From contig CANHNQ010000001.1 in the NCBI GenBank assembly GCA_947462095.1, forward strand, positions 12,929 through 76,928: DNA of 64,000 bases. The letters run 5' to 3'. The notes beneath the pieces were generated by a model. That model had not been told where the DNA came from, searched no databases, and saw only the letters and a program-made list of their open reading frames with translations. Numbering within the stretch: the stretch's first letter is position 1; the number at the start of each line of letters is the position of its first letter. This document shows, in pieces, positions 1-64,000 of the stretch. This DNA is from Gemmatimonadota bacterium (lineage in GTDB: Bacteria > Gemmatimonadota > Gemmatimonadetes > Gemmatimonadales > Gemmatimonadaceae). Both the position numbers and the translations under genes were made by a program.

Positions 1-634
1 GATGTGCGGCGTCGCGGACGTACGTCCATACCAGATACCCGGCAAAAATGCCGAGGGGCACGTTGATGTAGAAGATCCACGGCCACGCGTACGCGTCGAC
101 GATGTAGCCGCCGAGGGTGGGGCCGAGGGTCGGCCCCACCATCACGCCGACGCCGAAGATCGACTGGCCGATCCCGCGCTCGTGCGGCGGGAACGCTTCG
201 AACAGCGTGGTCTGGGCCGTGGACAACAACGCACCGCCGCCCAGTCCCTGGATCACGCGCCAGAAGACGAGGCCCCACAGCGACGTCGCCGCGCCGCAAA
301 AGAACGACGCGATCACGAAGATGGCGATGGAGCCTGTGAGGTAGTTGCGCCGGCCGAAGTACGACGACAGCCAGCTCGACATCGGAATCACGATCACGTT
401 GGCGATGATGTACGACGTGGACACCCACGCGATTTCGTCGAGCGTGGCGCCGAGCGTGCCCATCATGTGCGGGATCGCGACGTTGACGATCGACGTGTCC
501 ACGAGTTCGAGCACCGCGGCCAGCGTGACCGCGATGGCGATCAGGTACTTGTTCTTGTACGGATCGTCGATCACCGCTGACACCGAGGGAGCAGCGGCAA
601 TGGTTCGACCCGAGGGGAGCACAGTCGTAGCCAT
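1..634 (-). CDS. DHA2/EmrB-QacA family MFS efflux permease (3' part runs off the window)
   Basis: Manual minus-strand translation from ATG at 634: MATTVLPSG...LAAVLELVDTSIVNVAIPHMMGTLGATLDEIAWVSTSYIIANVIVIP...FGRRNYL...WRVIQGLGGG...GPTLGGYIVDAYAWPWIFYINVPLG. Not listed in the ORF track because it has no stop in the window. Confidence 0.93.
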   Translation of the reverse strand, partial: MATTVLPSGRTIAAAPSVSAVIDDPYKNKYLIAIAVTLAAVLELVDTSIVNVAIPHMMGTLGATLDEIAWVSTSYIIANVIVIPMSSWLSSYFGRRNYLTGSIAIFVIASFFCGAATSLWGLVFWRVIQGLGGGALLSTAQTTLFEAFPPHERGIGQSIFGVGVMVGPTLGPTLGGYIVDAYAWPWIFYINVPLGIFAGYLVWTYVRDAAH

Positions 635-646
635 GGCGTTCGTGCG

Positions 647-1681
647 TTACCGCACGATGACGTTCGCCAGCACGGACATCCCCGGACGCAGCGGCCGCTC
701 GGTGCCCAGTCCCTTCGTGATGCGGATGCGTACCGGCACACGCTGCACCACCTTCGTGAAGTTACCCGTCGCATTATCGGGCGGCAGCAGCGCGAACTTT
801 GCGCCCGTGGCCGATGCAATGCTCTCTACTTCCCCTTCAGCCGTCGCGCCGTAGGCGTCGATGTCCAGCTCGACCTTCTGCCCCACGCGGACGCGCGCGA
901 GCTGCGTCTCCTTGAAGTTCGCCGTCACGAATACACCGCTGTCCGACACGATCGACAGCAGCGTCTGACCCGCCTGGACGAGCTGTCCGACTTCCACCTG
1001 CTTGCGTGACACGATGCCCGAGAGCGGCGCCGTGATCGTCGCGTACGAGAGCTGGAGTGACGCGTTCTCCCGTGCCGCCTGCGCCGCCGCCAGCCGGGCC
1101 CGCGCCAGACGCACGCCCGCCTCGGCGTTCGATACGCCCGACGTCGCGGCACTCACCTGACGCTGCGTGGCCGTGAGCGTGGCCGACGCGGCGTCGAACG
1201 CCGCCTGCGCCGCATCCAGCTGCGCCAGGCTGATGATCTGCTTCGCCGACAGTTCCTTTGCCCGCGCAAGATCGCTCTGCGCCTTCACAACCTGGGCCCG
1301 CGCCGCGAGCACCTGCGCATCGCCGACCTCGCGCTGACTCGACGCGGTGCGCACCATCGCCGCGGCCTGGCCTTCGAGGCCGCCGTTGCCGGCCGCCGCC
1401 ACGGCCGCCGCATAGTCGGCCTCAGCTTGCGCCAGCTTCACCTGATATTCGCGCTCGTCAAGCGACACGAGCACGCCCTTGTCGTCCACGTGCGCGTTCT
1501 CGCCGACGTGCACCGTCATGACGTAGCCACCAACCTTCGCGACCACCGGGACAATGTGGCCGTCAACCTGCGCGTTGTCGGTTGATTCGTGCGACTGCGA
1601 AAACGTCCATCGATTGAACCCCCACACGCCGCCGGCGATAACCAGCGCGAGCGGGATGAGCAGGCGAATGTTCTTCTTCAT
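647..1681 (-). CDS. EmrA/HlyD family membrane fusion protein
   Basis: N-terminal TM, STDNAQVDG, coiled coil, FALLPPDNATGNFTKVVQRVPVRI signature. Confidence 0.95.
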   Translation of the reverse strand: MKKNIRLLIPLALVIAGGVWGFNRWTFSQSHESTDNAQVDGHIVPVVAKVGGYVMTVHVGENAHVDDKGVLVSLDEREYQVKLAQAEADYAAAVAAAGNGGLEGQAAAMVRTASSQREVGDAQVLAARAQVVKAQSDLARAKELSAKQIISLAQLDAAQAAFDAASATLTATQRQVSAATSGVSNAEAGVRLARARLAAAQAARENASLQLSYATITAPLSGIVSRKQVEVGQLVQAGQTLLSIVSDSGVFVTANFKETQLARVRVGQKVELDIDAYGATAEGEVESIASATGAKFALLPPDNATGNFTKVVQRVPVRIRITKGLGTERPLRPGMSVLANVIVR

Positions 1682-1725
1682 AAAAGCAAAGTATGGAGTA
1701 GGGAGTACGGAGTATGCCGGCGTGC

Positions 1726-3060
1726 TTACGGGAGCTTCTGGACTTCGCCCATCGCGCGGGCCAGCGCGACGCGGGACCCCTGGTAGCTCGCCAGGGCATC
1801 GTTGCGCAGCGTGCGTGCCTGATTGAGCGACAACAGCGCGGTGATCACATCGCCATTGCCCGCAACACCGGCGCGGAATCGCTCCTGCGCCTGCGACACT
1901 TCCTGTTCGGCGAGACGCAGGCGTTCGCGTACGGCGTCCACTTGTTCGAGCGCGGCACTGAGATCGAGCAGCGCCGCGCGGACCTCGAGGGTGCTCTGTG
2001 CACGCAGGTCACGCAGCCGGGCATCAGTTTCCCGCATGGCGGCGGCCTGCTCCTGCACCCGCCCCTGACGGCGGAAACCGTCGAACAGTCCGACCGACAG
2101 CTGCACGCCCCACGCATACGTGGGCAGCATGCGATTCCAGTTCTTGCCGATCACGCCCTGGTCGACCACCAGACCGAGTTGCGGCGTGCGTTCCCACTTG
2201 ATCGCGTCCGTCGCGCTGCGCTGGGCGGTTTCCTGCGCCAGCAGCGCCTTCACATCGGCGCGGGACTCGGTCGCGCGGGCCAGCGCGGTCGCGGCGTCGG
2301 GTGCGACATCGCCCACCGGCATGCCGGCCAGCGAGTCGGCCAGCGTGAGCGGCGCGTCGAGCGGCAGCCCCACCGCGCGCTTGAGTTCCAGCAGCCCGCG
2401 ATCGCGTTCATTGCGCGCGCCGATGATCTGGGCGCGCACATTCGCCAGCTGGGACTCGGCCCGGGTGACATCGAGGGCGATACCGGTACCAGCCTGCAGC
2501 TGATCGCGCGCGATGCGCAGCAGATCGGCCGCCAGCGCGGAGTCGGCGCGCCGCGAGGCCAGCTGCGCTTCGGCGCGCGCCGCGCGCACGTACACCGCGG
2601 CGGCGGTAGCCGCCGCGATGTCGGCCTGCGCCTGCACGTCGGCGCTGGCGGCCAGCACGGACGACTGCGCGGCCCGCCACTTCGCCACGTTGCCGAGGTC
2701 GAGCAATGGCTGCTGCAGCCGGTACCGCACGTCGACGGTGGGCACCGGTCCGATGATTTCACCGTCCGGGCGCAGCAAGGGCTTCCCATTCACGGGATTC
2801 ACGAAGGAGAAGCCGAAGGTCGCGGAGTTGATGTTGCGCTCGGCCTGCTGGATCCCGGCGGCGAGATCGGGAAAGAGGGCGCCGCGTCGTTGCGTCACGC
2901 GGGCCTCCGCCTGCGCGACGCGCTGACGGGCCACGTCCACGCCGCCGCTCTGTTTCGCGGCCAGGCGTGCGGCGTCGCCGAGGGAGAGGGCGCTCTGCGC
3001 GGGCAGGGCGTGCCCTGCCATCGAGAGGACGCCGACAAGGAGGGAAAGGCGTTGCGTCAT
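1726..3060 (-). CDS. TolC family outer membrane efflux protein
   Basis: Signal peptide, two OEP repeats, position in the efflux operon. Confidence 0.9.
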   Translation of the reverse strand: MTQRLSLLVGVLSMAGHALPAQSALSLGDAARLAAKQSGGVDVARQRVAQAEARVTQRRGALFPDLAAGIQQAERNINSATFGFSFVNPVNGKPLLRPDGEIIGPVPTVDVRYRLQQPLLDLGNVAKWRAAQSSVLAASADVQAQADIAAATAAAVYVRAARAEAQLASRRADSALAADLLRIARDQLQAGTGIALDVTRAESQLANVRAQIIGARNERDRGLLELKRAVGLPLDAPLTLADSLAGMPVGDVAPDAATALARATESRADVKALLAQETAQRSATDAIKWERTPQLGLVVDQGVIGKNWNRMLPTYAWGVQLSVGLFDGFRRQGRVQEQAAAMRETDARLRDLRAQSTLEVRAALLDLSAALEQVDAVRERLRLAEQEVSQAQERFRAGVAGNGDVITALLSLNQARTLRNDALASYQGSRVALARAMGEVQKLP

Positions 3061-3680
3061 GGGCGCAGGGCGTAGAGATAAAACTCGAGCATCTCGTCGA
3101 GCACTTGCTCGTCGCTGCCGAGTGTCTTGAAGAACTCACGGCGCGCACACCACGTGCTGTGCGACATCCAGATGGACGAGAACATGCGGGCTCCGATCTG
3201 CGGATCGATGTGGCGGAACTCGCCACGCTCGACGCCGCGGGCGATGATCCCCGACACGAGGCGACGCCCGCGGGCCATCACTTCGTCGGCGTAGAAGTGC
3301 ATGAGGTCGGGGAACTGTCCGAGCTCGAGTGAGACCAGGCGCTGAAGCACCTGCACGCGTTCGGTGCGAAGAAACGCCCACCACCCCCGTCCGAGCCGGC
3401 GCAGCTGGGCCTCAGCCGGCTCCGACTGCAGGCCAGCCTGCGACGCTTCGGCCTCGGCCAGCGCGGTCACGATCGTGGTGTGCACCATCTCGCGGAACAG
3501 CGCTTCCTTGTTCGGGAAGTAGAGGTAGATCGTGCCCTTGGCCACCTGAGCCCGCTTGGCGATGTCATCCAGACGGGCGCCGGCCAGTCCATGTTCGCCG
3601 AACTCATGGAAGGCGGCGTCGAGGATTTGGGTGGGTCGCTCTTCGGGCGCTCGCCGGCGATGGGATTCAGAGGTGGGCAC
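3057..3680 (-). CDS. TetR/AcrR family transcriptional regulator
   Basis: HTH motif LDDIAKRAQVAKGTIYLYFPNKEALF; 4-bp overlap with tolC. Confidence 0.95.
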   Translation of the reverse strand: MPTSESHRRRAPEERPTQILDAAFHEFGEHGLAGARLDDIAKRAQVAKGTIYLYFPNKEALFREMVHTTIVTALAEAEASQAGLQSEPAEAQLRRLGRGWWAFLRTERVQVLQRLVSLELGQFPDLMHFYADEVMARGRRLVSGIIARGVERGEFRHIDPQIGARMFSSIWMSHSTWCARREFFKTLGSDEQVLDEMLEFYLYALRP

Positions 3681-3695
3681 CGCAGGTAATTAATG

Positions 3696-3709
3696 ACTGA
3701 CCAGTCAGT
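3696..3709. promoter_or_regulatory. Candidate TetR operator ACTGAC-CA-GTCAGT
   Basis: Perfect 6-bp inverted repeat 15 bp upstream of the tetR start. Confidence 0.6.
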
Positions 3710-3740
3710 TAGTAAGTCCTTGGCGCGATGGCGGGATCGG

Positions 3741-3885
3741 AACGGCGAACTCCTTCGCGAGCAGGGAGGAGGGTGTCAGGGGGCAGGGAGCAGGGGCGGA
3801 CGCGGAAAAGGGCAGGACCGCGTTTCCGCAGTCCTGCCCCCTGCCTCCTGATACCCTCCCACCTGCCTACGAGGGAGTTCGGCTT
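3741..3885. repeat. Intergenic palindromic repeat, full copy (REP/MITE-like family)
   Basis: Arms GAACTCCTTCG..GCAGGGAGGAGGGTGTCAGG and CCTGATACCCTCCCACCTGCCTACGAGGGAGTTC; related copies at 7217, 10336, 11857 and 15440. Confidence 0.75.
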
Positions 3886-4065
3886 TTAAACAACCGGCAA
3901 GCTCACACTGACGCTCGCCGCCTTCTTCTCCGCCTCATGCCCCGCAAACGCCGCGTTGGTCCAGAGCACGATGCCATACAGGATCGCGCCGATGAAAATC
4001 GCGCCGCCGATCAGCCCGATGAACGCAGCGCCCTTGTCGCTGCCTTGCTGTGCATGTCCGCCCAT
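3886..4065 (-). CDS. Small single-TM membrane protein (~59 aa)
   Basis: GGAG RBS before ATG 4065; hydrophobic AAFIGLIGGAIFIGAILYGIVLW; follows the ppiase gene. Confidence 0.65.
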   Translation of the reverse strand: MGGHAQQGSDKGAAFIGLIGGAIFIGAILYGIVLWTNAAFAGHEAEKKAASVSVSLPVV

Positions 4066-4084
4066 CTGAGAACTCCGGAGAAAG

Positions 4085-4555
4085 TCAGTCGACGTCGGTG
4101 ACGCGCACCGACACCATGCCATCGTTCGCCACGATCGACGGGAGGAACTCGAGCCCCGTCGTGACCTTGCCGAACACCGTGTGTACGCCGTTCAGGTGAC
4201 GCGTATTGGCCTCGCTCAGCACGATGAAGAACTGGCTGCCGCCCGTGTTCTTGCCGGCATGCGCCATCGACAGCGCGCCCACATCATGCTTGTGCGGATT
4301 GCCGGCCGTCTCGCACGGAATCTGCCAGCCCGGGCCGCCGGTGCCGATCCGACGATCGCCGGCCGGGAGGTCGCGCGAGTACGGGTCGCCGCCCTGCACC
4401 ACGAACTCCTCGATCACGCGATGGAACTTCACACCATCATAGAAGCCCTGATTGGCGAGCTTCTCGAAATTCTCTACGGTCTTGGGCGCCTCGGCCGGGT
4501 ACAACTCGGCGACAAGGGTGCCCTTGGTGGTCTCGAACGTTGCCAGCTTGGCCAC
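4085..4555 (-). CDS. Cyclophilin-type peptidyl-prolyl cis-trans isomerase
   Basis: [50 protein letters not shown]; AGGAG RBS. Confidence 0.97.
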
Positions 4556-4654
4556 TGTGTCTCCTGGATCCTATAGGGGTAGAAGCAGGGAAAACTAATG
4601 CGAGTACCGCGCATTGACAGGATCGCCCGCCGGGATGGGCGTTTGCGGGCGCGG

Positions 4655-5374
4655 TCAGTCGCACACCTCACAGGCCGGGCACACCGACTTCACGACACAC
4701 CCCGCACAATCCGGCTTTCGGGCAAAGCACCGCCTCCGTCCATGCCAGATCAGCAAGTGGCTCAGCAGCGCCCAGTCTGCCCGCGGAAACAGCGGCATCA
4801 GCGCCTGCTCGATCCCGATCGGGTCCGCCTCCCGCGTGAGGCCAAGCCGACGTACCAGCCGCTGCACGTGCGTGTCCACCACGATGCCTTCGTTGATGTC
4901 GAAGGCATTGCCCAGGATCACGTTCGCCGTCTTGCGCCCCACCCCCGGCAACGCGATCAGCTCGGCGATCGTGCGCGGCACATCGCCGCCGTACCGGTCC
5001 ACGAGCATGTTCCCCATCCCGATGAGGCTCTTCGCCTTCGCACGGTAGAAGCCGGTGGAGCGCACGATCTCCTCCACATCCTCCTGCGTCGCCAGGCGCA
5101 GCGCGTCGGCGGTCGGGTACCGCGCGAACAGCGCCGGTGTGACCATGTTCACGCGCACATCGGTGCATTGCGCAGACAGGATCGTGGCGCACAGCAGCTC
5201 GAACGGATTGCGATAATCCAGTTCGCAGTGGGCGTCCGGATACTCCGCCTTGAGGCGCTCCAGCACGACGTTGGCGATCGCCAGTTTGTCCGCCTTGGTT
5301 TTCGGCGACCGCGACACGGGTGCCGCCCGCTGCGACGGCTTCTGCCCGTGTGTCTTCGTCATGTTGCGCGCCAT
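4655..5374 (-). CDS. nth: Endonuclease III
   Basis: LSAQCTD, HhH LPGVGRKTANV, VDTHV, 4Fe-4S motif CFARKPDCAGCVVKSVCP. Confidence 0.97.
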   Translation of the reverse strand: MARNMTKTHGQKPSQRAAPVSRSPKTKADKLAIANVVLERLKAEYPDAHCELDYRNPFELLCATILSAQCTDVRVNMVTPALFARYPTADALRLATQEDVEEIVRSTGFYRAKAKSLIGMGNMLVDRYGGDVPRTIAELIALPGVGRKTANVILGNAFDINEGIVVDTHVQRLVRRLGLTREADPIGIEQALMPLFPRADWALLSHLLIWHGRRRCFARKPDCAGCVVKSVCPACEVCD

Positions 5375-5376
5375 CG

Positions 5377-7155
5377 TCAGCCCTGCATCACGCGCATCGG
5401 CGCCGGAGTGACCGCCGTGCGATCACGTCGTGCCCGCGCATAGGCCAGCACCTCATCCGCCGTGCGCGTGTTCAGCACGTCGGACGGCGTGAGCCACCCT
5501 TTGCGCGCGTTCGCGATGCCGAGTTCGAGATGCTCGAAGCCCTGCGGTGAATGGGCGTCGGGGCCGATGCTCACCAGCGCGCCCCGCTCCTGCGCCATGC
5601 GGCAGGCACGCCAGTCGATGTCGAGGCGATGCGGGTCGGCGTTGAGCTCCATCGCCACGCCCACCGCGCCGGCTTTCTCGATGATGGCGCCGATGTCGAT
5701 GGCGTACGGTTCACGCGTGAGCAGCAGGCGACCCGTGGGATGCCCGAGAATCGTGAGATGCGGATCGTCGAGTGCCTTGAGTACGCGGTCCGTCATCTGA
5801 CGCTCGTTCATGCCGTAGCGCGAGTGCACCGAGCCGATCACGAAGTCGAAGCGATCGAGAAATGCCGCGTCGTAGTCCACGCGCCCGCAGGGGAGGATGT
5901 CCGCCTCGATTCCCTTGAGCACGCGAAACGCGATCCCGTTGGCCAGATAGTGCGCGTTGAGTGAGTCGATCTCGTCGTGCTGCCGCAGAATCGCGTCACG
6001 CGACAAGCCGCCGGCATACGTGTTCGACTGCGAATGGTCCGACACCCCGAGATAGCGCAGTCCGCGCGCCCGGGCGGCGCTGGCCATGTCGTCGATCGTG
6101 GCCCCGCCGTCGCTGTAGTGCGAATGGCAGTGCAGGGCGCCCACGAGATCACCCTCGGCAATCAGCGTCGGAAACGGCCCCCGCGCGGCGGCCTCCACTT
6201 CACCCATCGCTTCGCGCTGCTCGGGCACCACGTAGGTCAGCCCCAGTCGCGCATACAGCGCCGGCTCGTCGGGGACCGACACCAGCGCACCCTCGCGGTC
6301 GCGCAGTTCATCGCCCGCCAGCACGAAGCCCAGTGATGCGGCGCGTTCGGTGATCTGGCGGACGTGCGCACTGCTCCCGGTGGCGCGCCAGAGCGCCAGC
6401 GCAAACTGCTCCGGGCGCACGCACGAAACGTCCACGCGCACCCCGTCGTCGAGCCGCAACGACAGCGTGCGCCCGCCGCCGCCCAGCACTTCCTTCACGC
6501 CCCGCAACTGGGCGAACGACGCCGCCACGACGCTGGGGCTGCCGCGTACCGCACACACTACATCCACATCGCGCACGATCTCCATGCGCCGGCGGATCGA
6601 CCCGGCGATCTCGAGCGCGAGGACATCGGGGTGCGCGCGAATGGCGTCGGCAATTCGCTCCGCCTCCGCGCGGCCATGCTGCCAGAGCACGTAGGCACCC
6701 GTGGCCCGCAAGTCGGCAATCCCTTTGAGGATCTTCTCCGCCGTCTTCGTGCCGAACTTCGGCAGTTCGGCCAACCGCCCGTCACGCGCCGCCACCTCGA
6801 GTTCCAGCAACGAGTCGATGTGCAGCCCGTCGTGAATGGAGCGAATGCGCGACGGCCCCAACCCGGGCACGCGCAGCATTTCCAACAGTCCCTCCGGCGT
6901 CTCTTCCTGCAACCGCTCCAGCAGTGCCGAGCCGTTGCTGGCCGCGAGGTCACGGAGGACCTCGGTCGCCGCCGGCGCGATCACCTCCGCCGAGGCCAGT
7001 TCGCGCGCGAGCGCCTCCCCCAGATCCGTCTCACCATGCGACGCCACCGCGCGGGCCGCGGACTGCATCGCCCGTACCGAAAACCGATCCTCATCGTGTA
7101 GCTCGAGGAGGGTGGCAATCTGGGTCAAGGCAAAGGCGGCGGAGCGGCAATCCAT
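5377..7155 (-). CDS. polX: DNA polymerase X with C-terminal PHP domain
   Basis: HhH (VPGLGP), AGSIRRR..RDVD, third Asp in VRVDV, TGS; PHP motifs HCH, SDH, GIE, SVH, GHP, DAH. Confidence 0.95.
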   Translation of the reverse strand: MDCRSAAFALTQIATLLELHDEDRFSVRAMQSAARAVASHGETDLGEALARELASAEVIAPAATEVLRDLAASNGSALLERLQEETPEGLLEMLRVPGLGPSRIRSIHDGLHIDSLLELEVAARDGRLAELPKFGTKTAEKILKGIADLRATGAYVLWQHGRAEAERIADAIRAHPDVLALEIAGSIRRRMEIVRDVDVVCAVRGSPSVVAASFAQLRGVKEVLGGGGRTLSLRLDDGVRVDVSCVRPEQFALALWRATGSSAHVRQITERAASLGFVLAGDELRDREGALVSVPDEPALYARLGLTYVVPEQREAMGEVEAAARGPFPTLIAEGDLVGALHCHSHYSDGGATIDDMASAARARGLRYLGVSDHSQSNTYAGGLSRDAILRQHDEIDSLNAHYLANGIAFRVLKGIEADILPCGRVDYDAAFLDRFDFVIGSVHSRYGMNERQMTDRVLKALDDPHLTILGHPTGRLLLTREPYAIDIGAIIEKAGAVGVAMELNADPHRLDIDWRACRMAQERGALVSIGPDAHSPQGFEHLELGIANARKGWLTPSDVLNTRTADEVLAYARARRDRTAVTPAPMRVMQG

Positions 7156-7216
7156 GCGTGAAATCTAGCGTGGTTCGCGAGTGGGCACTGGCAATCCGCT
7201 TGTGATGTGCGGTTCT

Positions 7217-7256
7217 GAACGCTGCGAACTCCCTAGGTAGCAGGGAGTTCGCTGTT
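7217..7256. repeat. Short hairpin, minimal member of the palindromic repeat family; possible terminator
   Basis: GCGAACTCCCT-N7-AGGGAGTTCGC (7224-7252); same terminal arms as 3741-3885. Confidence 0.6.
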
Positions 7257-7257
7257 C

Positions 7258-7713
7258 CTAGCCCTCGATGCCCGCCAGATGCCGCATCTGCCGCACCAGC
7301 GCCTGCATCTCCTCCTCCGTCAGCGCCATCTCCTGCTTGGCGGCCTCACCATCGAGGAGCCCCGTGCGCACGCTCACCGCCACCCGGTTCATGTAGCGCA
7401 CCTTCGCCAGCATCTCCATCGTGATCTGGCGCAGCCCGTGAAATCGCCGCTTTTCGGCGTTCGCGCGACGATAGCGTTGCACCAGCTCCTCCACGCGGAG
7501 CGAATGGGCCAGCTGCTCTACCGCGTGCTGTGTGCGGCCCGGCAGCACGCCGCGATCCGGGATGCCGTTGTCGGTCCACCCCTGTTCGGCGAAGAACAAG
7601 CGGCCCACGAGTTCGATCCCGTCGTGCGCGGTGTGCAACGTGACGCGCACCGCGCGGCCATCGACGTCAATCGTGGTGAGCGGAGTGTGGGTGACCGGAC
7701 CGAAGGGGACCAT
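7258..7713 (-). CDS. Hypothetical protein
   Basis: Open frame with typical codon usage in a minus-strand run; start uncertain. Confidence 0.65.
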   Translation of the reverse strand: MVPFGPVTHTPLTTIDVDGRAVRVTLHTAHDGIELVGRLFFAEQGWTDNGIPDRGVLPGRTQHAVEQLAHSLRVEELVQRYRRANAEKRRFHGLRQITMEMLAKVRYMNRVAVSVRTGLLDGEAAKQEMALTEEEMQALVRQMRHLAGIEG

Positions 7714-8608
7714 GGCTCTCAGCAAGGAATCGACGTACCGCGGTGAACAAGCGCTCCGGCTGTTCGACATAGGGCACGTGGCCGCAGTCGTCCAGCACCA
7801 TGAACTCGGCGCTCAACGACTGCGCAGCGGCGGCCGCCGAATCGAGCGGGATGGGATCCTGTCGACCATGAATGACGAGCGTCGGGCAGTGGACGCCACG
7901 TAACCCGTCGCGCAGATCGAACGCCCCGAGACTCTCCCATACGGACTGTTGCACGCGCCCTGTGACGCGGAACGGCGTGAGCGCGCGCGCACGGGACGGA
8001 TCGGCGAAATATCCGGCGACACTCAGTTCGAAGCCCCGCTGGCGATACGCCGCAGGGTCACGCTCGCGAAGCCCGGAGGCCGCCAGCTCCTCACGCATGG
8101 CCAGAATCTCCGCGCTGCGACCGCGCGCGGACAGCGAGGATTCGAACGTGTCACGCCATGCCCGCGTGATCGGCGCGGGAGACACCAGCACAAGACGGGC
8201 CGGCGCACGCCGCGTATCGCCGTCTTGGGCGCACTGGATCGCGTACAGCATCGCCAGCAGCGCCCCCCACGAGTAGCCGATGATCGTGGGCGGCATGAGA
8301 CCGAACTCCGTGACGACTCTGGCGAGATCGTCGACCTGCGTCTGCCACGTAATCGGGGCCGGATCGTCGGTCTTGGATCGGCCGCCGCCCCGCTGATCGT
8401 AGGTGATCACGCGATACGTGTCGGACAGCGACAGCATCTGCGGATACAGATAGTCGTGATGCGCGCCGGGTCCACCGTGCAGCAACAACAGCGGTGGGGC
8501 GCCGGGCGGACCATCGGCCCGCCAGTAGAGCGGCGCGTCGGTCGTCTGGGTGACGCCATCCGTGGTCGGCTCCGAGGACGGCATGGCGGCAAGCTCGCGG
8601 TGTTCCAT
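7667..8608 (-). CDS. Alpha/beta hydrolase (proline iminopeptidase-like)
   Basis: HGGPG, YDQRGGGRS, GYSWG nucleophile, GRQD, CGHVP; start 8608 chosen from TATCTT-N6-ATG. Confidence 0.9.
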   Translation of the reverse strand: MEHRELAAMPSSEPTTDGVTQTTDAPLYWRADGPPGAPPLLLLHGGPGAHHDYLYPQMLSLSDTYRVITYDQRGGGRSKTDDPAPITWQTQVDDLARVVTEFGLMPPTIIGYSWGALLAMLYAIQCAQDGDTRRAPARLVLVSPAPITRAWRDTFESSLSARGRSAEILAMREELAASGLRERDPAAYRQRGFELSVAGYFADPSRARALTPFRVTGRVQQSVWESLGAFDLRDGLRGVHCPTLVIHGRQDPIPLDSAAAAAQSLSAEFMVLDDCGHVPYVEQPERLFTAVRRFLAESHGPLRSGHPHSAHHD

Positions 8609-8670
8609 GATCGGAAGATAAGTGTCGACCACCATCGCCATCGATAGGCGCGCTTCGTAACTTCCGGCAC

Positions 8671-10338
8671 ATGGCTCCCCTTGGCTACCGACGCAGCACG
8701 CCGAACGCGACCACGACCGACAGCGGCATGCAGCGGTCTGTGCCCGACGGCCGGTCGTCGCGTGCCGTGCTCCGTGCGTTGGCGCTGCTCGTCGATCGCG
8801 TGGTCACCGTGCAAGCCCTCCGTCCGCCCGATCTGGCCAGCGAGATCGATGCCGAACTCGTGATGCAGCCGCTGGTGCGTGATGCGCTGCGCCAGCTCAC
8901 GGCGCGCTCGCGCGACGGGGCGTTGCTGTGCCGAATTGCCGACGGACAGATGGTGCTCGAAGGCGTCCCGATCGACCGACGTCTGGCGGCCGACGACCCA
9001 CTGTTGGACGGCCTCCTGCGGCGTGCGCTCGCCCTCGGCGTCGGAGCGATCACGGTGCGCCAGGGCGCGTCCCCTGGCGAACTGCTGACGCTCGCATCCC
9101 TCTTCGCGCAGCCGTCTCGGGGCGGCGAAGCGGCGCGCCCGATCGCGGGGGAGACGCCGAGTACGATGACCCGTGCCGTCCTGCACGACGAACCGCCGCG
9201 CGAGCTGCTGCGGTCGTGGAGTATCCTGGTGACCCCGCTGCGGCCGGGCGCCGAACCACCGCCGCGATTGACGCCGTTCAGCTCGGCGGTCATCGACGAC
9301 CGCGGGTTCGGCACCAGCACCGCCGGCGGCAGTGCGGTGGCCGGTGCGCTGACCCGACTCGCCGCCGCACGCACCGATGACGCGGCGCTGGCCGCCGGCG
9401 ATCTGCTGATCGAGCTCATCGACGGGGCGGAGCTCCGCGGCGACGCGCAGACGATCGAGTCCATCGCCCGGGCCACGATGCAGCACGTGCACACGGTGGG
9501 TGGCGGCGGAGGACGGCTGGGCAGCGAACGCATCATCCGACGGCTGCTGCACCGCGCGTCACTGGCGCTGCTGGCCACCCGCGTGCCCTACACGCCCGAG
9601 CGTACCCTGACGCTCGAGCTCATGGCCCGCGCCGGCGACGCGGCGGTCGAGGTGCTGGTGCATGAGCTCATGAATGCGCAGGAGAGCCAGGCGCGTCGTG
9701 CCTACTTCGACAGCATCGTCGCGCTCGATCTCAACGCCACCATGCTGTTCGATCTTGTGCGCGACAGTCGCTGGTTCGTGGCGCGCAACGCGGTTGCGCT
9801 GCTCGGTGAGATGGGGGTGGAGCAGGCCGACGTGGCCATGCTCCCCTTGCTCGGGCACGACGACGATCGCATTCGCATTGCGGTCGTCCGCGCGCTCATG
9901 CGGGTCGGCACGGCCAAAGCCATGCACGGCCTGCACGGCGCGATCGACGACACGCATCCCGAAGTGCGCCGTATCGCCGCTGCCGCGTATGGGATGCCTG
10001 GCGGAGGCGGTGGTGGCGTACGCCCGCCCGCCGCCCGGCTGGCTGCGGCGCTCGACAAGGAGCGCGACGAAGACGTGGCGCTGGAGATGCTCGCCTCCCT
10101 CGGCAAACTGGGCAGCGCCGACGCGATTCAGCGGTTGCTGCGCATCGCCCAACCCGCGGCCGCGGCCGAGCCGGGCGAACGTCAGACCAACCGCGATGCG
10201 TGGATTCGCATTGCGGCCCTCGAGGCCCTCGTTCGCGCACGCGGTTACGCCGTGATGGGCGCGATCGATTCGCTCGCCGGTGACGCCGATCCTGAAGTGG
10301 CGGCGGCTGTCGTTCGGTTGCGGGCTACTATCGCGTGA
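8671..10338 (+). CDS. HEAT repeat domain protein
   Basis: C-terminal HEAT-like units (RWFVARNAVALLGEMG, DDDRIRIAVVRAL, HPEVRRIAA, DPEVAAA). Confidence 0.8.
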   Translation: MAPLGYRRSTPNATTTDSGMQRSVPDGRSSRAVLRALALLVDRVVTVQALRPPDLASEIDAELVMQPLVRDALRQLTARSRDGALLCRIADGQMVLEGVPIDRRLAADDPLLDGLLRRALALGVGAITVRQGASPGELLTLASLFAQPSRGGEAARPIAGETPSTMTRAVLHDEPPRELLRSWSILVTPLRPGAEPPPRLTPFSSAVIDDRGFGTSTAGGSAVAGALTRLAAARTDDAALAAGDLLIELIDGAELRGDAQTIESIARATMQHVHTVGGGGGRLGSERIIRRLLHRASLALLATRVPYTPERTLTLELMARAGDAAVEVLVHELMNAQESQARRAYFDSIVALDLNATMLFDLVRDSRWFVARNAVALLGEMGVEQADVAMLPLLGHDDDRIRIAVVRALMRVGTAKAMHGLHGAIDDTHPEVRRIAAAAYGMPGGGGGGVRPPAARLAAALDKERDEDVALEMLASLGKLGSADAIQRLLRIAQPAAAAEPGERQTNRDAWIRIAALEALVRARGYAVMGAIDSLAGDADPEVAAAVVRLRATIA

Positions 10339-10374
10339 TACCCTCCTCCCTGCCTCCGAAGCCGGCGGCCGTTG
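10336..10374. repeat. Half copy (right arm) of the palindromic repeat
   Basis: TGATACCCTCCTCCCTGCCTCCGAAGCC matches 11943-11970 TGACACCCTCCTCCCTGCTTCCTAAGCC. Confidence 0.7.
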
Positions 10375-11442
10375 CTACCTCGCCGTAAAGTCAGTCTCGG
10401 CGGTCACCGCGCGGCACGCTTCCGCGATCAACTCCGCTGCCCGGTCCAGGTCGTCGAGCGACACGAGTTCGTTGGGAGAATGCATGTAGCGGTTGGGGAT
10501 CGACAGCAGCGCCGTGGCCACGCCATCGCGCGTGAGATGAATGCCGTCGGCGTCTGTGCTCGTGAACCGACCCGCGGCATGCACGGAGTACGGGATGTCG
10601 AGCGTCTTGGCTGTGTCGGCCAGCAGACGGAACACCACCGGATGCACGATCGAGCCGCGGGTGAGTACGGGGCCACCGCCCACGTTGTGTTCGCCGAGCT
10701 CCTTCTTCTCCACGCCCGGGTGATCGGTGGCAAACGTGACGTCCACCGCGATCGCCATCTTGGCGTCGAGTTGCTGCGCGGCCACGCGTGCCCCACCGCC
10801 GGCGTAGCCGATCTCTTCCTGCGTTGTCGCGGCCGCGATCACGCGTGCCGCTCCCGGCTTCTCGGCGTAGCGCCGCAGGGCTTCGAGCACCACGAACGCG
10901 CCGATGCGGTCGTCGATCGCGCGGGACACGATGCGGTTGTTCGGCATCTCCATCACGCGCGCGTCGATCACACCGGCGTCGCCGATTTCCAGATGCTCCG
11001 CCGCTTCGGCCTTGTTCTGCACGCCGATGTCGACCCACAGGTCGGTGATCTTCGACGCCTTTTCGCGCTCGTCCGGCTTCATGAGGTGGATCGGCTTCTT
11101 GCCGATCACGCCGAATACGTCGCCGTGGCGTCCGAGAAAGCGCATGCGCTGCCCGACGAGCACCTGCGGGTCCCACCCTCCGATCGGCTCGAAGTAGATG
11201 AAGCCGTTCTCGTCGATGTAGGTCACGATCACGCCGATCTCATCGATATGGCCGGCCAGCAGGATCGTGGGGCCACCGCTCCCTTCCACCGTGGCGAGGC
11301 TGTTGCCGACGACATCGGCCTTCACGGAAGAGAACGTGGCGGCTTCGGCACGCCAGACGCGCGCCGGTGCGCCTTCGAAGCCCGACGGACCGGGCGTATC
11401 AAGCAGGCGCTTCAGGAAGGCTACGGAGGATTCAGAAAGCAT
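10375..11442 (-). CDS. M42 family metallopeptidase
   Basis: GPSGFE, AGHIDEIG, SRAIDDRIG, TQEEIG, AVDVT, STDAD, RYMHSPNE; start MLSESS. Confidence 0.95.
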   Translation of the reverse strand: MLSESSVAFLKRLLDTPGPSGFEGAPARVWRAEAATFSSVKADVVGNSLATVEGSGGPTILLAGHIDEIGVIVTYIDENGFIYFEPIGGWDPQVLVGQRMRFLGRHGDVFGVIGKKPIHLMKPDEREKASKITDLWVDIGVQNKAEAAEHLEIGDAGVIDARVMEMPNNRIVSRAIDDRIGAFVVLEALRRYAEKPGAARVIAAATTQEEIGYAGGGARVAAQQLDAKMAIAVDVTFATDHPGVEKKELGEHNVGGGPVLTRGSIVHPVVFRLLADTAKTLDIPYSVHAAGRFTSTDADGIHLTRDGVATALLSIPNRYMHSPNELVSLDDLDRAAELIAEACRAVTAETDFTAR

Positions 11443-11471
11443 AGCGCAAATATAGGTGCTATTCTTTGAGC

Positions 11472-11828
11472 ATGATCCTCCTTCTGGTCGCCATCGGCAT
11501 CGGTGCCGGCGTGCTCTCCGGTATTTTCGGGATCGGCGGCGGCATCGTGATCGTGCCGGCGCTGATCTACCTGGCCAAGATGCCCCCGCAGCAAGCCGCG
11601 GGTACGTCGCTCGCCGCCCTCGTGCTGCCACTTGGCGCCGCCGTCGGCGCCGCCGCGTACTACAAAGCCGGCCACCTGCATCCGAAGGACGCCCTGTTCA
11701 TTGCGGTGGGGATGGCCGCCGGCGCGTACTTCGGTGCCCAGATCGCCACCCACGTGGATGCCACCGTGCTACGCAAGATGTTCGCGGGGCTGATGGTGCT
11801 GATGGCGATAAAGTTGTGGGTGGGTTGA
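11472..11828 (+). CDS. TauE/SafE (TSUP) family half-size membrane protein
   Basis: SGIFGIGGGIVIVPAL, AAGTSL; four TM segments. Confidence 0.88.
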   Translation: MILLLVAIGIGAGVLSGIFGIGGGIVIVPALIYLAKMPPQQAAGTSLAALVLPLGAAVGAAAYYKAGHLHPKDALFIAVGMAAGAYFGAQIATHVDATVLRKMFAGLMVLMAIKLWVG

Positions 11829-11856
11829 AACTGTCGACTGTATTCTACGAATTCTG

Positions 11857-11980
11857 AACTGCCAACTGCTTAGGGGGCAGGAAGGAGGGTCTCAGGGTGG
11901 AGGACGCAGGACCTCGGCGTCGTGTTCCTGCCTCCTCCTTCCTGACACCCTCCTCCCTGCTTCCTAAGCCGTTGGCAGTT
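11857..11980. repeat. Intergenic palindromic repeat, full copy
   Basis: AACTGCCAAC..CTTAGG..GCAGGAAGGAGGGTCTCAGG / CCTGACACCCTCCTCCCTGC..CCTAAG..GTTGGCAGTT, between convergent genes. Confidence 0.75.
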
Positions 11981-11985
11981 TGCAG

Positions 11986-12888
11986 TCAGCGCACCCGCTC
12001 CGCATGCCGCGCATCAATCGCCGTGAACAACAGCGGATTGAAGATGCGCGCCATCGCCTCGATGCCGTCCACGATGCGCGGGCCGGGGCGGCTCACCAAC
12101 CCGTTGGCGTCCAGCGCCCATACCTGACGTCCGGCCAGCCACGACCACTCTGGCAGTGCTAGGCACCGCTTCGCTTCCGCCACCGATGCCTTGAGCGAGT
12201 AACCGCAGGGGGCGAACAGCACGAACTGCGGATCGGCCAGCACCAGCTGTTCCATCGGGACCGTGGTGGAGTGCGTGCCGGCGGTGCCGAGTACGTCGAA
12301 ACCACCGGCGCGCTTGATCTGCTCGGGGCCCCAATGTCCCGCGATGTACACCGGGTCGGTCCACTCGATGAGCGCGGCGCGTGGACGCGGCGCTTTGGCG
12401 GCCTTCAGAATGTCGTGCACATGCTTCACGCGGTCATGCAGTCCGGCCACCAATTCCTCGGCTTCGTCGCTGGCGTTCATCACCTGCGCGACGGCCTGAA
12501 TGTCGGCGTACACCCCGTCCAGCGTGGTGCCGCCCAGCGTCACGATGCGCGGCACCGGTGAGAGCTTCTCGGCCAAGGCGCGCACGTCGGTTTCGCTGAT
12601 CGCACACACGTCGCACAGTGCCTGTGTGAGCAGCACGTCGGGGTGCAGCGCCTTGATGCGCGACTCGTCCATCGAAAACAGCGCATGCCCCGCGCCATGC
12701 AGTTCGCGCACCGCCGCGTCGATCACCGCCGGGTCGTTCGAATGCGGAATACTGCTCTTTGTGACGCGAGCTCGTGACACCACGATGTCAGGATAGTCGC
12801 ATTCGTGCGTCACGCCCACGAGGTGCTCGGTGGCACCGAGAAAGGCCATGATCTCGGTGGCGGCGGGGAGCAGGGAGACAGTGCGCAT
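11986..12888 (-). CDS. BtuF-like / cobalamin-siderophore periplasmic-binding fold protein
   Basis: MRTVSLLPAATEI, GVTHECDYP, TQALCDVCA, EWTDP, SRPGPRIVDG. Confidence 0.85.
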   Translation of the reverse strand: MRTVSLLPAATEIMAFLGATEHLVGVTHECDYPDIVVSRARVTKSSIPHSNDPAVIDAAVRELHGAGHALFSMDESRIKALHPDVLLTQALCDVCAISETDVRALAEKLSPVPRIVTLGGTTLDGVYADIQAVAQVMNASDEAEELVAGLHDRVKHVHDILKAAKAPRPRAALIEWTDPVYIAGHWGPEQIKRAGGFDVLGTAGTHSTTVPMEQLVLADPQFVLFAPCGYSLKASVAEAKRCLALPEWSWLAGRQVWALDANGLVSRPGPRIVDGIEAMARIFNPLLFTAIDARHAERVR

Positions 12889-13013
12889 TCGGGAAATCGC
12901 CTGTGGGTTTCGAGTCGTGAGTAAAAGTTTCGCGTTCTGCGTTGGTCGGTCCGCGCTGTTCGTAGGCAACCCACAACTCCAAACTTCAACTCACCACTCC
13001 AAACTCACACGGT

Positions 13014-14696
13014 CTACTTGGCCGCCTCGAATACCGCCTTCCCACCAACCCACGTGGACAGTACCCTCGTCTTCATGACCATCTCGCTCGGCACCCGCAT
13101 GATATCCGTGTCGAGAATGACGAAGTCGGCGAGCTTGCCCGCCGTGATCGATCCCATCGACGATTCCTGAAAGCCCGCGTACGCGGCCCAGATTGTCATG
13201 CTGCGCAGCGCGTCCTCGCGGGACATCTTCTGCTCGGGGAACCACCCGCCTGCCGGCCAGTTTTGCGCATCCTGCCGCGCAATGGCTGCGTGGAACGAGA
13301 TCAGCGGGTTCACCTGCTCCACCGGGAAGTCACTGCCGTTCGGAATCACCACGCCCGTCTGCAGCAGCGACTGCCACGCATATGCACCGTACAGGCGCGT
13401 AGGGCCGAGTCGCTTGCCGATCCAGTACATGTCGCTGGTTTGATGACTGGCCTGCATGCTGGGAATCACGCCCAACTGCGCAAAACGCGGGATGTCGTCG
13501 TAATGCAGGATCTGCGCGTGCTCCACGCGGAACCGATGATCCGCCGTGGGCACCGTCTTCAGTGCCTGCTCGTACGCGTCGAGCACCACGCGATTGCCGC
13601 GGTCGCCGATGGCGTGCGAGTTGATTTGGAACCCCGCCTTGAGGCCGCGTTCGGCCACCTCGCGGATGTGCTCCTGCGTGCTTTTCAACAACCCCGAGTT
13701 GTTCGGGTCGTCGCTGTACGGCTCCAGCAACGCCGCCCCACGCGAGCCCATCGCGCCGTCGGCATACAGCTTGACCGCGCGCACCCACAGCTGCCCGTCG
13801 TACATCGCCGACTGCGGCCCCTTCGCGAAATAGTGATCAAGCGCCGCCTTGTCGTCGCCGATCATCACGTACAGCCGAAGATTCAGTTCCTTGGCCTTGG
13901 CCAGCTCCTCGTAGGTGTCGATGGCCTGGCGCGTGGCGCCGGCATCGTGCATGCCCGTGAGTCCCCAGCTGTGCATGACCGCGATCGCTTCCTTGAGCGC
14001 GCTCTTGTACTCGGCCGCCGTGGGTGCCGGTACTTTGGCTTCCAGCACATCGCTGGCATTGTCCACGAACACGCCGGTGGGATTCCCCTTGGCGTCCTTG
14101 ATGATCTGTCCGCCCACCGGCGCCTTCGAGGCGGCGGTGACACCGGCCGCCTTCATCGCGGCCACGTTGGCGTAGGTCGCATGGCCGTCTACGCGCTCCA
14201 GCAACACCGGATGATCGGGCAACGCCGCCGTGAGGGCGTCGTGCGTGGGGAAGTCCGTCACGCCCCAGTCGTTCTGATCCCAGCCACGGCCCGTGATCCA
14301 CGTGCCCTTGGGCACCGACTTCGACTTGGCCACCACGCGTGCGATCACCTCGGCCTGGCTGGTCGTACCGGTGAGATCCACCGAGCGCAGCGTCTGCGCG
14401 AGCCCGCTGAAGTGCGCGTGGGCATCGACCATCCCCGGGATCACCGTGCGTCCGCCGGCATCGACCACGCGGGTGTTCGGTCCCTTGAGGACGGCGGCTT
14501 CGCGCTGCGAGCCCACGAAGGCAATGCGGCCATCGCGCACCGCGAACGCCTCCACCAGCGGGCGGGCGTCGTCGGCGGTGTACACGCGGGCGTTGGTGAC
14601 GATCAGGTCGGCCGGCTGAGGCGCAGCGATCTGCGCCGACAGGGCGAAGGGCGCCGCCAACAGAGCAGCGCCAAGGAGAGCACGGAAAGCGATCAT
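13014..14696 (-). CDS. Secreted amidohydrolase (YtcJ-like)
   Basis: Signal peptide, PGMVDAHAH, KLYADGAMGSRGA, HAIGDR, RVEHAQ, GSDFPV. Confidence 0.93.
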   Translation of the reverse strand: MIAFRALLGAALLAAPFALSAQIAAPQPADLIVTNARVYTADDARPLVEAFAVRDGRIAFVGSQREAAVLKGPNTRVVDAGGRTVIPGMVDAHAHFSGLAQTLRSVDLTGTTSQAEVIARVVAKSKSVPKGTWITGRGWDQNDWGVTDFPTHDALTAALPDHPVLLERVDGHATYANVAAMKAAGVTAASKAPVGGQIIKDAKGNPTGVFVDNASDVLEAKVPAPTAAEYKSALKEAIAVMHSWGLTGMHDAGATRQAIDTYEELAKAKELNLRLYVMIGDDKAALDHYFAKGPQSAMYDGQLWVRAVKLYADGAMGSRGAALLEPYSDDPNNSGLLKSTQEHIREVAERGLKAGFQINSHAIGDRGNRVVLDAYEQALKTVPTADHRFRVEHAQILHYDDIPRFAQLGVIPSMQASHQTSDMYWIGKRLGPTRLYGAYAWQSLLQTGVVIPNGSDFPVEQVNPLISFHAAIARQDAQNWPAGGWFPEQKMSREDALRSMTIWAAYAGFQESSMGSITAGKLADFVILDTDIMRVPSEMVMKTRVLSTWVGGKAVFEAAK

Positions 14697-14718
14697 GAAG
14701 CCAGGGTAGGAGGGTCCG

Positions 14719-14762
14719 AAAAAGAGTAACGCGGGGCGACCGTGATGGTCACCCCGCGTTAC
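14719..14762 (-). terminator. Intrinsic terminator downstream of the fasciclin gene
   Basis: GTAACGCGGGG...CCCCGCGTTAC stem followed on the minus strand by TCTTTTTC. Confidence 0.75.
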
Positions 14763-14805
14763 GCCCTACTCCCTACTCCCTACTGTCTACTGCGCAGTGA
14801 CCGAG

Positions 14806-15294
14806 TTACTTCGCCGGCGGCAGGATCACCGCGTCGATCACGTGGATCACGCCGTTCTTGGCGATGATGTCCGTCTTCACGACATGCGCATTGTTGAGCA
14901 TGACCGTGCTGCCCATGAGCATGACCTTCGCCTCGGCGCCCTGCACCGTCTTCGCGCCCTTGCCGTTCAGCTTCACGACGTCGGCCGCCATCACCTTACC
15001 GGCGACGACATGATACAGGAGCACGTTCTTGAGCGCGGCCTTGTCGGCCAGGAGCGCGTCGAGCTGCGCCTTCGGGATCTTGGCGAAGGCTTCGTCGGTC
15101 GGGGCGAACACCGTGAACGGGCCCGGGCCCTTGAGCGTCTCGATCAGGCCGGCGGCCGTGAGGGCCGTGGCGAGGGTCTTGAACGAACCCGCAGCCACCG
15201 CCGTCTCGACGATGTCCTTGTCCTGCGCCTGCGCGATCGACGGGGCAGCCACCGCGAACATGGCACCAGCAACCAGCATGGACAGCTTACGCAT
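14806..15294 (-). CDS. Fasciclin (FAS1) domain secreted protein
   Basis: Signal peptide, [30 protein letters not shown]. Confidence 0.96.
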
Positions 15295-15439
15295 CAGTTG
15301 GAGCTCCGAAATATCAGTGTCGAATTGTGTTTAGGACCAACCGGTCCTATGCCACTTGAACACGCGCCCCCTGATACGGGTTCCGCTGTCACTCAACTGT
15401 GACAAAGCCGCTGCGGGTTGGAATACGGGTCCGAACTGT

Positions 15440-15550
15440 GGAACTGCACAAAGCGTACGAAGCAGGTGAGGAGGTTGTCAGGAAGGAGGGGCAGGTGTAC
15501 CGCGCGCCGTTACTGCTTCCTCCTTCCTGCCTCCTACGCTGGTGGCAGCT
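15440..15550. repeat. Degenerate copy of the palindromic repeat
   Basis: GCAGGTGAGGAGGTTGTCAGGAAGGAGGGGCAG...CTGCTTCCTCCTTCCTGCCTCC. Confidence 0.6.
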
Positions 15551-15562
15551 CAACACCAGTGG

Positions 15563-16159
15563 TCACAACAGGGCGCCAGTGATCACCGACTCGAGGATCC
15601 CCAGCCCGAAGTACGCAATCAGCACCGTGATGTCGATCATGCCGATCGTCGGGATCACCTGCCGCAGCGGCGCCAGGAACCACTCGGTGAGCACGAATGA
15701 CCAGCGCCACCACTTGGAATAGGCGCTGCCGCCGACCCAGCTCGAGATCACGCGGGCGAAGAGGGCGATGCGCAGCACGCTGAACGTCCAGCGCACCAGC
15801 AGCGCCGCCAGCGACGCCGTCGAGCCGCTCATGTACGCCAGCATCATGAGCTGATCGCGCAGGAAGCCCACGGCAGAGAGCAGGATGAGCCCACCCACGA
15901 TCACGGCGGCCAGGGCCCACCAAGGGGCGGCGTACGGCGTGCCGCCGGCGCGCATGATGCGGCGCTCCATGGGCGCGATCAGCCACGGGTCCACCTTGTC
16001 GCGGGTAAAGCGCGCGAAGGGGGAGAAGGGCGAAATCTTGCGGGTGCGCACGCTGTACGACACCACGGCCGCCGCGGCGGCGAGGGCGCCAGCCACGAAG
16101 ACGGCGGGACGCAGCACACTAAGGAGCAGATCGAGAACACCGACGAGGGATCCAAGCAT
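15563..16159 (-). CDS. YggT family membrane protein (two repeats)
   Basis: LTEWFLAPLRQVIPTIGMIDIT; N-terminal repeat DPWLIAPMERRI. Confidence 0.9.
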   Translation of the reverse strand: MLGSLVGVLDLLLSVLRPAVFVAGALAAAAAVVSYSVRTRKISPFSPFARFTRDKVDPWLIAPMERRIMRAGGTPYAAPWWALAAVIVGGLILLSAVGFLRDQLMMLAYMSGSTASLAALLVRWTFSVLRIALFARVISSWVGGSAYSKWWRWSFVLTEWFLAPLRQVIPTIGMIDITVLIAYFGLGILESVITGALL

Positions 16160-16183
16160 AGGCGAATGATACTCCCGAGCGGT

Positions 16184-17473
16184 TCAGTCGGCTCGGTCCG
16201 CCAGTCGTGGATGCTCCCGTGTCCGCATCGCAGACCGCGCCGCGACTGCCCCAGACGCGAGCAGCGCCATCATGATCACCCAGTCGCGCGCCCCGATCGG
16301 GGCCACACCGAAGAACCGGGGCATCGCTGCCGCGCCCACCCACAGCCACAGCATCGCGACGCCCAGCGCGCGACCGCTCCGGGCCGCTGCCTGAATCCCC
16401 CACCATCCGATCGGCATCATCAACGCAGCAAGCCAGCAGATATGCGCCAATAGCTCGAAAGTACCACCAATTGAGAACACCGTCTGGATCAGCGCCCACC
16501 CGATCACCGGCGTGAGCGCCATCGCCCGCGCTTCCGTGAACGCTGCCGAGGTGGCCGAGAGCCGCAGCGTATCGGGCGCACTCCACGCGTCCAGTACAAT
16601 CGGCCGAGGATCGGTGATCGAGCGCCCCGCGAATACGCCATCGAGGCGCAGTGAGGGCATGGCCAGCCCCCAGTCCCACGCTCGCCGCGTCACCACGAGC
16701 TTCGCCGCGAGGTCTTCCTCGCCCACGAAGGCCACCGCCGACGAATCGCCGGCGACGTGCAGAAACGCGATGGGCACCACGAACGGTTCGAGTTCACGTC
16801 CTCGAAGCACGGCCCGCATCGCCACGACGGCCGGCTCCCGCGACACCTCAATGAGGACCGGCCCGGTCCCACGATGCGTGGTGGCGTATCCGTTCACGGA
16901 CACGCTGTCGGTGAGCCCACCGTACCACGCCTGACCGGGAACACGCGGGAACGGACTCGGCGCGTAACGCGGTGCCGCTCCACGATCCTCCCAGGGTCGC
17001 TCGATCCTTCCCGACCGCGGCCCCAACGCCGCACTGGTGAGCGCAAGCACGGCCACCACACCCGCCGCCCACCCCCAAGCCAGCCGCACCGCCACCCGCC
17101 ATGACGCCGGGAAGAGCATCCCACGCAGCGCCAGCACCCACACCCCCACCAATCCGCCCAACGCATTCGCCACCACATCCGCTAACGCCGCCGAGCGCAT
17201 GGGGGGAAATCCAATCGACTGCAGCCACTCCACCCCCAGCGAGAACCCCGCCGAGAGCAGCGCCACCACCCACCACCGCACACCCAACATCGCGAGCGCC
17301 AACCCCAGCGGCGCAAACAACACCACGTTGCTGATGCCATCGGTGAGCCACAAACCACCGCAGGCCAGACACCACCGAGGTGGCATCTGGCCCGCCGTGA
17401 TCGCGTTGTACGGCGCCAGCGTCGCCAACAGGATGAGCGCCACACTCCCCGCCAGTACGACGCGCCGCTTCAC
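16184..17473 (-). CDS. VanZ-domain membrane protein
   Basis: NVVLFAPLG, SLGVEWLQ, R...DVVANALGG; GTG 17473 with GGAG upstream. Confidence 0.8.
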   Translation of the reverse strand: MKRRVVLAGSVALILLATLAPYNAITAGQMPPRWCLACGGLWLTDGISNVVLFAPLGLALAMLGVRWWVVALLSAGFSLGVEWLQSIGFPPMRSAALADVVANALGGLVGVWVLALRGMLFPASWRVAVRLAWGWAAGVVAVLALTSAALGPRSGRIERPWEDRGAAPRYAPSPFPRVPGQAWYGGLTDSVSVNGYATTHRGTGPVLIEVSREPAVVAMRAVLRGRELEPFVVPIAFLHVAGDSSAVAFVGEEDLAAKLVVTRRAWDWGLAMPSLRLDGVFAGRSITDPRPIVLDAWSAPDTLRLSATSAAFTEARAMALTPVIGWALIQTVFSIGGTFELLAHICWLAALMMPIGWWGIQAAARSGRALGVAMLWLWVGAAAMPRFFGVAPIGARDWVIMMALLASGAVAARSAMRTREHPRLADRAD

Positions 17474-17508
17474 TCCATACTCCGTACGCCCTACTCCGTA
17501 CGTCGCCG

Positions 17509-18687
17509 TTACCGAAGGACCGCCTTCGCAATGGTGTTCAACTGCATGTTGCTCGTCCCCTCGTAGATCGTGCCGATCTTCGCGTCCCGATAGAACTTCT
17601 CCACCGGATACTCGCGCGTATACCCGTATCCGCCGAACAGCTCCACGCACAGCGATGTCACCTTCTCGGCCATCTGCGACGAGTACAGCTTCGCCATGGC
17701 TCCTTCGCGCGCGATGTCCTGACCCGCATCCTTCAGGCGCGCCGCATTGTACACCATCAGGCGTGCGGCCTCGAGCTCGGTGGCGGCCTGCGCCACCTGA
17801 AACTGAATGCCCTGGAATTCCGCGAGCGCTTTGCCGAACTGCTTGCGCTCCTTGAGATGGGCCACGGCCGCCGTGAGGGCGCCCTGCGCCACGCCGATCA
17901 TCTGCGCGCCGATGCCGATGCGCCCCTCGTTCAACGTTTCGATGGCAATCTTGTAGCCGATGCCCACGTCGCCGAGCACATTCGCGTCACTCACGAAGGT
18001 GTTCTCGAAGTGCAGTGACGTGGTGCTCGACGCGCAGATGCCCAGCTTGTGCTCCTTCTTGCCCACGGAGAAGCCGGCTGTGCCGCGCTCCACGATGAAG
18101 GCCGTGATCCCCTTGTAGCCCATGTCGGGGCGTGTGTTCGCGAACACCACGAACACATCGGCCTCACCGCCATTCGTGATCCACGCCTTCGAACCGTTCA
18201 GCGTCCAGCCGCCTTCCGTTTTCTCGGCGCGCGTGGCCAAGCCGAACGCATCCGACCCGGAACCCGGCTCAGAGAGTGCGTACGCGCCGATCGTCCCCGC
18301 CGTCATGCGCGGGAGAATGCGCGCGCGCTGCTCGGCGTTGCCGTAGCGGTACAGCGGATAGTTCACGAGCGTGTTCTGCACGTCGACCTGAATGGCTGCC
18401 GACGCGTCGACCTTGCTGAGCTCTTCCACGGCGATCGCGACCATCATGAGTGATCCGCCGGCACCGCCAAATTCTTCCGGCAGTTCGATCCCCATGAGCC
18501 CGAGCTCCACGAACTTCGCCGTGAGCGCGGGGTCGATCTTTCCGGCGTCCTCCATCGCACGAACGCGAGGCCGCACCTCCGTTTCGGCCAGATCGGCCAC
18601 GGCGGAGCGGAACAGCTCCTCCTCCTCGGAGAACATCGTGAGGGGAGCGCGGGTGAGGTCGGAAGCGGACGGAGCGTTCATCGCCAT
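17509..18687 (-). CDS. Acyl-CoA dehydrogenase (short/branched-chain-like)
   Basis: YALSEPGSGSD, GSKAWITN, NEGRIGIGAQ, RKQFG, GGYGY, IYEGTSNMQ. Confidence 0.96.
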   Translation of the reverse strand: MAMNAPSASDLTRAPLTMFSEEEELFRSAVADLAETEVRPRVRAMEDAGKIDPALTAKFVELGLMGIELPEEFGGAGGSLMMVAIAVEELSKVDASAAIQVDVQNTLVNYPLYRYGNAEQRARILPRMTAGTIGAYALSEPGSGSDAFGLATRAEKTEGGWTLNGSKAWITNGGEADVFVVFANTRPDMGYKGITAFIVERGTAGFSVGKKEHKLGICASSTTSLHFENTFVSDANVLGDVGIGYKIAIETLNEGRIGIGAQMIGVAQGALTAAVAHLKERKQFGKALAEFQGIQFQVAQAATELEAARLMVYNAARLKDAGQDIAREGAMAKLYSSQMAEKVTSLCVELFGGYGYTREYPVEKFYRDAKIGTIYEGTSNMQLNTIAKAVLR

Positions 18688-18799
18688 CGGGGTGTGGGGG
18701 GAGTGATCCCTTAGGATTTAAGGAGCGGACCCGTTCTGGAGAAGGTCAGGGCGAAAGTGCCGTTCTGGCGCCTCCGGCATCTCGGCCTACATTGAGCGC

Positions 18800-20086
18800 G
18801 TGACCGCGATGAACTGCCCCTGCGGCGAAACCTATCATGTGAGCCCGGCGCACGCCGGGGCTCGAATTCGCTGTCGGCGGTGCGATCGCGTACTCGTCAT
18901 TCACGCGCCGAGCGCGCCGCCGCCACCGGCGGGAAAATCGACGCGTCGCCGACGTGTTCGTGCGGACGGTATCATCCGGCCTCCGAGCGCCGCCGAGCGA
19001 CTGTATGCCGGCATCTGGCATCGCGTTCGCGCCCTTGTTTCACGCCCGCAGAACACGGCGAGCCCTCGTTCGGAACGATGGGTCGCACCGTTCACATCCA
19101 TTATCGGGCTGCTAGTCACGGGTGCGTCACTCGGCGCCATCGCGCTCGCCGTGTATCTGCAGTTGCAAGCCGACCGCACGCCTCTGGGGATGTTGTTGTT
19201 GTTCGCGCCACTCTGGTGGCTGTCGTTCCCGTGGATTCTGCTCGTACCACTCGCCTTCGCAAAATCCTGGCGCGTCGGCAGCGTCGCCCTCCTCGGCGCC
19301 GTGGTCACGCTGTTCGGTGTCAGCCGGTTCGAGGTGCCCGAAGTGTTCTCGCCGGACGCCGACAAACGAGCGCTTCGAATCGTGAGCTACAACACGGACC
19401 GATCCGCCCGACTGGCCGATCGCGTCCGGTCTGACATCGCCGCTTGGGACGCCGACGTCGTCCTGTTCCAGGACTGCAAGACCATCGTGTCGGACTCGCT
19501 TCGCGCCATCACGACGCTGACCGTGCACGTGACACCAGAGTTCTGTTTCGCCACGCGGCTTCCCGTTGAACAGGTAGACAGCTTGCGGACGGTGCTGCGG
19601 CCGGGCACGCAGGGCGTTGGTCGGTTCGGTCGAGCGATGCGCTATGTGGTCAAAACGAACGGGGGCTCGCTGCCGATCTACTCCGTGCACCTGGAATCGC
19701 CGCGTGATGCGCTCTCGGCCGCGCTGCATTTGAACTTCACGTTGCTGCAGAACAGCGTGAACTGGCGCACGATGGACTCGAGGCTGACCAGCAATTGGAT
19801 CAGTCGTGCCGATTCAGCCTTCGTGGTCGCCGGCGACTTTAATCTGCCCGCCGGCAGTCGCGTGCTGAACGACGACTGGGGCGATCTGGTGAGCGCCCTG
19901 TCAGCCCGCCACCTCGGGTTCGGACACACTATGATCGCCGGCAAGCACCGGGTGCGAATCGACCACGTCTTCGCCCCGCCAACGCTCGTTCCGGAGGTCG
20001 TGCGCCTGTATCGCGGATTCCCGTCAGAGCACCAGCCGATCCTCGTGGACTACGCCTGGCGCGGTGCGCGCCCGGTGAGGCGCTGA
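18800..20086 (+). CDS. Endonuclease/exonuclease/phosphatase family membrane protein with N-terminal Zn-ribbon
   Basis: CPCG...CRRC, three TMs, VSYN, VHLES, AGDFN, RIDHV, SEHQP. Confidence 0.85.
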   Translation: MTAMNCPCGETYHVSPAHAGARIRCRRCDRVLVIHAPSAPPPPAGKSTRRRRVRADGIIRPPSAAERLYAGIWHRVRALVSRPQNTASPRSERWVAPFTSIIGLLVTGASLGAIALAVYLQLQADRTPLGMLLLFAPLWWLSFPWILLVPLAFAKSWRVGSVALLGAVVTLFGVSRFEVPEVFSPDADKRALRIVSYNTDRSARLADRVRSDIAAWDADVVLFQDCKTIVSDSLRAITTLTVHVTPEFCFATRLPVEQVDSLRTVLRPGTQGVGRFGRAMRYVVKTNGGSLPIYSVHLESPRDALSAALHLNFTLLQNSVNWRTMDSRLTSNWISRADSAFVVAGDFNLPAGSRVLNDDWGDLVSALSARHLGFGHTMIAGKHRVRIDHVFAPPTLVPEVVRLYRGFPSEHQPILVDYAWRGARPVRR

Positions 20087-20133
20087 CCACCGGAGGGCGG
20101 GGTCGGTCCCCCTTGCTCGTGTTATGGTCGAGT

Positions 20134-20150
20134 TCGGCACGCCAGTTGCT
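20134..20150 (+). promoter_or_regulatory. Sigma54 (-24/-12) promoter
   Basis: TCGGCAC-GCCAG-TTGCT matches YGGCAC-N5-TTGCW with exact spacing, just upstream of the 20165 CDS. Confidence 0.75.
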
Positions 20151-20164
20151 CCTATCCTTGGTGA

Positions 20165-22354
20165 GTGAAGGATCGGACCCACACGGTGACTGTCGAGCGC
20201 ATGACTATAACTGCATTCAATTCAACGACTTCCAAGATCGCTGGCGATTTTCGCCGTGCGGCGCGCGCGGCCGGTGTGATGGCATGCGTCTTGGGGGTGT
20301 TGCAGGGATGCAGCAGTGCTGACGCCACTGCCCCTCTATCTGAACGAAAGCCGCCGGTTGCGTCGCCGATGTCCGGGACGACCCGCGTGCCGGCGATCCC
20401 GCATCTGGCGACGTTTTCGCCCGATACGCTGGTCTCCGGCGCCTCGGTGGTCATCACCGGCGAGCACCTCGCCCACGCGCTCGACTCCATCAGCCTCACC
20501 GTGGGTGGTGTCGTGCTGCAGGTTCGCAGCGCCACGGCCACGCGCATTGACGCCGTGGTGCCAGTGGGCGCGCTCCCCTGCGCCGCCACCGCCGCGCAGC
20601 CGGTTACGCTCACCGTAGCCGGCACGGTGCTCACCGCGACGGTGCCAGTGCGTGCCGCCAACCGCTTGGCGCTCAAGGCCGGCGAATCGGCCAACCTCCT
20701 CACCCCCGACGACATCCGCTGCACGGAACTGGTGGCCCCGACCTCTGGCTCTGCCCGCTACATGCTGGCCGTGGTGAACACCAGCGACGTGGCCTCGGCC
20801 CGCAGCGCCTTCGAGCTGCGCGGTACCGGTATCGGCGCGATGGCCGGGCAGGTGTCGGCCATGACGCATCCGCAGGCGCTCGGCAGCATGACATCGAGAA
20901 GCGCAGCGGTGTCGCCCGGCACGCTCATCAACCCCTCGCTGCTCCCCGGCTTGCGCACGGAATCGCTGCTAGCGCAGCAGGTCATGGCGGCCGAGTCGCG
21001 TCACGACGGTCAGCTCGACGCGCAGCGTGCCATCGCCGCCCGTGCCGGCTCGGCCACGACGCAGTGGAGTGCCGCGCGCGCTGCCAACGTGAATCGCCTG
21101 GGGGTCGCACTCTCATCATCGGCCGCGTCACTGCAGGTGGGCGACGTGCTCACGATGAAGGCGCTGTATAACAGTTGCAGTGCCGGTCGCGATGTCTCGG
21201 CGCGCGTGGTGTACGCCGGTTCGCGCGCCGTGGTGCTGGAAGATGTCACCGCGCCGCGTGCCCGCACGATGGACGCCGACTATCGCGCCATCGGCGAAGA
21301 GTTCGATCGCGTGCAGTATCCGTTGCTGCGCGACAACATCGGTGATCCGTTGGCGATGAATGGCGCCATGAACGGCGACGGCCGTGTGACCATGCTGTTC
21401 ACGCGCTTTGTGAACGACTCCGTCGCCGGCACGGCGGGGTACGTGAGCGCCTGCAACTTCTATCCGAAGAGCACCTTCGCGGGCAGCAACGAGAACGAAG
21501 TGTTCTACGCCCGTGTCGCCACGGCGACCGAGCCCCCGGCCGACTGGCGCCGTGCCATGCGCAGCACGGTGATCCACGAGGGGAAGCATCTGGCCAGCTT
21601 CGCCGAGCGACTGGCCAGCAACACGCCGTTCGAGGAGTCGTGGTTGGAAGAGAGCACGGCCCGCATTGCGGAGGAGCTGTACTCGCGCACCTTCACGAGC
21701 GGTGGCAGCTGGAAGGGGAACACCGGGTTCGCGACCACGGTGCGGTGCGAAGTGTACCAGTGCGACGACCGTCCGCTGATGATGTGGAAGCACTTCTCGA
21801 TGCTGCACCAGTATCTGCGTGGCGTGGACACGCTGTCGCCGCTGGGCGCCTCCACGAACAACGACGTGACCTTCTACGCGAGTGGCTGGTCGTTGGTGCG
21901 GTGGGCGGCGGACCAGTACGCGACCACCGAAGGCGCGTGGCTGAAGGGGCTGGTGAAGGGCGGTGCTCAGACCGGCCTGGCCAACCTCGCGCAGCGTACC
22001 GGCCGTCCGGCCGGTGAGCTGCTGGCCGACTGGGCGCTGGCGCATGCGGTGGACGATCTGGCCGGGTTCACCCCGAGCCGCACGCAGCTCACCTTCCCGA
22101 GCTGGAACGTGGCCGACGTGTGGAGCGGGCTGGCCGGCACGTACCCGGGCGCGTTCTCGGCCGCCCCGCTACGGGCGCGGTCCCTGAGCTTCGGCTCGTT
22201 CACGCTGCCGGTGCAACAACTGCGGGCGTTCAGCAGCAGCCACTTCAGCTTTGAGGGCGCGCAGACGGGCGGGCAGCTCATTGAACTGCGCGGGGAAGGT
22301 GGGGCCGCCGTCGCGCCGGCGGGGCTGCGGGTGGCGGTGGTGCGGGTGGAGTAG
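20165..22354 (+). CDS. Lipoprotein with IPT/TIG-like domain and HExxH zinc metallopeptidase domain
   Basis: Lipobox VLQGC; IHEGKHLAS plus downstream ESWLEE (gluzincin-like); start may be 20201. Confidence 0.8.
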   Translation: MKDRTHTVTVERMTITAFNSTTSKIAGDFRRAARAAGVMACVLGVLQGCSSADATAPLSERKPPVASPMSGTTRVPAIPHLATFSPDTLVSGASVVITGEHLAHALDSISLTVGGVVLQVRSATATRIDAVVPVGALPCAATAAQPVTLTVAGTVLTATVPVRAANRLALKAGESANLLTPDDIRCTELVAPTSGSARYMLAVVNTSDVASARSAFELRGTGIGAMAGQVSAMTHPQALGSMTSRSAAVSPGTLINPSLLPGLRTESLLAQQVMAAESRHDGQLDAQRAIAARAGSATTQWSAARAANVNRLGVALSSSAASLQVGDVLTMKALYNSCSAGRDVSARVVYAGSRAVVLEDVTAPRARTMDADYRAIGEEFDRVQYPLLRDNIGDPLAMNGAMNGDGRVTMLFTRFVNDSVAGTAGYVSACNFYPKSTFAGSNENEVFYARVATATEPPADWRRAMRSTVIHEGKHLASFAERLASNTPFEESWLEESTARIAEELYSRTFTSGGSWKGNTGFATTVRCEVYQCDDRPLMMWKHFSMLHQYLRGVDTLSPLGASTNNDVTFYASGWSLVRWAADQYATTEGAWLKGLVKGGAQTGLANLAQRTGRPAGELLADWALAHAVDDLAGFTPSRTQLTFPSWNVADVWSGLAGTYPGAFSAAPLRARSLSFGSFTLPVQQLRAFSSSHFSFEGAQTGGQLIELRGEGGAAVAPAGLRVAVVRVE
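22313..22348 (+). repeat. 36-bp direct repeat, copy 1 (3' end of the peptidase gene)
   Basis: GCGCCGGCGGGGCTGCGGGTGGCGGTGGTGCGGGTG; 35/36 identical to 23606-23641. Confidence 0.9.
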
Positions 22355-22464
22355 CAGACGGCTTCAGTGCGCGCCGAACGTTCACCGCCTCTGCCGCCTT
22401 GGGCAGGCGGTATCGGCTCGGTAGTGCCCGCCCACCATGCGCGTTCCCACACCCCAGCCACCAC

Positions 22465-22729
22465 GATGAGGAGCACGGTCGCCGATGCGATGACGTTTTC
22501 CGATCTGCTGGACCGCTACGACGTGCAGCGGGTGGACCTCCTCCAGATCGACGTCGAAGGCTTCGATGTCGAGATCCTGATGAAATACGAGCACCACTTG
22601 CTCGACGCGCTCCAGCAGGCCGATGCGGTCGGGCTCCTCCACGGACACGGCTACGCCACACTCGTCGAGGGAAAAGACACGGTCGCGATCCTGCGATCCG
22701 GCACCACGGCCGGCGGCGGTGCATCGTGA
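22465..22729 (+). pseudogene. FkbM family methyltransferase fragment
   Basis: TFSDLLDRYDVQRVDLLQIDVEGFDVEIL...YEH resembles the FkbM C-terminal half; no N-terminal SAM-binding motif. Confidence 0.65.
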
Positions 22730-23511
22730 TGCCCAAGGTGATCCACTACTGCTGGTTTGGCGGCGGACCGCTGCCGCAACTCGCGCAGGCATGCCTGGCG
22801 AGTTGGCGGACCCAATGCCCGGACTACGAGATTCGCCGCTGGGACGAAACGAACCTCGACGTGCAGCAGTGCCGCTTCTCCCGCGAGGCCATCGCAGCCG
22901 GAGCGTGGGCGTTTGTCTCCGATTGGGCCCGGCTCAGGATCGTTCATGACCACGGCGGCATCTATCTCGACACCGACGTGGAACTCGTGCAGCCACTTGA
23001 CGACCTGCTCCACTGGCAGGCGTTTTTCGGATTCCAGCACGATGGCACCGTCGCCACAGGCTTGGGATTTGGCGCGGAGCAAGGCCACCGTGTGGTGGCG
23101 GCTTTGCTCGCCGGCTATGAAACGACTTCTTTCGTCGGAACCGATGGCTGCCCCGTGAAGACGCCCTGCCCGGAGCGCGATTCGGTCGTCTTCGAGCAGT
23201 TTGGGTTCCGGCTCGACGGCTCCTTCCAGGATCGCGAAGGCGTCGCCGTTCTCCCCCCCGAGTATCTCTGCCCAAAGTCGTTCGAGAGCGGGCACGTGAC
23301 CATCACACCGTTGACTCATGCGATCCATCACTTCCAAGCCTCCTGGCACACCACCGCTGAGGCCGCCGATGTCCGTCGGCGCCGCAGGTATGCCCAGCTC
23401 TTTGGCCTGTCGCTGGGCGCGCGGATCTACCGGCTCGACCTTCGCGCGCGAAATCGAGCCGCCAAATGTCGGCTGCTTCCACGCGTGGGGACGAATGATG
23501 CCTCGCGCTGA
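22729..23511 (+). CDS. DXD-motif glycosyltransferase (GT32/Och1-like capsular synthesis)
   Basis: MPKVIHYCWFGG, WAFVSDWARL, GGIYLDTDVE, HHFQASW. Confidence 0.92.
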   Translation: MPKVIHYCWFGGGPLPQLAQACLASWRTQCPDYEIRRWDETNLDVQQCRFSREAIAAGAWAFVSDWARLRIVHDHGGIYLDTDVELVQPLDDLLHWQAFFGFQHDGTVATGLGFGAEQGHRVVAALLAGYETTSFVGTDGCPVKTPCPERDSVVFEQFGFRLDGSFQDREGVAVLPPEYLCPKSFESGHVTITPLTHAIHHFQASWHTTAEAADVRRRRRYAQLFGLSLGARIYRLDLRARNRAAKCRLLPRVGTNDASR

Positions 23512-23605
23512 CTCAGCTGCCGAACGGATCGTCTGGGCGCAGGAGTGCGCGCGTGTCGCCCGGGCGACGCTTCTGCCGTAGATCTTTGCGGTCGACCCGC
23601 TCGCG

Positions 23606-23641
23606 GCGCCGGCGGGGCTGCGGGTGGCGGTGGTTCGGGTG
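23606..23641 (+). repeat. 36-bp direct repeat, copy 2
   Basis: GCGCCGGCGGGGCTGCGGGTGGCGGTGGTTCGGGTG, encoding remnant APAGLRVAVVRV. Confidence 0.9.
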
Positions 23642-23789
23642 CAATGGGGGGCGGTAGGGACCACAATGACCGACGCGGCTGCCAGTCGTCTATCGAACCG
23701 CGCCATCTTATTCTGCAGATGTCCTCTGGTCTCGTCCGGTCCATCGAGTCCCCGCGTACCTGCTGAACGCACCAATCCAGATTCCTGCC

Positions 23790-24767
23790 TTGTCCATCGA
23801 ATCGAAGCGAATTGTGGTCACCGGCGGCGCCGGTTTTCTCGGATCACACTTGTGTGAACTGCTGTTGGCGCAGGGGCACGAAGTGCTGTGCATCGACAAC
23901 TTTTTTTCGAGCACGCGTCGAGGTCTCCTGCACTTGCTCGATCATCCGAGGTTCGAACTCCAGCGACACGATGTCACGTGGCCGCTGTATGTGGAAACGG
24001 ACGAGATCTACAACCTCGCCTGTCCGGCCTCGCCGGTGCACTACCAGCACGACCCCGTGCAGACCACGAAGACCAGCGTGCATGGTGCCATCAACATGCT
24101 CGGACTCGCCAAGCGACTCGGCGCGAAGATTCTGCAGGCATCTACTTCCGAGGTGTACGGGGATCCCGCCGTGCACCCGCAGGTGGAGGAGTACTGGGGC
24201 AATGTGAATCCGATCGGGCCACGCTCCTGCTACGACGAAGGCAAGCGCTGCGCCGAAACGCTGTTCTTCGACTACCATCGACAGCACCAGCTGCGCATCA
24301 AGGTGGTTCGGATCTTCAATACGTACGGTCCCCGCATGCACCCGAACGACGGGCGCGTGGTCTCCAATTTCATCCTGCAGGCGCTGCGCGGCGACGAGAT
24401 CACGGTGTTCGGCGACGGTTCCCAGACACGGTCGTTCTGCTTCGTGAGTGATCTCATTGATGGGATGCAGCGCATGATGCAGAGCGCGGACGACATCACG
24501 GGTCCGATCAACCTCGGCAATCCCGAGGAGTGCACGATGCGCGAGTTGGCCGAGCTCATCATCACGCTCGTCGGTTCAACCTCGACGATCGTGACGCGTC
24601 CGCTGCCCATTGACGATCCGCGTCAGCGTCGGCCGGATATCTCCAAGGCCAACGCGCTGCTGGGGTGGTCACCGTCGATCCCCATGCGCGAGGGGTTGGC
24701 GAAAACCATTGCGTACTTTGACACGCTGCTCTCCAGCCAGATGCACGCGGGAACGATAGGTCGTTAG
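23790..24767 (+). CDS. UDP-glucuronic acid decarboxylase (UDP-xylose synthase) family SDR
   Basis: [56 protein letters not shown]. Confidence 0.95.
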
Positions 24768-24770
24768 CCG

Positions 24771-26765
24771 ATGGGAAGAGCGCTCACCCTCGGCGGTGTC
24801 TGGCCATCGCTCGTGTTCTTGCTGACGGTCGCCTGCCGGGACGCTGACACGCAGGGTCTGCGGCGGGCTGGCACGTCTACAGCTTCGCCGGTGGGATGGC
24901 CCGCCTTCGCGGGTGATGCGGGTTCGCAGCGCTATTCGCCGGTCGCCGACATCTCCCCCGGCAACGTGGCCACACTCGAACCCGCGTGGCGTTGGGAGAC
25001 CGGCGAGGTCGAACACGACGCCGAGGACACCGGCGAGCGCGTACAACCCGGGAGGTTCGAGGCCACCCCGCTCGCCTTCGGTGACACACTCTTCCTGAGC
25101 ACGCCGTTCAATCGCGTCGTGGCACTCGATGGGAGAACGGGACGCCAGCTGTGGGCGTTCGATCCGAAGGCCACGCGCTGGGGACTCATTTCGGACGATC
25201 GCGCGGGCTTTGTGCATCGTGGCGTCGCCTCCTGGGTTGGCAACGGGGCTCGGCGCATCATGGTCGCGTCACGCTGGTCGCTGTACGCGCTCGATGCCGC
25301 CACCGGAGCACCGGTGCGCACCTTCGGCGATCAAGGGGCCGTCGATCTGGCCAAGGGGCTGCGGTGGCCGGTGAACCGGCGACACCTCGGGAACACGTCG
25401 CCACCGGTGATCTGGCGCAACGTGGTCATCGTGGGGAGCGCGATCGGCGATCGCATCATTCACGAACAGGATCCGCCCGGCGACGTGCAGGCGTTCGACG
25501 CGAGCACCGGGGCACGCCTCTGGCGATGGGAGCCGATCCCGCAACAGGCTGGTGCGGCGCGTGAGTCGTGGGAGAACGGGTCGGCGTCGCGCACCGGACA
25601 TGGTAACGTCTGGGCCCCATTTTCGGTCGATTCCGCAGCGGGGCTCGTCTACCTGCCCGTGAGTGCCGCCAGCAACGACTACTACGGCGGCAATCGGCTC
25701 GGCGACAACCTGTATACCCAATCGCTGGTCTGCCTGGACGCGGCCACCGGTGTGCAGCGCTGGGCGAGGCAATTGGTCCATCACGACATCTGGGATTACG
25801 ACGCGGCGTCGCCGCCGGCATTGGTGACGATCACCGTGAATGGACGCCGCATCGATGCCGTCGTGCTCGCCGGGAAGACCGGATTCCTGTACGTCTTCGA
25901 TCGGTACACCGGTGAACCCGTCTGGCCGATGGTGGAGCAGCCGGTACCGGCGAGCGATGTCCCCGGCGAGCGGGCGGCGCTGACGCAGCCGTTTCCCGCG
26001 TGGCCGCGCCCGTTCGCGCGGCAGGGCTTCGCAGTTGAGGATGTCGTCGACTTTACCCCAGCCATACGCGCACAGGGCGCCCGCGTGCTCGCGGCGGTGC
26101 GGTCGGGGCCGATCTTCGCGCCGCCATCCATTCAGGGGACGGTGCAGATGCCCGGGTGGATCGGTGGGGCGGGGTGGGGCAGCACCGCGATCGATCCCGT
26201 CCGCCAGTTGGCCTTTATCAAGGCGACGAATCTGCCGGTGCTGGCTCGCGTGGTCCCCACGGGCGATGCGCGGCGCTACGTCACGGACACCACCGAGGTC
26301 GATCCGGGGCGGCCGCTCACAATGCGATTGCCGGATCCACGCTGGTGGTGGCCGCGCAAGGCATCGCCTCTTTCGCTGCCCATCAGTAAACCGCCATACG
26401 GTACGCTCACGGCGGTGGATCTCACCACGGGCGAACATCGCTGGACTATCGTGTTGGGCGACACGCCCGCGATCAGACACCATCCCGCCCTCCGCGCGCT
26501 GGCCTTACCGGCGCTCGGCGTGGCTGGTGCACCGGGCGGCGTTGCGACGGCCAGCGGTCTGGTGTTCATCACGGGGGGCGGCGCCGAGCTGTTCGCGATC
26601 GACGCGGAGTCGGGCGCCGTGTTGTGGTCGTTTCCCCTTGGACAGATCGGATACAGTAATCCGATGGTGTTCCGGGCGACCAACGGCCGCACGTACGTGG
26701 TGGTGGCCACCGGAAACGGTGCTGGTGCCGCGCTGCGTGCGTTCGCCGTGCCTGCCCCTCGCTAG
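24771..26765 (+). CDS. PQQ-dependent (quinoprotein glucose-type) dehydrogenase, probable lipoprotein
   Basis: Lipobox LTVAC; FEATPL, HRGV, QLVHHDIWDYD, GKTGFLYVFDR, PPYGTLTAVDL. Confidence 0.9.
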   Translation: MGRALTLGGVWPSLVFLLTVACRDADTQGLRRAGTSTASPVGWPAFAGDAGSQRYSPVADISPGNVATLEPAWRWETGEVEHDAEDTGERVQPGRFEATPLAFGDTLFLSTPFNRVVALDGRTGRQLWAFDPKATRWGLISDDRAGFVHRGVASWVGNGARRIMVASRWSLYALDAATGAPVRTFGDQGAVDLAKGLRWPVNRRHLGNTSPPVIWRNVVIVGSAIGDRIIHEQDPPGDVQAFDASTGARLWRWEPIPQQAGAARESWENGSASRTGHGNVWAPFSVDSAAGLVYLPVSAASNDYYGGNRLGDNLYTQSLVCLDAATGVQRWARQLVHHDIWDYDAASPPALVTITVNGRRIDAVVLAGKTGFLYVFDRYTGEPVWPMVEQPVPASDVPGERAALTQPFPAWPRPFARQGFAVEDVVDFTPAIRAQGARVLAAVRSGPIFAPPSIQGTVQMPGWIGGAGWGSTAIDPVRQLAFIKATNLPVLARVVPTGDARRYVTDTTEVDPGRPLTMRLPDPRWWWPRKASPLSLPISKPPYGTLTAVDLTTGEHRWTIVLGDTPAIRHHPALRALALPALGVAGAPGGVATASGLVFITGGGAELFAIDAESGAVLWSFPLGQIGYSNPMVFRATNGRTYVVVATGNGAGAALRAFAVPAPR

Positions 26766-26788
26766 GAATCTTCTTCGGGAATCGCCGC

Positions 26789-28759
26789 GTGCCGATGCGA
26801 AAATTTGGGTTCCTGCCGCCGCGCCGTCTGGCCGCGCTCGGTCTACTCGCGGGTGGCGCGATCATCGTTGCCGGCTCGGGATTCGTGGTGGGCCGCAAAT
26901 GGCCCATCGACGCGCTGGAACGCTTCATGGCACGGCCGCGTGATCCGGTCGTGCCCGGCTGGACGCTCTTCACCCGCACCGACCTGCCACGGTACGAGAT
27001 GATTCGCGTGCAGGCCGACCGTCAGCTGTTCGTGTTCGGCGGGTTCTACACCGAGAAGCCGGCCGCGACCTCGCGGGTCGAGATGCTCGACCTTGTTACG
27101 GGCGTCTGGCAACGCAAAGCCGACATGCCGGTCGCCCTGACGCATACCACCGGTGTGCTGGTGCGTGATACCATTTGGATTGCCGGTGGTTTTGAGGGTG
27201 ATCATCCGGGGCCCGCCACGGCGCGGGTGTGGCGCTACGCCACGGCGACCGACCAGTGGACCGAAGGACCCGCGCTTCCCGGGCCGCGCGGGGGCGGGGC
27301 GCTGGTGTCGCGCGGCGACACGCTGCACTTCGTTGGCGGGTGGCTCGCCGACCGCAATACCGATTCGCCCGATCACTGGCTGCTGCGGCCAGGGGCGACG
27401 GCGTGGGAGAAGCGTGCGAGTTTGCCGATCCCGCGCGGGCACTTATCCGCCGTTGTACTCGACGGCGCGCTCTACGCCATCGGCGGGAACAGCGGCCATG
27501 ATCCCGTGCCGCTCGAGTTGACGGTCGTGCATCGCTACGATCCGGCGCGAGACGCGTGGCAAGCACTCGGCCAGATGCCCAAGGCTGTGTCGCACACGGA
27601 GCCGGCCACGTTCGTGCACGACGGACGGATCATTACGGTCGGGGGTCGTTCGCGCCCCTCTGGCGTCGAGAACCTGAGCGACATCTACGCCTTTGACCCG
27701 AACGCCGATCGTTGGACGCATCTTGGCTTGGCGCCAGTTCGTATGCTCGGCGGGCTGGCGGTGGTGCGACACGACACCGTGATCGCCGGACTCGGCGCGC
27801 CGCGGTGGAACTCTCCTGAAACGCCGTACCTCTGGAAGGCGGCGTTGCGAAATACGTGGTGGCCGTCATCGCCAATGCCGATCGCCCTGGGCGAAGTCGC
27901 CGCGGGCCTCATCGACCGTGGCCTGTTCGTAGTGGGTGAGGGTTCGGTACAGACGCTTCGCTACGACGTGGCGCGCGGCGACTGGAATGTCGTTCCTGAT
28001 GCCGCCCGTCCCGCGCCCGGGCATCATCACGCGGCCGAAGTGATCGACGGGCGCTGGTTCCTGTTTGGCGGCATTGGCGGATTCAGCGAGGGGCGTGTGC
28101 AGATCTTCGATCCGGCCACGCGACAGTGGACACTCGGGCCCACTATGCCGTTTGCGGCGGGGTCGAGCGCCTCCGCCGTCATCGGGAGATCAGTCTTTGT
28201 GGCCGGCGGCATTGTGGACGGCCGGACCACGCCACAGATGGCGATGCTGGACCTCAACACGATGACGTGGAGCGAGCGGGCACCGATGCCGCGCCCGCGC
28301 AACCATGCGGCGTCCGGAACGGACGGCACGCGCTTCTACGTGTTCGGCGGTCGTGGTCCGGGGAGCGGCGACGAGAACGTCGTGGCCGACGGGTACGATG
28401 ATGTCCAGATCTACGATCCGGCCACGAATAAGTGGACCGTGAGCGATGGGCGAGCGGGCAGTCCCCAACCCCTGCCACAGGCTCGCGGTGGCACCGGCAA
28501 AGCAGTGTTCGTGAATGGCGAGTTCTGGGTGATCGGCGGTGAGACGCTGGCCGGGGCGGGCGCGACCCCCGATGGCGTGTACGCCCGCGTGGACATCTAC
28601 GATCCGACCCGTAATCGCTGGCGCGTGGGCCCCGCACTCACGACCGCGCGCCATGGCGCCTTTCCCGTGCTGCATGAGGGACGGTTACTGCTGGCGGGTG
28701 GCGGCGTGACCGCCGGCTATTCGGCGACGTCGAGTGTGGAGGTGCTCTGGTCGCGGTAA
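26789..28759 (+). CDS. Double Kelch beta-propeller protein with N-terminal membrane anchor
   Basis: About 12 Kelch units (xxGG...YDP...W); N-terminal TM. Confidence 0.88.
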   Translation: MPMRKFGFLPPRRLAALGLLAGGAIIVAGSGFVVGRKWPIDALERFMARPRDPVVPGWTLFTRTDLPRYEMIRVQADRQLFVFGGFYTEKPAATSRVEMLDLVTGVWQRKADMPVALTHTTGVLVRDTIWIAGGFEGDHPGPATARVWRYATATDQWTEGPALPGPRGGGALVSRGDTLHFVGGWLADRNTDSPDHWLLRPGATAWEKRASLPIPRGHLSAVVLDGALYAIGGNSGHDPVPLELTVVHRYDPARDAWQALGQMPKAVSHTEPATFVHDGRIITVGGRSRPSGVENLSDIYAFDPNADRWTHLGLAPVRMLGGLAVVRHDTVIAGLGAPRWNSPETPYLWKAALRNTWWPSSPMPIALGEVAAGLIDRGLFVVGEGSVQTLRYDVARGDWNVVPDAARPAPGHHHAAEVIDGRWFLFGGIGGFSEGRVQIFDPATRQWTLGPTMPFAAGSSASAVIGRSVFVAGGIVDGRTTPQMAMLDLNTMTWSERAPMPRPRNHAASGTDGTRFYVFGGRGPGSGDENVVADGYDDVQIYDPATNKWTVSDGRAGSPQPLPQARGGTGKAVFVNGEFWVIGGETLAGAGATPDGVYARVDIYDPTRNRWRVGPALTTARHGAFPVLHEGRLLLAGGGVTAGYSATSSVEVLWSR

Positions 28760-29727
28760 GGCACTGGCGGCTCGCCCCGATTGCCCGTGCCCGCGGCCGC
28801 TCGCCGGTTGACCATTCGCCATACGCGCGCGCGCACTCGGCTCCGCAGCGAGAGCCAACGAAAGCGCGCGAGAAGCACGAGGAGCGCTGACAGGGATGTC
28901 CACTGGCCGGACCGTGCGTGTGCTCGTGCCAAACCCTGCAGTTTCATCTGGTGGTAGCCGGCCATGCGCGTCGCCGCACGACGCATGGCCATGCTGAACC
29001 TCCACGCGGAGTAGGCACCGGCGTGCAGGTGAAAGGTGGTCAGTGCCTGCGCGCTCATGCGCAGCACATTGGTCGACGCCGCCGCGGCGTGCACGCGATA
29101 GCGGAGCACGGGTGCCGAGACACCGACCAATGGCGCATCCGCGGCCATGCGCAGCCACAGATCGAAATCTTCGGTGGGCACCCGCTCCTGATGGAAGCCG
29201 CCGACTCGCCGCACGACGTCCGTGCGCAGCAGCACGGCCCCCGGCGTGGTGATCGATCGGCCCAGCAGGCGCAGCGGTGTGATCAGCGTGCCGCCGGTGG
29301 CGTACTCATCACGCCGTTGCTCGTCAGCGCCGTCGAAGCTGATGACCTCGCCGGCGACGCCGCTCCACGTCGGGTGGGCTTCGAGTTCCCGACGCAGGAT
29401 GTCCACGCCGCCGTCGATCAGCAGGTCATCGTCATCGAGAAAGAGCACGCAGCCGCCCGTGGCTTCACGAAGCCCGGCGTTGCGCGCATGGGCCACCCCA
29501 GCCTCCGCGAGTACGAGCAGCCGTGCTGGCGCATGCACGATGGCGCCAAGCGCGGCCAGATATTCGGCCGATGCGCCGTTGGCCACGACCAGCAGTTCAT
29601 CATCCGCCCGGAGACTCCGAATGGCCGACTCCATGGACGTCTCCAGGAAGCCGCGCTCGGCGTGCGTGGGCATGACGATCGTAAGGCGTGGCATCGTGGT
29701 GGGCACGGGATCACGGGTCTGAGTCAC
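28717..29727 (-). CDS. GT2 family glycosyltransferase
   Basis: IVMPT, GVAHARNAG, FLDDDD, EDFDLWLR; TATAAT upstream on the minus strand. Confidence 0.9.
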   Translation of the reverse strand: MTQTRDPVPTTMPRLTIVMPTHAERGFLETSMESAIRSLRADDELLVVANGASAEYLAALGAIVHAPARLLVLAEAGVAHARNAGLREATGGCVLFLDDDDLLIDGGVDILRRELEAHPTWSGVAGEVISFDGADEQRRDEYATGGTLITPLRLLGRSITTPGAVLLRTDVVRRVGGFHQERVPTEDFDLWLRMAADAPLVGVSAPVLRYRVHAAAASTNVLRMSAQALTTFHLHAGAYSAWRFSMAMRRAATRMAGYHQMKLQGLARAHARSGQWTSLSALLVLLARFRWLSLRSRVRARVWRMVNRRAAAGTGNRGEPPVPYRDQSTSTLDVAE

Positions 29728-29842
29728 ATTGACGGCGCAGTGACCATTATAGTCGTCCTGACGTCATATTCCGCTCGCAGGCTCCGCGCGCACCAGCGGC
29801 GCGCGGATCTCTCACGCTTTTCGATGGTCACGGAGCACTTTC

Positions 29843-30445
29843 TTGTCGTCCATTTTGCACCGGTGGCGTGCGGCGCGCCGAATTGCCGGTTTGCTCCGTG
29901 TACTGCCCGCTCCGGCGCGAATGGCGGCGATTGGCCGGCTGCTGGAGCGCGCCGCGACTCGCCGCCGTCGACTCGATGCCGTGATCGCGGCCGCCCCCGA
30001 ACGGCTGGTGATCGTGTGTCACGGCAACATCATGCGCAGCGCGTTTGCGGTGGCGTATCTGCGACAGCAGGCGCCGGAGTTGGCGTCGCGCATCATCGGG
30101 GCTGGCACGCACGCTACGGCGGGTCGACCGGCGCAGGACTCTGCGCGGCGCGTATCCCCGGAGTTCGGCGTGCCGCTCGATACACACGCCGCGACCCCCC
30201 TCGATCTGGTGACGGTTGGTGCCGGTGATGTGATCCTGTGCATGGACCGGGCGAACGAGGCGAATGTACTCTCGCGCCACCCCATGCACGCCGCTCGCGT
30301 GTTTTTGATCGGCGATGGCGCGAGTGACGATCCGATCGATCGGACCATCGTCGATCCCTACGCCCGCGGTGATGATGCCACACGCCTGGCGTTCCAGCAG
30401 ATCCTGGCGCACGCGCCACGTTGGCTGTCGCTGGTCACGAACTGA
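29843..30445 (+). CDS. Low-molecular-weight protein-tyrosine phosphatase (Wzb-like)
   Basis: P-loop VCHGNIMRS, CMD, IVDPY. Confidence 0.85.
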   Translation: MSSILHRWRAARRIAGLLRVLPAPARMAAIGRLLERAATRRRRLDAVIAAAPERLVIVCHGNIMRSAFAVAYLRQQAPELASRIIGAGTHATAGRPAQDSARRVSPEFGVPLDTHAATPLDLVTVGAGDVILCMDRANEANVLSRHPMHAARVFLIGDGASDDPIDRTIVDPYARGDDATRLAFQQILAHAPRWLSLVTN

Positions 30446-30715
30446 TCCCGACTGATTGCCGGTGATGTCGTGCCGACGCGTCGCGCGTCGGTGTGTTCGT
30501 GATGTGGCGCACCATCCCGCGTTCCGCTGGCGGCACAAGGCGTTACAGTGTGATCTGGCGCACCGCTCTGTGATGACGAAACGATGAAGACGCGATTTTG
30601 GTCACCTTTTGTGATAGAAGGGGCCGTTACGCTCCGATCCAGTTGTCGTCCAAAGGTTGAGTCCGCGAGCGAGGGTGATCCGCCGCGTGATTGGATTCCG
30701 TAGGAGCGGACTCGG

Positions 30716-30815
30716 GGAACGACAAAGGCAAACCATGCGAAAGCGTGGGACGCAAAGCTGCGGGGCTACCGCGATCACACACTGGTGATTGCCACGCCGG
30801 CCGAGCCACCGAACG
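30716..30815 (+). ncRNA. Cyclic di-GMP-I (GEMM-I) riboswitch
   Basis: AAAGGCAAACCATGC-GAAA-GCGTGGGACGCAAAGCTGCGGGGCTA...GCCACCGA matches the GGCAAACC-GNRA-GGGACGCAAAGC...ACCGA consensus; about 25 nt upstream of ATG 30840. Confidence 0.88.
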
Positions 30816-30839
30816 CGATTGGACCCATCGGAGGGCCAG

Positions 30840-32807
30840 ATGCACCCCAGGATGCAGCGGTTCGTTTTCGCCGCGACAGTTTTGATGTTGACCGCGTGCG
30901 GCCAGGATACGGCCAGTCCGACCGAGGTCATGAATTCGGCTGAGGACGGCGCGAACGCGCAGTACGCGGTCGTGTTGGCCAACGGCACCACGGAGATCAA
31001 GGTCGGCGAGATTTTCGCGCTTCGCGCGACCTCGTCGGTGCGGCGCAGCCGTGCGATTCGCTGGAGCAGCAGCAACACCAGCGTGGTCTCGGTGAGCTCG
31101 AGCGGCGTGGTGACCGGCCGCGCCGTCGGCGCGGCCACGGTAACGGCGACCGGCAGCAACGGCAGTAAATCCACGTTTGCGATCAAAGTTGTCGAGGCGA
31201 CGGTCACGACGACGACCACGACGACGACCGCAACCCCACGGGTTGTCACGGTGGACATTACGGCGCCGTCGCCCTCGATGGCGGTGGGCAGTTCCATGAC
31301 GCTGTATGCGACACCGCGTGACAGCGCTGGAAACTGGATCGCCGGACGTGCGGTAACGTGGTCCATGTCCGCAACCGCCGGATCCGCCATTACCGTCAGC
31401 GCCACCGGCGTGGTCACGGCGGTGACGGTGGGTTCTTCCGTGGTGCTCGCCACCATTGACGGAGTAACCAACGGACGATACCTCGAGGCGACCGCACCGA
31501 CGCAAACGCCGACGGTCACCGGACTCGCCATTTCCCCGAAGACTGGCACAACCCTTGCGCCCGGGGCAACCCGGCAGTTCTCTACCACGGCCACGTGGTC
31601 GGATCTGGCGACCCGCGCAGCCAGCGTAACCTACACAGCGACGGGAGGAACTATCTCCAGCAGCGGCTTGTACACAGCGGGTCAGCTGATCGGCTCCTTC
31701 ATGGTGATTGCGAACTGCGGCTGCGGTCGGGCGGACACCGCGGCGGTGTCGATTGCGTCGGCCACGGTGCCGGCGCAGCTGACGCGTCTGACGATCAGCC
31801 CGAAGACCGCGACCGTGAACGCCGGCGCGACGCAGCAGTTTGCCGCGACCGCGAACTGGAGCACCGGGGCGACCACGCTCCCGCCGATCGCGTACAGCGC
31901 GACGGGCGGTGTCGTGACGTCGGGCGGATTGTGGACGGCGCCAAGCACGAGCGGCACGTACAAGATCATCCTGGCGCACAGCGGCGGAACGCTGCGGGAT
32001 ACGGCGACGGTGACGGTGGCCGGGATTACGAACGACGTGACGTCGCCGCCGGCGCCGTCCCGGCCGAATGAGCCGGCAGGGTATACGATGTTGTCGGACA
32101 ACCCGATGGATGGCACGCAGCGGGGGCTCCCGTGGTGGCTGTACCAGCGAACGGCGGGCGACCTCGTTCAGGATGCCGCAACGAGCGGACCGCTCAGCCC
32201 CGGCAGTTCGTACCGATTCCTCTACAAGACGGGACTGCCGTTCGGTGAACAGCCTGGCGGACAGATGGGATTCACCGCGCCGTCGTCGACGGGCTACAGC
32301 GGATGGTACGAGTCGGGCGCCATTCAGATCGGTGTAAACAGTTTTGAAACGCAGTTGGTCGGCGTGAAGGCGCTCGGCTACTGGGGCGTTGGTGGAACCA
32401 GCGCGAAGCCGGCCGTCGAGTTCTACAACATCATCGAGGGGAATACGTCGAGCACGTCGGTGATGACGTCATGGAAGATCTGGTTCGGACAGCAGGGCCC
32501 GGGCCCGGTCGGACGTCGAATCGACATGAACATGAATACCTCCAAGCGATTGCTCGCCGGCACCTGGCATCGGTACGAGATGCTGGCCACGGCAAACACC
32601 ATGGGCGTCGCCAACGGTACCTTCAAGTTCTGGATCGATGGCGTGCAGGTGTTCGACTATAAGGACATGGTCTGGATCACCGCATCGAATCCCGTGATGT
32701 TCTATGGCCGGAAGATCGACCCGATCTGGGGCGGCGGCGGCGGGGCGTCTCGCTCGCGTGACGACTACATCTGGTGGGATCACGTGTACGTCTCCGTCAT
32801 TCCGTAG
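30840..32807 (+). CDS. Lipoprotein with four Ig-like (Big_2) domains and C-terminal jelly-roll/polysaccharide-lyase-like domain
   Basis: GGAGG RBS, lipobox LTAC, WSSSNTSVVSVSSSGVVTG repeats, Thr-rich linker, GTWHRYEM...ANGTFKFWIDG. Confidence 0.8.
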   Translation: MHPRMQRFVFAATVLMLTACGQDTASPTEVMNSAEDGANAQYAVVLANGTTEIKVGEIFALRATSSVRRSRAIRWSSSNTSVVSVSSSGVVTGRAVGAATVTATGSNGSKSTFAIKVVEATVTTTTTTTTATPRVVTVDITAPSPSMAVGSSMTLYATPRDSAGNWIAGRAVTWSMSATAGSAITVSATGVVTAVTVGSSVVLATIDGVTNGRYLEATAPTQTPTVTGLAISPKTGTTLAPGATRQFSTTATWSDLATRAASVTYTATGGTISSSGLYTAGQLIGSFMVIANCGCGRADTAAVSIASATVPAQLTRLTISPKTATVNAGATQQFAATANWSTGATTLPPIAYSATGGVVTSGGLWTAPSTSGTYKIILAHSGGTLRDTATVTVAGITNDVTSPPAPSRPNEPAGYTMLSDNPMDGTQRGLPWWLYQRTAGDLVQDAATSGPLSPGSSYRFLYKTGLPFGEQPGGQMGFTAPSSTGYSGWYESGAIQIGVNSFETQLVGVKALGYWGVGGTSAKPAVEFYNIIEGNTSSTSVMTSWKIWFGQQGPGPVGRRIDMNMNTSKRLLAGTWHRYEMLATANTMGVANGTFKFWIDGVQVFDYKDMVWITASNPVMFYGRKIDPIWGGGGGASRSRDDYIWWDHVYVSVIP

Positions 32808-32866
32808 TCGCGCCGCGACGTGAGTTGCTCGGCACCTCGCTGCTGAATTCAAATCGCACCGGTGAA

Positions 32867-32914
32867 TTGGTGGAGGCGCCCCGACGTGAAGAGTCGTCGG
32901 GGCGCCTTCATCAA
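32867..32914 (+). terminator. Strong hairpin / probable terminator
   Basis: AGGCGCCCCGACG-N8-CGTCGGGGCGCCT followed by TCATCAA; weak U-tract. Confidence 0.6.
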
Positions 32915-33261
32915 CATTGGCCATGCTGATCCCTATTTGTTCGCGGGCGAATGGAGCCAACGGCGCACGGCGGCGATCGGTTGCCGACGAGTCCGATGCC
33001 GCTGAGGGACGAGCGCCTGATGGGCTCGGTCCGAGCGCCGGCGACGGGGCGCGCCGTGACATGCGCCGCTCGGGTTCGTCTTCAAGTGCGGACCGTCTGA
33101 TGCCTCGATCTGATGCCACTGGTGTAACGGTGGAGGCGTGCGTCCGCTAGCTTGCACGTGGGCCCGAGATCGTCGCCGCAGCGGCTGCGTGAAGGAGTGC
33201 CGTTGCCTCGCGCACCATCGTCCGAGCCTACGGCATTCTGAAGAACCGACCTTGAAGGAGC

Positions 33262-34743
33262 TTGGAGAGCGTGGCGACACGAGCCGTTTCCCGGGAGAGT
33301 TCCGGGACCATTCCTGAAGCGATGGCCTCGCTCAGGTTCAGCGCGATCTGGAGTGGGTTCTGGGCGGAGCCATGGTCCTTCAAGTGGACCTGCCTCTACG
33401 TCTTTTTCGAGTATGTCCGGCCGCAGCAGATCTATGAATCGCTGCAGGGACCGCCCTATGCGCTCTTCTGCATCGGGGTGGCCGCCCTTTCCTTCGTCGT
33501 GGAAGGGTTGCGCTTTCGCTCGAAGAGCATGCTGAACTGGCTCATGCTGGCGTTCACCCTCGTGGTGGTGCTGAGCAGCACATTCGCGTCGTATCCTGAG
33601 ATTTCATTCAGCAAGCTCAATAATTACGTAAACTGGATCATCGCGTTCATTCTGATCGCCAATTCGGCCAGCACCGAACGCCGATGGTTCCTGTTCATCC
33701 TGCTGTTCATGCTCTGGAACACCAAAATGAGCCAGCACGGGTTCCGGTCGTTTCTCGTTGGATCCTGGGGCAACGGCGGGGCCCCGGGTTGGTTCCGGAA
33801 TTCCGGGGAGTTCGCGCTCGAGATGTGTCTCTTCATCCCGCTCGCGTTCCACTTCATGGTAGGCTTGGCTCCCCGTCTCTCGCGAACACAGCTTGTGCTC
33901 CTCGCCTTCCTACCGGTGAGTGCCGTGCTGTCGGTGGTGGCCTCGGGGTCGCGCGGTGGGCAGCTGGCCTTGGCCTGCGTCGGGTTGTGGATGCTGATGC
34001 GAAGCCGAACCAAAGTGCGCGGACTGCTCGTACTGGCGGTGGTGACTCCGCTCATTTGGCTCGCGATCCCGGCGTCACAGAAAGAGCGCTTTAATGATAT
34101 CGGCACCGACAATACGTCGCTCGCGCGCATCGCCTATTGGAAGGCGGGCAGAGAGATGGCCAAGAATCACCCGTTTCTCGGCGTCGGCTACGAGAACTGG
34201 GTGCCGTACTACAAGAGCAACTACGCCGCGAAGTCCGGGCTCGTCGAACGCCTCAACATTCGCGGCGAGCCCGTGGTCGAGGTCTCGCACAACAGCTTCA
34301 TCGAGGTCATGTCGCAGCTTGGCTATACCGGCCTCGCGCTCTTCTGCGCTCTGCTGGGAGCGATCTGGTACGTGAACGGCCGCACACGCCGTGTGTTGAA
34401 GCAACTCGGCGAGCGCGGGCGATTCATGCAGCACATGTCGCTCGGTCTCGATGCGGGCGTGGTGGGGTTCGCCGTTGCCGGCTTCTTCATGGCGGTGGCC
34501 TTCTACCCGTTTCTCTGGTTTCAGCTCGCCATGACCGCGGGATTGCACGCCGCTGCGCTTGGGCTTGTCCAAGGGACGCGCTCCGGATCTGAGGCGTTGC
34601 GCACACCGATCGGTGCGCCGCGATCGTGGGCCGGAGGGGCTGCGTCACCGGCGGCTGGCTGGCGTAATCCGCACGCGCGTCCGAGCCGGGCCGTGTACAC
34701 GAACCGTCGCGCCATCCTCGATCCTCGTCCCGAAGGCGCCTAG
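33262..34743 (+). CDS. O-antigen ligase / Wzy polymerase family protein (exosortase A system type)
   Basis: Multiple TMs, SGSRGG, ARIAYWKAG...HPFLGVG, SHNSFIEVMSQLGYTG. Confidence 0.88.
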   Translation: MESVATRAVSRESSGTIPEAMASLRFSAIWSGFWAEPWSFKWTCLYVFFEYVRPQQIYESLQGPPYALFCIGVAALSFVVEGLRFRSKSMLNWLMLAFTLVVVLSSTFASYPEISFSKLNNYVNWIIAFILIANSASTERRWFLFILLFMLWNTKMSQHGFRSFLVGSWGNGGAPGWFRNSGEFALEMCLFIPLAFHFMVGLAPRLSRTQLVLLAFLPVSAVLSVVASGSRGGQLALACVGLWMLMRSRTKVRGLLVLAVVTPLIWLAIPASQKERFNDIGTDNTSLARIAYWKAGREMAKNHPFLGVGYENWVPYYKSNYAAKSGLVERLNIRGEPVVEVSHNSFIEVMSQLGYTGLALFCALLGAIWYVNGRTRRVLKQLGERGRFMQHMSLGLDAGVVGFAVAGFFMAVAFYPFLWFQLAMTAGLHAAALGLVQGTRSGSEALRTPIGAPRSWAGGAASPAAGWRNPHARPSRAVYTNRRAILDPRPEGA

Positions 34744-35900
34744 TGCCACGCGAGCGAGATGTCCGCACGCCGGACATCGAACGGGTAGCGGTCATGATCG
34801 AGTCCGATGGCCCCGGCGGAGCGGAGTCGATGGTCCTCGCGTTGGCCGACGGTCTCGCGGCGCGCGGCATCGACGTACGCCCCGCCGTTTTTGCCGGCGG
34901 TGAGGGTTGGCTCACTCAGCGTCTGCAGGCGGCCGGCCACTCGGTGTATCTCCCCAAGCTCTCGCGGCCGCTGGACGCCGGCGTGGCCGTACACATGGCC
35001 CGATGGGTGCGCGAGCAACGACTCAGCGTCCTGCATGCGCACGAGTTCACGATGGGGTTTTACGCGGGGGTAGCCGGTGCGCTTGCACGGACGCCGCACG
35101 TGCTGACCATGCACGGCGGAACCACCTTCGCCACCGCGATGCGACGTCGCGTCGCGCTCGGACTGTCCGCTCGGCGCGCCACGGCGGTTGTCGGCGTGTC
35201 CGAAAGTACGTGCGAGCATCTCGCCACTTCGCTGAACATGGCTGCGTCACGCGTCGAACTGGTGCCGAACGGTGTCAGGCACCGGCCGGGTGATCGCGAT
35301 GCGACGCGCGCAGCGCTCGGGCTGGGCCGCGCCGATCAACTCCTGCTGGCCGTGGGCAATCTGTACGAGGTGAAAGGGCACAGCACCCTCGTTGCCGCCG
35401 CTGCACAGGTGGTGCATCGTGAGGGGCTGCCACCATGGCGCATTGCGATCGCCGGGCGAGGCGATCAGGAACGATCGCTCCGTGAGCACATCACGGCGGC
35501 TGGTCTCGACGGCCACGTGCAGCTGCTTGGGTTGCGCAGTGATATTCCTGACTTGCTTGCCGCCGCGGATGGCTGGGTGATGCCCTCGCTGAACGAGGGG
35601 CTCCCCTTGGCGCTGTTGGAAGCGATGCTCGCGGGGCTGCCCGTCGTCGCATCGGCGGTTGGAGGCATCCCCACGCTCGTGCGGCCGGGTGAGACCGGCG
35701 TCCTGGTGCCGACGGGAAACGCCGAGGCCCTTGCGGACGCACTCGAGACGTTGCTTCGCCAGCCGCATCGCGCACAGGCATTGGCTCACGAAGGCAGGCG
35801 GCTTGTGAACGAGCAATACAGCTTTGATGCCATGATCGACCGCTATCTGTCGATCTATCGGCGCGCCATTCACTCTCGAAAGGGTCTTGGCCACGGCTGA
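34743..35900 (+). CDS. GT4 family glycosyltransferase
   Basis: GGAE, VPNG, VKGH, EGLPLALLEAM, VGGIP. Confidence 0.93.
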   Translation: MPRERDVRTPDIERVAVMIESDGPGGAESMVLALADGLAARGIDVRPAVFAGGEGWLTQRLQAAGHSVYLPKLSRPLDAGVAVHMARWVREQRLSVLHAHEFTMGFYAGVAGALARTPHVLTMHGGTTFATAMRRRVALGLSARRATAVVGVSESTCEHLATSLNMAASRVELVPNGVRHRPGDRDATRAALGLGRADQLLLAVGNLYEVKGHSTLVAAAAQVVHREGLPPWRIAIAGRGDQERSLREHITAAGLDGHVQLLGLRSDIPDLLAAADGWVMPSLNEGLPLALLEAMLAGLPVVASAVGGIPTLVRPGETGVLVPTGNAEALADALETLLRQPHRAQALAHEGRRLVNEQYSFDAMIDRYLSIYRRAIHSRKGLGHG

Positions 35901-36054
35901 GCAGATGTGGTGCAGCCCCGAACAGTACGAGCACGCGGAAATGCTTGACATCTTCATTCGGGAACCGAACCTCGTGGCACGTGCTCCACGCAACGGGCCC
36001 GTCAATGCGCCTCGAGAAACGAGCGAGGGCTTCGTGCGTGCCCGTGCGCGTCGG

Positions 36055-36288
36055 TCACGCGCGGCGCGCGGCCACGTACTTCCGGACGGAATCGTAGGAT
36101 GTAAGCAGCAGAGAATCATCAAGATCGATCTCCAGATCGAACTCGCTCTCGAGGGCTGTCATCAGGGTCACATGGGCCAACGAATCCCAAGACGGGGATA
36201 CCCCCTGTGCGGTCGAGGTGACATCGGCATCGGCCGGGAGTTCCAGCACCGCGCGGACCAGCTCCTGAAGTGTTACGTCGACAGACAT
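36055..36288 (-). CDS. Stand-alone acyl carrier protein (77 aa)
   Basis: WDSLAHVTLMTALESEFDLEI phosphopantetheine-Ser motif; acidic; TACCAT-N6-ATG start. Confidence 0.9.
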   Translation of the reverse strand: MSVDVTLQELVRAVLELPADADVTSTAQGVSPSWDSLAHVTLMTALESEFDLEIDLDDSLLLTSYDSVRKYVAARRA

Positions 36289-36305
36289 GATCGGATGGTA
36301 AATGG

Positions 36306-37460
36306 TCAGAATGATTCGTCGGAATAGCCATCGCCACGGGTGAGCCACCACGTGTCGAGGGTGGCGGGCCAGCGACCCTGCTGGGCATCATCACGCAAAA
36401 AGAAATGAATGGTGCCGCCCAGTGGAACAAACAGCTGACGGCGGAGGGCGGCCACCGCTGCCTGATGCGATGCCGACGCAATCACGGCGTCAGCCTTCAA
36501 CTCCGTGGCCATGGTGATCCCCGCGCGAATCGTCGCTGCGGCGGCGTCTCGGTCGCGCGGATCGAACAGGAAATCGGAGAAGCTGGCAACACGGATCCCT
36601 TGCAGTCGTGCGTCACCGGTTTCTCCCGGTTCGCGCACAATGGCCAAGCCCACCGGCTGACCCGCGCGCCGGGCGAATGCGAAGTGGTACTGGGCACCGG
36701 CGTCCACGGAGGCATAGCGGGTCAGTAGCGCATCGGCGTCGCGTACGGGGCCAGCAGCGATGCCGGTGCTCGCGCGGCGCCAGAGTGCCTCCAACTCCGC
36801 GGGGTCGGGTGCCGCAATCCGATCAACCCGGTCGCGTGAGCGCCCGTGGACTGCCTCGAGGCACGACAACCCGGCGGTGCCGAGGGCTCCGGATATGCCG
36901 GCCAGTTTGACGTCGCGAAGCAGTTGGAGGGCTTTCGGGGCCCACGACGGCAGCGGTCCTAGGGCCAGCAAGGACGGATCCAACTTCTCCAGAAGGGGGC
37001 CAATGCGCAGCGGGCGGAGGAAATTCCCCATAGCGCCGAAGGGCGCATACCCCAGCGCCCCGAAGAGCCGCTTGGAGCCTGAAGCGACCGTTACCGAACT
37101 GGCCAGAGGCATGGCCCGCGTAAGTGACTTGAGCACGTGAGCGCCGACCGGCCCGTTCCGGAACTCCGGAAGCACCATCAGCCCCTTGGCCCAATATCCA
37201 CCACGTTCGCTTTCCCCGTCCCAATGGCGAACCGGCAAGCTTGAACAGTACCCGATCACGCGGTCCTGCTGCAACGCAATGATCGTTGGTGGGTGCACCC
37301 CCGGCTCTACCGGATTCGATGCCGCGGCTTGCTGTCTGGAGACTAATACGTCCTGTGCTGTTCCAGTTGCGTTCCACACCACGCGAAAAAACTCCGCCAG
37401 CATGGTGGCGTGTTCATCAGTGGCGGCAATGACGCTGAGTCGTGTGGACGTGGTGTTCAT
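36306..37460 (-). CDS. Tandem GNAT-fold acyltransferase
   Basis: LMVLPEFRNGPVG motif A; C-terminal WWLTRGDG; directly upstream of the ACP gene. Confidence 0.7.
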   Translation of the reverse strand: MNTTSTRLSVIAATDEHATMLAEFFRVVWNATGTAQDVLVSRQQAAASNPVEPGVHPPTIIALQQDRVIGYCSSLPVRHWDGESERGGYWAKGLMVLPEFRNGPVGAHVLKSLTRAMPLASSVTVASGSKRLFGALGYAPFGAMGNFLRPLRIGPLLEKLDPSLLALGPLPSWAPKALQLLRDVKLAGISGALGTAGLSCLEAVHGRSRDRVDRIAAPDPAELEALWRRASTGIAAGPVRDADALLTRYASVDAGAQYHFAFARRAGQPVGLAIVREPGETGDARLQGIRVASFSDFLFDPRDRDAAAATIRAGITMATELKADAVIASASHQAAVAALRRQLFVPLGGTIHFFLRDDAQQGRWPATLDTWWLTRGDGYSDESF

Positions 37461-37541
37461 GCACAGGGAAGGAGTCCGGCGGTGACGGTGATGCGCCGGA
37501 ATTTCAGGCGACCACGAGTGACGAGTGGTCGAACTGGCTCG

Positions 37542-37994
37542 TCACGCAATCGACGGTGCCTGAATGAGTTCGATCAATTGGAGGTTGGGCATCATCAGGA
37601 ACGTGATGAGGCGCTGGTCGAAGGCGACGGCGGAAACAGGCTCCACCACAATGCGGGCTCGGACCGCGAGTGCGCCACGGAGCGCATCGTCAAAGTGCGG
37701 CGTTTCCCACGCCAGATGATACTGGCGGATCCCGCGGCGTAACCACGGGGCAAGGACCGTCCCGCTGACAATTTCGACGAGTAGTTCAAGGCGTGGTCCA
37801 CCGCCGATCAAAAATCGTCCACGGACGCCCTGAATCGGATCCTCAAAGTCTGGCCGTTCGACGGTGTATCCGAGCGCCGAGTAGACCGCCGCCTCGCGAT
37901 CGAGGTGCTTGCAGGCGATGCCGATATGGTGAAATACCGCCGGCACATCGAACAGTCTGGTGGTGTCGTCCGCTCCTTTCATTCCAACGATCAT
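37542..37994 (-). CDS. VOC superfamily protein (methylmalonyl-CoA epimerase-like)
   Basis: FHHIGIAC, DPIQGVRGRF, LELL, YHLAWE, LIELIQ (His/Glu/His/Glu metal ligands). Confidence 0.85.
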   Translation of the reverse strand: MIVGMKGADDTTRLFDVPAVFHHIGIACKHLDREAAVYSALGYTVERPDFEDPIQGVRGRFLIGGGPRLELLVEIVSGTVLAPWLRRGIRQYHLAWETPHFDDALRGALAVRARIVVEPVSAVAFDQRLITFLMMPNLQLIELIQAPSIA

Positions 37995-38199
37995 AGTATC
38001 TTCTCCCGATGATTACCAGCAGACGGCGGTGTGTCCCGCGGTCAGGGACCACCGCAGTGCCCACGGCGGTGAGTCATCCGCGCATTCGCCCGGTAGCGAC
38101 ACCGATCAGCCGGGTTGCCGCTCAGCTCATCCGGGTACTCGAGAATCAGCGTATGCTGGTATTGGGAGCGGTCCTTTCGCTGACCGGTGGAGCCCTACC

Positions 38200-39858
38200 G
38201 TGAACTTCTTACAAGCGCACGCGATCGTAAAGGCGTTCGCGGGCGGTCCTGCCTTGCCGTTCTTGGTGGGCATGTCGGGCACGGCTGAGCCGCTGAGCGT
38301 CTTCTTGTCCGCTGCCGCTGCGCAGCACGGATACGAGGCGACGTTGCGGTTCCTTCCCTTTAATACGCTGCAGCAGGCGGTTCACGAGTCGCGCGCGCCG
38401 GATGAGCACGAGTGCTTTGTCCTGATGCCCTGGGACCTGGTGCCCGAACTGGACTGGAGAACCGGGCTCTCGCGGACAGAATTGCAGGAACCCGAACTGC
38501 AGGCGCGCGCGCATGACCTACTGCGTCGGCTGGCCGAACGAGGCGCGCGCGTTGTATACGTGCCCGCACCATGCCCCCCCCTTTGGCTTGATCCGTTGCG
38601 CAACGCGTCGCTGCTCCAGTGGCTGCTCGGGGCGGCACTTCAGGTGCGCGCGACAGTGACCGACGAGAGCGTCTTCTCGCTGAGATCGTACCTCGCGTCG
38701 GGGCTCCCGATCGACACGACGCAGCTCGGTGCGGTCGCCTCGGTCATCGTGAGCGCGATCACCGACACGACCCGATTCCCTGAATCGCCGTCCGCCAAGG
38801 TACTCGTCACCGATCTCGACAACACGTTGTGGTCTGGCATCATCGGGGATGATGGCGTGGAGGGCATCGCCTATCGACCCGAGGGCAAAGGGTATCGGCA
38901 CTTCATCTACCAGACCGCGCTCCGTCGATTGCGCGAGTCCGGTGTGTTACTAGCGGTCGTGTCGAAGAACGACGAACAGCCGGCGCTCGCCCCGTTTGCG
39001 GTTGGCGACATGGTCCTCGACCGCGCGGACTTCGTCGCATTCTACGCGTCGTGGAACGCCAAGTCGGCCCAGATTCGGGCGCTCGCCGAGCAGCTCAACC
39101 TCGGCCTTGACGCGTTCGTCTTCGTGGACGACAACCCCGTCGAACTCGCCGAAGTTGAGCGCGAACTTCCGACCGTTCATCGACTGCAGTTTCCCAGTAG
39201 CGAGAAGGCCTTGCCGACGCTGCTCGCGGAGCTGACTCGGCTCTTCGCGCGAGCGGCCATCACCGACGAGGACAGAGAACGGACCGAACTGTATCAACGA
39301 CGGCTGCAGTCGGCCGTGCCGAGCGCTGCCAGCGGCGGAGACGTCTACGCGTTCCTTCGCGAGCTCGACATGACCATGACGATTCGTGATCGCTCAACTG
39401 GCGACCGGACCAGAGCGATCCAACTGATCAACAAGACCAATCAGTTCAATCTGAACGGTCGGCGGCTGGATGACAGCGAGGTGTCGGCCCAGCTCGCCGC
39501 CGGGAGTCGGCTGCTCACCGCGACACTCTCGGATCGGACAGGGAGTCACGGCGAGGTGCTGGCGGCGCTCATCGACAACGCCGGTTGCATCACCTCGATG
39601 GTGATGTCGTGTCGGGTGTTTCAGCGGCGCGTGGAGTTCGCGTTTCTCGCTTGGGTCGCGGCGCGCGCGTCGCTCGTGCGGAGCGCCGACTACGTCGAGA
39701 CCGATCGCAACGCGCCCGTCGGTCGATTCGTGTCCGAGCTCGGGGCGGCGAACGCAGAGGACGGACCGCTGCGCATTGATGGAGAGGCGATTGCCGCACG
39801 ATTCGCCCGCGACGTCGCGCTGTTCACGATCGTTGCCGACGAGAGCGCCTCCTGGTGA
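38200..39858 (+). CDS. FkbH-like HAD-IIIC glyceryl transferase/phosphatase
   Basis: TDLDNTLWSGIIGDDG, VSKN, WNAKS, FVDDNPVE, QLINKTNQFNL, MSCRV; GGAG RBS before GTG 38200. Confidence 0.93.
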   Translation: MNFLQAHAIVKAFAGGPALPFLVGMSGTAEPLSVFLSAAAAQHGYEATLRFLPFNTLQQAVHESRAPDEHECFVLMPWDLVPELDWRTGLSRTELQEPELQARAHDLLRRLAERGARVVYVPAPCPPLWLDPLRNASLLQWLLGAALQVRATVTDESVFSLRSYLASGLPIDTTQLGAVASVIVSAITDTTRFPESPSAKVLVTDLDNTLWSGIIGDDGVEGIAYRPEGKGYRHFIYQTALRRLRESGVLLAVVSKNDEQPALAPFAVGDMVLDRADFVAFYASWNAKSAQIRALAEQLNLGLDAFVFVDDNPVELAEVERELPTVHRLQFPSSEKALPTLLAELTRLFARAAITDEDRERTELYQRRLQSAVPSAASGGDVYAFLRELDMTMTIRDRSTGDRTRAIQLINKTNQFNLNGRRLDDSEVSAQLAAGSRLLTATLSDRTGSHGEVLAALIDNAGCITSMVMSCRVFQRRVEFAFLAWVAARASLVRSADYVETDRNAPVGRFVSELGAANAEDGPLRIDGEAIAARFARDVALFTIVADESASW

Positions 39859-40808
39859 AACGCCTGACTTTCCCCGAAGGCAAACGATTTGCGTTCTCGA
39901 TCGTGGACGACACCGATGTGGCCACCGTGGCGAACGTCGGTCCGATCTACGATCTCCTGAAGGCACTCGGCATGCGGACCACCAAGACGGTGTGGCCGTT
40001 CCGGTGGCATGGCGAAGGAAGCAATTTCGAATCCTCGGAAACGCTCGAGGATCCCGCATACCTCGCCTTCGTGCAACGCCTCGCCGCCGATGGGTTCGAG
40101 ATCGCCTCGCACGGCGCCACCATGGAATCGAGTGACCGCGCCACGACCGAGGCGGCGATGGAGCTCCATCGCGACCTGTTCGGCATGGTTCCGCGCCTGT
40201 ACGTGAACCACTCGTTCAACCGCGAAAACGTGTACTGGGGAACGGATCGCATCGACGATCCGGTGCTGAAGCGACTGTATGGGCGTGTGAACGGCAAGCC
40301 GGCAGGATACTACCAAGGCCATGTGCCCGGATCGCCATGGTGGTGGGGCGATCTCTGTCGTTCGCATCACGAGTATGTCCGCAACATGACGTTCAGCTCG
40401 CTGAACGTCCTTCGGGCCAATCCGTCGATGCCGTATGTCGATCCCTCGCGACCGCTGGTGCGCTCATGGTTTTCGTCGGCCGATGCCGACGACGGTCGGG
40501 AGTTCATCGATCTCGTGACGCCGGAGCGCGTGGATCAGCTGGAGGCCGAAGGGGGCGTCTGCATCATCTCCACGCACCTCGGCAAGCGCTATGTCGAGAA
40601 CGGCCGGGTACATCCTCAGGTCGAACGGGCGCTCCGGGACATTGCGCGGCGCCCGGGATGGTTCATACCGGTGTCGCCGCTGCTCGACTGGCTCCGGTCG
40701 CAGCAACCGGCAGGGACGGCGGGCGTCCTGCCGTCGGGGGAGTGGCGACGCATGCAATGGCGCTGGGCCATCGACCTCGTGCGACGCCGCCTGCAGCGAC
40801 GCCGATAG
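39855..40808 (+). CDS. NodB/polysaccharide deacetylase-like protein, coupled to fkbH
   Basis: FAFSIVDDTD, FEIASHG, VNHS, STHLG; GTGA overlap with the fkbH stop. Confidence 0.7.
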   Translation: MKRLTFPEGKRFAFSIVDDTDVATVANVGPIYDLLKALGMRTTKTVWPFRWHGEGSNFESSETLEDPAYLAFVQRLAADGFEIASHGATMESSDRATTEAAMELHRDLFGMVPRLYVNHSFNRENVYWGTDRIDDPVLKRLYGRVNGKPAGYYQGHVPGSPWWWGDLCRSHHEYVRNMTFSSLNVLRANPSMPYVDPSRPLVRSWFSSADADDGREFIDLVTPERVDQLEAEGGVCIISTHLGKRYVENGRVHPQVERALRDIARRPGWFIPVSPLLDWLRSQQPAGTAGVLPSGEWRRMQWRWAIDLVRRRLQRRR

Positions 40809-40811
40809 TCG

Positions 40812-41696
40812 TTACGGCCGACTGCCCAACTGCCCTCGTAGCCGCAACTGAAATCCATGCCGACTGATGCCGGCCGGCACGTTCCATCGCGGAATCTGTA
40901 ACCGCTCCGATGGCATGGCGGTGGGCAACCAGCCGCCGGTCACACGGAGCGCGTACTGGATCGTGGTTGTCCAGCGCGCGGCGTCCCCAAGCGAACCGGC
41001 AAGTCCGAAGGGATACGCCAGCACCGGTACGTACTGCGAGGGAAATCGCTGACGCAGCCAGCGATCGGCTTCCTCGATGTCATCGCTTGCCGCATCCGCA
41101 GGAAGCGCCCCGAGATTAGGATGTCGCATCGTGTGATTGCCGATCGTCACGAGCGTGGCGCTGGTGACCGCACGAAGCTGGGCATACTGGGCAATGCGCA
41201 ACTCGTCGCACGACGAGAGCGTCAGGTCTCCTTGAGCATGAGCCGGGACGCCGCCCTGCTGCCAGAGAAAACGTTCCCGATCGGTGTCGGACCACGCGCC
41301 CATGTCAGCCGCCGAATCCCAGTGTGGTACCGTCCCGAGAAGGGCCGGTGCCACGAAGATGGTGCATGGTGCCTGTGCCGCCGTACACGCTGGAACGGCG
41401 AGCGTCAGCGCCGATGCGTACGCATCGTCGAAGGTGATGGCCACTCGCCGTTCGCGGGGCGCATCGGTCGTCAGCAACTCCATCAGCGAAACGATCTCGG
41501 CTTCGTTGCGGATCATGCGCAGCTGCGCCTCGAACTTGTCCACCGGCAGGTGTAACGACCGATCGCCACGCGGTGCCCAATCCGAGGGTACCACATTGTG
41601 GTACGCGAGGATGAGCCGATCGCCCGGACGCGTGCGACGGGGCAGGGCGCACATCACGCGCTCGACCGCCCCACGCACCCATGAACGAAGCGCCAC
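40812..41696 (-). CDS. Polysaccharide deacetylase (IcaB-like)
   Basis: LAYHNV, ITFDDAY, GNHTMRHP, LAYPFG. Confidence 0.9.
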   Translation of the reverse strand: MALRSWVRGAVERVMCALPRRTRPGDRLILAYHNVVPSDWAPRGDRSLHLPVDKFEAQLRMIRNEAEIVSLMELLTTDAPRERRVAITFDDAYASALTLAVPACTAAQAPCTIFVAPALLGTVPHWDSAADMGAWSDTDRERFLWQQGGVPAHAQGDLTLSSCDELRIAQYAQLRAVTSATLVTIGNHTMRHPNLGALPADAASDDIEEADRWLRQRFPSQYVPVLAYPFGLAGSLGDAARWTTTIQYALRVTGGWLPTAMPSERLQIPRWNVPAGISRHGFQLRLRGQLGSRP

Positions 41697-41714
41697 GTCA
41701 GTGCGTCCGTGCGG

Positions 41715-42740
41715 TCAAGGAATTCCTGCGATCAGCCGTGCGCCGAGGGGGCCGGTCACCGCGATCGGAAGCTGCTGCCATACCTTCACCGCCAAGGCGA
41801 ATGCGCCTTGGTCGGGGTTCGGCGGGGCGCTCTCTTCGCCAGACTTGCTGTACTGATACCAGGCCAACGGTTCGTCACGCGAGCCCCACTGCCGCTTGAA
41901 TTTGTGCGTCCCCGATTCTGGCGTGCATCGACCAAAGTTGAATACGGCGAACTGGCGTTCACACGCCCGACGAATGAACGCGCCATACAACGCCATGTTC
42001 GGGGCCATCTTGGAGTATCGGCGCAGCGCCGACGCCCACGAAATCTCCACCTCGTTGCCGTTTTCGATCGCGAACCCACCAGCGATGGGAACGTCACCCA
42101 GATAAGCGACGCCGATCCAGGCGCGGTCGCCCAGCGCATCCGCGAGTCGTTCAAAAAACGCCTGACCGTGCGCCGGCGAACCGAGATCTCGCATGTGCTC
42201 GGCGAATACACGGTGAAACGCATTCGCCTGATCACGGCCGAAGCGTACCGTCACGCCGTCGCGCTCAGCGCGCCGAATCTGACTGCGCAGCTTGCTGTCG
42301 AAACCTTTGAACGTGGCATCGTAGTCACCCGCAACCAGATCGCATACGACCGTGATCTTCCGCGACACCAACGTCAGGTCGGTGTCGATGGGCCGCCGCG
42401 AACGGAGCTCCACCAACTTCGCACCGTTCGCGATGCTGGCCGCGTGGCCGCTCAACGCACGTTGCGCCGCCGGATCACCCAGCGGCCCGCCGTAACTCAC
42501 GAAGGGCGACGAGATCAGATAGTGACCGAACACCAGCGACCGCACGCGAACCAGCGGCAGCACACCGACCAGCGCATCGCCCTGATACGCCGCCAGATAC
42601 GGTGTTTCGTGCCCGTAGCTCCCCCGGTAGACCTCTCGCCATTCCCACCGGTGAAAGGTGCTGCCATCCGGAGCGCCTTCCACGAAGCGGTTCCACTCGT
42701 CGCCGTCAGTGGCCGGCACGATGCGCAGAGTGTTCGTCAT
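41715..42740 (-). CDS. FemAB-like GNAT protein, XrtA/PEP-CTERM system-associated
   Basis: GVLPL...LISSPFVSYGG, KLRSQIRRA, MRDLGSP, FNFGRC...KFKRQWG; ATGA overlap. Confidence 0.9.
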   Translation of the reverse strand: MTNTLRIVPATDGDEWNRFVEGAPDGSTFHRWEWREVYRGSYGHETPYLAAYQGDALVGVLPLVRVRSLVFGHYLISSPFVSYGGPLGDPAAQRALSGHAASIANGAKLVELRSRRPIDTDLTLVSRKITVVCDLVAGDYDATFKGFDSKLRSQIRRAERDGVTVRFGRDQANAFHRVFAEHMRDLGSPAHGQAFFERLADALGDRAWIGVAYLGDVPIAGGFAIENGNEVEISWASALRRYSKMAPNMALYGAFIRRACERQFAVFNFGRCTPESGTHKFKRQWGSRDEPLAWYQYSKSGEESAPPNPDQGAFALAVKVWQQLPIAVTGPLGARLIAGIP

Positions 42741-43639
42741 ACGGGCAAGGACGACATCGATGGCGAATGGTTCTGAAACGAGGTGAAGCGCCACGTGCGC
42801 AAGAGTGTGCGCAGTCGCGACTCCGCGGCACTCAGGCCACGGTAGTGACGAATCGTCGTGATCGTGCCGACCGCCAAACGCGGCTGGCCCGGGTCAATCT
42901 CCCACGGATGGATGTAGAACACCGCCGGACGTCCCGTGCGAAGCACGGCGCCGAGTCCCTGCCGGATGACCCACAACGGCAGCTGACGGAACCACCCGCC
43001 ACCGGCCACGGGCACGCGCGCGCCAAGCACTTCCCACACGGCCGGCGGATATTCGGCCAGCGGCCCTGATGCCGTGTCGAGCATGTGCGGATCGCAACGG
43101 CCACTGGCCGTGCCATAACCGCGACGCGCAATGGGGAAGCGACTTGAGTCGTAGCGGTAGCCTTCCTCCACCAAGACGCGAGCGGCCCACATCACGTCGT
43201 CGGTGAGGGAGAACGATGGCGCCCGATAGCCGGATACGGCCACGCCGGCGGCATCTTCGAGTACGGCTTTCGCCGAGCGTACGTCCTCGCGGAACGCCGC
43301 TTCGGTCATCGTAGGAATGCGCTGATGCCAGAAACCGTGCGACGCGACTTCGTGCCCGGCATCCGAAATCCGGCGAATCAAGTGCGGAAAGCGTTGAGCG
43401 ACCCAGCCAAGCGTAAAGAAGGTGCCGGTTGCTCCCGACTCATGTAGCAGCGCAAGAATACGGTCGGTGTTGCGCTCCACACGCGACTCGCGGTCATTCC
43501 ACGAGTCGCGGGACACGGTGGCGTCGAACGCGCTGACCTGAAACCAGTCTTCCACATCGACCGTGAAGACGGGTTGCGCCTGACCGGCCCCGGGCGGGTT
43601 CGCCGACCCGACATGCACACCGGGGCCAGTCTGCGTCAC
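42737..43639 (-). CDS. XrtA-system polysaccharide deacetylase
   Basis: FTVDVEDWFQV, TFFTLGW, HEVASHG, GYRAPSFS, YDSS, FYIHPWEIDPGQP; GTG 43639 overlaps the citrate synthase TGA. Confidence 0.92.
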   Translation of the reverse strand: MTQTGPGVHVGSANPPGAGQAQPVFTVDVEDWFQVSAFDATVSRDSWNDRESRVERNTDRILALLHESGATGTFFTLGWVAQRFPHLIRRISDAGHEVASHGFWHQRIPTMTEAAFREDVRSAKAVLEDAAGVAVSGYRAPSFSLTDDVMWAARVLVEEGYRYDSSRFPIARRGYGTASGRCDPHMLDTASGPLAEYPPAVWEVLGARVPVAGGGWFRQLPLWVIRQGLGAVLRTGRPAVFYIHPWEIDPGQPRLAVGTITTIRHYRGLSAAESRLRTLLRTWRFTSFQNHSPSMSSLPV

Positions 43640-45015
43640 TTTCGGATGCTGTCCTTGCGCGCGCGCGGGAACTTGTCGCTGAGCTGGTCCGTGTACTGAC
43701 GCTCGCCTTCGCCCACATAGATCTGCCGCGGGCGCGCGATCTTCTGCTCCTTGTCGAGAATCATCTCTTCCCACTGCGCCATCCACCCGGACACACGGGC
43801 CACCGCGAAGAGCACCGTGAAGAAGTCCGTCGGGAACGCCATCGTGCGATAGATCAGCCCCGTATAGAAGTCGACGTTCGGGTACAGCTTCCGGGCAATG
43901 AAGTAGTCGTCGCTTAGCGCGATGCGCTCGAGCTCGAGCGCGATCTCCAGGTCCTTGTCCATGCCGACCTGGGCGAACACTTCGTCGGCCAGCTTCTTCA
44001 CGATGCGCGCACGCGGATCGTAGCTCTTGTAGACGCGGTGGCCGAAGCCCATGAGGCGATGCTCGCCCTTGCCGCTCTTCACTGACTCGATGAACGCGGG
44101 GATGTTCTTCTTGTCGCCGATGTCGCTGATCATGCGCAACACCGCTTCGTTGGCACCGCCGTGCAACGGGCCAAAGAGCGCCGCGATGCCGCCCGCGACG
44201 GCCGAGAACGGATCCACGCCGCTTGAGCCGATCGCCCGCACCGCACTGGTGCTGCAGTTCTGTTCGTGGTCGGCATGAAGAATAAACAGCACTTCGAGCG
44301 CCTTCACGAATACCGGATTCGCTTCGTACTTGGGCTCCGACATCCGGGCGATCATCGACAGGAAGTTCTCGGTGTAGCCGAGATCGTTGTCGGGATAGAT
44401 GAACGGCAAGCCCTTCACATGGCGATACGCGAACGCAGCGATCGTCGGCAGCTTCGCCATCAGGCGGATCATCGAGATATAGCGCTGCTGCGGATCGTGA
44501 ATGTCGCGCGCCTGCGGATAGAAGCTCGACAGGGCGGCCGTGGCGCTGCACATCATCGACATCGGATGCGCGTCGTACCGGAACCCTTCGAGGAACTTCC
44601 GGATATTCTCGTGCACGTAGGTGTGGAACGTGATGTCGTGCACCCACGTGTCGTACTGCCCCTGGTTCGGCAGTTCGCCGTGACGCAGCAGGTACGCCAC
44701 TTCAAGGAACGTCGCGTTCTCCGCGAGCTGCTCGATCGGATAGCCGCGATAGCGCAGAATGCCTTTATCGCCGTCGATGAACGTGATCGCACTCCGGCAC
44801 GAGGCGGTATTCATGAACGCCGGATCGTAGCTCAGCATGCCGAACTCGCCCGACTCTCGCTTGATCGCGCGCAGGTCCATGGCACGAACGTACGTGTCTC
44901 CCTCGGGCCCTTCGGTGCGGACGGTCGTGCTGTAGCTGCTTCCGGTCCGGCTGTCGCGGATCTCGAGGGCGTCGGTGGCGGCCGGGGTGGGGGTGGTGGT
45001 GCTGGACTGACTCAT
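43636..45015 (-). CDS. gltA: Citrate synthase (type II-like)
   Basis: YRGYPIEQL, HADHEQNCST, GPLHGGANE, GFGHRVYK..DPRA, YPNVDFY, IARPRQIY. Confidence 0.96.
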   Translation of the reverse strand: MSQSSTTTPTPAATDALEIRDSRTGSSYSTTVRTEGPEGDTYVRAMDLRAIKRESGEFGMLSYDPAFMNTASCRSAITFIDGDKGILRYRGYPIEQLAENATFLEVAYLLRHGELPNQGQYDTWVHDITFHTYVHENIRKFLEGFRYDAHPMSMMCSATAALSSFYPQARDIHDPQQRYISMIRLMAKLPTIAAFAYRHVKGLPFIYPDNDLGYTENFLSMIARMSEPKYEANPVFVKALEVLFILHADHEQNCSTSAVRAIGSSGVDPFSAVAGGIAALFGPLHGGANEAVLRMISDIGDKKNIPAFIESVKSGKGEHRLMGFGHRVYKSYDPRARIVKKLADEVFAQVGMDKDLEIALELERIALSDDYFIARKLYPNVDFYTGLIYRTMAFPTDFFTVLFAVARVSGWMAQWEEMILDKEQKIARPRQIYVGEGERQYTDQLSDKFPRARKDSIRK

Positions 45016-45072
45016 CGCAAACGGCTCCTTAGGGTGACGACCATCGGGGATCCCAGAAAGATATGCAGAGGT

Positions 45073-46179
45073 TCAGCGCCTTGGGGCCGAGGACAACCGC
45101 CCGTCCCGACACAGCTGGGGGGCGAGCTTCCCGGCCACCTCTGCCGCCACCAGCACTGCCCCAGCGTCGTTGTAATGGGTAAAGTCGGCGAAGGCTGGGA
45201 CCGCCGACGATCGCAGGGCCATCAACGGATCGACCACCAATGCGCCGGAATCGGCACCGACCTTGAGGGTGCGTTCGGCGGCAAGGTCGTCGAATGTCCG
45301 GATCGCGGCACCGGTGTACAACGGGTAGAACCGCTCCCACGCGCGAAGGAACCGCTGGCTCTCCGCCGAGGTGACCTCCGCAAATCGATTCCGGTGGATC
45401 ACGAGCACGGGTTCAATCCCGGCCCGTTTGACATCCCCCACGAGTGCCCGGAGATCCTTCTCAAACGCATCGAGTCGGTCGATCGGCACGGCGCTGCGGG
45501 CTTCCACCTTCGCCTGAGCCCTGGTGCGCTTCGTGTCGAGCACGCGGACCAGATCCAGCACGGGGACGGGAACCGCGCGCTTGATGGCATCACGGAACCG
45601 AGGCCGGGCACGCGAACGCCACGGGGACGGGGGGCTCACGACGGCGAACGTCGGCGTTGCCGCCGTCGGAAGGTCAGCGCCGAGATACTGCATCGGCGTC
45701 GGATAGTAGAGCACCGCGCGTGGATGCCGCGGAAGAATCCGTTGTGTGATGTCCTGCCGGACCGTCGGCAGCGACATCCCGGCGAATGCGGCATTGAGGA
45801 CCACGATTGGCTGTCGGCACTCCGTTCCCAGACGGCGCTCAAGCTGACGGGGCCATTCCCCGCCGGCACGCTCGTACAGACCGAATGTCTCCGACGCGCC
45901 CGTCGTCACGAGGACGATGGCATCGGGTGGCAGCGGCTGCAGCACTTCCGGCCCCCGAAAACCCCACGAATTGATGCGAAACTGCCGGAACTGCGTGCCC
46001 GCCCGGGCGTGCATGCCCAGCGAGTCCCGTACGCTCAGTTCGTCGAGCGAGGTTTCCGGCGCACCGAATGGCACGCCGAACTGCGCCCAGTCATCGAGGC
46101 GAACGGTCAGCTCAAGCGAGGCCGTACCGACGAGTCCAAGGACCATCGCCCAGCCGATACGGGAAAGGCGCGTGGCCAT
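45073..46179 (-). CDS. SGNH/GDSL-fold protein with N-terminal anchor (AlgJ/DltD-like partner of the MBOAT)
   Basis: INSWGFRG, GASETFG (block I Ser), NAAFAG (block II), DFTH (DxxH); TGATG overlap with the MBOAT. Confidence 0.8.
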   Translation of the reverse strand: MATRLSRIGWAMVLGLVGTASLELTVRLDDWAQFGVPFGAPETSLDELSVRDSLGMHARAGTQFRQFRINSWGFRGPEVLQPLPPDAIVLVTTGASETFGLYERAGGEWPRQLERRLGTECRQPIVVLNAAFAGMSLPTVRQDITQRILPRHPRAVLYYPTPMQYLGADLPTAATPTFAVVSPPSPWRSRARPRFRDAIKRAVPVPVLDLVRVLDTKRTRAQAKVEARSAVPIDRLDAFEKDLRALVGDVKRAGIEPVLVIHRNRFAEVTSAESQRFLRAWERFYPLYTGAAIRTFDDLAAERTLKVGADSGALVVDPLMALRSSAVPAFADFTHYNDAGAVLVAAEVAGKLAPQLCRDGRLSSAPRR

Positions 46180-47576
46180 CAGAATTGGAAGTACAGGAAG
46201 GGCGACGGACGTGCCGTGACGATCAGTGCGAGCGCGGCGCCGCACACGGCCGCAAACGAGATCCGACGGGCCGGCGTCCACTCGTGCCGCATCGCAAACG
46301 CATTCGGACCGCGAAGGCTCCACCAGGCGGCGATGGACATGACGGCGAGCACGAGGGGGAGCGCGATCTCAGACTCGATGCTTCCGGCCGTTGGTACGAA
46401 CATCCGGCGAATCACGCCAGTGGCCTGAGAGAAGCTGGTGGCGCGGAAGAAGATCCACCCGACGACCGATGCACTGAACATCAGGGCACGCTGTATCGCG
46501 ATCGGCATGGCGTCCCACGTCTGGCGATAGACCCGGTAGGCGCACAGCAGCACGCCGTGGTAGAACCCCCAGAAAACGAACGTCCACGACGCGCCGTGCC
46601 ACAGCCCACCAAAGAGCATGGTGTACATCAGGTTGCGGTACGTGAGGAACGTACCGTTCCGGTTCCCGCCCAGTGGGATGTATAGGTAGTCCCGCAGGCA
46701 GCTCGAGAGCGAGATGTGCCACCGCTCCCAGAAATCGGAGGGATTCAGCGCCTGGTACGGCGAATTGAAATTTTGCGGAATGCGGATGCCGAACAGCAGT
46801 CCGATGCCGACCGCCATGGTGCTGTAGCCGGAGAAATCGAAGAGCAGCTGAAACGTGTATCCCAGCACGGCAAGCCAGGCACCGCCGGTCGACAGCTGCT
46901 CCCAGTTCGCGAACGACGGGTCGACGAGCGCGGCGAGGGTGTCGGCGATCAGCACCTTCTCGATCAGGCCAATGCAGAAGAACGAAAGCCCACGCCCGAT
47001 CCATTGAGTCCGGCTGCTGGTGCCGATCTTCTCGAGGTCCTCTTCAATCTGACGGAATCGCACGATCGGACCCGCCACCAGCTGGGAGAAGAGCGACACA
47101 TACGTCGCAAATTCCCAGAGGTTCCGGGTCGGCGTGATCGTCCCGCGATACGCATCGACGATGTAGCTGATCGTGTGAAATGTGTAGAACGAAATGCCGA
47201 TCGGCAGAATGATGTCGAGGTGCGGCACGGCGATGTCTGCGCCAGCAAAGCCGCTCACCGATCGGATCGTATCCAGCGCAAAGTTGGTGTACTTGAAGAA
47301 TCCGAGCAGGAGCAGATCGACCGCAATCGGGATGATCAGGAACCATTTTCGTTCACGAGATCCGACAGCGGTCCGCAGCATGCCGAGGCCCGCACCGAAA
47401 CTCACCAGCGTGGAAAACGCCATGAGCAGAACGAACCGGGGATCCCACCAGCCGTAAAACACATAACCGGAGATCGTCAGCCACACGTATCGCGACTGCG
47501 CGTTCGGCAAGAGCCAGAACACCGCGTACACGATGGGCAGAAAGGCAAAAATGAACTCGATGCTGTTGAAAAGCAT
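46179..47576 (-). CDS. MBOAT O-acyltransferase (AlgI/DltB-like)
   Basis: MLFNS, LPIGISFYTF, DFSGYS, FWERWHISLS, GLWHGA catalytic His, C-terminal FLYFQF. Confidence 0.95.
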   Translation of the reverse strand: MLFNSIEFIFAFLPIVYAVFWLLPNAQSRYVWLTISGYVFYGWWDPRFVLLMAFSTLVSFGAGLGMLRTAVGSRERKWFLIIPIAVDLLLLGFFKYTNFALDTIRSVSGFAGADIAVPHLDIILPIGISFYTFHTISYIVDAYRGTITPTRNLWEFATYVSLFSQLVAGPIVRFRQIEEDLEKIGTSSRTQWIGRGLSFFCIGLIEKVLIADTLAALVDPSFANWEQLSTGGAWLAVLGYTFQLLFDFSGYSTMAVGIGLLFGIRIPQNFNSPYQALNPSDFWERWHISLSSCLRDYLYIPLGGNRNGTFLTYRNLMYTMLFGGLWHGASWTFVFWGFYHGVLLCAYRVYRQTWDAMPIAIQRALMFSASVVGWIFFRATSFSQATGVIRRMFVPTAGSIESEIALPLVLAVMSIAAWWSLRGPNAFAMRHEWTPARRISFAAVCGAALALIVTARPSPFLYFQF

Positions 47577-47582
47577 GTCGCG

Positions 47583-48410
47583 CTAGACGCGTGGGAGCGA
47601 GATCGCAAACGAGAAAGCCGACCCGCACGGAGCGCGCTCCGCGTAGCGCAGCGTGCTCTGCATCTGCCCCAGGAGGTCCCCACACAGGCGGAGCCCCAGA
47701 CCGGCGCTGGTAACGGGGCCGGTCGCGTCGAAGGCGCCGTTCACGAAGCGATCGCGCAGTGGAGCCGGAAGCCCGCTGCCACTGTCGGAGATGGTGAACA
47801 CGACGCTGGACGCCCCGTCGCTGGACGCCGCGATATCGACCACTCCGCTGTCGGTGAACTTGAGCGCGTTGGTCACCAGATTGAGGATCACCCGCTGCAA
47901 CGCGGCGGGATGCCCCAGCCGACGCTCGTCGCGCGGGGCACTGCATCGCAGCGTCAGTCCCTTCTCCTCGGCGATCGGCTGGACCAGCGCGCGAACGCTA
48001 CGTAGGGTCTCGTCGATGGAGAACGCCACCGGCGCGTCACCGACCAGCCGCGTCGTGCCGCGCGATAACTCCAGCGCATCATCGGCAAACGCCGACAGTC
48101 CAAAGGCGGCGCTGTACACAAGTGACAGCTGGCGCTCTTGCTGCGGCGTGACCGGGCCCGAGCGTCCGCTTCGCAGTTGCTCGACCAGGACCAGAATGGA
48201 GCTGAGTGGCGAGCGGATGTCGTGCGTCAGCCCCAAGAGGAGTTCGTGCGCATTGACCGCGGTAACGGAGGCCGTTGCCGCGTCGGGACCGTCGAGGACA
48301 TCGACGGCCGCGACCCGCGCGCCCTCGGCGACGAGCGCGGCGATCGCCTCGTCGCTGACGTCGACGAGGTTAGTCGGCTGTGCCTGAGAGGATGTCGCGC
48401 CGGAAGCCAT
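47583..48410 (-). CDS. Histidine kinase lacking an evident sensor domain
   Basis: H-box THDIRSPL, N-box NLVTNALKFT, DSGSG, GLGL; start uncertain. Confidence 0.85.
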   Translation of the reverse strand: MASGATSSQAQPTNLVDVSDEAIAALVAEGARVAAVDVLDGPDAATASVTAVNAHELLLGLTHDIRSPLSSILVLVEQLRSGRSGPVTPQQERQLSLVYSAAFGLSAFADDALELSRGTTRLVGDAPVAFSIDETLRSVRALVQPIAEEKGLTLRCSAPRDERRLGHPAALQRVILNLVTNALKFTDSGVVDIAASSDGASSVVFTISDSGSGLPAPLRDRFVNGAFDATGPVTSAGLGLRLCGDLLGQMQSTLRYAERAPCGSAFSFAISLPRV

Positions 48411-49857
48411 GCTTCTCCATGAGACGGTAAAGAGTGGTGCGGTCGATGCCCGCCAGTCGCGCGGCCTTCGACATGTTGCCGCCGGCCCGAGTGGTCAGGC
48501 GTGACAGATATTCCTTCTCGAACTGCGCGATCAGGTTGTCCTTGGCCATGTGGAAGGCATCGTTCATGATCGTGAGCGGTAGTCCCGCGTCCGCCACGGG
48601 TCCGGCGTCATCGTCGTACACAGGAATATCGTTCGGCTCAATGGGGCGACTGCCATCGGCGATCACGGCGAGATGCTCAATGACGTTCTGTAGCTCACGC
48701 ACGTTGCCGCGCCACGGGCGCGACTGCAGAAACGCGATCGTCTCAGGCGTGAGCTGGGGAGCCGGCGCACCACTCGTGCGGTGGCGCTCCCACGAACGTT
48801 TCAGGAAGAATTCGGCCAGCAGCGGGATATCTTCGAGCCGCTTCCGGAGCGGTGGGAGCTTGATGGGCACCACACGCAGGCGGTAAAACAGGTCTTCTCG
48901 CAGGAGCCCCTGCTGCACCGCTTCCTGCGGGTCGCGGTTCGTGGCGGAAATGAAGCGCACATCGACCACCGCATCCTGCGTCTCGCTGCCCAAGCGCCGC
49001 ACCACGCCATCCTGCAGCACGCGAAGCAACTTGGCCTGTAACGGCATGGTCATTTCGGTGAGCTCGTCAAGAAACAGCGTGCCGCCGTTGGCGACTTCCA
49101 GCAAACCGGCTTTGTCGCGGTCGGCACCCGTGAAGGCGCCTTTGCGATAGCCGAACATTTCCGATTCCAGCAGGTTGTCCGGCAGCGCCGCGCAGTTGAG
49201 GGGCACCAGCTTGTGCGCCGTTCGGCGGCTGTGCCGGTGAATGAACTGGGCGATCATCTCCTTGCCGGTGCCGCTCTCGCCGCTGATCATCACGGAGGCG
49301 TCGGTGGCGGCCACCTTCTGGGCCAGTTCGACCGCTTTCCGGAACGACGGCGACACCCCCAGAAGCGCCATGGGTTCGCCGGCTCCGTTCTGCGTGACCA
49401 ACGATGGCCTGATCTGCTCGCGGCTCTCCCGATTGGCGTGTACGGCATGCGCCGCACGTCCAACCAGTACCTGCAGATGTGACGCCGAGAACGGCTTCGG
49501 CAGGTAGTCCCAAGCGCCGGCGCGCAGCGCCTCGATGCTCGAGGCCACGCTGGGGTTGCCGGTCATCATCACGACGATCGCATCCTTATGAGTCTCGATC
49601 GCGGCCTTCAGAACCTCCATCCCCGAGATGGGGGCCATGTAGAGGTCGGTCAGGATCAGGTCGAACTTGCGCCGTCGTACGAGGTCCACCGCCTCCTCGC
49701 CGCGGCCGGCGGTCACCACGACATGCCCGTCCATCTGGAGGACCGATGCGCATCCTTCCCGGAGCGTCCGATCATCGTCGGCCACAAGGATGCGGAGGCC
49801 GGTGCCCTTGTCGGGCACGGCAGTTGCGCTGGAGTCGGAGAGGAACGGGTCGGTCAT
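48370..49857 (-). CDS. Sigma54-dependent response regulator (NtrC/PrsR-like)
   Basis: REC (ADDD, TDLYM, KPF), GESGTGKE, GAFTGA, FLDE, WRGNVREL, Fis-type HTH. Confidence 0.96.
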   Translation of the reverse strand: MTDPFLSDSSATAVPDKGTGLRILVADDDRTLREGCASVLQMDGHVVVTAGRGEEAVDLVRRRKFDLILTDLYMAPISGMEVLKAAIETHKDAIVVMMTGNPSVASSIEALRAGAWDYLPKPFSASHLQVLVGRAAHAVHANRESREQIRPSLVTQNGAGEPMALLGVSPSFRKAVELAQKVAATDASVMISGESGTGKEMIAQFIHRHSRRTAHKLVPLNCAALPDNLLESEMFGYRKGAFTGADRDKAGLLEVANGGTLFLDELTEMTMPLQAKLLRVLQDGVVRRLGSETQDAVVDVRFISATNRDPQEAVQQGLLREDLFYRLRVVPIKLPPLRKRLEDIPLLAEFFLKRSWERHRTSGAPAPQLTPETIAFLQSRPWRGNVRELQNVIEHLAVIADGSRPIEPNDIPVYDDDAGPVADAGLPLTIMNDAFHMAKDNLIAQFEKEYLSRLTTRAGGNMSKAARLAGIDRTTLYRLMEKHGFRRDILSGTAD

Positions 49858-50216
49858 AAGGGAGGTACTGAGTCGGGACGTGCCCGCAGCACGCGGGAAC
49901 CACAGGATTTTCGCACGTTGATGTACACTGCGGCGGGAATGAGACACTCCCCGATGGTTCTCTGCAACAGTAGCGGTGGTGCAGCGAATGTGTTGCTTCC
50001 GTCTACATTGAATACGACCAGGGGACGGAATCGTCAATAATTAACGTGGTGTCGGTACTACAGTTCTCGTGTCATGACCGCAACAGTATGGAAAAAGTAA
50101 CAGCGGTGTAGCGACGGAGCATCGTGGTGTGTGCGCCTACGCATCACTGTGTTGCGGATCAATTAGCTTAACCGTCATATCACCGGCACTTCGTCAGACC
50201 TCAGCCCGCTCAACCA

Positions 50217-52676
50217 ATGGCCGGTTCGCAGATTCAACCTCATCCGTCTCGGGACACCGCGATGGATTCGTTCCAAGACGGCGCTCCTCCCGCAGACTGG
50301 GGAGGGGGGCAGCAGCCTGCTGCCCCTGAGCCGACAGGACCTTCGCTCAAGCGATATCTCTCGGCACTCAATCGGTTCAAATGGCTGATCGCTGCCTTTG
50401 GGCTGCTCGGTGGCGCCGGCGGCTACGTGGCAACCCGGTATATCGAGCCTGAGTACGAGGTACGGGCCACCATTCTCCTTGAGCAAGGCACCGGCACTGA
50501 GGGCTCGAGTCGCGGGCCCATTCAGGCCGAGGAGTTGCTGCAGGCATCGGGGTGGAAAGATCTCTTGCGCTCGTTCGCGATCGCCGATCCGGTCGTCACA
50601 GAAATGGGACTCTTTGTCTCCCCGCAAAATGCCGCCGACAGCTCGTTGTTTCGGCAATTCCGTGTGGAGCAGACGCGACTGCGCCCGGGTGACTATGTCC
50701 TCGCGGTTGCGCAGAACAGCTACACGTTGACCTACCTCGCCAAGGCGCAGGGCGCGGTTGGCGGTGTCGTGGAAACGGGGGCCGTCGGTGACTCGATCGG
50801 CCGAAACGTCGGATTCCAATGGCAGCCGCCCGCCGCCAGCCTTGCCAATCGGTCGGAGTTGGCGTTCCGGGTCCAGACACCTCGAGAGGCATCCATCGGT
50901 CTCATTAGCCGAATGGAAATGAAGCTCGACAACGGCAGTGCCTTCCTGTTCCTCACGCTCACGGGGACGGACGCCAAGCGCACGGCGGCCACCCTGAATG
51001 CGTGGGTCGAGCAGTTCGTCGTGGTCGCCACGACGCTCAAGAAGAAGAACGTGATGTCGGTCGCCACGATTTTGGACGGGCAGCGCGCGTACGCGGCCGA
51101 TGGGCTCGCCCAAGCCGAGTCGCAACTGGAGAGCTTCCGTGTCCGCACCGTGACCGAGCCGAATGAACGGCAAACGATCGCGCCGGGCATCGAGATGACC
51201 AATTCACCGGTCTTCGACGCGTACTTCCGCGATCGCGTCCAGGCGGACAATTACCAGCGCGACCGGTTGGCGCTGGAGCGCATCCTCGATGCAGGTCGTC
51301 GCACCGGTACCATTACGCGTGAGGCGGTCCTGTCCATTCCGATCGTGAATGGCGATCCGGCGGCCGAGAACCTCCGACGCGCGCTCACGGAGCAGGCTGA
51401 CCGCGAACAATCGTTGCGACGCTTGCGGGAGAGCTACACCGACGAATTTCAGAAGGTCAAGGACGAGCAGGCGGCGCTGACCGCACTGCGATCGACCACG
51501 CTGCCCAATGCGATGGGGGCGTATCTCGCCGAGTTGCGCCTGCGGGAGCAGGCGCTCAATGCGACCGTCGCCCAAAGTAGCAAGGACCTGCGGAGCATCC
51601 CGAGTCGTACGATCGAGGAACAGCGGCTCAAGCGTCAGGTGGAAGTCAGCGCCGAGATGTATCGGAACCTGAACCTCAAGGCGGCGGAGGCCAAGCTCGC
51701 CGAGGCAGCCACCGTTCCCGATGTCTCGATTCTCGATCCCGCGGTCGCGCCGCTTCGCCCTACGCAGAATACGGCCCCGGTCATCATTCTCGGGGCTCTG
51801 GCGGCCGCGCTCGGGCTCGGCGTGGTGCTGGCCATCCTGCTCGACCAGGTCGACAAGCGCTTCCGGCATCCCGAGCAGGCCACCAACGATCTCGGCCTCT
51901 TCGTGCTGGGCGTCGTGCCGGTCGTCGGCAGCAAGAAGGGACGGAAGTTGGCGGATGACGCGTCGCAGGTGGTCGAGGCGTTCAGAACCATCCGGATGAA
52001 CGTCCGCTACGCCGCCGACCCGTCACGCCCGCTCGCCATCACGATCACCAGTCCGGGGCCGAACGATGGTAAATCGCTGATCTCCAGCAACTTGGCGCTG
52101 TCATTCGCCGAGTCCGGTGCGCGCACGTTGCTAATCGATGGCGACATCCGCCGAGGTGAGCTGGGGAAGACCTTTGGCACGCCGACCCGCCCGGGGCTCG
52201 TCGAATATCTGGAAGGCACCGCCCTGATCGCTGAAGTGCTGCATCCGGTGGCGGCGCACGCGAACCTCACGCTGTTACCGGGTGGTGCTCGAAAGCGGCG
52301 GGGTCCCGAGCTGCTCGCCACCTCGCGACTGGTGCAGCTGATCAACCAGATGTCAGCCGAATACGACGTCGTGATTGTGGACTCGCCACCGCTGGGCGCC
52401 GGTTTCGATGCCTTCGCGCTGGCGACGGCGACCGGTAATCTGGCGTTGGTGATGCGCGCGGGCGTGACCGATCGCAAGATGGCCGAGGCCAAGATGGCGG
52501 TCGTGGATACCCTCCCGGTGCGGGTGATGGGCGCGGTGCTCAACGGCATCAAGCTCACCGGCTCGTACGAGTACTATTCTTACTATCAGGAGTACGCGGC
52601 ACACGATGAAGAGCTGCCGGCGCGTTTGACCGACGGTTCCGAGTCTGTTCGCACTCTTCCGGTGAACGGCCGATGA
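50217..52676 (+). CDS. Polysaccharide co-polymerase / tyrosine autokinase (Wzc-like)
   Basis: Two TMs, coiled coil, EAFRTIR, Walker A SPGPNDGKS, IDGDIRR, VDSPP, Tyr cluster YEYYSYYQEY. Confidence 0.95.
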   Translation: MAGSQIQPHPSRDTAMDSFQDGAPPADWGGGQQPAAPEPTGPSLKRYLSALNRFKWLIAAFGLLGGAGGYVATRYIEPEYEVRATILLEQGTGTEGSSRGPIQAEELLQASGWKDLLRSFAIADPVVTEMGLFVSPQNAADSSLFRQFRVEQTRLRPGDYVLAVAQNSYTLTYLAKAQGAVGGVVETGAVGDSIGRNVGFQWQPPAASLANRSELAFRVQTPREASIGLISRMEMKLDNGSAFLFLTLTGTDAKRTAATLNAWVEQFVVVATTLKKKNVMSVATILDGQRAYAADGLAQAESQLESFRVRTVTEPNERQTIAPGIEMTNSPVFDAYFRDRVQADNYQRDRLALERILDAGRRTGTITREAVLSIPIVNGDPAAENLRRALTEQADREQSLRRLRESYTDEFQKVKDEQAALTALRSTTLPNAMGAYLAELRLREQALNATVAQSSKDLRSIPSRTIEEQRLKRQVEVSAEMYRNLNLKAAEAKLAEAATVPDVSILDPAVAPLRPTQNTAPVIILGALAAALGLGVVLAILLDQVDKRFRHPEQATNDLGLFVLGVVPVVGSKKGRKLADDASQVVEAFRTIRMNVRYAADPSRPLAITITSPGPNDGKSLISSNLALSFAESGARTLLIDGDIRRGELGKTFGTPTRPGLVEYLEGTALIAEVLHPVAAHANLTLLPGGARKRRGPELLATSRLVQLINQMSAEYDVVIVDSPPLGAGFDAFALATATGNLALVMRAGVTDRKMAEAKMAVVDTLPVRVMGAVLNGIKLTGSYEYYSYYQEYAAHDEELPARLTDGSESVRTLPVNGR

Positions 52677-53533
52677 CCTCGAGCACACGATTCCCCCACA
52701 TGGCATGCTGGTCCCGTGGCGCTCGCCGTCATGTCCGCGCGGCCGCGGTCGCGGTTGCGGCCGCGCTGGTTCTTGGTGCTGGTACACCGTCGGCGTACGC
52801 GCAGGCGGCCCCCTCGGCCGGTGCGCAGCGCGCGTTGCGAGCCGACTTGGTGGCCCGAGTGGCGAAGGTCGAGCAGGAATTGGCCAGCGGGCAACTCACG
52901 GGCGCTAACCAGAATCGCGCCAAGGCGGAGCTTGCGGCGATCCGACAGCGCCTGGAGCAGGGTGACTTCAAGGTGGGTGATCGGTTCGTGCTCACCTTCC
53001 GTCAGGATTCCGTACGCACCGATACGGCGTCGGTGCGCGATAGCCTGATGGTGTCCCTCCTCACCCTGCCCGATGTCTCGCTCGCGGGCGTGTTACGCTC
53101 CGAGCTCGACGACCGGCTCAACGCCCATGTGGCGCGATTTGTCAAGAATGCATCGGTCCGTTCGAGCGTGCTCACCCGAATTTCGATTCGCGGCGCCGTG
53201 CAGGGCCCAGGGTTCTACTATGCGCCACCCGACCGCCCGGTCAGTGATCTCGTGATGCTGGCTGGCGGCCCATTGGTCTCGGCAAATCTTGATCAGCTTG
53301 AACTACGGCGCGGCGCCGTGGTACTGCTGAAACTGAAAGACTCGAAGCGCGTGGTGAAGGACGGGCGTACCCTCGAGCAGCTCGATATCCAGTCGGGCGA
53401 CGAAGTGATCATCTCGGCCAAGCGCGGGCGGCCCGCGTTCTCATCCGTGATCCAGCTGCTCTTCGTCTTCTCGTCCTTGTTCTTCGCCTTCCTGCAGTTC
53501 GTGCAGTGGTACTACAGTCGGCAGGAAGGCTGA
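52673..53533 (+). CDS. SLBB-domain polysaccharide export protein (Wza-like)
   Basis: Signal peptide, FKVGDRF, RGAVQGPG, LAGG, IQSGDEVII, C-terminal hydrophobic helix. Confidence 0.75.
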   Translation: MTSSTRFPHMACWSRGARRHVRAAAVAVAAALVLGAGTPSAYAQAAPSAGAQRALRADLVARVAKVEQELASGQLTGANQNRAKAELAAIRQRLEQGDFKVGDRFVLTFRQDSVRTDTASVRDSLMVSLLTLPDVSLAGVLRSELDDRLNAHVARFVKNASVRSSVLTRISIRGAVQGPGFYYAPPDRPVSDLVMLAGGPLVSANLDQLELRRGAVVLLKLKDSKRVVKDGRTLEQLDIQSGDEVIISAKRGRPAFSSVIQLLFVFSSLFFAFLQFVQWYYSRQEG

Positions 53534-54325
53534 GTGTTTCGCGTGCACGACCACACCTACTTCTCCATCATTCCGATCAGTGGCGGCGGGCCACGACCGC
53601 CTGCCCAAAGTGTCCGGCCCAGTCGCAGCGAACCAGTCGCCCTCTCGGTCACTGGCCCCGATGACGACTTCGAGCCGCGACCGCGGTCGGAGCTGGTGGC
53701 GCGGGTCTTCAACTGTGCGGCGGCGATCGTGCTGGTGTGCGTGACGGCACCGGTCATGCTGCTTGCGGCCGTGCTCATCCGTCTGTCTTCGCGTGGACCG
53801 GTGTTCTACACGCAAACGCGGGTTGGCATCGACCGCCGATGGAATCGCACGCGCGCCATGCGGGATCGTCGACGTGAGGACTTGGGCGGGATTCCGTTCA
53901 CGATTTACAAGTTCCGCTCCATGCGGGTCGATGCCGAGTTGCATGGCAACGCGGTCTGGGCCACGCAGGACGACGATCGGGTGACCAGGATCGGCAAGGT
54001 CATTCGCAAGACCCGTATCGATGAGTTGCCGCAGCTCTTCAACGTGCTCCGCGGTGACATGAATGTGGTCGGGCCGCGTCCCGAACGCCCGAGCATTTTC
54101 GTGCGCCTGCGGGAGCAGATTCAGGAGTATCCGGTTCGGCAGCGCGTGAAGCCTGGGATCACCGGGCTGGCGCAGGTGTCGAATCCCTACGATACGTGTC
54201 TCGACGACGTGAAGCGGAAGGTGCATTTCGATGTGGAATACATGAAACGGCAGTCACTGTGGCTCGACGTCTGTATTATGGCGCGTACCGTGCCGGTGAT
54301 GCTGTTCCGCATTGGGGGATGGTAG
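53534..54325 (+). CDS. Priming polyprenyl-phosphate sugar-1-phosphate transferase
   Basis: KFRSM, DDRVT, RIDELPQLFNVLRGDMNVVGPRPERP, VKPGITGLAQV. Confidence 0.95.
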   Translation: MFRVHDHTYFSIIPISGGGPRPPAQSVRPSRSEPVALSVTGPDDDFEPRPRSELVARVFNCAAAIVLVCVTAPVMLLAAVLIRLSSRGPVFYTQTRVGIDRRWNRTRAMRDRRREDLGGIPFTIYKFRSMRVDAELHGNAVWATQDDDRVTRIGKVIRKTRIDELPQLFNVLRGDMNVVGPRPERPSIFVRLREQIQEYPVRQRVKPGITGLAQVSNPYDTCLDDVKRKVHFDVEYMKRQSLWLDVCIMARTVPVMLFRIGGW

Positions 54326-55533
54326 GTCCCGCGTACGCTGAGCGCTCGCGCTCGACGGCGCTGATGAGCATCGAGCAACTGCCGCCCAACGTGTGGGAAA
54401 GTTCAGGACGCGACTGCTGGGAACGGGTCGTCTCGCGCATGCCGTCGGCTCGTCCCTTCCTCGCTACCGTATGGGTCAACGCCTGGATGCAGGTGTTCGG
54501 GCCCAAGCTCCACCCGGTGCAACTGCATGTGCGCGACGAGCGCGGTGCGCCAATCGGCACGTGCCTGCTGACCGCACGGGTTCGGCGTGAAACGGTCGTG
54601 CCGCACGTGCGGGTCCATCTCAACACTGATGGAGAAAATGCGGTGGACAGCGTCATTGTTGAGCACAATGCCCTCCTGGCAATCGCCGGGGCCGAAGATG
54701 TTGTCGCGCAGGCCGTGGCCGACCATATCGTTGCCATGCGGGCCGATGAGTTTCGCGTGGCCGGTGTCAGCGAGGTCGAGGTGGTCCGTCTTGTGCGCGC
54801 CTTCCCCGGGTGGACGGCGGACATCGAGTGGCATCGCGCGCCCTATGTGAATCTCGATCTGCTTCGCGCGGATTCGCGTGCACATCTGGACGTGTTGAGT
54901 CGCAATACCCGCGAACAGCTGCGGCGCAGCCTCACGCGCTATCAGCGCCGAGGGCCGGTCGTCGTCGACGTGGCGCGCACGGCGAGCGACGCCGAGGCGA
55001 TGTTCGATGAGCTGGTTGCGCTACACGAAACCCGATGGCGGGCCGCCGGACACGCCGGCGCGTTTGCCAGTCCGTTGCGTCGCGAGTTTCATCGGGCCTT
55101 CATTCGTGACGGGGTGCCCACCGGACACGCGCAGCTCCTGCGGATCACCGCGGGCAGCGACACGATCGCCGTGCTGTACAACTTGGTGGCCAATGGCCGC
55201 GTGAATTTCTACCAGTCGGGACTCCGTCAGGAAGATGACACGCACCTGAAGCCCGGGATGGTAGCCCATCACTTGGCCATTCAGCACTATCTCGACCACG
55301 GATATGCTGAGTACGACTTCCTGTCCTCCGCACCGGGTGAAGGGCGATACAAGTCGTCGCTGGCCAACGATTCACGGCAGCTCGCCCAGCTCACCCTGGC
55401 GCGCCCGGGGTGGCGACGTCGCTACTTCGATGGGCTGCGCCGCCTGCGCCGCGGTGCGACGAGCGTGAGTCGGTCATTCGCGCTGCACCGTGTCCCGCGC
55501 CGTGCGGCGGAGACGCCGGAGCCGTCGCCGTGA
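54319..55533 (+). CDS. CelD/BcsL-type GNAT acyltransferase
   Basis: LSRNTREQLRR, LHETRW, YQSG, KPGMVAH, YDFL...YK; start 54319 or 54364. Confidence 0.85.
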   Translation: MVGPAYAERSRSTALMSIEQLPPNVWESSGRDCWERVVSRMPSARPFLATVWVNAWMQVFGPKLHPVQLHVRDERGAPIGTCLLTARVRRETVVPHVRVHLNTDGENAVDSVIVEHNALLAIAGAEDVVAQAVADHIVAMRADEFRVAGVSEVEVVRLVRAFPGWTADIEWHRAPYVNLDLLRADSRAHLDVLSRNTREQLRRSLTRYQRRGPVVVDVARTASDAEAMFDELVALHETRWRAAGHAGAFASPLRREFHRAFIRDGVPTGHAQLLRITAGSDTIAVLYNLVANGRVNFYQSGLRQEDDTHLKPGMVAHHLAIQHYLDHGYAEYDFLSSAPGEGRYKSSLANDSRQLAQLTLARPGWRRRYFDGLRRLRRGATSVSRSFALHRVPRRAAETPEPSP

Positions 55534-56540
55534 CCGGATCGGCGAAATCGGCGGCCTTCGATCTGTTGGCGCATCCGTGGTTCGGTCGGTTCCTGTCGCT
55601 TGGTGGGGGCCCGCGCTGCGTCGTGCTGATGCTGCATCGATTTCAGTCGGCCGATCACAGCGTGACCGGTCACGATCCAGCACAGCTGCGCACGTTGCTC
55701 GCCGGCCTCCGCCGCAGCAACATCGCACTGATTGATGTGGCGCAGGCGATCACGGCCATGGGCGATGCCACCACTCGGGCCTCGCTTCCCCGTCGCTCGG
55801 TCGCCTTTACCGTCGACGATGGATACGCCGATCTGGTCGAAGTGGGCGAGCCCGTGTTCGCCGAGTTCGATTGTCCGGTCACCGGCTTCGTGGTGCCCGG
55901 CGTCATCGACGGGCACTGCTGGTTCTGGTGGGATCAGATCGACTGGATCATGCGACAGACCACGGCCTCCTCGCTGTCGATGGAGCTGCAGGGGCAGCCG
56001 GTCAGCCTGCAGTGGTCCGACGCCGATTCGCGCCACGTCGAGCAGAATCGCCTGATTGAGCGTCTCAAGGAGATCGATCACGACGCGCTGCTCGCGTTCG
56101 TGCACGAGCTCGCGCGGGTGGCCGAGGTGCCGATTCCCCTCGCGGCACCATTCAGATATCGCACACTTCGCTGGGATGAACTGCGGGCCGCCGAGGCGCG
56201 CGGCATGCGTTTCGGCCCGCACAGCATGACGCATCCGATTCTGAACCGGTGCACGGCGGCGCAGTCGGCGCACGAAATCGGGGAATCCGTTCGGCGGGTG
56301 CGCGAGGAGCTGGCGCATCCGCAAGCGATCTTCTGCTATCCCAACGGGCGACCGGGCGATTTCGGGATGCGGGAGATGGCGTCGGTCCGTGCGGCCGGCA
56401 TGACGTCCGCCCTCAGTACGCAGCCACGTGTCCTGTGCATACGTGACGCGCAGACGGCCGATCCGGACTGGCGTTTCGCCGTACCGCGTTTCCCGTACGC
56501 CGAGCACCTCGGTACGGTGGCCCGTTTCTTCCTGCGTTGA
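55530..56540 (+). CDS. Polysaccharide deacetylase
   Basis: LMLHRF, FTVDDGY, FWWD, GPHSMTHPIL, FCYPNG; GTGA overlap. Confidence 0.9.
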   Translation: MTGSAKSAAFDLLAHPWFGRFLSLGGGPRCVVLMLHRFQSADHSVTGHDPAQLRTLLAGLRRSNIALIDVAQAITAMGDATTRASLPRRSVAFTVDDGYADLVEVGEPVFAEFDCPVTGFVVPGVIDGHCWFWWDQIDWIMRQTTASSLSMELQGQPVSLQWSDADSRHVEQNRLIERLKEIDHDALLAFVHELARVAEVPIPLAAPFRYRTLRWDELRAAEARGMRFGPHSMTHPILNRCTAAQSAHEIGESVRRVREELAHPQAIFCYPNGRPGDFGMREMASVRAAGMTSALSTQPRVLCIRDAQTADPDWRFAVPRFPYAEHLGTVARFFLR

Positions 56541-56731
56541 GTGGATCGTGTGACCACGCGGCGAATGACGAGTGGTCCGACGTCCGGGACGGCATCGATC
56601 CCCTCGGTCGCCGAGGGCGTTTTCGCGTGCACGACGTGACCGACGTATGATATGGTGAGTCGTGCCGCTGGCGGGTGTACCGTCGCCGTTCGCCACGTTT
56701 GCTCCGCTCTGACTCGAAGGCTGCTGATGAC

Positions 56732-58276
56732 ATGGCCCCCCACCGCGTGACCGCTGTCGTGCACGAGCCCGTGACCGGGCCGCAGGAGCTGCGCCCTACC
56801 CGGAGTCTCTTTCGCTTGGGCGCGCTGGCTCTGGTGCTGCTGGCGTATTCCAGCAGCTGGTGGCGCTTTCCGTTGGTGTGGATGGACAACCGCAGCTATG
56901 GCTTTCTGGCTGCTGGATTCTGCGTCTGGATGCTCTGGCAGGAGCGCGATCGCCTCGTGTACGAACGCGGTGCGGTGAATGTCGGCCTCGCTCTGCTGCT
57001 GGCGGGGCTCTCGCTGGGCTGGTTCGTGGCGATGGTGGTGAACGTGCAGCTCGCGCACTTGGCTGCGCTGCCGATGGTCCTGCTGGTGTGGACGGGGGCC
57101 GTATTGGGACCGACGGCGTTGCAGCGCACACGCCCCATCGCGCTGATCTTCCTGCTCGCGGTCCCGGTCTGGGAGCTGCTGAACGGACCGCTGCAGTGGA
57201 TGACGGCGTTCGTGAATGGCCTGCTCGTGCGCATGGCGTCGCTCAGCGCCGTCGTCGATGGCAATCAGATCCGGTTCCCCTTCGGAACCCTCGAAGTGGC
57301 CGAGTCGTGCTCGGGGCTCAGCTACTTCATGACCGCGCTCACGATCTCGACCGTGTATGGCCACACGACGCTACGCCATCCACGGGCCAGAGTCGTGGCG
57401 ATTGCCGTTGCCGTGTCGTTGGCGATCGTGGGGAACTGGCTGCGCGTCTTCGGCCTCGTGCTGATCGGCTCCAACACCCGCATGCAGTCGCCGCTCATGA
57501 ACGAGCACGCGACCTACGGATGGGTGATCTTCTGCATCACCCTGGCCGGCTTTTTCGCCGCGACACGACGCATCGAACGTTTCGATGACGGGTTGGGGCC
57601 CGAGCAGCCGATCACGGTTGCGCATGCCGACGCGACAGGACTCGAGCTCGCCGCGCACACGCCGCGCACGCGTCTGGGGGTGGCAACGGCCGTCGCCCTG
57701 CTCGGTCCGATCCTCTATGTCTCGCTGCAGGCCCTCCCGTTTGCGCCGGCCTCCGACGGGCGCGCCGCCGGCATTCATGGCGATGCATCCTGGACACCAT
57801 CCGTGCCGGCGGCGGCGACCGATGGCACGCTGCAGTGGGCGCCGGCCTATCGCGGGGCGAGCACACGGCAATCCCTCTGGTTCGCGCGAGGAGCCGAGCG
57901 TGTGCAGGTCGATCGCTTCATCTATGCCGCCCAGTCGCAGGACGCTGAACTGGTGAGTTCCCAGAACCGGATCGCCTCGGGGCCGAACACGCTGGCTGAA
58001 CGCACCGTCGGACCGCTCGACAGCAACCTGCGAATCGTGAGCGAATCCACGATCCGGACCCCGGATGGCGTGCGCCTGGTCTGGTACTGGTACCGCGTGG
58101 CAGGGATCGAGACATCCGACCCCGCCAAGGCGAAGCTGCTCGAATTCGTCGCGTTCGTGAGGCGAGGCCCACCGTCCGAACTGGTCGCCGCCAGTACGTC
58201 GTGCGGCCCGAGTGATTGTCGTGACGCCAGCGCCACGCTCTTCGAGTTCGTGACCGGTCGCGCGATGCCTCGCTGA
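56732..58276 (+). CDS. xrtA: Exosortase A with C-terminal EpsI domain
   Basis: VAESCSGL (Cys), NWLRV (Arg), EHATYGW (His); EpsI-like LVWYWYRVAG. Confidence 0.88.
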   Translation: MAPHRVTAVVHEPVTGPQELRPTRSLFRLGALALVLLAYSSSWWRFPLVWMDNRSYGFLAAGFCVWMLWQERDRLVYERGAVNVGLALLLAGLSLGWFVAMVVNVQLAHLAALPMVLLVWTGAVLGPTALQRTRPIALIFLLAVPVWELLNGPLQWMTAFVNGLLVRMASLSAVVDGNQIRFPFGTLEVAESCSGLSYFMTALTISTVYGHTTLRHPRARVVAIAVAVSLAIVGNWLRVFGLVLIGSNTRMQSPLMNEHATYGWVIFCITLAGFFAATRRIERFDDGLGPEQPITVAHADATGLELAAHTPRTRLGVATAVALLGPILYVSLQALPFAPASDGRAAGIHGDASWTPSVPAAATDGTLQWAPAYRGASTRQSLWFARGAERVQVDRFIYAAQSQDAELVSSQNRIASGPNTLAERTVGPLDSNLRIVSESTIRTPDGVRLVWYWYRVAGIETSDPAKAKLLEFVAFVRRGPPSELVAASTSCGPSDCRDASATLFEFVTGRAMPR

Positions 58277-58316
58277 GTCTTCGGCGCGGCGCGCCGACCC
58301 CCGCCTTCCTCGGGGA

Positions 58317-59486
58317 CTACCGCCGCGCCAGCAAACGGGCAATGAGCCGGTCGCGATCAGCGCGACGTAGACGGGCATGCGTGGGCAGTGTGTGCAACGT
58401 CTCGGCGAGCTCTGCCGCTCCGTGCAGGGGTTCTGCACCCGCTTCGATGCTCGTGGCGAGTTCCGGATACTGCGCCAGCGTTCGCGGATACGAACGCGCG
58501 ACGCCCAGTGCTCGCAGCGTGACGCCGATCTCCGGGGGAAGCCGTACCGGATACCGGAGTGCGCCGGAGTGCATGTCGGCTCCTGCCACGCAGAGCCGTA
58601 GTCCTGTCGCGTGCCGCAGAGCCTCCGCGTACTGGGTCTCTACCCGTCGTCGGGCGGTCAGGTCGTCGGCCTCGCGACCGATGGCCTCCACCAGCAGCGC
58701 GGCGGATGTCGCGCTGATCGCCCGCGGAACGCCGGCCGTGTGGTGCACGGTCTCTCCCAGGCGGAGTGCGGGGACGGCATTGGGCAGCCAGTACAGCCAC
58801 GGCCTCGACAGCAGTTCGCCGGCTGCCGCCTTGGCCAACGCCACGCTAGACAGCATCGGCGCGTCGCCGTCGGCCATGCGCACAGGCCATGCCGAGCCAC
58901 GCTGCAGCACCGCACCGCCACCGCCAGCGTTGAATCCTTTACCGCGACCGAAGCTCAGGATCGACCAGTCCGCGAGCGCTCCGCCGCGAACCCCACCCTT
59001 GGTTCCGCCCGCTTGCTGCGCCGCGTCCTCGATCACGAGTGCGCCGTACGGCCGCGCGAGTTCGATGATCGCGCCGATGTCCACGATCCACCCGAACAGA
59101 TGCACGGCCACCACGTGCGAACATCCCGCGTCGAGGCACCGCCGAAGCGACGACAGATCGGGGGAGAGCGTTTCCGGATTCGTGTCGTAGAGCATGATGC
59201 GATAGCCGGCACCCACCGCAGCCGCGCCGACATCGGGGCATGCGTACGCCGGCACGGCGACGAGCGGTGCTCGGCCACTGGCCGGGAGGGTGAGGCGGAG
59301 CGCCAACAGCAGCGCTGAGGTCCCGCTGTCGGTCAGCGTTATTGCCCGATCGGGGTACAGTCTGGCGAGACGCTCCTGGGCGGCGAGACGCAGTCGAGGT
59401 GCGCCGTTACCCAGCTGGTCGCGGGCCGCGCGCCAGAGGGCTGACGGGCCGATCGCGGAATACACGGGAGGAATGTGCCGGAACAC
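58317..59486 (-). CDS. DegT/DnrJ/EryC1/StrS-like PLP aminotransferase
   Basis: SGTSAL, PAYACP, VHLFG, IEDAAQ, SFGRGK, TLPTH; start approximate. Confidence 0.85.
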   Translation of the reverse strand: MFRHIPPVYSAIGPSALWRAARDQLGNGAPRLRLAAQERLARLYPDRAITLTDSGTSALLLALRLTLPASGRAPLVAVPAYACPDVGAAAVGAGYRIMLYDTNPETLSPDLSSLRRCLDAGCSHVVAVHLFGWIVDIGAIIELARPYGALVIEDAAQQAGGTKGGVRGGALADWSILSFGRGKGFNAGGGGAVLQRGSAWPVRMADGDAPMLSSVALAKAAAGELLSRPWLYWLPNAVPALRLGETVHHTAGVPRAISATSAALLVEAIGREADDLTARRRVETQYAEALRHATGLRLCVAGADMHSGALRYPVRLPPEIGVTLRALGVARSYPRTLAQYPELATSIEAGAEPLHGAAELAETLHTLPTHARLRRADRDRLIARLLARR

Positions 59487-59635
59487 CGGTATCAACGAGC
59501 CTCGGGAAGCGAACGATCGCGGCGGTGCGGCGGGCGCCCAGCGGGAAATTCCCGCGTTGCCGCCTCCGCGTGGAGTGCGTCTCTCCACGTGTACAGTATG
59601 TTGCATTCTCATTCTGCCAACCCTCTCCGCGACTC

Positions 59636-60817
59636 GTGCCAACGATTCTCCTCACTGACCCCGAACAGCGTGCGGCCTTGGCGGCCGCCCGTTCGTTCGG
59701 CCGGCAGGGATGGCGTGTGATAACGCTCGGCGTCTCACCGGGGCTGGCCGGCGTGTCCCGCTCGGTCGTACGGCATCACCACATCCGTGCTAAGGATGTC
59801 GGCATTGCGTCTCGGCTGATCGCCGCCGTCGCCGATGTCGTCCGGCGAGAGCAGGTCGATGTGGTCGTACCGGTCACGGACGCGGCGTCTCGCGTGCTAC
59901 TCGGCGCGAGCGAGGCGGTCGGTGCCATTGTCGCCGGACCGACGGCGGCCGCCTATGCGAGAGCCAGCGACAAGGCCGCCCTGCTCGCAGTGGCGGCGCA
60001 GTGCGGCCTTCGGATTCCGCGTCAGTTCACCCTGATGACACGTGCTGACGACCACCGCGCCGCCGCGCAGCGATCGGGCGCCGTGGTGGTCAAGCCCGCT
60101 CGCTCCGTGGTCGAGGTGAACGGGGCCTCCCGATCGCTGGGGGTTCGGTTCGTGGCCGATCCGTCACACCTCGGTGTGGTGCTGGCGTCCTATCCGGACG
60201 AGGCCTATCCGCTGCTGGTGCAGGAGCGGACGTTCGGTGACGGAATCGGCGTGTTTCTGCTCCGCTCTGGCGGTCTCACGCAAATGCAGTTCGCCCACCG
60301 ACGGCTGCGTGAGAAGCCACCCGCCGGTGGCGTGAGTACGTATCGCGAAGCCATCGAGCCGCCATCTGCCTTGCTGGCACAGTGCGAGCGACTACTCGAT
60401 GTGCTGCAGTACGAGGGCCCGGCGATGATCGAGTTCAAGCAGGATGGTCACACCGGCGAATTCGTGCTCATGGAGATCAACGCGAGGCTCTGGGGATCAC
60501 TCCAGCTGGCGGTCGATGCCGGCGTGGACTTCCCGGTGGCGTTGGTGCAAATGGCGCTCGGACACGCCATCACGCCGCCGGGCCCAGCGGTGGCCGGCGT
60601 GCGTACCGTGTGGGAACTCGGCGAGGTCGATCACGCCCTGGCGCTGCTTCGCCGGTCCCGGGAAGAGCTGCATGCGCCGAGTACGCTAGCGGTGGGCTGG
60701 AGGGCAGCGCTGCGTGCGTTGGCCGACCACGGCTGGGGCGATCGCCCGGAAGTCTTTCGCTGGAGCGACCCCATGCCGTTCGTCGCTGAACTTTCACGAT
60801 GGCTCCGAGGACGCTGA
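59636..60817 (+). CDS. ATP-grasp domain protein (carboxylate-amine ligase-like)
   Basis: PVTD, SDK, VVKP, LVQE, MIEFK, MEINARLWGS. Confidence 0.9.
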   Translation: MPTILLTDPEQRAALAAARSFGRQGWRVITLGVSPGLAGVSRSVVRHHHIRAKDVGIASRLIAAVADVVRREQVDVVVPVTDAASRVLLGASEAVGAIVAGPTAAAYARASDKAALLAVAAQCGLRIPRQFTLMTRADDHRAAAQRSGAVVVKPARSVVEVNGASRSLGVRFVADPSHLGVVLASYPDEAYPLLVQERTFGDGIGVFLLRSGGLTQMQFAHRRLREKPPAGGVSTYREAIEPPSALLAQCERLLDVLQYEGPAMIEFKQDGHTGEFVLMEINARLWGSLQLAVDAGVDFPVALVQMALGHAITPPGPAVAGVRTVWELGEVDHALALLRRSREELHAPSTLAVGWRAALRALADHGWGDRPEVFRWSDPMPFVAELSRWLRGR

Positions 60818-61993
60818 GTGCTGGAGATTCTTGGTTGGGTTCTGATCGCCGCCCCCGTTGTGCTGGGCGGCTACGCGTTCATTGGGTATCCAGGCATCGT
60901 GTGGCTCTGGTCTCGCCTGCGTCCGGCGTATGCGCTGTCCCCCGATCCTGCCGAGTGGCCGGAGATCAGCATCCTGATCGTGGCCTACAACGAGGAGCGA
61001 CGGTTGCGACGTACGTTGGAGCATGCGCTCGCGACTGACTATCCGGCCGATCGGCTCAACGTGCTGGTGGTATCGGATGCGTCGAGCGATGGCACGGATG
61101 ACCTCGTCCTCACCTACGGCGATCCGCGGGTCCGCCTGCTGCGCATGCCCGAGCGCAGCGGCAAGCCGGCGGGAGAGAATGCGGCCGGCACTATGCTCCG
61201 AGGCGACATCGTGGTGTCGATCGATGCCTCGATTCTGATTCCGCGCGACTCACTCAAGCCGCTGATTCGTGCGTTGCTCGATCCATCGGTCGGGCTCGCG
61301 TCCGGCCGCGACATCAGTGTCGGCGATGAAGCGCGGGAGGGGAACAAGGCCGAGTCGTCGTATGTGGGCCTCGAGATGACGCTCCGCCATCTCGAGACGC
61401 GTGTGCACAGCATCGTCGGGGCAAGCGGCTGTTTCTATGCCAACCGACGACATCTGCAGCAAGTGCAGTTGCCCAACGAGCTCGCGCGCGATTTCGCGGC
61501 GGCGAGTGTGGCGCGGGCGCATGGGTATCGCGCCGTGTCGGTGGATGAGGCGACCTGCCTGGTGCCGCGCACGCCCACGCTCAAGGCCGAATTGCGCCGG
61601 AAGAGTCGCACCATGGGTCGTGGACTCGACACGCTGGTGTATCTGCGGGGCATGATGAACCCGTTCAAGTACGGCAGCTATGCGTTCATGATGGTGTCGC
61701 ACAAGCTGGTGCGGTGGTTGCTGTTCCCGGCGCTGCTGGGCTGGCTGATCGGGCCGTTACTCGTGGCGCGTGCGGCACCGTGGGCGTTGCTCTTGTCGCT
61801 CGGAATGATCGTCGGGCTCGTGGTGGCCCGCCTGGTGATCAGCTGGCCTGATGACCGCCGGTTGCCGCGCATGATTGCACTGCCAGGCTATGTGTTCATC
61901 AGCATCGTGGCCGGATGGATGGCGTGGCTGCATCTCCTGCGCAACGAGAAGAGTGCCATGTGGGAGCCGACGCAGCGACCGGTATCGGCGTGA
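60818..61993 (+). CDS. GT2 family membrane glycosyltransferase
   Basis: AYNEE, SDASSDGT, GK, GASGCFYA, ELRRKSR, SHKLVRW; N- and C-terminal TMs. Confidence 0.9.
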   Translation: MLEILGWVLIAAPVVLGGYAFIGYPGIVWLWSRLRPAYALSPDPAEWPEISILIVAYNEERRLRRTLEHALATDYPADRLNVLVVSDASSDGTDDLVLTYGDPRVRLLRMPERSGKPAGENAAGTMLRGDIVVSIDASILIPRDSLKPLIRALLDPSVGLASGRDISVGDEAREGNKAESSYVGLEMTLRHLETRVHSIVGASGCFYANRRHLQQVQLPNELARDFAAASVARAHGYRAVSVDEATCLVPRTPTLKAELRRKSRTMGRGLDTLVYLRGMMNPFKYGSYAFMMVSHKLVRWLLFPALLGWLIGPLLVARAAPWALLLSLGMIVGLVVARLVISWPDDRRLPRMIALPGYVFISIVAGWMAWLHLLRNEKSAMWEPTQRPVSA

Positions 61994-63096
61994 TGCTCCG
62001 CGTCCTGCACGTGGTGGCCCCCGCGCGTGCGGGCGGGCTCGAAACGGTCGTGTTGCAGTTAACCACCGGGCTCCGCGCCCGCGGCCACGACGCGCGGGTC
62101 GCGACGGTGCTGGACGCTGCCGACGCGGCGTCGCACCCGTTCGTCGAGGCGCTGGAGGAGGCCGGAGTGCCCGTGCACCGCATCGTCGTCGGTACGCGCG
62201 CGTATCGCGCCGAGCGAGCGGCGATCGCGCAGTTGATGCGGGCGAACGATGTGGATGTCCTGCACACGCATGGCTATCGCCCCGATGTCGTGGATGGCGG
62301 TGTGGCGCGATCGATGCATCGCGCGCACGTGACCACGTTGCACGGTTTCGTGGGCGGGAGCTGGCGCGGTCGCGTGTATGAGTGGCTTCAGGTCCGAGCG
62401 GCCATTCGGGCGAGCGCGGCCATTGCGGTGTCGGCGCCGATCGCCGAACGACTGCGGCGGGCAGGTGGTGCAGAGACGACGCATCTGCTGCGGAATGCCG
62501 TGGCGCCGAATGCCGATGCCTTGAGTCGCGAGGCGAGCCGCGCCGCGCTGGCGCTTCCGGCGGACGGGTTGCTGGTGGGATGGGTGGGCCGACTGTCTCA
62601 CGAAAAGGGCCCCGACCTGTTCGTCGAGGCGCTGGCGAAGACGGGCGATCATGTGCACGGCGTATTCGTCGGCGATGGTCCACTGCGGGAGCAGATGGGC
62701 GCGCTCGCCGCCGAGCGGCGCGTCGCGCATCGAGTGCATTTCACCGGGATGCACCCACAGGCCAGTCGTTACCTCGCCGCGTTCGACGTACTCGCGCTCA
62801 CGTCGCGAACCGAGGGAACGCCGATGGTGCTGCTCGAAGCGATGTGGGCTGGCGTGCCGATTGTGGCCACCGCGGTTGGCGGCGTACCGGATGTCCTACG
62901 CACTGGCAACGCACTCCTGTGCCCAGACGGGGATGTGCGAGCCATTGCGGAGGCCGTGAGCCGCATGGCCGCCGAGCCGGCGCTCCGTGCGGCACTCTCG
63001 GAGCACGCGCGCTCCCGTGTGGCGCACGAGTTCGCCCCCGACGCGTGGCTGGATGCGCACACGCAGCTGTATCAGCGGTTTGTGCGCAGCCGATAG
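61993..63096 (+). CDS. GT4 family glycosyltransferase
   Basis: GGLE, HTHG, GRLSHEKG, EGTPMVLLEAM, VGGVPD. Confidence 0.93.
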   Translation: MLRVLHVVAPARAGGLETVVLQLTTGLRARGHDARVATVLDAADAASHPFVEALEEAGVPVHRIVVGTRAYRAERAAIAQLMRANDVDVLHTHGYRPDVVDGGVARSMHRAHVTTLHGFVGGSWRGRVYEWLQVRAAIRASAAIAVSAPIAERLRRAGGAETTHLLRNAVAPNADALSREASRAALALPADGLLVGWVGRLSHEKGPDLFVEALAKTGDHVHGVFVGDGPLREQMGALAAERRVAHRVHFTGMHPQASRYLAAFDVLALTSRTEGTPMVLLEAMWAGVPIVATAVGGVPDVLRTGNALLCPDGDVRAIAEAVSRMAAEPALRAALSEHARSRVAHEFAPDAWLDAHTQLYQRFVRSR

Positions 63097-64000
63097 TCTT
63101 CCTGCTGATCGGGTAGCGTGGGCCCGACGCCGAAGTACTTGCTCTCGGGACGCCAGAAGTACCATCCGCTCACCGATGCGGCCGGATACATCGCAAAGCT
63201 CTCGGTGAGCGTGATCCCCGCGCGCTCCGGCACGCCGAGCAGCGAGAAGAGGGTGCCTTTCTCGGCGTGATCGGGGCATGCTGGGTAGCCCGGCGCTGGA
63301 CGGATACCCTGATAGCGCTCCTTGATGAGCCCCTCGTTGTCGAGCGACTCATTCGCGGCATAGCCCCAGAACTCTCGACGCACACGCGCATGCAGATGCT
63401 CGGCGAAGGCCTCCGCCAGTCGGTCGGCGAGCGCCTGCACCAGAATCGCACTGTAGTCATCGTGCGTCGCGCGATAGTCGGCCGCCAATGCCTCAACGCC
63501 GTGCCCGGTGGTCACGGCGAACGCCCCGACGTAGTCAACCACGCCGCTGTCGCGCGGCGCCACGAAGTCTGCCAAACAATGGTTCGGTCGTCCGTCGCCC
63601 TTCTTGTCGAGTTGCTGCCGCAACATGTGCAGCGTGGCTGCCGGGGTCGTTCGCGAAACATCGGCGTACAACTCAATGTCGTCGCCTACCGTGTTGGCGG
63701 GCCAGAATCCGTACGCTGCCCGCGCCTCGATCCGACCCTCGCGTATCAACCGGGAGAGCATGTCGCGCGCGTCGGCGTAGAGGGTGCGCGCGGTCTCGCC
63801 GACCACCGGATCTTCGAGAATGGCCGGGTAGGACCCGGCCAGCTCCCAGGTCTGGAAGAATGGGGTCCAATCGATGTAGGGCACCAACTCTTCCAGCGGG
63901 TACGCGGAGAGCGTGCGCGGCCCCGTGAACGTGGGCACCGGCACCGGCACCGAGAGATCGATCGGTGCCCGGTTCGCCCTCGCCGCGGCGATGGGTACCA
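63072..64000 (-). CDS. metH: B12-dependent methionine synthase, C-terminal activation domain (5' part off window)
   Basis: YIDWTPFFQTWEL, ALADRLAEAFAE, YQGIRPAPGYPACPDH, LTESFAMYPAASVSG. Confidence 0.96.
   Translation of the reverse strand, partial: VPIAAARANRAPIDLSVPVPVPTFTGPRTLSAYPLEELVPYIDWTPFFQTWELAGSYPAILEDPVVGETARTLYADARDMLSRLIREGRIEARAAYGFWPANTVGDDIELYADVSRTTPAATLHMLRQQLDKKGDGRPNHCLADFVAPRDSGVVDYVGAFAVTTGHGVEALAADYRATHDDYSAILVQALADRLAEAFAEHLHARVRREFWGYAANESLDNEGLIKERYQGIRPAPGYPACPDHAEKGTLFSLLGVPERAGITLTESFAMYPAASVSGWYFWRPESKYFGVGPTLPDQQEDYRLRTNR

Follow-up and report, generated by a model that had tools for sequence, protein, structure and literature searches.

A putative glycerate N-acylation cassette and a probably separate MBOAT-SGNH pair in a Gemmatimonadota exopolysaccharide locus

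The window, a stretch of 64,000 nucleotides from a Gemmatimonadota contig, contains a set of exopolysaccharide genes in which the following features were mapped:

33262..63096, no strand: host locus, XrtA/PEP-CTERM-type Wzy-dependent exopolysaccharide genes
36055..36288, minus strand: dedicated stand-alone ACP, 77 aa, W-D-S36-L (PP-binding, 19.4 bits)
36306..37460, minus strand: tandem GNAT acyltransferase, 384 aa (AlphaFold pLDDT 91.2, fold matches)
37542..37994, minus strand: VOC protein (glyoxalase I / methylmalonyl-CoA epimerase superfamily), H23 E70 H93 E142 (Glyoxalase_4, 40.5 bits)
38200..39858, plus strand: long FkbH-type HAD-IIIC glyceryl transferase/phosphatase, 552 aa (TIGR01686, motifs)
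39855..40808, plus strand: CE4/NodB-fold deacylase-like protein, 317 aa, weak DUF2334 (AlphaFold pLDDT 91.3, fold matches)
41715..43570, minus strand: XrtA-system FemAB-like protein (TIGR03019, 266.1 > 260.35) and XrtA polysaccharide deacetylase (TIGR03006, 325.3 > 276.2)
45073..46179, minus strand: membrane-anchored SGNH protein, 368 aa, S96 N129 D332 H335, partner of the MBOAT
46179..47576, minus strand: AlgI/PatA-type MBOAT, 465 aa, His327, C-terminal FLYFQF (Tyr462) (PF03062, 94.6 bits)

According to profile matches, the host locus codes for a Wzy-like ligase, GT4 and GT2 glycosyltransferases, Wzc, an export protein, a priming transferase, an exosortase and a two-component system. An earlier note had proposed that FkbH, ACP, MBOAT and SGNH form a single relay carrying glycerate to the polymer. 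All four genes proved to be real, with intact motifs. The reported lack of a PKS, NRPS, ketosynthase or DltA-type enzyme held as well, as profile searches returned no AMP-binding, ketoacyl-synthase or condensation match on the contig. The four genes run in three transcription directions, and FkbH is separated from the MBOAT of the SGNH-MBOAT pair by 6.3 kb with five other genes (CE4-like, two deacetylase-family, FemAB-like and citrate synthase).

FkbH, which has a GTG start codon and is present in one copy in the assembly, scores 243.8 bits against TIGR01686 (cut-off 146.65). It carries the conserved DLDNT and MSCR motifs; D205-x-D207, K288, D310-D311 and S470-C471-R472 are invariant in all 23 aligned homologs. 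The sole solved relative is BF1531 (3SLR, E 6e-25). From its sequence, FkbH is predicted to load glycerate from 1,3-bisphosphoglycerate. The above-cut-off family score, the DxD and MSCR motifs and a dedicated ACP are shared with the glyceryl-ACP synthases FkbH, OzmB and Mad7, whose chemistry in methoxymalonyl-ACP and tetronate pathways, with stand-alone ACPs, is described in excerpts of PMC9057759 and PMC7489565. Unlike these, the window protein resides in a polysaccharide locus on a contig without PKS, NRPS or ketosynthase-family matches, and it is longer than OzmB (552 versus 366 aa) by an extra N-terminal domain.

The ACP gene is the last in a VOC > GNAT > ACP run and starts 17 nt downstream of the GNAT gene. 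Its product scores slightly below the PP-binding cut-off (20.8 bits), and W34, S36 and E47 are invariant in 18 of 18 aligned sequences. The housekeeping ACP is a separate gene (contig C3), and a phosphopantetheinyl transferase gene is found on contig C48. Taking FkbH for a plain HAD phosphatase, or the whole cassette for an inactive set of genes brought together by chance in a variable polysaccharide locus, would suit the rearranged gene order, in which FkbH and the ACP are transcribed divergently, and the ACP's narrow miss of the Pfam cut-off. We regard this as highly improbable: the MSCR cysteine, which forms the thioester, is invariant; 35 of 56 genome loci and 58 of 80 metagenome loci have an ACP no more than 1.5 kb from FkbH; and a 98%-identical stretch of another assembly retains the same FkbH/VOC/GNAT/ACP order with all frames intact.

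The two neighbours overlooked so far are the GNAT and CE4-like genes, which, together with FkbH and the ACP, are predicted to swap a sugar acetyl group for glycerate. The GNAT lacks a membrane segment and ends in Phe, as do 44 of 50 relatives. Its AlphaFold model best matches N-myristoyltransferase (NMT; Z 21.3, rmsd 4.8, 309 aligned residues), followed by Eis (Z 18.7, rmsd 4.4, 295 aligned), and the protein is predicted to accept the ACP-bound acyl group. The CE4-like gene starts at 39855 within the end of FkbH, the overlap making the two translationally coupled. The model of its product matches a CE4 deacetylase (Z 16.8, rmsd 3.1, 224 aligned) and ArnD (Z 14.1), and D18, D19, H86, H119 and H241 are invariant (17/17). 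With this fold and these motifs, the protein is a predicted sugar de-N-acetylase. Since the GNAT fold matches are amine acyltransferases and its partner is a CE4 protein, N-acylation is the favoured activity.

Genomic distribution ties these genes to one another. GNAT orthologs are found in seven of 300 relatives, with FkbH adjoining in six and the seventh truncated by a contig edge. A GNAT alignment search yielded 58 GTDB loci, among which ACP occurs in 48, the CE4-like gene in 45, FkbH in 43 and an MBOAT in four. For the 31 loci with at least 4 kb on each side the respective numbers are 29, 28, 28 and three, the 8-kb locus flank being too short to capture a window-like arrangement (GNAT to MBOAT, 8.7 kb); three of the 31 have no FkbH nearby. 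Around the 16 FkbH proteins nearest to that of the window, the locus sequence examined contains a CE4-like gene in 14 cases, an ACP in 12, a GNAT in 11 and an MBOAT in none, although the narrow 17-member FkbH clade is weakly supported (0.185). Three genomes that are 95-98% complete (G151, G049 and G090) have GNAT-ACP-FkbH and no PF03062 match. In one genome (G228) the CE4-like gene is present without FkbH. The comparative samples overlap in part, and related genomes are not independent.

The MBOAT and SGNH genes form a pair of their own. As stated earlier, they are translationally coupled, the SGNH start and MBOAT stop overlapping in TGATG. The G-L-W-H327-G segment of the MBOAT aligns with G-F-W-H-G of DltB. 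Among 3796 stop-to-stop frames of at least 300 aa in the genome it is the only one ending in F-x-Y-x-x-F, and it is the sole MBOAT of the assembly. The SGNH protein has no Pfam match of its own, while 13 of 16 aligned members match Lipase_GDSL_2; S96, N129 and H335 are invariant and D332 nearly so. SGNH orthologs (phmmer, 174-435 bits) adjoin the MBOAT in 14 of 19 ortholog loci.

With PatA-PatB and AlgI-AlgJ the pair shares the catalytic His, the C-terminal F-x-Y-x-x-F shuttle, the coupled SGNH gene and the usual lack of a nearby carrier protein (PMC12148441); it differs in that the MBOAT belongs to its own Gemmatimonadota exopolysaccharide clade and its acetyl donor is putative. The Dlt system (DltA, DltC, DltB, DltX, DltD) likewise has a carrier protein, an MBOAT, a Tyr shuttle and an SGNH protein in one locus. 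However, the window lacks DltA, its shuttle is fused to the MBOAT, its carrier is tied to the GNAT rather than to the MBOAT, and the MBOAT falls below the DltB model threshold (171.6 < 375). FLYFQF is uninformative about the donor because the acetyl-CoA-using PatA type carries the same motif (PMC12148441, in part).

Could glyceryl-ACP nevertheless feed this MBOAT, passing via Tyr462 and the SGNH serine to a polysaccharide hydroxyl, either alone or beside the GNAT route? Every part is in one locus with the assembly's sole MBOAT, and a carrier protein does donate acyl groups to DltB (PMC12148441, in part). Elsewhere four MBOATs adjoin the GNAT, all within one GNAT sub-lineage; with 54-69% identity they are members of the window's MBOAT clade, and three of the loci (L223, L226, L263) have MBOAT > SGNH > GNAT > ACP > FkbH > CE4 as a single same-strand run. 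A genome of the same genus (G257) has a VOC > FkbH > ACP > SGNH > MBOAT operon at the same site between histidine kinase and citrate synthase genes. An MBOAT lies within 3.5 kb of FkbH in 17/80 metagenome and 3/56 genome loci, and one strand of pSymB in Sinorhizobium meliloti 2011 carries VOC, MBOAT, a 409-aa gene, ACP and FkbH. The wider FkbH clade includes two loci (L110, L112) coupling FkbH-ACP with an MBOAT, and the SGNH of the window shares 28-39% identity with SGNHs of FkbH-ACP operons. Such relays, which resemble Dlt, likely exist in other genomes, through other MBOAT clades: of the 14 full-length MBOATs encoded no more than 3.5 kb from FkbH, not one groups with the window's clade (support 1.000).

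For the window itself the relay is unlikely. Of the 300 relatives, 19 have an ortholog of its MBOAT, and only four of these have FkbH, against 50 of all 300 (Fisher p 0.53, with kin not independent); the search can overlook broken FkbH copies (G138). In the 15 FkbH-negative loci the MBOAT has no ACP nearby. The closest ortholog (81%) keeps the histidine kinase-MBOAT-SGNH-citrate synthase order in a genome without FkbH, and a 100% complete genome (G094) has the pair with its single PP-binding gene on a different contig. On the other side, within the genus FkbH is found in 3/5 genomes with an MBOAT ortholog versus 2/8 without. Comparative data thus suggest that FkbH/ACP and MBOAT/SGNH are probably two modules, the latter probably an ordinary, acetyl-CoA-type acetylation system. 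One part of the earlier proposal is supported: with no PKS or NRPS nearby, FkbH and its dedicated ACP most likely provide a surface glycan with an acyl group derived from glycerate. Delivery through this MBOAT-SGNH pair is not supported here; FkbH-ACP-MBOAT(-SGNH) operons do occur in many other genomes.

We favour, with a probability of about 55%, a cytoplasmic reaction in which glyceryl-ACP N-acylates an amino sugar that has first been deacetylated, while MBOAT-SGNH O-acetylates. The phosphopantetheinyl transferase would prime Ser36 of the ACP. FkbH would form a 3-phosphoglyceryl thioester, release phosphate and hand glyceryl to the ACP, as known for OzmB (PMC9057759, in part). The CE4-fold protein may expose the amine of a nucleotide- or undecaprenyl-linked N-acetyl sugar, which the GNAT would acylate, probably with its conserved C-terminal carboxylate as base. 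In NMT and Eis the C-terminal carboxylate serves in this role. The MBOAT-SGNH pair, of PatA/AlgI type, would likely O-acetylate the same polymer from acetyl-CoA via Tyr462 and Ser96.

In Nod factor synthesis, NodB, a CE4 deacetylase, and NodA, with the ACP NodF, act on an amino sugar. The proposed scheme would likewise remove an acetyl group in the cytoplasm and then N-acylate the sugar from a dedicated ACP, but uses a tandem NMT/Eis-fold GNAT and a three-carbon glycolytic acid in an exopolysaccharide context; NodA and NodB models match no window protein in profile searches. A precedent for glycerate-derived acylation of an amino sugar is Campylobacter jejuni 11168, which makes pseudaminic acid bearing di-O-methylglyceric acid (PMC3068675, in part). 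Its flagellin locus, cj1295-cj1304, contains ACPs, a SAM-domain protein, an aminoglycoside-acetyltransferase-type gene, an 'epimerase' and the fkbH gene cj1302 (excerpts of PMC13317340, PMC7099621). It differs in transferase family and in methylation, and the genetics in the cited excerpts concern cj1295 only. This sugar is missing from two strains that have no intact copy of cj1302 or of the 'epimerase' cj1301, a link that the cited part of PMC7099621 does not draw; nor do the papers cited here give FkbH such a role.

The least certain step is optional tailoring by the VOC protein, a candidate glyceryl-ACP C2 epimerase that would most likely yield L-glyceryl. Its nearest solved structures, 2QH0 and 3HDP, are named lactoylglutathione lyase / glyoxalase I in their database entries and score 134 bits with the subfamily profile, versus 48-66 for methylmalonyl-CoA epimerases. 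A true glyoxalase I whose substrate is the adduct formed by methylglyoxal with the holo-ACP thiol, or reduction of glyceryl-ACP by another enzyme, would give lactyl instead, as would the MaoC-SDR fusion of eight related cassettes. For the window we consider a lactyl group very unlikely: its cassette lacks MaoC-SDR, and FkbH would be redundant, yet among the 300 relatives no FkbH-negative genome has a subfamily match above 87 bits, and in Clostridium islands the subfamily is distributed together with FkbH and ACP.

Finally, FkbH/ACP might serve the FemAB-like protein or an Acetyltransf_6 protein of the locus, O-acylation by the GNAT, or an exosortase (PEP-CTERM) protein glycan or lipid instead of bulk exopolysaccharide. 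Genes for an exosortase and for a Wzy protein resembling O-glycosylation ligases do lie in the locus; FkbH-ACP pairs elsewhere adjoin LbH, AAC(3), single GNAT or WcbI genes. This seems rather improbable given amine-acyltransferase folds of the GNAT and its recurrent ACP link (48/58 loci). In two genomes (G203, G282) an other-clade FkbH lies directly upstream of XrtA deacetylase and FemAB genes, without the orthologous GNAT; the corresponding window pair, a second deacetylase plus GNAT-like set, would be a minor alternative acceptor.

The part of the window between 33 and 63 kb is an XrtA/PEP-CTERM-type Wzy exopolysaccharide locus. Where homologs carry a name they belong to Gemmatimonadaceae and Gemmatimonadales, as expected of a Gemmatimonadota-like genome. 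The gene content that the earlier note proposed for its 36-47 kb section proved correct but incomplete: the FkbH, ACP, MBOAT and SGNH genes are all there, but a VOC protein, a 384-aa GNAT protein and a 317-aa protein encoded by a gene coupled to FkbH (here CE4-like) had been overlooked. The order on the minus strand is VOC, GNAT, ACP; FkbH and the CE4-like gene occupy the plus strand.

Features of the locus and its upstream neighborhood
24771-26765, plus strand, PQQ dehydrogenase, immediately upstream of the locus
26789-32807, plus strand, large Kelch-repeat and Ig-like/polysaccharide-lyase-like proteins, immediately upstream of the locus
36055-36288, minus strand, stand-alone ACP
36306-37460, minus strand, tandem GNAT protein
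37542-37994, minus strand, VOC protein
38200-39858, plus strand, FkbH
39855-40808, plus strand, CE4-like protein
43636-45015, minus strand, citrate synthase (NF004126 above cut-off), inside the exopolysaccharide locus; the SGNH gene lies 57 nt upstream
45073-46179, minus strand, SGNH protein
46179-47576, minus strand, MBOAT
58342-59190, plus strand, 282-aa ORF between the exosortase and an ATP-grasp gene, with no Pfam or NCBIfam match

The Kelch-repeat and Ig-like proteins might belong to the exosortase system as surface proteins. A 636-aa ORF (42737-44647, minus strand) was rejected as a single gene and regarded as an overlap artefact: its last ~280 residues are the XrtA deacetylase, and the remainder overlaps citrate synthase in a different frame. 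An assembly artefact was dismissed: another assembly matches the stretch with FkbH, VOC, GNAT and ACP at 98% identity across 3,036 nt. Nor did GC content make a clear case for recent import of the cassette, the gene set around GNAT, ACP, FkbH and the CE4-like gene (0.60-0.65 for its genes versus 0.60-0.68 for their neighbors). Promoter and terminator scans stayed at chance level (1 versus 2.4 and 11 versus 8.9, respectively).

The FkbH assignment made in the earlier note is well supported. The window protein scores 243.8 with TIGR01686 (curated cut-off 146.65), and both the DxD motif (D205, D207) and C471 of the C-terminal MSCR motif, which we take to be the thioester cysteine, are invariant in all 23 aligned homologs. 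The stand-alone ACP was likewise recovered. It has the WDS36L motif, and S36 of the conserved DSL is invariant (18/18); its PP-binding score lies slightly under the Pfam cut-off (19.4 versus 20.8 bits), and an S. meliloti relative, at 21.3 bits, is above it. The reported lack of any PKS, NRPS, ketosynthase or adenylation enzyme extends to the entire contig: none of the eight AMP-binding (DltA-type adenylation) matches falls on it, no KS, FabH-like or condensation enzymes were detected there, and the window ORFs have no such Pfam match. PKS, NRPS or tetronate supply was therefore discarded as the role of FkbH-ACP, the KS, condensation and AMP-binding genes being absent from the contig. Loading of an ACP by FkbH is established in polyketide and tetronate pathways, as described in the available text of two papers (PMC9057759, PMC7489565). 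The glycerate-loading unit in the window is very probably real.

According to the earlier note, this unit would hand glycerate to a Tyr of the MBOAT, from which SGNH would transfer it to the exopolysaccharide in a Dlt-like relay. The two proteins themselves are as described. The MBOAT (PF03062, 94.6) has the catalytic His327 and the C-terminal FLYFQF (F460-F465), and the SGNH gene is translationally coupled to it through a TGATG overlap and retains S96, N129, D332 and H335 (13 of 16 family members match PF13472). The Tyr shuttle of MBOAT systems is known, and the F-x-Y-x-x-F end is general among such MBOATs, PatA employing the motif with acetyl-CoA (PMC12148441). Unlike the Dlt pathway, the window locus has no DltA-type adenylation enzyme, and its MBOAT stays under the DltB equivalog cut-off (TIGR04091, 171.6 versus 375). 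Moreover, a genetic tie between MBOAT and carrier, characteristic of Dlt and true of other MBOAT clades, does not hold for the window clade.

The last difference emerges from several comparisons. In the window, the MBOAT and SGNH genes are part of a minus-strand run of their own (response regulator, kinase, MBOAT, SGNH, citrate synthase, XrtA deacetylase, FemAB-like). Orthologs of this MBOAT (at least 53% identity) occur in 19 of 300 genomes of the phylum, four with FkbH and 15 with neither FkbH nor a nearby ACP, against a base of 50 FkbH-positive genomes among the 300 (Fisher p 0.53, for genomes that are not independent owing to kinship). The supposed linkage of FkbH/ACP with window-type MBOAT-SGNH across genomes is thus not borne out. 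These tallies and the VOC tally include four genomes flagged as unpublished (G057, G097, G157, G182), on which no specific claim depends. The closest ortholog (81%), in the 97% complete genome G265, keeps the order kinase-MBOAT-SGNH-citrate synthase and has no FkbH match in its genome; the 100% complete G094 codes for the MBOAT-SGNH pair and for a single PP-binding protein on a different contig. Within the 19 ortholog regions (up to 20 kb), an ACP is near the MBOAT solely in the two loci of the FkbH-positive genomes G203 and G282. In a tree of 52 MBOATs, with fragments shorter than 1,100 nt left out, the window clade has support 1.000, and FkbH-negative genomes supply 13 of the 17 members besides the window protein. 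MBOATs do occur within 3.5 kb of FkbH (17/80 metagenome loci, 3/56 genome loci), and all 14 full-length ones fall outside the window clade.

FkbH and ACP of the window type go together rather with the GNAT and CE4-like genes. GNAT orthologs are present in seven of the 300 genomes; FkbH is adjacent in six, and the seventh locus is cut off by a contig end. Scanning GTDB with the GNAT alignment turned up 58 loci, containing ACP in 48, the CE4-like gene in 45, FkbH in 43, SGNH in 12, MBOAT in four and VOC in one. For the 31 well-flanked loci (4 kb or more to either side, 8-kb flank) the counts are ACP 29, CE4-like 28, FkbH 28, SGNH 8 and MBOAT 3. Three genomes (G151, G049, G090) have GNAT-ACP-FkbH and zero MBOAT-family matches. 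The 16 FkbH proteins nearest to that of the window have, in the available flanking DNA (under 6 kb for four loci), the CE4-like gene in 14 cases, ACP in 12, GNAT in 11 and MBOAT in none; one of these loci, in G158, resembles the window in having an MBOAT ortholog ~10 kb off. The trees left out eight of 141 FkbH domains (<850 nt) and GNATs shorter than 1,000 nt. The CE4-like gene was found in ten of the 300 genomes, eight of them FkbH-positive and one more with the gene beside a broken FkbH, in a survey that is partly circular because four of the ten were in the query alignment. Plasmids yielded weak GNAT matches in Azospirillum (23-25% identity); the one region inspected belongs to a polysaccharide locus and shows no FkbH annotation for 7 kb around the match.

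Structural models indicate what these two companions might do. The GNAT model (pLDDT 91.2) consists of two GNAT domains and resembles NMT (Z 21.3, rmsd 4.8, 309 aligned) and Eis (Z 18.7, rmsd 4.4, 295 aligned), amine acyltransferases that use the C-terminal carboxylate as base. A C-terminal Phe is present in 44 of 50 GNAT relatives, following a conserved W-W-L-x-R-G-D motif. The model suggests an N-acyltransferase of an amine with acyl-ACP as the predicted donor. The CE4-like protein (pLDDT 91.3) adopts a NodB-type barrel (Z 16.8, rmsd 3.1, 224 aligned to 1Z7A; ArnD Z 14.1). CE4/NodB enzymes have an Asp-Asp motif 1, a His-x-x-x-His motif 2 and a catalytic His in motif 5; here, D18, D19, H86, H119 and H241 are invariant, motif 2 is without its second His, for which H119 may stand in, and there is no Polysacc_deac_1 match. 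Since a simple hydropathy scan found no hydrophobic segment in either protein, both are probably cytoplasmic. The combination of the two folds would fit deacetylation of an amino sugar by the CE4-fold protein followed by N-acylation from ACP by the GNAT, the logic of NodB, NodA and NodF.

We therefore keep the glycerate-loading unit of the earlier interpretation and replace its partner in this genome: FkbH-ACP would serve the cytoplasmic GNAT together with the CE4-fold deacetylase, and MBOAT-SGNH would be an ordinary O-acetylation system. We give this reading a probability of about 0.55. That the four-gene relay nonetheless operates here we consider unlikely, as both the presence/absence data and the trees weaken it. 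Some observations do speak for it. The four MBOATs flanking GNAT elsewhere belong to the window clade (54-69% identity), and three loci hold MBOAT, SGNH, GNAT, ACP, FkbH and CE4 in this order as one same-strand run; however, all four come from one GNAT sub-lineage and so perhaps reflect one event. The 8-kb flank is too short to catch the 8.7-kb spacing in the window itself, support for the narrow FkbH clade is weak, and in the wider clade two members pair with an MBOAT. Within the genus, FkbH is present in 3/5 genomes with the MBOAT ortholog versus 2/8 without, and the window SGNH is 28-39% identical to SGNHs of FkbH-ACP operons.

In the same-genus genome G257, the run VOC, FkbH, ACP, SGNH, MBOAT takes the place of the MBOAT-SGNH pair found in the window, G265 and G158. 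Because relatives hold different acylation cassettes there, the position flanked by the histidine kinase and citrate synthase genes resembles a hotspot of exchange. On pSymB of S. meliloti 2011, VOC, MBOAT, a 409-aa gene, ACP and FkbH share one strand (L071:4215-10245; record NC_020560, about 631-637 kb); the MBOAT ends in FLYQGF, the 409-aa gene has no Pfam match and an RTX-repeat gene comes next. This operon, in a genetically tractable host, is a good test system for an O-glyceryl relay. In other loci, FkbH or FkbH-ACP is followed by LbH (six loci), AAC(3)-family (four), single GNAT or WcbI genes, or by weak CE4 matches. Because it adjoins MBOAT and these diverse genes in different loci, FkbH-ACP behaves, as far as gene neighborhoods tell, as an exchangeable donor module. 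Seven loci from one family of the phylum (L039, L044, L045, L047, L049, L055, L088) have FkbH-ACP and, directly after it, a gene with weak Polysacc_deac_1 matches; the DNA fetched for them contained no MBOAT or tandem GNAT.

The VOC protein may tailor the acyl group. Its H-E-H-E metal site (H23, E70, H93, E142) aligns with the four ligands in 2QH0/3HDP, presumably C. acetobutylicum CA_C2192. A profile of 12 FkbH-neighboring VOCs gives 134 bits for 2QH0/3HDP and 48-66 for methylmalonyl-CoA epimerases; the epimerase model TIGR03081 scores the window protein at 28.9, below its cut-off of 114.95, and a separate housekeeping-type VOC gene is located on another contig (C18). In the 300-genome survey, which is partly circular (the four top non-self matches are in the alignment), the informative result is that no FkbH-negative genome exceeds 87 bits, the level of the near-universal housekeeping homolog. 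Plasmids gave no VOC matches, and the gene is optional (1/58 GNAT loci, 4/56 and 7/80 FkbH loci). 1,3-Bisphosphoglycerate yields D-glycerate and the gellan glyceryl has the L configuration, so a C2 epimerase acting on glyceryl-ACP, for which VOC is a candidate, would account for L-glyceryl. In Clostridium flagellar glycosylation islands, the CA_C2192, ACP and FkbH orthogroups share one seven-strain distribution (available text of PMC13317340). The available text of PMC7099621 places C. jejuni cj1301 ('epimerase') next to the fkbH gene cj1302 and reports two strains, lacking either one or the other, without the dimethylglyceric-acid sugar, an absence that other differences between the strains could explain.

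Where the window cassette has VOC, others have a MaoC dehydratase-SDR reductase fusion (~370 aa) between ACP and FkbH (L213, L217, L222, L224, L232, L081, L093, L097), eight of the nine cassettes scanned there; it is predicted to turn glyceryl into lactyl, giving a lactyl variant.

A more tentative idea is that FkbH-ACP might be a plug-in module delivering glycerate to bacterial surface glycans through several unrelated transferases, the tandem GNAT in the window and MBOAT-SGNH, LbH or AAC(3) in other genomes. The FkbH-linked VOC subfamily, including the crystallised C. acetobutylicum 'glyoxalase I', would then be a glyceryl-ACP epimerase (D-glycerate to L-glyceryl as on gellan), and the exopolysaccharide made by the locus would be L-glyceroylated, perhaps through an N- and an O-route together. 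If the subfamily does epimerise glyceryl-ACP, this structurally solved 'glyoxalase I' would be reassigned. Glyceroyl groups on bacterial glycans are known, and the literature found, as far as its text was available, assigns no gene to them: the T. forsythia gene is termed elusive (PMC6120980, PMC5378307), the accessible part of a 2015 gellan review names one verified acetyltransferase only (PMC4443731), that of a sanxan paper lists an AlgI-like gene among acyltransferases with no mechanism (PMC5399355), and that of PMC3068675 ties the C. jejuni dimethylglyceric-acid sugar to cj1295 alone. Our search, of non-patent literature outside most subscription journals, found no paper connecting FkbH to polysaccharide acylation and nothing on a gellan glyceryl acyltransferase in Sphingomonas, a genus also absent from the plasmid FkbH matches listed. 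In an aeruginosin-family paper, FkbH and MBOAT act at unrelated steps. FkbH, ACP and MBOAT in one locus are no proof of a Dlt-like relay, and the MBOAT clade needs checking. With FkbH-ACP as donor for interchangeable transferases, glyceroyl-gene questions would become testable with small soluble proteins, because the GNAT route requires no membrane enzyme.

Two minor observations concern the cassette. SGNH genes adjoin it in several loci (L215, L234, L079 and others), perhaps coding for esterases, even in genomes without detectable MBOAT. In G138 (L192:8459-10423), FkbH is in pieces, as is the CE4-like gene, and this FkbH copy escaped the FkbH family search.
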